DNA of 31,247 nt from Candidatus Hydrogenedentota bacterium (lineage in GTDB: Bacteria > Hydrogenedentota > Hydrogenedentia > Hydrogenedentales > SLHB01), in contig JAWXCN010000176.1 in NCBI GenBank assembly GCA_034408725.1, positions 1 through 31,247 on the forward strand, read 5' to 3'. Under the pieces are notes generated by a model. The model worked only from the letters and a program-made list of their open reading frames with translations, was not told where the DNA came from and searched no databases. Shown piece by piece: positions 1 to 31,247 of the stretch. Made by a program: the position numbers and the translations under genes. Each line of letters begins with the position of its first letter. Position 1 is the stretch's first letter.

Positions 1-58
1 CGCCGAGTACCAGGATGAATGCAAGAATTGCGGCACCCAGCTTTCTACGACGAGCCAA
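1..58 (-). CDS. 5' end of an exported or membrane protein (runs off the left edge)
   Basis: GAGGAG SD at 69-74 (-) and TTG start at 58. Translates MARRRKLGAAILAFILVLG, a basic n-region plus hydrophobic h-region. Not in the ORF track. Confidence 0.7.
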   Translation of the reverse strand, partial: MARRRKLGAAILAFILVLG

Positions 59-154
59 AATAATAAATCTCCTCGGTCTTCCGGGTTAGTCGAACCCGGC
101 GCCCGTCGATGGCGACGGCCGCAATAGCCCGACGCATTTGTCTACGCGTTATTC

Positions 155-3100
155 TCAAGTGATATGTACCAGAATTGTCACCCGATGAAACCGCCCTCTC
201 TCCACATCAAGTTTAAAGGTAAAGGGCTTTTCGGCGTCCAGCGCGCCAAGGCCTTTTTTCAGTTCTTCTATGAGCACGTCCATACTGGATAATGGGATGC
301 CATTCAACCCCACGACATGGTCCATGAACTGAATTCCAGCAGTCTTATAGAATGACTCGACTAGGTTTACAACCTGCCGTTCTGATCGGCTCGAAGTAAA
401 GACTTTATCCACCCAAAACCCATCAATCTCCTGATCGAATACGGGTAAATCGAAATTTGCACTGTACATCCGTGCGTATTCGATTGCTGTTGCACGTCCT
501 GAATCAATTGTTTCGATTCCTTGCTTCAGAATTAAAGACGCGAGCATCCGGGGTAAAGTAACACTGCGCGTTTCTATGACTTGAGGGGTAATCTCGACTT
601 CAACGCTTCGCTCACCTTCCGGGCCGGCAAACGTCATCGTTCTTTTTCCGACGGTTCCGGTTGACAGGCTGTTCAGGAATTCGTCAACCATCGCGCCACC
701 TTGTTCTGCGGTGTCAATACGAACACCGTCCAGAGCGGCTAGCTGATACTCGCTTTCGAGGCCAAAATATCCGAATGTCTCTCGCAGCCGCCGATCACTC
801 AAATCAGTTATAGCTTCATGTCCACTGTCAACGTTTTTACCCGAGGATTGTTCCATGATTTTCACGGCACGGCGTAGCGATTTCTCAATGTTCTGCGGTG
901 TGATGATTACTTTGTGTACTGTGGAATCATTGTTCTCCGCATCTGGCAGCAGAGACGCATCTCGCTTGAACTGTTCGAACCTGCGCACCCACGGTGATGA
1001 CGCATCTCCGGGAAGAGACTCCTGACGCCACGGAGATGCTTCCCAAATTTGCATTTCGTTTTGTGCACTGACGGCAAGTCGTGTGCCATCCAGGCTCCAG
1101 GAAAGGCCAGTGTAGGGCGACTCGGAATGCGTAAGAGTCAAGAGCACTTCGGCATTTCCGGTATCCCAAATACAAACGCTTTGATCAGCAGACGCGGCTG
1201 CGAGGCGAGAACCATCAGGACAGAACACGATGGAAGTGATTCTATTCACTTGCGCCTTGAACCCTCCAAGCTGCTTTTTTGAGCGCACGTCCCAGAGCTT
1301 TATTTCACCATCGGTTGAACCGGATGCAAGCCGGGTTCCGGAAAAATCGAAAGCGAAAGCGGAGATAATAGTGGAATGCCGCCCCATTACCGTCGGCTCC
1401 TGGCGCTCATTTATATCCCAAAGAATGACATCTCCAGTCTCAGTACCTGTTACGGCAAATTCGTTATCCAGGTCCACCTGAAATGTAGAGACCACTTCGG
1501 ACGGATACACGATGGTTTTTACAATTTTGCCTGTGTGGACATCGAAGATGGTCAAATCTCCCATAAACCCCGCGGCCAGAATTTGCTTTCCATCAGAGGT
1601 AAATTGCGTGATTGCCGTATTGAACACGTCCGTGGAAACGATCCGTTCTGCCGAAAAGGAATCCCAGTCGAGTATCAAGGATTCTCCTCGATAGCTGTGG
1701 ACCAATATGCGTCGTCCGTCGCTGCTCCATTCTGCCCTCCGACCGACGACCCCAGCCAAAGTTCGCAAACAATGGCCGGTCTTGGCATCTCTTACCTGAA
1801 TGGTTCCCGTATCAAGAGTCAGAATCACCTTAGAGGCGTCTGGGCTAAGGTCGATTGATTTGATGCCATCTGCCTGTGTTGCCCAAATTTTTGACCCGCC
1901 TTTCAAAGACCAGAGTTTCACCTTTCCGTCGAATCCACACGAAAGCAGTTCCGTTCCCGAATCTGCACGGCAAACATGCGATACTGTTTCCGAGTGCCCT
2001 TCAAAAGTTTCCACAACGGTCTCATTGGAAATATCCCAGGCGCGTATTATCTTGTCTGAACCTCCCGTTATGATTTGGCTTTCGGTCGGATCAAAATCCG
2101 CGGAAAACAATGCGCTGGGGTGGGAAAAAGTCTTCACTGCGTGATAGTCGCTCATGTCCCAGGTGCGGGCTGTTTTGTCGTAACTCGCTGAAACCAGCAG
2201 TCGCCCGCTCGGGCTAAACGCGAGCCCGCGAACCACATCCTCGTGTCCGGTTAAAGTAGCAAGCTCTTTACTGCTTATTACGTCCCATATCTTGATCGTC
2301 CCATCACTGGACGCGGAAGCGAGACGGGCGCCGTCTGGGCTGAATGCCACCCTCCATACCGAGTCACGATGACCGGCAAGCGTGGTCTTTTTTTCTCCCG
2401 CGATGTCCCATATGACGATGGTATTACTCAATAATGGCGCAGCGATTAGCGTTCCAGCATGATTAAAGCGTGCACTTATGGCCGCATCCGTGATGGCGCT
2501 GCCAAACGCTTTGACTCGATCCCCCGTCGCGGCATTCCATAATTGGACGGTGTGACTTCTTTCGGCAGTTAACACAAGTTCTCCGTTTGGACTGAATTCG
2601 GCGCTGGTGACTTCATTGGAACCAACCAGCAGACTACGAACAAGCGCGCCGGTGCTAACTTCCCATATCTTCGCGGTACCATCAAGACCGCAGGTCACAA
2701 TGCGCGACCCGTCCCGGCTAAAACTTCCGAACAAAACCGGTCCGCTATGTCCACTAAACGTCTGCCTGTCGCGATTGCACAGACCCAACAAATAACCCCA
2801 TTCCCAGTTACGCAGGTTGCGCGGCGTGTTCCAAAGCGTTTCATTGGCCTGATCATACTGCGATTTATCGGACAATGCATGCGCCAGTAACAGACTGGTG
2901 CGATACACTGCATACTCCGTTTGATCGCGGGACAGCACTGCCTCGGAGCGCGCTTCCTCAGCTTCTTTCCGGGCAACCACAGCAATGTCTCGTTCACGCA
3001 CCACACGTACATACGAGGTGGCGCCAACAAACGCGAGTATCAGGAGTGCCGCCGTCGCAGTGAGCGCAACAGCTTTGTGTCGTCTGAAAGCGCGCGCAAG

Positions 3101-4411
3101 CCTTTCCTTCCACCCATATGCGTATGTCTGCACCAGCGCGCCTGAGAGAAAGCGGCGTACTTCATCGGCCATCGCAGCGGCAGAGGGGTACCGTTGCTGA
3201 GGCTTCTTCTGCATCGCCTTCATGCATATTGCACGGAGCTCAGGCGGTATGGTCCTGTCCAGTGGCGCGGGTTCGTCATTTAACACGTGCTTGATGATTA
3301 CAACGGGCGTTTCGCCGTAGAAAGGCCGATTACCAGATAACAACTCGTAGAAAACCGCTCCGAGGCTATATACATCGCTTAGTTCATCAATCCAATCCAG
3401 TTTACCAAGCGCCTGTTCTGGTGGCATGTACGCAGGGGTGCCCATAACTTGGCCATATTGCGTTTTTGCTGCGGAGTCGACCTCACCCAGGTGCAGTAAG
3501 CGAAAAGTTTCGGCCAGTCCATCCGCATGGAAATCCTTAGAATCTTTGCTTTTGGCTAAGCCCCAGTCCAACACGACAGTTTCCCCGAACTCTCCCACCA
3601 TCACGTTATCGGGTTTAATGTCACGGTGGATTATTCTGCGGCTGTGTGCATATGCGATCGCGTGGCACAGATCGACGAAGTGAGACAGAAGAGTCAGGCG
3701 TTGCGTAAGCGTTTTGCATTCATTCATCGCCTGCCGCAGTGTCTTACCGCGGACAAGCTTCATTGTGTAATAAAGCCTGCCATCACTCCGATGTCCAAGC
3801 TCATAGACTGGAACGATGGATGGATGTTCCAGTTGTCCCGTAATCCGGGCTTCCTGTAAAAAACGCGCGAGGAAGCCCATATACTCGCGTACCGGCGTCG
3901 ACGGGCTTTCCGGATCTTTTGGCGTCGGGCCAGGAAGCAATTCTTTGAACGCTACGTCACGGCCGAGAAATGCGTCATGCACCAGCAACACGCGTCCCAT
4001 GCCGCCACGCCCATATTCGCTTACATGAGTGTAACGACCTGGAGTTTCTTGAACGCCCGGAATGGATTGGCCATCCAAGTACCGGATGGGTTCCGCGATG
4101 TTCCCACTGGGTAGAGGACCACGCGATGGAACGATGGCACCGGCAAAAGTCTGTTCGACAAGATGGTCCCCACCCAGTGTCCGCAGGGTGGCGGCTACGT
4201 CGCCATTGTGCGCAGCGACGGCTTCATTAACCAAACGACGTATCAGGTTTGCATCGTCGGTTCCCATCGCGTTGATTTCTACGAGGCGCGCTGCAAGAGA
4301 TCTGGATGGGTCAATCGCCCAGGCGCTTGCCGCTTCCATCAATTGCGCTGGCATCACCTTGCGGAGTTGAACGGCAAACACGCCGAAAAGCAGGTTTAGA
4401 TCGTTGTCCAT
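155..4411 (-). CDS. Membrane-anchored Hanks-type Ser/Thr protein kinase with WD40 repeats and C-terminal PDZ-like region
   Basis: Kinase motifs GRGGMGRV, VAFK, FLQEA, HRDIKPDN, DWG and GTPAYMPPEQ; TM segment AVALTATAALLILAFVGATSY; roughly 13-14 GH...WD-type repeats. Confidence 0.95.
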   Translation of the reverse strand: MDNDLNLLFGVFAVQLRKVMPAQLMEAASAWAIDPSRSLAARLVEINAMGTDDANLIRRLVNEAVAAHNGDVAATLRTLGGDHLVEQTFAGAIVPSRGPLPSGNIAEPIRYLDGQSIPGVQETPGRYTHVSEYGRGGMGRVLLVHDAFLGRDVAFKELLPGPTPKDPESPSTPVREYMGFLARFLQEARITGQLEHPSIVPVYELGHRSDGRLYYTMKLVRGKTLRQAMNECKTLTQRLTLLSHFVDLCHAIAYAHSRRIIHRDIKPDNVMVGEFGETVVLDWGLAKSKDSKDFHADGLAETFRLLHLGEVDSAAKTQYGQVMGTPAYMPPEQALGKLDWIDELSDVYSLGAVFYELLSGNRPFYGETPVVIIKHVLNDEPAPLDRTIPPELRAICMKAMQKKPQQRYPSAAAMADEVRRFLSGALVQTYAYGWKERLARAFRRHKAVALTATAALLILAFVGATSYVRVVRERDIAVVARKEAEEARSEAVLSRDQTEYAVYRTSLLLAHALSDKSQYDQANETLWNTPRNLRNWEWGYLLGLCNRDRQTFSGHSGPVLFGSFSRDGSRIVTCGLDGTAKIWEVSTGALVRSLLVGSNEVTSAEFSPNGELVLTAERSHTVQLWNAATGDRVKAFGSAITDAAISARFNHAGTLIAAPLLSNTIVIWDIAGEKKTTLAGHRDSVWRVAFSPDGARLASASSDGTIKIWDVISSKELATLTGHEDVVRGLAFSPSGRLLVSASYDKTARTWDMSDYHAVKTFSHPSALFSADFDPTESQIITGGSDKIIRAWDISNETVVETFEGHSETVSHVCRADSGTELLSCGFDGKVKLWSLKGGSKIWATQADGIKSIDLSPDASKVILTLDTGTIQVRDAKTGHCLRTLAGVVGRRAEWSSDGRRILVHSYRGESLILDWDSFSAERIVSTDVFNTAITQFTSDGKQILAAGFMGDLTIFDVHTGKIVKTIVYPSEVVSTFQVDLDNEFAVTGTETGDVILWDINERQEPTVMGRHSTIISAFAFDFSGTRLASGSTDGEIKLWDVRSKKQLGGFKAQVNRITSIVFCPDGSRLAAASADQSVCIWDTGNAEVLLTLTHSESPYTGLSWSLDGTRLAVSAQNEMQIWEASPWRQESLPGDASSPWVRRFEQFKRDASLLPDAENNDSTVHKVIITPQNIEKSLRRAVKIMEQSSGKNVDSGHEAITDLSDRRLRETFGYFGLESEYQLAALDGVRIDTAEQGGAMVDEFLNSLSTGTVGKRTMTFAGPEGERSVEVEITPQVIETRSVTLPRMLASLILKQGIETIDSGRATAIEYARMYSANFDLPVFDQEIDGFWVDKVFTSSRSERQVVNLVESFYKTAGIQFMDHVVGLNGIPLSSMDVLIEELKKGLGALDAEKPFTFKLDVERGRFHRVTILVHIT

Positions 4412-4459
4412 GAAAATTAGTCAGAACCTTATTAAAGGGCTATTGACATTACTATATAT

Positions 4460-4488
4460 AGATTACAATATATATATCATTTCCGCAA
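4460..4488 (-). promoter_or_regulatory. Putative sigma70 promoter of the kinase gene
   Basis: TTGCGG-17nt-TAATCT on the - strand in an AT-rich tract about 50 nt upstream of the ATG. Confidence 0.4.
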
Positions 4489-4564
4489 CGACGAGACTAT
4501 GGCGGATCCCGCGAGTTTCCTCTCTCTTGGTCGCTTCGCTCAACGGGTGGCCAGACCGCGCCAC

Positions 4565-4595
4565 TTGACGAACACCTCGCCGCGTTTGATACTAT
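4565..4595 (+). promoter_or_regulatory. Putative sigma70 promoter upstream of the methyltransferase leader
   Basis: TTGACG(4565-4570)-17nt-GATACT(4588-4593), with an overlapping extended -10 TGaTACTAT. Confidence 0.55.
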
Positions 4596-4713
4596 CTTGA
4601 CGGAAAGCACTGAAAAGGTTGGCAAACGCGGGTCACCGCTTCAAACGGCGCAGCGTAGACAACGGGTTATAAGGCGCGTGTAGGGTTTCCCTCCGCGCAC
4701 CACTCTTTTGCGC

Positions 4714-4749
4714 AAAGCCGGGCAATGGTTGAGGTTGACCGGTTTTTTT
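4714..4749 (+). terminator. Intrinsic terminator-like hairpin in the leader, upstream of the methyltransferase
   Basis: AAAGCCGG-G-CAA...TTG-A-CCGGTTTT stem with a T7 run at 4743-4749. Confidence 0.6.
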
Positions 4750-4793
4750 CATGCCTTCTGTGACTGCGGCTAAATGTTGACTCAAGGGGCTCG

Positions 4794-5525
4794 GTGCTGG
4801 TGAGAGATGCGTTAACAAGACTCAAATGGAAAGCTGTTCATGCGTCTGTATGGCTTCATCGGTTGTTAGGGGCTGAATATACGCTTCATCATCCTTACCT
4901 CTACTCGACCGCTTCCCCCTGGTTTTCGCAGGATTTCCAAAAAATCTTTGAACGGGTCAAGCATCGGACAGTTGTCACGCAGGACCGATGTTACATGTTG
5001 CGTCAGTTCGCACGGCAATGCCTTCATGTAGCAGGAGATTACGCGGAGTGTGGAGTTTACAAGGGTGGAACCGCCCATCTGCTCGCCGATACTGTGCGAG
5101 GCAGCGATAAAAAGCTTCTACTGTTCGATACGTTTGGCGGAATGCCGGAAAGCGCAGAATCCGACGCGAGCGGACACCGCCAAGGAGACTTTGGCGACAC
5201 CTCGCTAGAATCTGTAACGCAGTACCTTGCTGGTTTTGAGGGCGTACAGTTCTACCCTGGTTTCATACCGGCGACGTTCGAACCGTTCAAGGATCGGCGA
5301 TTCGCATTTGTACACGTCGATGTTGACTTATATTCGAGCGTCGCCGATTGTTGCGAATTCTTTTATGATCGATTGTCTCCTGGCGGCATTTTAGTCTTCG
5401 ATGATTACGGTTTTAAGATGTATCGTGAAGCTGCGCGACGCGCGGTTGAGGAGTTTTTCACGGAAAAACCGAACCCTCCGATCGTGTTGCCGACAGGACA
5501 GGCTGTTGTAATAAAAGCGACTTGA
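4794..5525 (+). CDS. TylF/MycF/NovP-family SAM-dependent O-methyltransferase
   Basis: Motifs YAECGVYKGGT, FDTFGGMP, VHVDVDLY and GGILVFDDYG. Start codon uncertain. Confidence 0.88.
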   Translation: MLVRDALTRLKWKAVHASVWLHRLLGAEYTLHHPYLYSTASPWFSQDFQKIFERVKHRTVVTQDRCYMLRQFARQCLHVAGDYAECGVYKGGTAHLLADTVRGSDKKLLLFDTFGGMPESAESDASGHRQGDFGDTSLESVTQYLAGFEGVQFYPGFIPATFEPFKDRRFAFVHVDVDLYSSVADCCEFFYDRLSPGGILVFDDYGFKMYREAARRAVEEFFTEKPNPPIVLPTGQAVVIKAT

Positions 5526-5534
5526 TGGAAAATC

Positions 5535-5578
5535 GGGACCGCCACCCGCGCCGTTTGGGTGCCGCCGGTGACAGTCCC
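5535..5578. repeat. Palindromic REP-like element (GGGACYGYCACC arms)
   Basis: Left arm GGGACCGCCACC; right arm GGTGACAGTCCC (reverse complement GGGACTGTCACC). Same family as 26003-26047. Confidence 0.6.
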
Positions 5579-5597
5579 TTGAGATGAGGAGATATGA

Positions 5598-5984
5598 GTG
5601 GAACGGACGCTAATTCCCGCAGGGTCAAAGTGGGAACCGATCATCGGCTATTCGCGCGCGGTGAAAATCGGCAATTCGGTGCATGTGTCGGGCACGGCGC
5701 CGTCGGGTCCGGACGGGAAGGTTGTGGCTCCCGGCGATCCGTATGCGCAGACGAAACGCTGCCTGGAAATCATCGAGGAAGCGCTCGCGAAAGCGGGCGC
5801 GAAGATGAGCGATGTGTATCGCACGCGGATGTATCTCACGGATATTTCGCAATGGGAATCGGTTGGGCGCGCGCATGGAGAGTATTTCGGCGAAGTGCGT
5901 CCGGCGACGACGATTGTGGAAGTGTCGAAACTCATATCGCCGGAAATGCTCGTGGAAATTGAGGCCGATGCGCATATCGGATAA
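5598..5984 (+). CDS. RidA/YjgF/YER057c/UK114 family protein
   Basis: Motifs WEPIIGYSRAV, VSGT, RPATTIVEV and LVEIEADA; AGGAG SD before the GTG. Confidence 0.92.
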   Translation: MERTLIPAGSKWEPIIGYSRAVKIGNSVHVSGTAPSGPDGKVVAPGDPYAQTKRCLEIIEEALAKAGAKMSDVYRTRMYLTDISQWESVGRAHGEYFGEVRPATTIVEVSKLISPEMLVEIEADAHIG

Positions 5985-6175
5985 CGTGCCGATAGTGCTC
6001 ATACAGCGAAATGCGCCGGCGAGCTTTGTGACAGGAATTTAGGGTATAATCGGGACGTTTAGATTTATGGTGAAGTGCGGGGAAATTCGAGCGAACCCAA
6101 AGCGCTCGTTAAGCCCGCAACCGGCGTCTGTTCTATGACGTTTGGGCTTCAATACACGACGGAGGTCCTTTAGAC

Positions 6176-6694
6176 ATGCCACCCATTTATGAACCGGAAG
6201 CCGTAAGGCCCATGTGGGAAGAACTGGCCGAAGTTGGCATTAAGCCATTGACCACTGCGACGGACGTTGATGCCGTATTGGGCGGCACGCCGACGGGTTC
6301 CACGCTTCTTGTTATCAATTCGGTTTGCGGGTGTGCCGCGGGCGGTTGCCGTCCGGGAGTTATGCTTGCCTTGCAGAATGACGTAATCCCGGACAATCTG
6401 GTAACTGTGTTCGCCGGCGTGGATACGGAAGCCACGCAGCGCGCGCGCGAGTACATGCAGGGGATTCCGGCATCGTCGCCGAACATCGTTTTGTTCAAAG
6501 ATGGCAAGCCGACGCATGCGCTTCAACGATCGCACATCGAACGGATGACCGCGGTCGAGATCGCCAATTCCTTGCGGGAAATTTTCAGCAAGGAATGCAG
6601 CGCGAAAGGCCCGAGCATCCCGAAAGAACAGTTCGAGAAGGTTGACCCGGTACAACAGTGTGGTTCTTCGATTCCCTTGTATCAGGGGAATTAA
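6176..6694 (+). CDS. BrxA/BrxB (YphP/YqiW, DUF1094) family bacilliredoxin
   Basis: INSVCGCAAG active-site CGC motif, TVFAGVD.EAT..AR and SSP.I.LFKDG; GGAGG SD. Confidence 0.92.
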   Translation: MPPIYEPEAVRPMWEELAEVGIKPLTTATDVDAVLGGTPTGSTLLVINSVCGCAAGGCRPGVMLALQNDVIPDNLVTVFAGVDTEATQRAREYMQGIPASSPNIVLFKDGKPTHALQRSHIERMTAVEIANSLREIFSKECSAKGPSIPKEQFEKVDPVQQCGSSIPLYQGN

Positions 6695-6811
6695 GGCCCA
6701 CAAGTTTTCTAGGTTTTGGGACGCGCTCGCACACATTCTTTGCGGGCGCGTTTCTGCTTTTGTTATCGCCGTTATGCCGAATCGGAATTATGATCAAGAG
6801 GGTCGAATACG

Positions 6812-7195
6812 ATGAAGTGGCTGACTATCGTTGGTTTTTTAGGCGGGCTTGGAGTCGCACTCGGAGCATTTGGCGCGCACGGGTTGCGGGAGCGGATTGA
6901 GCCGGAGCTGTTGGCGGTGTTCGAGGTGGGCGTGCGGTATCACATGTATCATGCGATCGCGATGTTTTGCGCGGCGCTGGTAATCCAGGAGAAGTATTCC
7001 AGATGGGTTGCGCGCGCATGCGGTGCTTGGCTGGTGGGAATCGTAATTTTTTCGGGAAGTCTGTATGCACTTTCACTGACGGGAATGCGTTGGCTGGGCG
7101 CAGTGACGCCGATTGGTGGCGTTGCGTTGATCGCGGGTTGGTGTTGCGTTGTTATCGCGGGGTTCGATGCCCAACGCCGGCACGCACCTGAATAG
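6812..7195 (+). CDS. DUF423 (YgdD/TMEM256) family membrane protein
   Basis: Motifs LGAFGAHGL, YHMYHA, IFSGSLY and GAVTPIGG. Confidence 0.93.
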   Translation: MKWLTIVGFLGGLGVALGAFGAHGLRERIEPELLAVFEVGVRYHMYHAIAMFCAALVIQEKYSRWVARACGAWLVGIVIFSGSLYALSLTGMRWLGAVTPIGGVALIAGWCCVVIAGFDAQRRHAPE

Positions 7196-7227
7196 TTTGC
7201 GCGAGATCATAATTCGATAATTCCACC

Positions 7228-7253
7228 GAGCGCGCGAGGACGCGCGCCCTCCC
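7228..7253 (-). repeat. GGAG-footed REP-like hairpin between convergent genes
   Basis: Perfect 7-bp stem GCGCGCG-AGGA-CGCGCGC; - strand reads GGGAGGGCGCGCGTCCTCGCGCGC. Confidence 0.45.
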
Positions 7254-7261
7254 TTGTCCCC

Positions 7262-9691
7262 TTATCGCATGGGCGCTTGATCGCGCGGGGCGGGGACGAA
7301 CGGGCGGTGATCGATTTCCGTGGTCATTTTGAGTCCGGCGATCATGGCCATTTCGCGGATGCGGACTTCAATTCCCTCTGGCGCGTCCGGATGGACGCGA
7401 ACAATAACGGTGGGTTTCGGCTTTGCGTCGCGGTAGGTGTCAAACTTCGCCCCGAGATCGCTCTCGGTGACAATTTTTCCTTCCGAGAATATCGCTCCAG
7501 TGTGCCCGACTGATACGCTGAGCTCATTCTCACCCTTGGCCAATCGATCACCGGTGCGGCCGAATATGCCTTTTTCCGTATGACGCATCTTATCGGTATT
7601 TTCTTCGTCGAATGCCGCGGCGCGTTCAGCTTCCGGCTGGGTGAACTCATCCACAATCGTAGGCGTTATAAATACTGCAAGCTCGCGGTCTATGTGGTCT
7701 TTGCTCGTGTTCTTGAAGAGCCGGCCAATAAAAGGAAGTTCGGCAAGGATGGGCACACGTTCGACGTCGTCTTTCACGCTCATGGCGCGTAACCCGCCGA
7801 TGACGATGGTTTGTCCATCGTTCACCAGCACCTTTGTTTGGGCCTTGTTCTGCGTTTTCTGCGGGATGGTGCTGGCAAGGCCGCCTGCGAGAATCGTCTT
7901 GTCTTCCGCGGAGCTTTCTTCCGACTCGATCTCCATGAGGATGTTGCTCTCCTCATTGATGCGCGGTTTTACTTTGAGGATTGTGCCGACCTTGATGAAC
8001 TGGACCTGGCCGGGGATGACGCGGCTCGAGACATCATTCACTGGGTCATTTCCACCATCGATGACCGTGCCGCCGAATCCGGTAAAGCCGACGCTTTGAA
8101 AGGGTTGGTCGGTCGTGTTTTCAAAGGTCGCCTCTTCCCCATCTTGTACTGTCACGCGTGGCCGGGCGAGAATGTTGAGTTCGCCGGTGCTGTCGAGGAA
8201 ATCAAGCACAACGGCTATGCGATCACCCTTGAACTCTGGATCAAGTATGTTGCGGCCTGTCAACGACCCAGCCTCCGCGCCGCCGGGGTTGCTGACCTCT
8301 TGTCGTATCGCGCCGGTGACGGGGTCGCGCAGAAATGCGCGGTATGGGTACCGGCCCCCGGAAACACGCTGGCCCGCCTCGGGCGCGGCGGTATAGTTTG
8401 GACGGTTTCCCCCGCTCTGAATCGAGAAGGGTGAACCGGCGATATCGTCGAAATACGCCCAATCGATCGAGAGGTCGCGAAGAACAGTCGTGGCGGCGGA
8501 CACGAGAAACGCTTCGATCTGGACCTGTTTGCCCTTGACGTCCCAATCCGCAATCATGGCGTCTACTTCTTCGATGCGGCTTGCAATGGCGGTCAGACTG
8601 ACCTGATGCGTATTTTCATCCGTCGTGATCACACCCGTCTCTTCCGGGATAATGTTTTCGAGCCGCTCGGACACGGCTTCGGGTTCGATATAGCGTAGTG
8701 TCCACGTTTTTGTAATGAGCGGTTTATCGAGCGCCTCGAGCATGGTGGCGATTTGATCCTGCCGCGCGGGCAGGTCCGTCACGACGATGCTGTTCGCGCG
8801 TGGATCCGCCTGGGCAAGGCCGCGCTCGGACAGGAGGCTTTGAATGGTCTCTAGCAAGTCATCCGCGGCCAAGTGTTGAAGCATGAAAACGCGGGGTTCG
8901 AGGGGAACGTCAAGCCGGTCCACGGCCTCGCTCATGGCCTTCAAATTCGCCTGCGTGTCCCACACGAGCACGCTTCCGGTGCGCGGATCGCTGATCAGCC
9001 GGCCGGTCTGCGACATCAGGCCATTGAGGACCGCCTCCATGTCCATCACATCGGCGTGCTCGATTGAAAATTCAGCTTTCTTCAGCGCGCCGTATTCGCG
9101 TTCAAGAAATTCGCCGTCGAGCATGACGTAGAGGAAGCGTGTTTCGGGCTCGAACTCATAGTGGATATTATTAAACTTCAGGATTTCCATGACCTGGCGA
9201 GGCTTAACATTGGTGACCCAGAAGCGAATCGACTTTTCTTCCACCCCCGTGGATGCGACGATGTTCCAGCCGGTAGCCGTTGCGACGGCATCGAGTACTT
9301 CAATGACGGAGACCGGCGCGTCCGAGGCGTTGAGCGTGATGGGTTCGCCTTCATCGGGGAGCGCGACCATGGGCATTGCTTCCAGCAAGATGGGCTCGAA
9401 TGCCCCTTCGCCGCCGATGGTGACCTGCCGGCGATCTCCTTGAATGGCGGTGACGCCGGTGCTTTTCCCCGGCTCCTGGGCGCGGGGAGTCGCTTGCTCC
9501 TGGGGCTGTCGCGCGCGGCTTTCTGCTTCGGCTTGCGCTGTATCCTGCATGAGTATGGCGCCCACACTCGCGTCGACCGTAGGCGCCGGCGCGGGTTGTG
9601 TTGGGCTTTGCTGGGCATTGGAAGCGAACCCGAACAGGGCGATCAGCGCGCCCACGGCAAGTATCCACGTGTATCGGGTGTATTGCACCAT
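7262..9691 (-). CDS. gspD: Type II secretion secretin (GspD-like) with C-terminal ExbD/TolR-like extension
   Basis: Signal peptide after ATG 9691 (MVQYTRYTWILAVGALIALFGFASNA); three N-domain repeats (D.RT..V.V.D); secretin core QVQIEA, RPRVTVQDGEEA, GQTIVIGGL, VPILAELPFIGRLF and FITPTIV. The ORF-track start at 9943 overlaps the upstream gene. Confidence 0.92.
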   Translation of the reverse strand: MVQYTRYTWILAVGALIALFGFASNAQQSPTQPAPAPTVDASVGAILMQDTAQAEAESRARQPQEQATPRAQEPGKSTGVTAIQGDRRQVTIGGEGAFEPILLEAMPMVALPDEGEPITLNASDAPVSVIEVLDAVATATGWNIVASTGVEEKSIRFWVTNVKPRQVMEILKFNNIHYEFEPETRFLYVMLDGEFLEREYGALKKAEFSIEHADVMDMEAVLNGLMSQTGRLISDPRTGSVLVWDTQANLKAMSEAVDRLDVPLEPRVFMLQHLAADDLLETIQSLLSERGLAQADPRANSIVVTDLPARQDQIATMLEALDKPLITKTWTLRYIEPEAVSERLENIIPEETGVITTDENTHQVSLTAIASRIEEVDAMIADWDVKGKQVQIEAFLVSAATTVLRDLSIDWAYFDDIAGSPFSIQSGGNRPNYTAAPEAGQRVSGGRYPYRAFLRDPVTGAIRQEVSNPGGAEAGSLTGRNILDPEFKGDRIAVVLDFLDSTGELNILARPRVTVQDGEEATFENTTDQPFQSVGFTGFGGTVIDGGNDPVNDVSSRVIPGQVQFIKVGTILKVKPRINEESNILMEIESEESSAEDKTILAGGLASTIPQKTQNKAQTKVLVNDGQTIVIGGLRAMSVKDDVERVPILAELPFIGRLFKNTSKDHIDRELAVFITPTIVDEFTQPEAERAAAFDEENTDKMRHTEKGIFGRTGDRLAKGENELSVSVGHTGAIFSEGKIVTESDLGAKFDTYRDAKPKPTVIVRVHPDAPEGIEVRIREMAMIAGLKMTTEIDHRPFVPAPRDQAPMR

Positions 9692-9822
9692 GTGATTCAA
9701 GCAGAACGCGCAATAATGTCGCGACTGCGTCTTCCCCTTCCCGGTTTTCCGCGGCGACCCGCCGCGCGGGTTGCATTGTCGAGAGTATAACGAAACGAAG
9801 CGCCTGTTGGTAGACAGTGCCG

Positions 9823-10305
9823 CTATTTTCGCGGCAAACGTATGCCGTGTGTTTGGCCCTGCTGCACGACGGTAAATAAAACTTCGGTATCGGTTATTTC
9901 CTGAAGGGTGCATCCCTTGATCGACTGCCCCTTCGAGAACCATTCCTTCTTGCCATCGACCCTGATCTGCACGCGGATGGTGTCACCGCTGCCCATGGTA
10001 TTGCGGGTCGGCTCGACGCCGGCGAGCATTTGCAGCAAGGCGGGCGGCGGCGCTACAACGGCCGGGGGCGGTACGAGGGGTTGCCATAGTTTGGGCCGGG
10101 CGGATACGTTTTGTTGCCACTGTTCAAATTCGGCGCCCGCGTTGAAATCCAGGTTGAGTTCTTCCGGCGAGGCTTCGGCAATGCGCTGGTCAAACTGTTG
10201 GCGTTTGGCTTTTACGGGGTTGCGCACGAGCCCCGCGACAAACAATACGACGCACAGGGCAAGGACGCCCCAGGCGATTGCGTATGCAGCGCGCTGAACA
10301 ATCAT
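9823..10305 (-). CDS. GspC/PilP-like assembly protein (TM, Pro-rich linker, HR-like beta domain, no PDZ)
   Basis: N-terminal TM, PPPAVVAPPP linker, VDGKKEWFSKGQSIKGCTLQEITDTEVLF; lies directly before the secretin. Confidence 0.65.
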   Translation of the reverse strand: MIVQRAAYAIAWGVLALCVVLFVAGLVRNPVKAKRQQFDQRIAEASPEELNLDFNAGAEFEQWQQNVSARPKLWQPLVPPPAVVAPPPALLQMLAGVEPTRNTMGSGDTIRVQIRVDGKKEWFSKGQSIKGCTLQEITDTEVLFTVVQQGQTHGIRLPRK

Positions 10306-11393
10306 TTTTGGTACTCCCGCAACATGACGTTGTCGATGGTGAGGATTGTCCCGGATTGCTCGAGCACGATGGAAGGAACACGCATGGCTACAGGCGCGCC
10401 GTCCACGCCTGGTACCGTAAATACGAACCGGTACCGGAACGGGCCAATGCCTGGTTCGACGTGCGATTCACCGGGTATTGATGCCCCGTCCGCTTCCAGG
10501 ATAACTCGGACCGAGAATGCGCCGGTCGCGCTCGCATCAAATAGCAATTCATAGGTTGCTCCGGCTATCAATTGTTGCGCCTGGTAGAGTTCGGCGGGCG
10601 CGCCTGTCGCCGTAACCACCAGTGCAGCAGTACCGTCGGTTGCGTCGGGACCGGTTGCTAGCGAAGCGTTTTGCGCGGACCAATCCTGCGCGAGCGATTG
10701 CTGTGCGTCAAATTGCTCGAAGCTTGCGTTACGCGCGAGATTCGTTGACGTATCGGGCGGCAGCGGCGCAGACGCGCTGCTGGCTTCGCCTGTTGCATCG
10801 TCGATCACCGTGCGGGTGACGTGAAACTCCGCGCTGACCGCGGCTGTCAGGGGTTGCCGGACCAGTTCCAAAAAGTCGACGCGCAACGCCTGCGCGCTCT
10901 GCTGCAAGCGTTGAAGAAACTCCGCGATGTTCAGGATCGAGGTGGGTTCGGTCCTGAAATTGATCTGGTAGCTGCGGTAGCCATCTCCACTGTCGTCGAG
11001 CGCGCCGGCAGGCATCGCGCGAATCTCGACGAGGCTATCCCCGGGATTGGACGCTGTCGGCAGCGGCGCGCCTTCCTGTGGAATCTGGCGCAAGGACAAA
11101 CGAGTTATTTCAAAGCGCAACCGATCATGTATCTCTTGCTGGGTCCACTGGCTTGAGTGCTGCGACGCCATGGATTGAAACGCGCGCTCGACCGGTTCCG
11201 CAAGGGCCGCCTGATTGGTGTATTGAAGGAGAAGTTGTTCCTGGCTCTCGATTGAAGCATCGAGGGACGCGAGGGCGTCCAGGCAACGCAGCGTGACCAC
11301 AAACGCAAGCCCAACGGCCAGTAGAAAAAGGACAATGAAGGCGAGGCGCCGCTCGGATGGCGAAAGTTTTGCAATTGCGTTCGAGAGCGCCAT
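10302..11393 (-). CDS. GspM/PilO-like platform protein with C-terminal CBM4/9-like domain
   Basis: LSPSERR-TM N-terminus typical of GspM; coiled coil; ferredoxin-like FLQRLQQS...LRVDFLEL; tail NLARNASFE...TIDNVML. Confidence 0.7.
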   Translation of the reverse strand: MALSNAIAKLSPSERRLAFIVLFLLAVGLAFVVTLRCLDALASLDASIESQEQLLLQYTNQAALAEPVERAFQSMASQHSSQWTQQEIHDRLRFEITRLSLRQIPQEGAPLPTASNPGDSLVEIRAMPAGALDDSGDGYRSYQINFRTEPTSILNIAEFLQRLQQSAQALRVDFLELVRQPLTAAVSAEFHVTRTVIDDATGEASSASAPLPPDTSTNLARNASFEQFDAQQSLAQDWSAQNASLATGPDATDGTAALVVTATGAPAELYQAQQLIAGATYELLFDASATGAFSVRVILEADGASIPGESHVEPGIGPFRYRFVFTVPGVDGAPVAMRVPSIVLEQSGTILTIDNVMLREYQK

Positions 11394-11395
11394 TG

Positions 11396-12883
11396 CTACT
11401 CGCTAGTATCGCCGGCAGTGGCGTCTTGAGGTGCTTCTTCGGCCAGGGGCACAATTATTTCGAACTGATAAACCGACTGGTTCTGTTCCATTTCCTCGCG
11501 CGTATCGCCGCCCTGTGCGCGAGCAAATTGTGGAACTTCGCCCCGTCGCCCGGAACTGCGGAGTGCGTCAGCGAGTTCATACGCCAAGCCGGGAGACTCA
11601 GCGCGGCACTGGATTGTGAGCGTGTCGTTGTGACTGAAAGTAAAGCGCAATACGTTCACGCCGGAGCGTGGAATGAGCTCACTCAGTTTTGCAAGCATTT
11701 CCAGCGCGCTGCCGCGCCGATCCAGATGCTGTTGAAGCCGCACAAGTTGTCCGCGTTTGGTTTCGACACTTTCCGCGATGGACTCGAGCACGCCGATACG
11801 GGACGCGAGTTCTTTCGCATACGTGGCACGCTGGTAGTACGCTTGCGCGAACACGGCGACAGCGCTTATCAATATTGCCGCGGCCAACCCACCGGCGGTG
11901 AACGCGGTTTTACGGAAGCTCGACGCGCGCCGGGCATCCACCAGTGATCGCGGCACGAGGCTGAGCGAGAGCGATGCACGGTCCTGCGCGGCAAGCGCGG
12001 CGCCAGTCGCCACCAACGGTATACCGGGTGTTGGCGCGGCGCCATGCTCGAACAGTGATCGCGCAAACGCGGCGGGCTGGCATTCGTGGCCGGTAATCTG
12101 GGTCAAAGCATCCGCGGCCGCGGCGCAATCCGCATACTCCGAGCAGACATACACGATATCGACCGCCTCGCCGTCTTCGCTATCACGCCGGTATGCGGCA
12201 AGTGACGCGCGCACTTCGGCGGCAAGTTCTTGTGCTTCCGGTGAATCGGCATCGGAGATATTCCGCCAATCCTGTGCGGACGCGACGCCACGGCCATACA
12301 GGAGTTTGCCCTGTTGCAGCACGAGCACTTCCAGTCCGCCAGCGCCGAGATTCACGAGGGCGGCGCGTTCGCCGGGAAGCTGGGCAGCCTGCGCTGCCGC
12401 GGCCAGGCAGGCGGTGCTGACATAGATATGGTCCGGTTCAATTCCGCATGCGCGAAGCATATCGACGTGGTCTTCCACGACGTCGCGGTGCGCGAACACC
12501 GCCAATACCGTTGACGAGCCGTCCTGGGTTTTGCGGAGAATGGATTGATCGATCACGACTTCATGCGCGGGGTATGGAACAAATTCCTCCGCGCTCAGCC
12601 GCACCATGCTATCGACTTCGACCGCGCTGTGCGTTGGCAGTGACAGAATTCTTGCGGTCATATCGTGGCGAGGAAGGACCGTACACACGTTGTCGTCCGC
12701 GACTTTATGCTGCTTTACAAACGCTCTGACGGCGTCCGTGAGCGCGCCATCCGAAGCCGGCCAGTTTCCATGCTGGACGTCATACGCGGATACGTCAACG
12801 CCTTTTGGCGAGCGCTTCACGCGTAACCGTGTAATCAGGCGTTCATCGAACTGAAGAATGCTGGTATATGCTTTATGGGCCAA
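11396..12883 (-). CDS. GspL-like protein (PilM-like actin fold, TM, PilN-like periplasmic domain)
   Basis: EEFVPYP.EVVID, LAVFAHRDVVE and ALVNLGAG motifs; LSLVP then TM and coiled coil. Likely TTG start at 12883 with GGAAGG SD, overlapping the gspK stop. Confidence 0.8.
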   Translation of the reverse strand: MAHKAYTSILQFDERLITRLRVKRSPKGVDVSAYDVQHGNWPASDGALTDAVRAFVKQHKVADDNVCTVLPRHDMTARILSLPTHSAVEVDSMVRLSAEEFVPYPAHEVVIDQSILRKTQDGSSTVLAVFAHRDVVEDHVDMLRACGIEPDHIYVSTACLAAAAQAAQLPGERAALVNLGAGGLEVLVLQQGKLLYGRGVASAQDWRNISDADSPEAQELAAEVRASLAAYRRDSEDGEAVDIVYVCSEYADCAAAADALTQITGHECQPAAFARSLFEHGAAPTPGIPLVATGAALAAQDRASLSLSLVPRSLVDARRASSFRKTAFTAGGLAAAILISAVAVFAQAYYQRATYAKELASRIGVLESIAESVETKRGQLVRLQQHLDRRGSALEMLAKLSELIPRSGVNVLRFTFSHNDTLTIQCRAESPGLAYELADALRSSGRRGEVPQFARAQGGDTREEMEQNQSVYQFEIIVPLAEEAPQDATAGDTSE

Positions 12884-13853
12884 GTTCGCCTTCCGACCAC
12901 GAGAGTATCGCGGCGTTTCCCGGTTGCAGATGAACGACCGCCTTCGCCGCCGCGCGCACTTTGCCTTGCCGTTTCGCGGCAAAGCCCGTGATTGTAAAAA
13001 ACTGTGATTGGAGCGTGCAATATTGCGCAACGGGGGCAAGGTCCGTTGGGTCTACACCGAGCGCGGCGGGAATCGATTCCAGGTTCCGGAATGACCGGTC
13101 GTCGCTGGTATTGAGCTTGTTGTCGTCCCCTTCACGGTAGGCAATGATCGCGTCCACGACATCATCGTCAAGGTCGGGGACGGCAAGCAGTACGTCGCGC
13201 GGCGCGCTATTGAGATTGATGCGGCCTTCGCCATAGATGGTGAACAATTCGCGAAGACCGGGTTTCCCGTCGCTTCCCTCCCAGTCATCTTCATCAACGC
13301 CTTCGAGAAAACGTCCTTCCTCCACGGAGAGAAACTGATGTCGCTCTTCCGGCGTAAGTTCGCCGCCGCGATACCGCATGATGGCGGAAACCGTCGAGAA
13401 ACTCAGCCCTTCGATTTCGTCGAGAAGTTCTTCGGTTGCGGTATTTAGCGAGATGCGGGCCTCGGCGTCTGACACACTGTACCCGATGGTATTGGCCGAG
13501 TCGTTGGAGGAAGGGGTGAATATCTCCGATTGGTCTGAAAGCGAGACGATCCTTTTACCGCCGCGCGCCGGATCCACCGAGTCGGCCCGGAATGACGTAG
13601 GAATACCTTGCGCGGCGGCCTGTTCCCTGGCCTGAAGCAATATTGCTTCAGTCACCGCCTTGTTCCGCATATCGGCCACGGCATACTGCACTGCGCCGCG
13701 CGCAAGGAATTGCGTCTGCGCATGGTCCAGCGCGAGCGCCGCCGCGCGCTGGTCCAACAATGCCCGATTCGCAAGCCCCAACGTGAGCACCGTAAGAATT
13801 GCAATGATCCATATGATGGCGACAAGGATGAACCCTTCTTCGTTATGTTTCAT
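12873..13853 (-). CDS. gspK: Minor pseudopilin GspK
   Basis: G|FILVAIIW prepilin N-terminus lacking E5; duplicated RISLNTA/RINLNSA modules; SQFFTI. Confidence 0.88.
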   Translation of the reverse strand: MKHNEEGFILVAIIWIIAILTVLTLGLANRALLDQRAAALALDHAQTQFLARGAVQYAVADMRNKAVTEAILLQAREQAAAQGIPTSFRADSVDPARGGKRIVSLSDQSEIFTPSSNDSANTIGYSVSDAEARISLNTATEELLDEIEGLSFSTVSAIMRYRGGELTPEERHQFLSVEEGRFLEGVDEDDWEGSDGKPGLRELFTIYGEGRINLNSAPRDVLLAVPDLDDDVVDAIIAYREGDDNKLNTSDDRSFRNLESIPAALGVDPTDLAPVAQYCTLQSQFFTITGFAAKRQGKVRAAAKAVVHLQPGNAAILSWSEGELGP

Positions 13854-14641
13854 TGGACAACATACTCCTCGGCGTCAAGGGAGGTCTCTTTCAACCGCGT
13901 CGTTGGACCATGCATCACGGCATAGGTGGTGAACGCGGCTTCCCCTTTCTCCGAGTTTGGATCGATCAGAGTGAGATTGATTTTGATTGCCTGCGGAATG
14001 CCGGTACCTTCTTCGTGATCACTGCGAATGATTATTTTTGCAGGGACCAAATTCGCGATACCGGACCCAGGAATATCAAACGCGGCCTGGACGGGATCGC
14101 TCAGGAACTGTGCACCTGCGATCTGCTCTTTCCAATAATACTGGAGTTCAAAATCCTCGACGCCCGCGGCCAACTCGAACTGGGATTCGCTGCCATGCTT
14201 GATGATGGTGCTGTCGATTTCGCCGCCATCTGGAGGTTTCGAAGGAAGCGGACTTTCGACTGTCCGTTCTTCGCGAATGAGCAGCTTGCCTTCCCCGTCT
14301 GGATCAGACTTGGTGCGGTACCTGATCCACAACACACGCGGGGCCGAACCATCTTCGACGTCCATCGGGCGCGTGACGGCATAGAACTCGAACTCGTCGT
14401 TCGTGCCCACAAACAAATGCGATGCGCCGGGCACCATGTTCTGAAGTTCGCGGGACAGGATGTCCAGAGCAGTCCTGGCGTCCTGGTAGGTTTGCGTGTT
14501 CGATTCGCCCTTCTTCCAGATGTTAATCGACGACGAAAACGCCGTGTACACGGAGCCGAGGATCACGGCGAGTATCGTACTCGCGACGAGCAACTCGGCG
14601 AGGGTAAAACCATCGTTATGCCGCGGGTTGTGCGGGGACAT
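13850..14641 (-). CDS. Minor pseudopilin GspJ-like
   Basis: G|FTLAELLVA N-methylation motif, LSREL and IPQAIKINL; position in the cluster. Confidence 0.82.
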   Translation of the reverse strand: MSPHNPRHNDGFTLAELLVASTILAVILGSVYTAFSSSINIWKKGESNTQTYQDARTALDILSRELQNMVPGASHLFVGTNDEFEFYAVTRPMDVEDGSAPRVLWIRYRTKSDPDGEGKLLIREERTVESPLPSKPPDGGEIDSTIIKHGSESQFELAAGVEDFELQYYWKEQIAGAQFLSDPVQAAFDIPGSGIANLVPAKIIIRSDHEEGTGIPQAIKINLTLIDPNSEKGEAAFTTYAVMHGPTTRLKETSLDAEEYVVQ

Positions 14642-15101
14642 CCGGCGGCTCCTTTACAAGCAGGCGCTTCGAGGACAACAAGGATTCTGCGGTTGCGCTA
14701 TAGTTGCGGCCCGCGCGCGTCCACGAAATCGTTACAGAAATCCTGCCAAGATAGGGTTCGGGCAATTCCGGCAAATCGATGACGAATGGCTGCAATTCCA
14801 CGGGAATTACCGGTTCCGGAAGATCGACGCGCGCAACCGACCACGCATACGAAAAGCGCTGTTGCTTCTCCCCAAAATCTCCGGCGGAAGACGCGCCTTC
14901 CAGATGCCCGGTCTGAATTTCGAGCTCGCCCATCTTCTCTTCGAGCAGAAAGCGGGCAGTGGTGTAGTCACGCGCGATTGCGCGGGTTGCAAGGGTTTCG
15001 CGCAGGGCACGGTTAATTGCGAGCACACCGATGCTCAGCAGCACCAGCGCCACGAGAGTTTCCATGAGGACCCAGCCTTCTTTGCGCGAGCGCCGCATCA
15101 T
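14616..15101 (-). CDS. Minor pseudopilin GspI-like
   Basis: G|WVLMETLVAL prepilin motif, GDFG...FSYAW and ISVTISW. Confidence 0.8.
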   Translation of the reverse strand: MMRRSRKEGWVLMETLVALVLLSIGVLAINRALRETLATRAIARDYTTARFLLEEKMGELEIQTGHLEGASSAGDFGEKQQRFSYAWSVARVDLPEPVIPVELQPFVIDLPELPEPYLGRISVTISWTRAGRNYSATAESLLSSKRLLVKEPPDVPAQPAA

Positions 15102-15604
15102 TCAGTCTCGACTTCCAACTGACCCAGACGGCCTTTAGTGCTGATCTTCGTCGAGGTGCGTTTATCAAGCGCGATGATAACGGTTGCATAATCGCACGCG
15201 CCGCCCGGATAGAACGCGACGAAGTAAGCGTCGCGATCGCGGTCCATCGCCGCCTTGGGTTTCTCGAATTCCATTTCTCGTGGCAGTACCCCGCGCGTGG
15301 CGCCTGCGTCGTCTACTTCCAGAAAAGTTTTTTTGCCGTCTTCCGCCGTCTCGGCTTCGCGCATGAGCCAAAATGCGCCGGTATCGCGGTTCAAATAAAA
15401 CCGGTACTCCGCGACATCTGTAATAGCGCGTTCCTGGGCATATTTCATGCGCGCGAGCACGTCGCGGGTCGCGCGGTCTTTACGCGCCCAACTCACCGAA
15501 CCGGAATACATGGGCACGACCACGGCCGTCATGATCATGATGATGCTCAAAACCACGATAAGTTCGAGGAGCGTAAACCCCGTGTTTTGTTTCGCGGCAT
15601 GCAC
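15098..15604 (-). CDS. Minor pseudopilin GspH/FimT-like
   Basis: G|FTLLELIVVL, YAQERAI and VAFYPGG. Confidence 0.85.
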   Translation of the reverse strand: MHAAKQNTGFTLLELIVVLSIIMIMTAVVVPMYSGSVSWARKDRATRDVLARMKYAQERAITDVAEYRFYLNRDTGAFWLMREAETAEDGKKTFLEVDDAGATRGVLPREMEFEKPKAAMDRDRDAYFVAFYPGGACDYATVIIALDKRTSTKISTKGRLGQLEVETE

Positions 15605-15607
15605 GCG

Positions 15608-16000
15608 TTAGGTCTCGTTTGTGTCCCAAACGGAAATATCGTCTTCGGTGTTGGCGATCTCATCCGCGCCCGTCGAGTACAGATCGTATTTGTTCTTTTT
15701 GCCCGGATACGCGTACACGTAGGCATTGCCCCAGCCGTCGGGTTTGATCTGTTGAATGTAACTGCGGCCTTTCTTGTCGACGATAGAAAGGTCGTTGAGG
15801 GACTTTGGATACTTGTCTTCATGTTCGAGCGCATACGCCTCGACGGCGTTTCGATACACCGAAAGGTCGGACTGTGCCTTGATCTCGCGCGCCTGGTTGC
15901 CGCGGCCAGCAACCGCGAACGCGACCATACCCGCAAGTATGCCCATGATCACCATGACCAGAATCAATTCGATCAGGGAGAACCCGCTGTTTTCCCGCAT
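15608..16000 (-). CDS. gspG: Major pseudopilin GspG
   Basis: G|FSLIELILVM, PDGWGNAYVY..PG and YDLYSTGAD...TEDDI; GAGGAGG SD. Confidence 0.92.
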   Translation of the reverse strand: MRENSGFSLIELILVMVIMGILAGMVAFAVAGRGNQAREIKAQSDLSVYRNAVEAYALEHEDKYPKSLNDLSIVDKKGRSYIQQIKPDGWGNAYVYAYPGKKNKYDLYSTGADEIANTEDDISVWDTNET

Positions 16001-16030
16001 GAAACTATCCTCCTCGTTGTACGCCGGGCG

Positions 16031-17242
16031 CTACGATACGTTCGCGCTCATGGTGAGAATCGGCATCAGCATTGACACGACGAGCCCTCCCACCAGCACG
16101 CCCATTATGATTATCATGATCGGTTCAAGTAGCGCGGTGAGCGTTTTGACCGCGCGGTCCACTTCAATGTCATATGCATCGGCCATGCGTTTGGTGACTC
16201 CGCCCAACTTGCCGCTTTCTTCGCCAATGACAAACATGTTCACCACCATCGGCGGAAAATACTTCGTTTGGGCGAGCCCGGAACTGATGCTGTCGCCTTC
16301 CGCAACGCGGGCCTGCACGACGTCCACTTCACGCGCGATGGCGCGGTTGCTCAGCGTTTCGACGGTGATGCGGAGTGATTTGAGGACCGGCACGCCGTTG
16401 TCGAGCAATGTTCCAAGCGTCCGGGCGAATTGGGCCATAACGTATTTTTGAACGACGGCGCGCACAACCGGAATGCGCAACAGGACCGTATCGCACACCA
16501 TGCGGCCATCTGGCGTGCGCCAGTAGTACACCGCGCCGGCCACTGCGCCAACCGCCGCGAGCAGAACGGCCCACCACCAAGTGCCCATGAACCCGCAGAT
16601 AGCAAGCACGATACGGGTGGGCAACGGCATTGGGACGCCGAAATCCTCGAACAAAACGAGGAACTTGGGAAACACGAACGACGTCAGGATAAAGATTGCG
16701 AGCGTGCCCATGATGACAAGAATCGCGGGGTAGATCATCGCCGATATAGCTTTGGCGCGCAGTTCTTCATCCTGTTCGCCGAACTGGACGATGCGCCACA
16801 AGACTTCTTCCAGCATGCCTCCCGTTTCGCCGGCGCGCACGAGATTACAGTGCATCGGCGTGAAAACTTTTGGATGGCGTTCCATGGCTTCGGCGAAGGT
16901 GCTGCCTTTTTGCACGTCGTCCCGCAATTGCTCAACGACGGCCACGAGTTTGGCGTTGGTTGTTTGTTGGGTGATTGTAGATAGGGCGCGAGTCAGCGGC
17001 ATACCCGATTCGATCAGGGTCGCCAACTGGCGGAACAGAATGTTGCGTTCCTTCAATTTGACCCGGGTCATCGCGCGAAGGAGGGCATCGTTTTTCCGTT
17101 CGCCCGAAAACTCTTCGATGGAAATCGGGAAATATCCCATGTCTCGAAGACGGACGACCGCGGCGCGGCGGCTCTCGGCCTCCAACACCCCTGTTGTGGT
17201 TGGGCCGGGACCTTTCTTCACCTCATACTGAAACTGCGGCAT
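16031..17242 (-). CDS. gspF: Inner-membrane platform protein GspF/PilC
   Basis: Motifs FRQLATLIESG, AGETGGML, AMIYP, GEESGKL and LLEP. Confidence 0.95.
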   Translation of the reverse strand: MPQFQYEVKKGPGPTTTGVLEAESRRAAVVRLRDMGYFPISIEEFSGERKNDALLRAMTRVKLKERNILFRQLATLIESGMPLTRALSTITQQTTNAKLVAVVEQLRDDVQKGSTFAEAMERHPKVFTPMHCNLVRAGETGGMLEEVLWRIVQFGEQDEELRAKAISAMIYPAILVIMGTLAIFILTSFVFPKFLVLFEDFGVPMPLPTRIVLAICGFMGTWWWAVLLAAVGAVAGAVYYWRTPDGRMVCDTVLLRIPVVRAVVQKYVMAQFARTLGTLLDNGVPVLKSLRITVETLSNRAIAREVDVVQARVAEGDSISSGLAQTKYFPPMVVNMFVIGEESGKLGGVTKRMADAYDIEVDRAVKTLTALLEPIMIIIMGVLVGGLVVSMLMPILTMSANVS

Positions 17243-17243
17243 A

Positions 17244-18965
17244 TCAAGACTCGACGGTGTCGAACATGTCGGATTCCGCGGTCACGCGCACGACTTCCTC
17301 GAAGGTCGTCTTTCCTTCGCGGACGCGTTGCCAGCCGGAACTGCGCAGCGTGCGCATGCCGAGTTCCATTGCGCGGCGTTTGATATGGGTTGACGGTTCG
17401 CGGCGAATCGTCATGTCCTTGATTTCATTCGTGAATGGAAGCAGCTCGTATATCGCGATGCGGCCGTGGTATCCCGTGTTCCGGCAGGCGTCGCATCCGC
17501 GGCCACGGCGGAACGTCGCGCCTTCGCCGTCTTTCGGGGATTTCCCGAGTTGCGCATAGTCCGTTGAGCTGGGAGTAAACGGTTCCGCGCAATGCACGCA
17601 GATACAGCGCACCAGGCGTTGCGCGAGCGATGCGATCATCGTGCTGGCGATCAGGAACGGCTCGACGCCCATATCCACGAGACGCGTGACGGCCCCGGCG
17701 GCATCGTTGGTGTGCAGCGTGCTAAACACCAGGTGACCGGTGAGACTTGATCGGATCGCCATTTCCGCCGTTTCATAATCCCGGATTTCACCGACGAGCA
17801 TCACGTCGGGATCATGCCGCAACATCGAGCGCAGGGCAGACGTAAAGTCGAACCCGATCTGCGGCATGGTCTGCATTTGGGTGATACCCTTGAGCTGATA
17901 CTCGATGGGGTCTTCGATCGTGATAATTTTATGTTCGAGTTTGTTGAGCTTACTCAGCGCCGCGTAAAGTGTAGTGGTTTTGCCGCTTCCCGTCGGGCCC
18001 GTGACGAGAATCATTCCGTGCGGCCGCGTGAGAAAAGTGTTGAACACGGTGAGGTCGTCGCCGGTAAACCCGAGTTGTTCGAGTGTCATGAACATCGAAG
18101 AACGATTGAGAATACGAAGATTGACCGTCTCGCCGTGCGGCGTTGGCAATACGGATACGCGTAGATCGAATTGTTCTTCGCCGAGCGATGCGCGAATCTT
18201 ACCGTCTTGCGGCAGCCGCTTTTCGGCAATATTGAGGTTTGCCATAATCTTCAGGCGCGAAACGATGGCCGGTTGGAATCCCCGGATGCTCGGCGGAGTT
18301 GGAACACCGTGCAGCACTCCGTCGATACGATAGCGCAGTCGGAGTTGATCTTCGAAGGGTTCAAGATGGATGTCGGTGGCGCCGCTACGAATCGCTTCCG
18401 CGAGCAGTTCATTTACGAACTTGATGATGGACGCATCGAGGCTGTCATCACCAAGATCGGTCCCGCCATCGAGCGTCAGCACGCTCGCGGTGGAATCCGA
18501 TTCGCTCAAGATGCGTTCGACCGTATCCGCGCCGACACCGTACAGGGCTTTTGTCGCGCGCACGATTTCCTCGGGCGTGGCCACGCACATTTCCACGCGC
18601 TGCTTTTTGAGCACGAGGCGGATGTCATCGAGCAACTGGTGATCGAGCGGATCGGAAACCGCGACGACAATCGTGCCGTTGCGCTCCTGAATGGGCACGA
18701 AACTATAGTGCGTTGCGAACCGCGCGGGGACCTTTGCAACGACGCCGTGCGGAATGTCCATTTTGCTCGGCGCGACAAATCGCATCTCACAAAAATCCGC
18801 CAACGACCGGTACACGGCCTCGGCAGTGGCGGCCCCGGTTTCCACGAGCGCTTGCGATAGGGCGACGCCAACGCGACTGGCATGTTCGCGGGCCTGGTGC
18901 AACCGGGCGTCGTCGACGACTCCGTCGCGGACCAATTGACGTTCGAAGGCGGTTTCACCGGCCAT
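17244..18965 (-). CDS. gspE: Secretion ATPase GspE/PilB
   Basis: Walker A GPTGSGKT, TIEDPIEY, DVMLVGEIRD, GHLVFSTLHTN and tetracysteine CVHC...CDAC. ATG 18965 has a GGAGA SD; alternative TTG start at 18971. Confidence 0.95.
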   Translation of the reverse strand: MAGETAFERQLVRDGVVDDARLHQAREHASRVGVALSQALVETGAATAEAVYRSLADFCEMRFVAPSKMDIPHGVVAKVPARFATHYSFVPIQERNGTIVVAVSDPLDHQLLDDIRLVLKKQRVEMCVATPEEIVRATKALYGVGADTVERILSESDSTASVLTLDGGTDLGDDSLDASIIKFVNELLAEAIRSGATDIHLEPFEDQLRLRYRIDGVLHGVPTPPSIRGFQPAIVSRLKIMANLNIAEKRLPQDGKIRASLGEEQFDLRVSVLPTPHGETVNLRILNRSSMFMTLEQLGFTGDDLTVFNTFLTRPHGMILVTGPTGSGKTTTLYAALSKLNKLEHKIITIEDPIEYQLKGITQMQTMPQIGFDFTSALRSMLRHDPDVMLVGEIRDYETAEMAIRSSLTGHLVFSTLHTNDAAGAVTRLVDMGVEPFLIASTMIASLAQRLVRCICVHCAEPFTPSSTDYAQLGKSPKDGEGATFRRGRGCDACRNTGYHGRIAIYELLPFTNEIKDMTIRREPSTHIKRRAMELGMRTLRSSGWQRVREGKTTFEEVVRVTAESDMFDTVES

Positions 18966-19006
18966 CGTCAAATCTCCAAAAGCATGACAACTCGTGCATT
19001 ATCAAT

Positions 19007-19035
19007 ATGTTACCAAATTTATCCCGTGCCCGCAA
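19007..19035 (-). promoter_or_regulatory. Putative sigma70 promoter of the T2SS operon
   Basis: TTGCGG-17nt-TAACAT with an extended TG, about 40 nt upstream of gspE. Confidence 0.5.
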
Positions 19036-19102
19036 CAAACACTGGAATGTGAACGACCCGGAGAACGGAGGCTGGCGTTATACTGCGGCGTCCAAGCTGG
19101 AG

Positions 19103-20158
19103 TTACTGTTTCAGTTTTGCCAGATGTTGCAGCGCGTCATGCGCGCGGCCCGCGAGGACCGGATTCTCCGCCGCCCGCTGGTAGTGCAATTCCGCTTGCG
19201 GATAATCACTGAGGTCATCGCGAAACACGTCACCCGCCTTCAAATCCAGGAGGGCTGCTGCGACCGGTGATGTGCATCGCTCACGTGCCATGGCATACGC
19301 CGTAACCATAGCGACGGGGGAATCGGCGGAGCTCCCTGCGTCCGCGACGGCCAACTGTACCAAATCAGCGGCAGCCTGGTCGCAGACTTCGTATTGTTTC
19401 TGTCCCTGATAACTGGCGATGACTGACTCTAATGCGGTGAACGTGTCCGTGCGATCGCGCAGGGCCGCGTCGTATGCATAAATAGATGCGAACTGAAGGT
19501 CCTTTGCTTCGTCCAGCAGCAGATGGCGGTGAATCGCTTCGGTCTTCCGTTCTGAACCTTCGAGCGTATCGCGATAGGAGCCCAGCAGCGCGGTGTATCC
19601 CGCGAGCGCATCGGGATACCGCTTTAAGTCATAGGCCATATCGGCTGCGAGCCACTGCGCTTCGCCGGCCAGTTCATCTGATGGCTGGCGAGAGAGCGCC
19701 TTGCGAAGCGTTTCATACGCCGCGGGGAATTCCTTTTTTTCGATCAGCGTGTTTGCTTCCGCCAATGCTTGTGCCATGAGCGTGCCGGAGTTACCCGCTG
19801 ATTGCGTCTGGCGCACTAACGGAACCGGATTCGGTCCGCTAACGTACCAGGCGCCAACACCCATTCCCGTTATCAGCAGCATCGCTGCTGCCGCGTGTGC
19901 AATGCGAAACGCCGGACGTCTTTTTGCCGGCGTTTCGAGTCTCTCGCGGACAAAGGGAACAATATTGGGAATCGAGTGAACCGGCACACGAGGAATTGCT
20001 TCCGTCATCCGGCGCATCGCCTCGTATTCCGCGCGCAATGCGGGGTCCGACGCAATCGCCGTATTGAGAAGCCGTTGTTCACTTTCGGTCAACGGTTCAT
20101 ATAGCGAGGCAGCGAGAATGCCTTCGATCTTGTTTCGTTTCCAGTCAAACATGTTCAT
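19103..20158 (-). CDS. Putative anti-sigma factor (N-terminal ASD-like helices, TM, periplasmic TPR)
   Basis: Lies 9 nt after the ECF gene; L.E.L...E...L...I.SDP.LRAEY pattern; TM; TPR-like helices (AQWLAADMAYDLKRYPDALAGY). Confidence 0.75.
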   Translation of the reverse strand: MNMFDWKRNKIEGILAASLYEPLTESEQRLLNTAIASDPALRAEYEAMRRMTEAIPRVPVHSIPNIVPFVRERLETPAKRRPAFRIAHAAAAMLLITGMGVGAWYVSGPNPVPLVRQTQSAGNSGTLMAQALAEANTLIEKKEFPAAYETLRKALSRQPSDELAGEAQWLAADMAYDLKRYPDALAGYTALLGSYRDTLEGSERKTEAIHRHLLLDEAKDLQFASIYAYDAALRDRTDTFTALESVIASYQGQKQYEVCDQAAADLVQLAVADAGSSADSPVAMVTAYAMARERCTSPVAAALLDLKAGDVFRDDLSDYPQAELHYQRAAENPVLAGRAHDALQHLAKLKQ

Positions 20159-20167
20159 TTCCGGGTT

Positions 20168-20773
20168 TCATTCACTATCCGCTCCATACATATCGCGCAA
20201 TTCCACCTGCAGCTTTCGCAGTGCGCGGAACAGATGAACCTTCACGCTCCCGACACTGCAACCCATTACGTCAGCGATCTCCGCCAATTGCAAACCTTCG
20301 TAGTGCCGCAGGACAAATACGCTGCGTTGGGAGGGTGACAACACGACGAGTGCCGCTTGCACGCGCGCTTCGATTTCCATTGCCTGGACAGCGCTACCGG
20401 TTCCCGCCGCGGAAGCATGCTCCCGATGCCGCTCGTTGCCTTCTGAATCGATGGAGTCGAGTGGTTCGGTTTGCCGGCGTTTGCGCCAGCGGACCACGTC
20501 AATGGACTGATTGGCCGTAAGGCGCAGCAGCCAGGGCAAGAATCCGCTAATGGGTTGCCATGATTCAATTTTGCGAAAGGCCTTTAGAAAAACTTCCTGG
20601 GCCACGTCAAGGGCATCGTCCCGGTTGCAGGTGATGCGATAGGCCACGGAATAAACGCGACCCTGGTGGCGCCGCACGAGTTCGTCTAGCGCCTTTGCCT
20701 CCCCCTGTTTGAGAGCTTCGGCCAACTGCTCGTCGTCCGCAGCCTTCAAGTCCATGTCCTGCTTCCAGTTCAC
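20168..20773 (-). CDS. ECF-family RNA polymerase sigma-70 factor
   Basis: Motifs DDALDVAQEVFLKAF, FLPWL, LSPSQRSVFVLRHYEG and EIADVMGCSVGSVKVHLFRA. Start is GTG 20773 or ATG 20755. Confidence 0.93.
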   Translation of the reverse strand: MNWKQDMDLKAADDEQLAEALKQGEAKALDELVRRHQGRVYSVAYRITCNRDDALDVAQEVFLKAFRKIESWQPISGFLPWLLRLTANQSIDVVRWRKRRQTEPLDSIDSEGNERHREHASAAGTGSAVQAMEIEARVQAALVVLSPSQRSVFVLRHYEGLQLAEIADVMGCSVGSVKVHLFRALRKLQVELRDMYGADSE

Positions 20774-20777
20774 TCCA

Positions 20778-20807
20778 TTAACGCCCCAAAGTGCCGAAAG
20801 GTTTACA
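20778..20807 (-). promoter_or_regulatory. Putative ECF-type autoregulatory promoter
   Basis: TGTAAAC-17nt-CGTTAA immediately upstream of the ECF gene (AAC/CGT ECF signature). Confidence 0.55.
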
Positions 20808-20900
20808 ACGGCCAATTACGACACGAACATGAACTCTCCGGCGCTCCTACTGCCATGAGACTACATGGGTGACGCCGCGCCGGTAGATCGCCGGGCGCGA

Positions 20901-21599
20901 TTACAGCGTGTCACCAACGGGTACATCAAACTGCGCGAGATAAGGATAGATGTTGCCGCCGATGAAATCGCGGACAACTCGGGTATTGTCGCGCAATACT
21001 ACGATTGAATCAGTGGGTATCGGCCGCGCGAAGACGCCTTTCACTTCTACAAACACTTCATTCCGGCTGAACCGGTACGATTCGATGGTGACATGCAGCG
21101 CACCAGGATGCTCTGGAGTTTCCGGCAACACGAGGCGCAATCCGCCAACGCCGATGGGCCTGCCGATATGCGGCCCTAGTTTGTGCTCGAGTCCGCACAT
21201 TTTGTCGAAGAGATAGGAGCGGGCATCGTCGAAATGACTGAGCGCAAACGTCGTGCGAATCGTGACGGATTGCGCGGCAAACGTGGAAATGCCAAGTTCG
21301 CGCCCAGCATGGTCAGCGATGGTTTCGACGCGATCCAGGAAACCTGCCAACGGAATGTCAACCCACTCTTCCGCGATCAGAATCCGATCGGGCAGGAACG
21401 CGGTAATGGACTGTGTTTTCTTGCCGCGTTTAGTAAAAAAGCGCGGTGGTGCATTCGGTGAGAAGTCTGTGCCCAGATAGTTGGCGTGGCGCGTCTGGGA
21501 AAGCTCGTAATACAGCTTTTGTAACGCGGGCAAGGTATGGGAGCGTGGCGTGTGGAGAAGCTCGGTTGAAAAATGAATAGGACGGTCATCGGCTTGCAT
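20901..21599 (-). CDS. Hypothetical protein (alpha/beta, cytoplasmic)
   Basis: 232-aa ORF co-oriented with its neighbours; no recognised motif. Confidence 0.75.
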   Translation of the reverse strand: MQADDRPIHFSTELLHTPRSHTLPALQKLYYELSQTRHANYLGTDFSPNAPPRFFTKRGKKTQSITAFLPDRILIAEEWVDIPLAGFLDRVETIADHAGRELGISTFAAQSVTIRTTFALSHFDDARSYLFDKMCGLEHKLGPHIGRPIGVGGLRLVLPETPEHPGALHVTIESYRFSRNEVFVEVKGVFARPIPTDSIVVLRDNTRVVRDFIGGNIYPYLAQFDVPVGDTL

Positions 21600-21657
21600 G
21601 CAGTTAAGCCTACACGATGGACGGCAGCAGTGAAAGCGCGAAACGGGATTGGATACG

Positions 21658-22767
21658 CTAGCCGATCTTCTGACCGGCCGCGGCTGCGCGCTGCATGTCG
21701 CCCGCTTTCATGTACGCGTCTTGCGCGAGCTTATAGCGGCGCTTGCCGAGTTTGAAGAGAAGAATCGAGTTTTCCCTGTCGGCCTGCAACTCATTGGCCA
21801 TCGCGCAACGCGCCCAGAATTCCGCTTGGCGGTCCGGCGAGGTGATTGACAGGGCGGAGGCGATGCGCTGGGCTACGATAGCGATGAGACCATAATACCC
21901 GGCGGATTCGGCCATTGGCGCGACCTGCTGTAGAAAGGCGAGGTTGCGCTGCGCAATCGCGGGGTCCGGTGGCACGGAACCGGCGTAGGGCATCGGCACC
22001 GCAGTGCAATGGGAATAGGCAGCGATAAAAACGTTGATGCGGTCTCCCATTTCCTTGATATATTCGACGGTATCTCCATCGAGCACATGGGATGGGTCTT
22101 CAATGGCGGTGCTGGAAGAGCCGCTTCCGCTTTCGGCCTTGCGTTCCTGCCGTCGCCGCGCGCGCTCGCGCTGGTCAGATTCGTATTTGGCGATTGCCTG
22201 GGCATGCGCGCTTTCGAGGGCCTGGACGATTAGGGACAGGTATGTATCGCGGTGTTCGATGGCCATAAGGGACCGCTCGAGCAGGTTGTCTACCAGGAGC
22301 ATCGGAATTTCCACGGCACGGCGCACATTTTTCCCACTGACGAGGCAGGCGACCAATTCATTGCAGTAGCTGCGGAACACGTTTGGCCCGATCCCGTGGC
22401 CTTCGGCCTCAAGACCCTGAAGCTCCTTGTTGACATGCTGGTAAATGAAGTCCGCCGCAAGGACGTAACCACGGTCTTTGTGGAGTACCCGGCCTTCTTC
22501 GCGTTGTTTCGCGTCAAGCATGAACCGCATTTTGGATGCGGCTATGTAGAGGCCAATCACGCTTGCGATGTGCTTAAGCTCGGTGATGGCAAGAGTTGAT
22601 TCAGGGCTGTTCAACTCGTCAGCAGAAATGAGCTTCACCAATTGCGGCCAAAGGCGTGCTGACGCTTCACTGTCCCCTTCGCCCGGCGGCGGGGTATAGC
22701 GTTGCGTCGCCTCCGACTGTGAAGGCGGAGGCGTTATCAGGTCAGAAATACGTCTAAAAAAACCCAT
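21658..22767 (-). CDS. Hypothetical all-helical protein with TPR-like C-terminus
   Basis: 369-aa ORF with AGGAG upstream; C-terminus YKLAQDAYMKAGDMQRA. Confidence 0.75.
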   Translation of the reverse strand: MGFFRRISDLITPPPSQSEATQRYTPPPGEGDSEASARLWPQLVKLISADELNSPESTLAITELKHIASVIGLYIAASKMRFMLDAKQREEGRVLHKDRGYVLAADFIYQHVNKELQGLEAEGHGIGPNVFRSYCNELVACLVSGKNVRRAVEIPMLLVDNLLERSLMAIEHRDTYLSLIVQALESAHAQAIAKYESDQRERARRRQERKAESGSGSSSTAIEDPSHVLDGDTVEYIKEMGDRINVFIAAYSHCTAVPMPYAGSVPPDPAIAQRNLAFLQQVAPMAESAGYYGLIAIVAQRIASALSITSPDRQAEFWARCAMANELQADRENSILLFKLGKRRYKLAQDAYMKAGDMQRAAAAGQKIG

Positions 22768-22990
22768 CGAGTAGAGTGCTCCGCTCCTGAGACCCTACCT
22801 AAAGCCCGCTCCCTCCCCAGAAAGCGCACGAACCGAGCGATCGGCCCGCAGGCGGTATTCTACCTATCCAACCGTGAAATGCAAACTGAATTTGTAGACA
22901 GAGCAATTAGCATGCGGAAGATCGCGCGGAAGGTCTTTACGTAGAATACGATAGCGTGATTCGATTTCGCGGCGGGGAATGGGCTGAAAA

Positions 22991-23593
22991 TCATCGTTTG
23001 CCTGTTTTGGTTCGCAAGGCATCGTCCACCACATTCCAGATATCGCGAAGGCCGGCTTTCGTAAGCGCGGAAAACGGGACCAGGAGCGCATCAGAGTCGA
23101 TGTCCAGTGTCTTGCGGATGTCGCAAAGCGACTCGGCGAGTTCGTTCGGGCGTTGCTTATCAGCTTTAGTTGCGACGATTAAGGTGGGCACCTGCGCTTG
23201 TTCAAGCAACTCAAGCATGTCGAAATCCTGTCCGGCGGGTTTATGGCGCGAATCGACGAGGGCAACGACAAGCCGTAACGGGCGTTGCGAGGTGAGATAG
23301 GATGTGAGCACCTTTGCCCACTCTTCGCGCAATGATTTTCCAACTTTCGCGTACCCGTAACCTGGCAAATCGACAAAATAGACGTTTCCGTTTACGTCAA
23401 AGAAGTTAACGGTTTGTGTTTTACCTGGAGTCTTGCTCGTTTTCGCCAGCCCTTTCTTGTTCAGCAGAATGTTGAGCATGGTCGACTTACCGACGTTTGA
23501 GCGGCCCACGAACGCGATTTCCGGCCGGCCATCCCTCGGATACTGTTCCGGCCGCAACGCGCTTTTCACGAACCCGGCGGATAGGACTTTCAT
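22991..23593 (-). CDS. engB: Ribosome biogenesis GTPase YihA/YsxC
   Basis: Motifs [24 protein letters not shown] and TKADK. Confidence 0.96.
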
Positions 23594-25974
23594 TTCCGGG
23601 CGCGCGCCTTTTGGCCCGACTTTTTCTTTGCGCCGTTGACGGGCCTCTCGAACGCGATGCGCAACGCCTCGTCCACTTCGGTAACAAGCACGATGCGCAA
23701 TTCGTTTTTAATTTCCGCGGGGATATCAACAAGGTCTTTTTCGTTTTCTTTGGGAAGAATTACGGTGCGAATGCCGCCGCGATGCGCCGCGAGTAGTTTT
23801 TCCTTAATACCACCTACCGGTAGCACGCGGCCCCGCAGCGTTATTTCCCCTGTCATGGCGAGGCGCTCGGCGGGGGGCGCGTTGCGCAGGGCCGACACCA
23901 TGGACACGGCCATGGCGACACCGGCGGAAGGTCCATCTTTTGGTATAGCGCCTTCGGGGACGTGTACGTGCAAATCCAGTTTACGATTGAAATCGGCCGC
24001 AATCCTGAGTTCGCGCGCGTGCGACCTGAGATAGGTGTATGCGGCGTGCGCGGATTCTTTCATCACGTCGCCAAGCTGGCCCGTCAATGTGAGAATGCCT
24101 TTACCCTGCATCGTGCTGGTTTCGATGTGAAGCACGTCGCCGCCGGCCCACGTCCAGGCAAGGCCCACGGCGACGCCGGATTGCGCGAGATCGTCCGCGC
24201 GCAAGTCGCTGTACTCGTGCGGGCCAAGCATGACGGGCACGCTGGTTTCATTGACGATTACAGCCGGTTGCTTGCGGTTTTCCACGATCTTGCGCGCCGC
24301 TTTGCGGCAGACGTTGGCGATGCGCCGTTCGAGATCGCGAACGCCCGCCTCGCGTGTATATCGCTGAATCAGCGCATGAATGCCGCTGCTCTCGAATTTT
24401 ATGTGTTTGTCCGTAAGCCCGGTTTCAGTCATCTGCCGCGGAATCAGGAAGAACTTCGCAATGCGTTCCTTCTCGTAAGACGTGTAGCCGGAAAGGCGCA
24501 CGATTTCCATGCGGTCGTGCAACGGACCGGGAATTTCATCTTCGCTGTTTGCAGTGGTGATAAAAAACACTTCATGGAGATCAAAGTCAACCTCGAGATA
24601 ATGATCGCTGAACGCGGTGTTCTGCTCCGGATCCAGCACTTCGAGTAAAGCGGACGATGGGTCGCCGCGAAAATCCATGCTCATCTTGTCAATTTCATCG
24701 AGAATGAAAAGCGGGTTCTTCACGCCGGCTTTTTTAATGCTCTGGACTATGCGTCCGGGCATGGCGCCGACATAGGTGCGGCGGTGGCCGCGTATTTCCG
24801 CTTCGTCGCGCACGCCGCCCAGGGAAACCCGGATAAATTTCCGGCCCATCGATCGTGCGATGGAACGGCCCAGCGAGGTCTTCCCCACTCCCGGCGGCCC
24901 GACGAAACACAGAATGGGGCCCTTGGTGCTTTTACTGAGCTTGCGAACGGCGAGGTACTCGAGAATCCGTTCTTTTACTTTCGCAAGGCCGTAGTGGTCC
25001 TCGTCGAGCACTTTTTGCGCGAGAGCGAGATCGATCGAGTCTTTGGTGCGTTTGGCCCAGGGCATTTCCGCGAGCCACTCGATATACGTGCGGATAATCG
25101 CGCTCTCTGGGCTCATGGACGGCATGCGTTCGAACCGGCCGAACTCGCGCATGGCCTTTTCCTTAATCTCCTTGGGCATGCCGGCTTTCTCGATCATGGC
25201 GCGAAGCTCGGAGCTTTCGTCGGTCATCCCTTCCTTGTTGCCGAGTTCCTGGTGGATGGCCTTCAGTTGCTCGTGCAGGAAATACTCGCGCTGGCCGCGA
25301 TCCATTTGTTCACGGATACGCTCGCGCACTTTCTTTTCGATGTCCAGCATGTCCGTTTCGCGAATGAGGAGGACGGAAAGGCGTTCGAGCCGTTCACGCA
25401 CGGGGATAATCTCAAGCAGTTCCTGCCGCTCCTCGACGCGCAGAGGAAGATACGCGCATAGCAGGTCCGCGAGCGCGTTCGCTTCGTGTACAGTGCGCAT
25501 TGACGCGACCACTTCCGGCGCGACCCGTCCGCTCTGCTTGACGTATTGCTCGAATTGTCCGAGGCTTGCGCGCATCAGCGCTTCTGATTCAGAGCCTTCA
25601 TACGGTTCTTCCGCCACCGGTTCGACGGCGGCTTCGATAACGCCGTTGGACTCCCGCACCTTGAGCAGGCGCCCGCGACCGAGTCCTTCAATTACGGCCT
25701 TCATCGTGCCATCAGGCATGCGCAGCGTCTGAAGAACATTGGCCGCGACGCCGACTTTGTGTAATTCATCGATTTTAGGCGTCTCGACGCTCGGATCCTT
25801 TTGCGCGCACAGAAACACGGGAATGCCGGCAGCGAGACTTTCTTCAACCGCGGCAAGCGAACCGGGGCGGCCTACAAGCAACGGCATCACCATGCGGGGA
25901 AAGACGACGACGTCTTTCAGCGGCAGCAACGGTATGCGCTGAATAGTAGTAGCTGACTTCACTTTGGAAGCCAT
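23590..25974 (-). CDS. lon: ATP-dependent protease Lon
   Basis: LON N-domain, [13 protein letters not shown], catalytic Ser in PKDGPSAG and catalytic Lys in GGIKEK. Confidence 0.98.
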
Positions 25975-26002
25975 GGTGACTCCTTCATTGGGGTTTTCCG
26001 TA

Positions 26003-26047
26003 GGGGACTGTCACGGGCATCGCGTCTGGATGCCCGTGGCTGTCCCC
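26003..26047. repeat. Palindromic REP-like element upstream of lon
   Basis: GGGGACTGTCACGGGCATC-7nt-GATGCCCGTGGCTGTCCCC; arms match at 17 of 19 positions; GTAG at 26000-26003. Confidence 0.7.
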
Positions 26048-26112
26048 GATCTACTAATCTTACTACGGCTATCGCAACGAACGTCTACGCTATTCCATTG
26101 TCGCTTTCACGT

Positions 26113-26161
26113 AAAAATGCCGCGCCGGAAGGAGGAAAACTCCTTCCGGCCCAAACGCGGC
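26113..26161 (-). terminator. Intrinsic terminator after clpX
   Basis: Perfect 11-bp stem GCCGGAAGGAG/CTCCTTCCGGC, extended by GCCGCG/CGCGGC, followed by T5 on the - strand. Confidence 0.65.
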
Positions 26162-26209
26162 TATACCCTCTTGCGCCGAATTCCGAGGGAAATATGACAA
26201 CTGTGTAGC

Positions 26210-27493
26210 CTAGGCGAGTGCGGAACGTCCCTGTTCCGAACCATGGCCGCCCTTATAGTCCTCGTGCTCGTAAACGAGAAATGGTTCTTCGCCATTGCGT
26301 ATTACGCCGGGCGTGATGATACATTCCCTTACGTCTTTTCGGGACGGTATATCAAACATAATATTGAGCATGGCCTCTTCGAGGATGTTGCGAAGCCCGC
26401 GCGCGCCGGTTTCCTTCTGGATCGCGAGATCGGCTATCGCCTCAATGGTCTCTTCCTTGAAGTGCAGCTTTACATTTTCGAGTTCAAACAGCTTTTGATA
26501 TTGCCGGAGAATCGCATTCCGCGGCTCGACAAGCACCCTCACCAAATCTCCCCTGTCAAGTTCGTTGAGCGTCGCAATAATCGGCAGGCGCCCGGTGAAC
26601 TCCGGGATCATGCCGAATTTGATCAGGTCTTCCGGCTCGACCAATTCGAGGTACTCACCCACCTTGCGGTCTTTCCGGCTCTGGATTTCGGCGTTGAATC
26701 CGATCACCATCTTGCGGGTGCGCTTCTCGATGATTTTTTCGAGACCGTTATATGCGCCGCCGCAGATAAAGAGAATGTTGGTGGTGTCAATTTGAATGCA
26801 CTCTTGCTGCGGGTGTTTGCGGCCACCTTGCGGGGGTACGTTAGCCACCGTTCCTTCAAGAAGTTTTAACAGGGCCTGTTGAACACCCTCGCCTGAAACA
26901 TCCCGTGTAATGGATGGGCTATCACTTTTCCGGGCAATCTTGTCGATTTCATCGACGTAAATGATACCGGTCTCGGCGCGGGTCTGGTCGAAATCAGCTG
27001 ATTGCAGTAATTTTAAGATTACGTTTTCGACATCGTCTCCCACGTAACCTGCCTCGGTCAAAGTCGTCGCATCCACCACGGCAAATGGTACGTCAAGCAG
27101 CTTCGCCAGACTTTGCGCGAGCAACGTCTTTCCGCAACCAGACGGACCGATGAGGAGGACGTTAGACTTTTGAATTTCGACTCCGTCAATCTCACCACCC
27201 GACGCAATTCGCTTGTAGTGGTTATGGACAGAGACGGAGAGGATGCGCTTGGCGCGATCTTGACCGATGACGTACTGGTCGAGGAAATCTTTGATTTCGG
27301 CGGGCTTTGGTACTCGAAGGTTGCGAGAGACCCCTTTCCGGGCACGGTCTTCTGCGACAATCTCACTGCACAGGTTCACACATTCATCGCAGATATTAAC
27401 ATCTGGGCCTGCAATGAGCTTGCTGACTTCATCGTGGCGCTTGCCACAGAAGGAGCAGGTATGCACATCGCCACGGCTACGCTGAGGGGCCAT
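26210..27493 (-). CDS. clpX: ATP-dependent Clp protease ATP-binding subunit ClpX
   Basis: CSFC...CDEC zinc finger, [12 protein letters not shown] pore loop, RKH and IGF loop. Confidence 0.98.
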
Positions 27494-27528
27494 ACTATCC
27501 TCCCTTACGAACGGCCACGTTCGAGGAT

Positions 27529-27558
27529 TTTATAGCAGTTTAAGGGCTTGCTTGTCAA
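27529..27558 (-). promoter_or_regulatory. Internal sigma70 promoter for clpX
   Basis: TTGACA-18nt-TATAAA with an extended TG; AAGGGAGG SD at 27499-27506. Confidence 0.65.
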
Positions 27559-27701
27559 CAATTTTCTCATCCGCGGGGTTCCCAGTGCCGCAGTCCACCC
27601 TTATTGTGCCTTCCTTCTAACGTTCCGCGCAAGTAATACACGGGAAAACGATTACTCTATAAACCTTCTATCCGCCATCCAGAGGTACAAGTTCCCGCCG
27701 T

Positions 27702-28307
27702 CTAGCGTTTCAAGACTTCATCTACAATGCCATAAGCACGGGCTTCTTCGGCTCCCATGAAGAAATCACGGTCGCTGTCGCGCCGAATGACTGCAATGGC
27801 CTGACCGGTGTGCCGCACGAGTATTTCATCCATCATCTCACCAATGCGCACAATTTCCCGGGCCTGGATTTCGATGTCGGATGCCTGGCCCTGGATGCCG
27901 CCCATGGGCTGATGTAGCAAGAACCGTGAATACGGAAGCGCAAACCGCTTGCCCTTCGACCCGGATGCCATGAGCACTGCGCCCATGCTTGCGGCCTGGC
28001 CGAGACAAATGGTTGAAATGTCCGGCTTGATGTATTGCATCGTGTCGTAAATCGCCAAGCCCGCGGTCACACTGCCGCCAGGTGAATTGATATAGAGCTG
28101 AATGTCTTTGTCGGGGTCTTCGGCTTCAAGGAACAGCATCTGGGCGATGATGTAGTTCGAGACGTAATCATCGATAGGCATCCCCAGAAAAATGATGCGG
28201 TCGGCCAGGAGGCGTGAGTAGATGTCGTAGGGGCGTTCGCCACGGCTGGTCTGTTCATAAATGGTGACCGCCTGGACTACGTCCATCGGGTTACGCATGT
28301 GCATCAT
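27702..28307 (-). CDS. clpP: Clp protease proteolytic subunit ClpP
   Basis: [15 protein letters not shown] and catalytic triad motifs AASMG, HQP and DRD. ATG 28307 has a GAGGAG SD 7 nt upstream and overlaps the end of tig. Confidence 0.97.
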
Positions 28308-29856
28308 TGGCTTGCTCCTCGAGCTCATCCTGCGCCACTTCTTTGTCAGTTACATTGGCGTTATCCATGACGAGTTTAATCGCCTTCTCGCGGAAGATGC
28401 GGCCTTCGTATGTGCCACGCCGCTGGGATTCCTCGGACATGTACTGGCTAACCATATCGGCCTGGACGCCCATGCGCGTCGCAATGTCCTCAGCCATCAT
28501 TTCAAAGTCTTCGTCGGTGACGGTAATGCCTTCGGCGTCGCCGATCTCGTTGAGTGCTACCGTGCGTTTGATCTCGATAACGGCGTCGCCGTTTGCCTGC
28601 TCCAGCAGCCCGGCGGTCATCTGCTCGATCTGGTCAACGGGCACGCGCTGTTGAATCAGTTCGCGGACGCGGTCCTGGAGGAGACCCTTGGCGACATCCT
28701 CAATGAGCGACTTCGGAATCTCGAATTTGCTGTCTTCGATGACCTTATCCAACGCGCGCGACCGCGCAATGCTTTCGCTATGCCGCGACGAGTTATCCTG
28801 AAGCTGCGTCTTAATTCGTTCTTTCAGGCCCGCGATGTCTTCTGCGCCGACCTGTTTGGCAAAGGCATCGTCCAGTTCTGGAAGGTTGCGCCGCTTGATT
28901 TCCTTGACCGTAATTGCAAACGTCGCGGTTTTACCGCGAAGATCGGCGTTCGGGCCGTCTTCCGGGAGTTTCACCTCGACGTTGAGTTCAGCGCCGGTTT
29001 TCGCACCCTTGAGGGCGGTTTCAAACTCCGGAAAGAAACGTTTCGTCCCGAGGATATACGGGTAATTCTCGGCGCTCCCGCCGGGGAACTGTTCGCCGTC
29101 GACGACGCCATTGAAGTCAATGATGAGCTGATCGCCGTCTTTTGCTTTGACCTTCTCCGCGGTCTCGAAGGTAGCGTAGCGGCCCCGCAGGTCCTCCAAT
29201 GCCTCTTTGAGGTCCTTCGCTTCGACCGTTACGACGGGGCGTTCAACCTCGACACCACGGTATTTTCCCAATTCGACTTTCGGGGACACTTCAAATTTCA
29301 ATGTAAAGGAAAGCGCTTCTGACGGCGGAAGCTCGCGAAGCTCTTCCAACCCGTCGATGTCCGGCATTTTGATCGGATTGAGCTTCTGCTCCTTGATTAA
29401 TTTTTGAAACGCAGCGCCGATGAGCTTGCCGTCTGCTTCTGCCTTGACGTGCTTTGCGAATTTGCGCTCAATCAACTGGCGCGGTGCGCGGCCCCGGCGG
29501 AACCCAGGCACGTCCGCTCCAGTCCGTATTTCCTCGTACATCGAGTCGGCCTGCTTCGAGCGGTTCGCGGGTGGCACCGATACCTTTACTTCGTACGCGC
29601 ATTCGCCTTTGTAATCGACGGCGAACGTCGGGTCTTCGACGAACTCGAATTCCTCTTCACCATGCGTATGATCATGATCGTGATCGTGCGTGTGGTCATG
29701 GCCGTGATGATGATGATGTCCATGCTCGTGGTCATGATCATGGTCATGGGCGTGCGCATGATCGTGATCGTGGTCGTGCGCGTGTTCTTCCGCGGTCGCG
29801 GTCGCGGTTGCAGTCGTTTCCGCTGCGGCTTCTTCGGTCTTTTTCTTCTTCGCCAT
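28291..29856 (-). CDS. tig: Trigger factor with His-rich N-terminal extension
   Basis: Ribosome-binding signature [12 protein letters not shown]-like domain ([14 protein letters not shown]) and [10 protein letters not shown]; tig-clpP-clpX-lon order. Confidence 0.96.
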
Positions 29857-29878
29857 GGATAGTCTATCGCTTCACGGT

Positions 29879-29963
29879 TGGTGGGCGAGGCGGGAGTTGA
29901 ACCCGCACATCTTGCGATACTGGATCCTAAATCCAGCGCGTCTGCCAGTTCCGCCACTCGCCC
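29879..29963 (-). tRNA. tRNA-Leu (anticodon TAG)
   Basis: GGGCGAG/CTCGCCC acceptor stem plus ACCA; anticodon arm CTGGA-TTTAGGA-TCCAG; long variable arm; T-loop GTTCAAC; 85 nt. Confidence 0.97.
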
Positions 29964-30232
29964 GGAACGCGGTCTTGCAAAGCCCTACGCGCATTCCGTT
30001 ATATTCAGACCAGTAACAACACAATGGCCACGGAATGGAATTCCCGCAGCCCAAGTACCTGTACGATAGCACGCAAATCGCAGCGAAGTCAAAGCTGCAC
30101 GGCAGGATAGACTCCATGGGCAGCGTCTGCTTGGCCGAGGTTGCGTGGCGCGTTGGGCTATGCATCAGCAGCGGCGAGAAAGTCCTAGCGTGGGGTGCAG
30201 CAGTGGAGTTTGTTTCTTGGACGAAAAGTCCT

Positions 30233-30377
30233 GTAGCGCCCGGTTCCAGGCCGGGCGGTGTTCCATGTAGCGATGAATTCCGATTCGGCGCAGGAGGGCA
30301 ATGTAAACCACGGAGACACGGAGCACACGGAGAGAGAGGAAGACAGGAAGCGTAGCGCCAGGTTTCCATGCCGGACG
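30233..30377 (+). repeat. Two GTAG-footed REP-like hairpins flanking a (CACGGAG)x3 tandem
   Basis: GTAG-CGCCCGG-TTCCAGG-CCGGGCG (30233-30257) and the degenerate GTAG-CGCCAGG-TTTCCATG-CCGGACG (30352-30377); CACGGAG at 30309, 30317 and 30326. Confidence 0.6.
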
Positions 30378-30565
30378 AAACTTGCGGTAAAATTCTGCCA
30401 ATAATCACGCCCGCTATAAAAGGCGCGACGCAACAAGATGCGGCATTTGGTTTATCTCCACGGGCATTGGTTTTTGGATGCAACGATTCAAGATTTCGTC
30501 AACTGTTCGGCCCAAGACATTATGATCAAAAATGCCGCACTTTCGATCCCGGCGTGGTGATCGTC

Positions 30566-30670
30566 GGAAAGCTGATCACGTGTGGTGTATGTGTACGTCG
30601 TGTCGAAGCCATGATAATCGTCCTTCAACGTGACCCGTCCGATGTCATCTTATTCATAATCCAGCGTGGC
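30566..30670 (-). pseudogene. RHS/YD-repeat protein remnant
   Basis: Translates ATLDYE*DDIGRVTLKDDYHGFDTTYTYTTRDQLS, with TAA (30650-30652) at the Tyr of the YD motif. Confidence 0.6.
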
Positions 30671-30701
30671 AGGTCGTAGTTCGTACGCTCAACTGTAAAA
30701 A

Positions 30702-31080
30702 GGGGGCTGTCACCGGTTCTTACTCTTGTGTCTTTACTTATTTGCCCAGCGTGTTGCAGTCGGAAAGCACAGAGGAAGGGGGGTGTCGGAATTTTTTTTT
30801 GACGAAACAAGGGGGTCAGTGATGTCGGGAGCTCGGGTCCGCGGAACGTCATTGTTCCGCCGGATGGACGATTGGGCCCAAGGGCTGGGGGGGCGTAAGT
30901 AGTTGGTTTTGGCATGGCGAGGTTGTTGGTTGAAGGGTATTCCTATATAGATAGGGCGAGGGCGTTGCACTGCGGGTAGGGTCGTAACGATGCGGGGTTT
31001 AGTTGGTGGCTCTCCCCGGTTGTTCGAGAATACTGGTAACAGCTGGGAGACTCGAAATAGGTGGCTGTCCCCTATTGTTC
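30702..31080. repeat. Three copies of the GGKGGCTSTCMCC repeat core
   Basis: GGGGGCTGTCACC at 30702, GGTGGCTCTCCCC at 31005 and GGTGGCTGTCCCC at 31060 (within the AATAGG...CCTATT palindrome, 31056-31076). Confidence 0.6.
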
Positions 31081-31117
31081 CCGGCTCCGCCGCCTCTGAT
31101 CATTGTACTAATGATCG

Positions 31118-31246
31118 CTATATCTGAGAATCATTAAGTAATTCGGGGTTTGTCCAAACAAATTCGTAAAGCAAATTGTAGGGAATAGAATTCCCGGCGA
31201 TTCGCATCCTCCAGAGTGATTCATTGAAATTTATCGACTGGATAAT
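31118..31246 (-). CDS. 3' end of an AT-rich hypothetical gene entering from the right edge
   Basis: Open frame IIQSINFNESLWRMRIAGNSIPYNLLYEFVWTNPELLNDSQI*; only 42 codons are visible. Confidence 0.4.
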   Translation of the reverse strand: MIQSINFNESLWRMRIAGNSIPYNLLYEFVWTNPELLNDSQI

Positions 31247-31247
31247 A

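Follow-up and report, generated by a model that had tools for sequence, protein, structure and literature searches.

A type II-type secretin of Hydrogenedentota ending in a motor-less ExbD/TolR-like periplasmic domain

Why should a secretin, the channel protein of an outer membrane, end in a domain of the ExbD/TolR type? To our knowledge, ExbD/TolR periplasmic domains are known only within inner-membrane proton motors. The question is raised by a gene of an uncultured Hydrogenedentota bacterium, located on a contig of 31,247 nucleotides that was analysed over its whole length and is referred to below as the window. An initial annotation of this DNA had proposed that the secretin core and a helix are followed by the pattern of an ExbD/TolR soluble domain from which the Asp-bearing transmembrane (TM) helix is absent. 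No secretin with an ExbD/TolR-like domain was found in the main articles of the literature searched, and the word "secretin" has 0 occurrences in a survey of force transducers of the periplasm published in 2025 (PMC12204202). Standard annotation also misses the domain, as the precomputed PF02472 label is attached to 0 of 12 database proteins.

The secretin is encoded in a single open reading frame (ORF), 7262..9943 on the reverse strand, which contains the residues quoted in the initial annotation and whose C-terminal part reads ...FITPTIVDEF TQPEA...ELSVSVGHTGAIFSEGKIVTESDLGAKFDTYRDAKPKPTVIVRVHPDAPEGIEVRIREMAMIAGLKMTTEIDHRPFVPAPRDQAPMR*. Because the database form of the protein (P0002) and its orthologues begin at MVQYTRY, corresponding to window position 9691 and a length of 809 residues, the coding sequence is taken to be 7262..9691 (Table 1). 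The segment that first drew attention, 7262-7534, comprises the final 90 codons and the stop codon. The pore domain (PF00263) scores well above the Pfam cut-off of 27.5 bits, and repeated ring-building domains are present at the N-terminus in the form of three Secretin_N stretches. The protein falls below the NCBIfam cut-offs of both the GspD equivalog TIGR02517 (194.7 vs. 351.35 bits) and the PilQ model TIGR02515 (202.9 vs. 284.35 bits). Neither an AMIN nor any other wall-binding domain was detected in it by Pfam at E values up to 1, and this secretin has no Pfam match to SPOR (PF05036). The genes upstream, all on the same strand, include the GspE, GspF and GspG types that mark a type II secretion system (T2SS) operon. 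The 160-residue membrane protein encoded directly upstream of the secretin occupies the same place in 4 of 4 related loci and has no Pfam family at E < 0.1. Farther upstream, the listed TTG probably lies before the true start of the PilM-like gene, since the ORF overlaps the next gene.

Table 1. Features of the secretin gene and its operon, in window coordinates.
Feature	Coordinates	Strand	Basis or remark
Secretin gene, 809 aa plus stop; final gene of the T2SS-type operon	7262..9691	(-)	Pfam Secretin 138.1 bits, Secretin_N 110.8 bits
Probable signal peptide, residues 1-26 (ending ...GFASNA, before QQ)	9614..9691	(-)	Judged by eye from the sequence
Secretin_N (PF03958), top-scoring of three stretches, ring-building N-domain	8720..8893	(-)	Pfam; residues 351-408 of the ORF translation
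Secretin core domain (PF00263)	7649..8197	(-)	Pfam; residues 583-765 of the ORF translation
Pair of linker helices behind the core (tail residues 3-37), beginning with conserved TxPE	7532..7636	(-)	AF2
ExbD/TolR-like periplasmic domain, ~70 aa, tail residues 40-110	7313..7525	(-)	Sequence, models, fold searches
HPDAP, loop between fourth strand and helix 2	7379..7393	(-)	Family consensus HPRAP
Terminal PFVP motif	7292..7303	(-)	V116 and P117 at least 90% conserved
160-aa membrane protein: TM helix, Pro-rich spacer, C-terminal beta domain	9823..10305	(-)	Probably GspC/PilP-like, by layout
GspM-like protein with CBM_4_9-like C-terminal part	10302..11393	(-)	Pfam T2SSM E 4.4e-4, CBM_4_9 E 2.6e-3, both below cut-off
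PilM-like (GspL-type) platform protein	11396..13039	(-)	Pfam PilM_2 52.6 bits
Four minor-pseudopilin-type genes: 12873-13853, 13850-14641, 14616-15101, 15098-15604	12873..15604	(-)	N_methyl in two, HHH_3 in 12873-13853; other labels probable, by position
Major pseudopilin GspG	15608..16000	(-)	Pfam T2SSG 56.6, N_methyl 31.3 bits
GspF (16031-17242) and GspE ATPase (17244-18971)	16031..18971	(-)	Pfam T2SSF 209.2, T2SSE 431.4, MshEN 72 bits

The tail of 126 residues that follows the secretin core consists of two linker helices, a compact domain and a short conserved end. In the AF2 model, the helices span tail residues 3-22 and 26-37 with pLDDT values of 50-76; across 28 tails, conservation is complete at T1, E4 and R29 and at least 90% at P3 and K24. 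Judged by position only, these helices would occupy the place of an S-domain. The domain itself is modeled at a pLDDT of 94-97 and has a β-β-β-α-β-α-β topology, with strands at tail residues 40-45, 51-53, 56-58, 78-83 and 105-109 and helices at 60-69 and 89-101. Its most conserved motif is HPDAP (HPRAP in the consensus), in which H84 and P85 reach at least 90% in sets of both 28 and 51 sequences. In hhalign, this loop pairs with a "D...." loop of ExbD, and its departure from the ExbD consensus makes a different binding specificity possible. The last strand of the tail (consensus KVEFD) is conserved and is the equivalent of the last strand of ExbD.

The tail domain is very probably a true homologue of ExbD/TolR. 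The only family that the tail matches in Pfam at E < 0.1 is ExbD (E 6e-4), at scores below the PF02472 gathering cut-off of 25.4 bits (20.3 bits for the tail alone, 17.1 for the whole protein); the same model is matched at E <= 0.01 by 19 of 51 family members, with a best value of 6.3e-6, and NCBIfam gives no match for the tail. When the tail profile was compared by hhalign with the four ExbDs of the same genome, the probability was 96.0% (E 3.9e-9, 70 columns), and with only 8 tails it was 79.3% (E 1.6e-5). A search for related loci with an 8-tail alignment found only four, three of them titled Candidatus Hydrogenedentota. A reciprocal search with a 50-sequence tail profile, covering every ORF of 60 or more residues in the genome (45,855 in total), ranked the secretin first and genuine ExbDs second and third (E 6.2e-4 and 0.02). 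In related genomes, the tail profile retrieves stand-alone ExbDs that possess the classic TM helix, at E ~1e-7. Loops resembling HPDAP or HPEAA are seen in some of the stand-alone ExbDs.

Structural comparison led to the same family. The model contains the sheet of five strands bearing two helices on one face that characterizes the fold, and its strand order is that of the ExbD/TolR domain (PF02472; 8P9R, 8VGC/8VGD, 8PEK, 2PFU, 5BY4, 2JWK), with which it also shares recognizable sequence homology and a periplasmic location. The top six PDB matches in Foldseek are all ExbD/TolR, among them 8p9r_A with E 1.3e-4, a TM-score of 0.79 on the target and an rmsd of 2.5 Å over 72 columns. The all-against-all aligner VIA placed E. 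coli TolR (5by4_A) first at Z 9.6, as the sole chain with Z of at least 8 among 48,161, followed by H. influenzae TolR in second place (Z 7.6) and ExbD 2pfu in fifth (Z 6.3); in another VIA search TolR was again the single match at that level (Z 9.1). The ExbD/TolR pattern that the initial annotation had read behind the secretin core, and the structural likeness it predicted, are thus upheld by Pfam, hhalign, Foldseek and VIA together. In the ESM Atlas, ExbD/TolR is the best named cluster (0.88, rank 8), below the level at which a match is counted and serving as a lead only.

It is very improbable that the likeness arose by chance in a generic small α/β domain or a degenerate extra secretin N-domain, as might be argued from the sub-cut-off Pfam score, from PDB sequence-profile searches with 8 or 28 tails that retrieved no ExbD/TolR (their top rows being insignificant or unrelated, e.g., chaperonin and fructose-1-phosphate kinase), from a weak contact of one tail profile (A5) with D. 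radiodurans PilQ in an N-domain region (8co1, E 0.32), from 3.3 bits on the secretin's own N-domain and from RNase-H-like folds at Z 5-7 in the fold lists, because ExbD/TolR is the common answer of four independent lines, namely the Pfam match, the HMM ranks of the reciprocal search, the 96% hhalign probability and both structure aligners. A duplicated N-domain was rejected, as neither N-domain score reaches significance and Secretin_N has no match in the tail at E up to 1; so was an RNase-H/integrase-like fold, which appears at lower ranks with rmsd values of 5-7 Å and TM-scores of 0.2-0.3 on the target, against 2.5 Å and 0.79 for ExbD.

The tail is also conserved among orthologous secretins, as the initial reading implied. 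It is retained, at 52-73% identity, in all 8 close orthologues, and it was found in 119 of the 135 genomes of the phylum and in 81 of the 86 of high quality. In relatives it lies in one unbroken frame with the secretin, most entries being free of internal stops, and in the present genome it is borne by one of seven secretin-domain matches. The orthologous secretin lacks the tail domain in two genomes outside the order, one of which also has the PFVP motif (...PPFVPRYRRRR). The ExbD-like domain is a single gain at the base of the main Hydrogenedentota order, kept thereafter on a single secretin per genome. In one genus (g17), 6 of 6 genomes continue the tail with a linker rich in P/A/E and a SPOR domain whose score exceeds its Pfam cut-off, and SPOR likewise follows the tail in another two proteins of the database (P0011, P0074); the linkers are roughly 100-150 residues long. 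The phylum contains a second motor-less ExbD-like domain, found in another genome with a GH3 hydrolase domain on one side and four LysM domains on the other; this architecture occurs in 1 of 135 genomes, and a search of the protein database returned that protein alone.

The domain on the secretin is motor-less as well. It is preceded by the core and the two linker helices, which are amphipathic or charged, and there is no Asp-bearing membrane helix, just as the initial annotation had claimed. The true ExbDs of the genome do carry a TM helix; there are four of them, together with five MotA/ExbB (PF01618) matches, and none is on this contig. Across its 31 kb, no ExbB, ExbD or TonB-type gene was found, and the secretin is not co-encoded with ExbB, TolQ or MotA. 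The tail domain thus differs from ExbD/TolR in having neither an N-terminal membrane helix that carries the proton-relay Asp, nor intertwining linkers, nor an adjacent motor gene, and in its HP(R)AP loop. As it resides on an outer-membrane protein, its copies should equal the number of secretin subunits, whereas ExbD is present at two per motor.

What would such a domain do on a secretin? The context as a whole speaks more for an anchor or brace than for a link to a motor. The reading that we favor, held at a little under an even chance, is that the ExbD-like copies anchor and brace the channel within the cell envelope, mainly by contact with the glycan strands of peptidoglycan. Each secretin subunit would bear one copy, probably just outside the barrel wall, and with one copy per subunit the domains should form a periplasmic collar, which could replace the AMIN domains, GspA/B-type factors, TsaP or pilotins of other secretins. 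We know of no defined wall-binding residues in ExbD or TolR. In those proteins, N- and C-terminal segments beside the membrane helix intertwine into a closed dimer that masks the wall-binding activity; the secretin-borne domain lacks these segments, so that it would be permanently exposed and competent for binding, with no need of proton-driven opening. Analogy supports this model: isolated TolR(60-133), devoid of its strand-swapped ends, is able to bind sacculi, unlike the complete periplasmic domain (PMC4646322), and the ExbD periplasmic domain contacts peptidoglycan glycan chains (PMC10771500). Dimerization, capture of a partner strand and peptidoglycan contact are all known for ExbD/TolR periplasmic domains (PMC10771500; PMC10907165; PMC4646322). 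The SPOR extension of some relatives shows that the C-terminus is periplasmic and within reach of the wall. The ExbD-like domain between GH3 and LysM, albeit a single case, and the lack of an AMIN match in the present secretin also favor a role at the wall.

SPOR on linkers of roughly 100-150 residues is just as compatible with an ExbD-like domain that lies away from the wall, for example under the outer membrane at the pilotin site, and does not itself bind peptidoglycan. The domain would then be a built-in collar for assembly or stability that staples neighboring subunits together or shields the monomer before insertion, leaving wall contact to SPOR-like modules of the kind that one genus needs behind it. 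This is possible, though we consider it unlikely. Its appeal is that a mere ~2 residues separate the domain from the pair of conserved helices that would take the place of an S-domain, and that PFVP is present in one of the two orthologues lacking the domain, so that at least a portion of the tail may be older than the insertion and may bind a partner of its own. A placement of the helices on the barrel as in GspD is, however, hypothetical here, and no pilotin-like function of the ExbD/TolR fold is known to us. The HP(R)AP loop corresponds to the ExbD loop that joins helix 2 to the strand before it, described in a structural study as a protomer-protomer contact (PMC10907165), which would suit a stapling role; against a collar without wall contact, isolated TolR and ExbD cores bind peptidoglycan in the work cited above.

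Less probable still is a coupling device, in which the domain would capture a β-strand of an inner-membrane partner or pair with a true ExbD/TolR and so connect the channel with the platform or a proton motor. ExbD captures the D-box of TonB, and its dimers recruit one partner strand at the edge of the last β-strand (PMC10907165). The equivalent strand is conserved in the tail, and ExbDs and ExbB/MotA matches are available in trans; the contig, however, contributes no such gene, and the operon already encodes the usual connector between platform and secretin. A D-box-like strand in the upstream GspC/PilP-like protein was considered and rejected, as the sole hydrophobic stretch with flanking Pro residues, PPP-AVVA-PPP, is unconserved in 4 of 4 orthologues, AVVA being replaced by KIDA, KVEA, AAPT and AAPP. 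There is a slimmer chance yet that the collar is a docking site for a Ton/Tol-type motor or a TonB-like transducer, through which channel opening or assembly in the T2SS would be mechanically coupled to the proton-motive force. Older reports that the T2SS depends on this force, and that GspB/ExeB resembles TonB, would gain a physical basis if such docking were real.

The favored reading, anchoring or bracing at the wall, also bears comparison with known secretins and their helpers. The T2SS secretin GspD has a C-terminal S-domain with a pilotin-binding helix at its end. The present protein resembles GspD in its core and N-domains, its gspE-F-G...D operon and the helical segment right after the core; it differs in that a folded ExbD-like domain and PFVP come after the helices, and no pilotin gene was identified. 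Wall-binding aids to secretins include the N-terminal AMIN domains of PilQ and TsaP with its LysM. To these can be added ExeA/ExeB (GspA/B) and OutB, the former described as wall-binding helpers (PMC4098917) and the latter as covalently tied to peptidoglycan (PMC12274547). All answer the same need for a tie between secretin and wall, a theme shared by the SPOR-bearing relatives, but they are N-terminal (AMIN) or separate proteins and none has the ExbD/TolR fold, whereas the domain described here is C-terminal and fused. MotB/OmpA-like stator domains share the idea of a peptidoglycan grip that acts once unmasked, as discussed in the TolR study (PMC4646322); the tail has no OmpA-family match in Pfam, and its fold matches TolR/ExbD, not MotB.

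These findings describe a domain freed from its motor, joined to an outer-membrane channel and retained through a whole bacterial order, and with it a new kind of secretin accessory module beside AMIN, the S-domain with its pilotin, GspA/B and TsaP. The secretin tail offers a natural motor-free ExbD/TolR domain, in which wall binding, strand capture and self-association are testable free of the switch between closed and open states that makes TolR and ExbD harder to study.

The database version of the window's secretin and its orthologs begin at MVQYTRY (window 9691), which gives an 809-aa protein whose N-terminus is signal peptide-like as judged by eye. Pfam recognizes three Secretin_N stretches in addition to the secretin core, and neither AMIN nor any other wall-binding module, in this protein, which NCBIfam places between PilQ and GspD, under both cut-offs. 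The initial annotation held that the secretin ends in an ExbD/TolR-like periplasmic domain, and the 126 residues beyond FITPTIVDEF (the tail, numbered here from its first residue) do match the Pfam ExbD family (E 6e-4; 20.3 bits versus a cut-off of 25.4), in an alignment that pairs tail residues 33-98 with positions 51-116 of the 128-position profile; no other Pfam family matches the tail at E < 0.1. The tail is also kept in eight orthologous secretins, at 52-73% identity. It occurs on only one of the seven secretin-domain matches in the window's genome, that of the window itself, and is absent from the six others, which lie on contigs C129, C39, C180, C240, and C273. Two of these adjoin on C273, where one match bears a different tail (see table).

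Among 1.84 billion representative proteins, a profile of the ortholog tails matched 50 at E ≤ 0.001, at or near the C-terminus wherever protein length allowed this to be told. Among these and the window's protein, 40 of 51 sequences contain a Secretin domain, many of the rest being short metagenome fragments, and 19 of 51 match Pfam ExbD at E ≤ 0.01 (best, 6.3e-6). The window's genome also encodes four true ExbD proteins, with the classic membrane helix and located beside ExbB-like genes. Alignment to these four by hhalign gave 79.3% (E 1.6e-5) with eight tails and 96.0% (E 3.9e-9; 70 columns) with 50. In a reverse search of every ORF of 60 aa or more in the genome (45,855 ORFs), using the 50-tail HMM with filters off, the secretin ranked first and two ExbDs second and third (E 6.2e-4 and 0.02), while a third ExbD was sixth and not significant (E 3.7). 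Stand-alone short ExbDs were also matched phylum-wide by a 28-tail profile (E ~1e-7). When the PDB was searched with sequence profiles, neither ExbD nor TolR was retrieved. A likeness arising by chance is very improbable. Ahead of helix 2, some stand-alone ExbDs of the phylum have a loop resembling HPDAP or HPEAA, as the secretin tail does, and these ExbDs may mark the lineage from which the fused domain came.

The fold agrees with the homology. AlphaFold2 models built with 8 and 28 sequences reached pLDDT values of 84-89 and 94-97 in the domain, and share the element order of strands 40-45, 51-53, and 56-58, helix 60-69, strand 78-83, helix 89-101, and strand 105-109, preceded by two helices (3-22, 26-37) of lower confidence. 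For both models, ExbD and TolR fill the top six Foldseek places in the PDB; the best match is 8p9r_A (E 1.3e-4, TM 0.79 on target, rmsd 2.5 Å, 72 columns), and only four matches have E ≤ 0.001. With a Foldseek-independent aligner run against 48,161 chains, Escherichia coli TolR (5by4_A) ranked first (Z 9.1 and 9.6) and was the sole chain at Z ≥ 8, followed by Haemophilus influenzae TolR (Z 7.2 and 7.6). ExbD 2pfu ranked sixth and fifth (Z 5.8 and 6.3), with unrelated RNase-H-like and kinase folds at Z 5.5-7.1 between the TolR and ExbD ranks.

The transmembrane Asp helix, described from the outset as missing, is indeed absent: no hydrophobic Asp-bearing helix lies ahead of the ExbD-like domain, and all five MotA/ExbB matches in the genome lie on contigs other than the window's. 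For these two reasons, the secretin is not an ExbD/TolR protein in the functional sense; it has the periplasmic module only.

Features of the window and of related loci
Feature	Location	Strand	Remarks
Long ORF with the ExbD-like feature at its 3' end	window 7262..9943	minus	
Secretin core	window 7649..8197	minus	residues 583-765 of long ORF (Pfam)
GspM-like protein	window 10302..11393	minus	T2SSM E 4.4e-4, under cut-off
GspE ATPase, GspF, GspG-type major pseudopilin			operon members; T2SSG 56.6 bits
Minor-pseudopilin-type genes (four)			operon members
PilM-like platform protein			operon member
TPR-containing membrane protein, anti-sigma-like layout	window 19103-20158	minus	directly upstream of gspE
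ECF-type sigma factor	window 20168-20815	minus	same strand, directly upstream of gspE
Ser/Thr kinase protein	window 155..4411	minus	1,418 aa; kinase domain 114 bits, membrane helix, about two WD40 propellers
Trigger factor	window 28291..29856	minus	Trigger_N, FKBP_C, Trigger_C
Secretin match with different tail	G000 C273:14538-15002		tail of 112 residues
SPOR-extended secretins	L008, L009, L016, L019; G102-G107 (g17)		SPOR 24.9-34.6 bits versus cut-off 21 (Pfam)
Out-of-order secretin, G002	L029 973..3408	plus	
Out-of-order secretin, G001	L035 1366..3624	minus	
GH3-ExbD-LysM protein	L036 2158..5382 (G100:C83)	minus	1,074 aa
Stand-alone ExbD, HPDAP-/HPEAA-like loop	L037 1045..1494	minus	
Stand-alone ExbD, HPDAP-/HPEAA-like loop	L021 859..1290	plus	

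All named relatives belong to Candidatus Hydrogenedentes/Hydrogenedentota. Within the phylum, the tail profile has a match in 119 of 135 genomes (81 of the 86 high-quality ones), usually one strong match per genome, in frames of about 800-1,080 aa. Eight of the 16 genomes without a match come from one genus, and in the four of these searched (G126, G128, G130, G132) the secretin ortholog is absent (best match, 25-28% identity). Another unmatched genome, G043, has an ortholog truncated by the contig end, and three more (completeness 66-88%) yielded nothing at E ≤ 1e-20. Both genomes from outside the window's order (G001, G002) have an orthologous secretin, at 34-38% identity, which lacks the ExbD-like domain and runs from core to helix to stop codon. 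This distribution points to a single insertion of the domain at the base of the order, between the helices that follow the core and the terminal segment; the domain is order-wide, not phylum-wide. Because the G002 secretin ends in PPFVPRYRRRR without the domain, the terminal PFVP motif may predate the insertion.

The secretin is the last gene of a co-directional operon (see table), and the genes downstream (DUF423, disulphide isomerase) are unrelated and on the opposite strand. A small operon protein with transmembrane, Pro-rich, and beta-domain parts is read as GspC/PilP-like. The C-terminal part of the GspM-like protein bears a weak likeness to carbohydrate-binding modules (CBM_4_9 E 2.6e-3, under the cut-off), an unusual pairing with T2SSM in a T2SS inner-membrane component. 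The sigma factor and anti-sigma-like protein (19103..20815) may regulate the operon. Elsewhere in the window, the trigger factor lies within what by eye is an apparent tig-clpP-clpX-lon row and carries an N-terminal extension of ~65 residues, nearly all His, Asp, and Thr (HDHDHDH...HHHHH), which looks like a metal-binding tail.

Studies of motor proteins suggest what such a module could contact. In TolR, the bare core (60-133) binds sacculi, and the complete periplasmic domain is a locked, strand-swapped dimer that showed no sacculus binding (PMC4646322). For ExbD, published work describes transient glycan-chain contact through the dimer interface (PMC10771500), capture of the TonB D-box on the last-strand edge of the dimer, and contact between protomers by way of the loop that precedes helix 2 (PMC10907165). 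The membrane-proximal segments that intertwine in TolR and ExbD have no equivalent in the copy on the secretin, whose linker helix ends ~2 residues from strand 1 in the AlphaFold2 model. Conservation of this copy peaks at the HP(R)AP motif, which occupies precisely the loop that leads into helix 2; also conserved are the first-hairpin glycines and the last strand (consensus KVEFD). The preferred reading, though it falls somewhat short of an even chance, is that one module per secretin subunit, permanently exposed and motor-less, would form a putative TolR/ExbD-type collar round the channel's periplasmic face, which would anchor and brace the channel chiefly by way of the cell wall.

Genus g17 has an extended tail in each of its six genomes: a linker rich in P/A/E, roughly 100-150 residues long, leads to a SPOR domain that scores above the Pfam cut-off, as it also does in database proteins P0011 and P0074. 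The length of these linkers argues that the domain may sit far from the wall, as would suit a collar that solely stabilizes or chaperones the secretin multimer, a possible though unlikely alternative. More doubtful still is a coupling device, with the domain either taking up a strand from a partner in the inner membrane or forming a pair with a genuine ExbD/TolR: motor or TonB-type genes are not nearby, and the sole candidate strand in the GspC/PilP-like protein upstream is not conserved. In genus g28 (G122:C8, G124:C12), a separate, convergent SPOR protein of ~285-308 aa is encoded ~1 kb past the end of the tail-bearing secretin.

Another protein of the phylum has a motor-less ExbD-like domain at residues 557-627 (Pfam E 1.5e-4, 22.2 bits), with a GH3 hydrolase domain (189 bits) before it and four LysM domains after it. 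In this architecture, a single case in 1 of 135 genomes, the ExbD periplasmic module has been recruited a second time, independently, this time to a cell wall-directed protein; the next-best matches are stand-alone ExbDs (34-38% identity).

Secretins and ExbD/TolR domains are each well known. A search of the literature, supplements excluded, found no description of a secretin-ExbD/TolR fusion or of an ExbD/TolR domain outside the motor on an outer-membrane protein. Routine annotation misses the fusion: in the source records, tail-bearing proteins appear either as “hypothetical protein” or as “general secretion pathway protein D” and lack a precomputed PF02472 label. The fusion is of moderate interest now, and would be of high interest if the domain does couple the channel to an inner-membrane partner.
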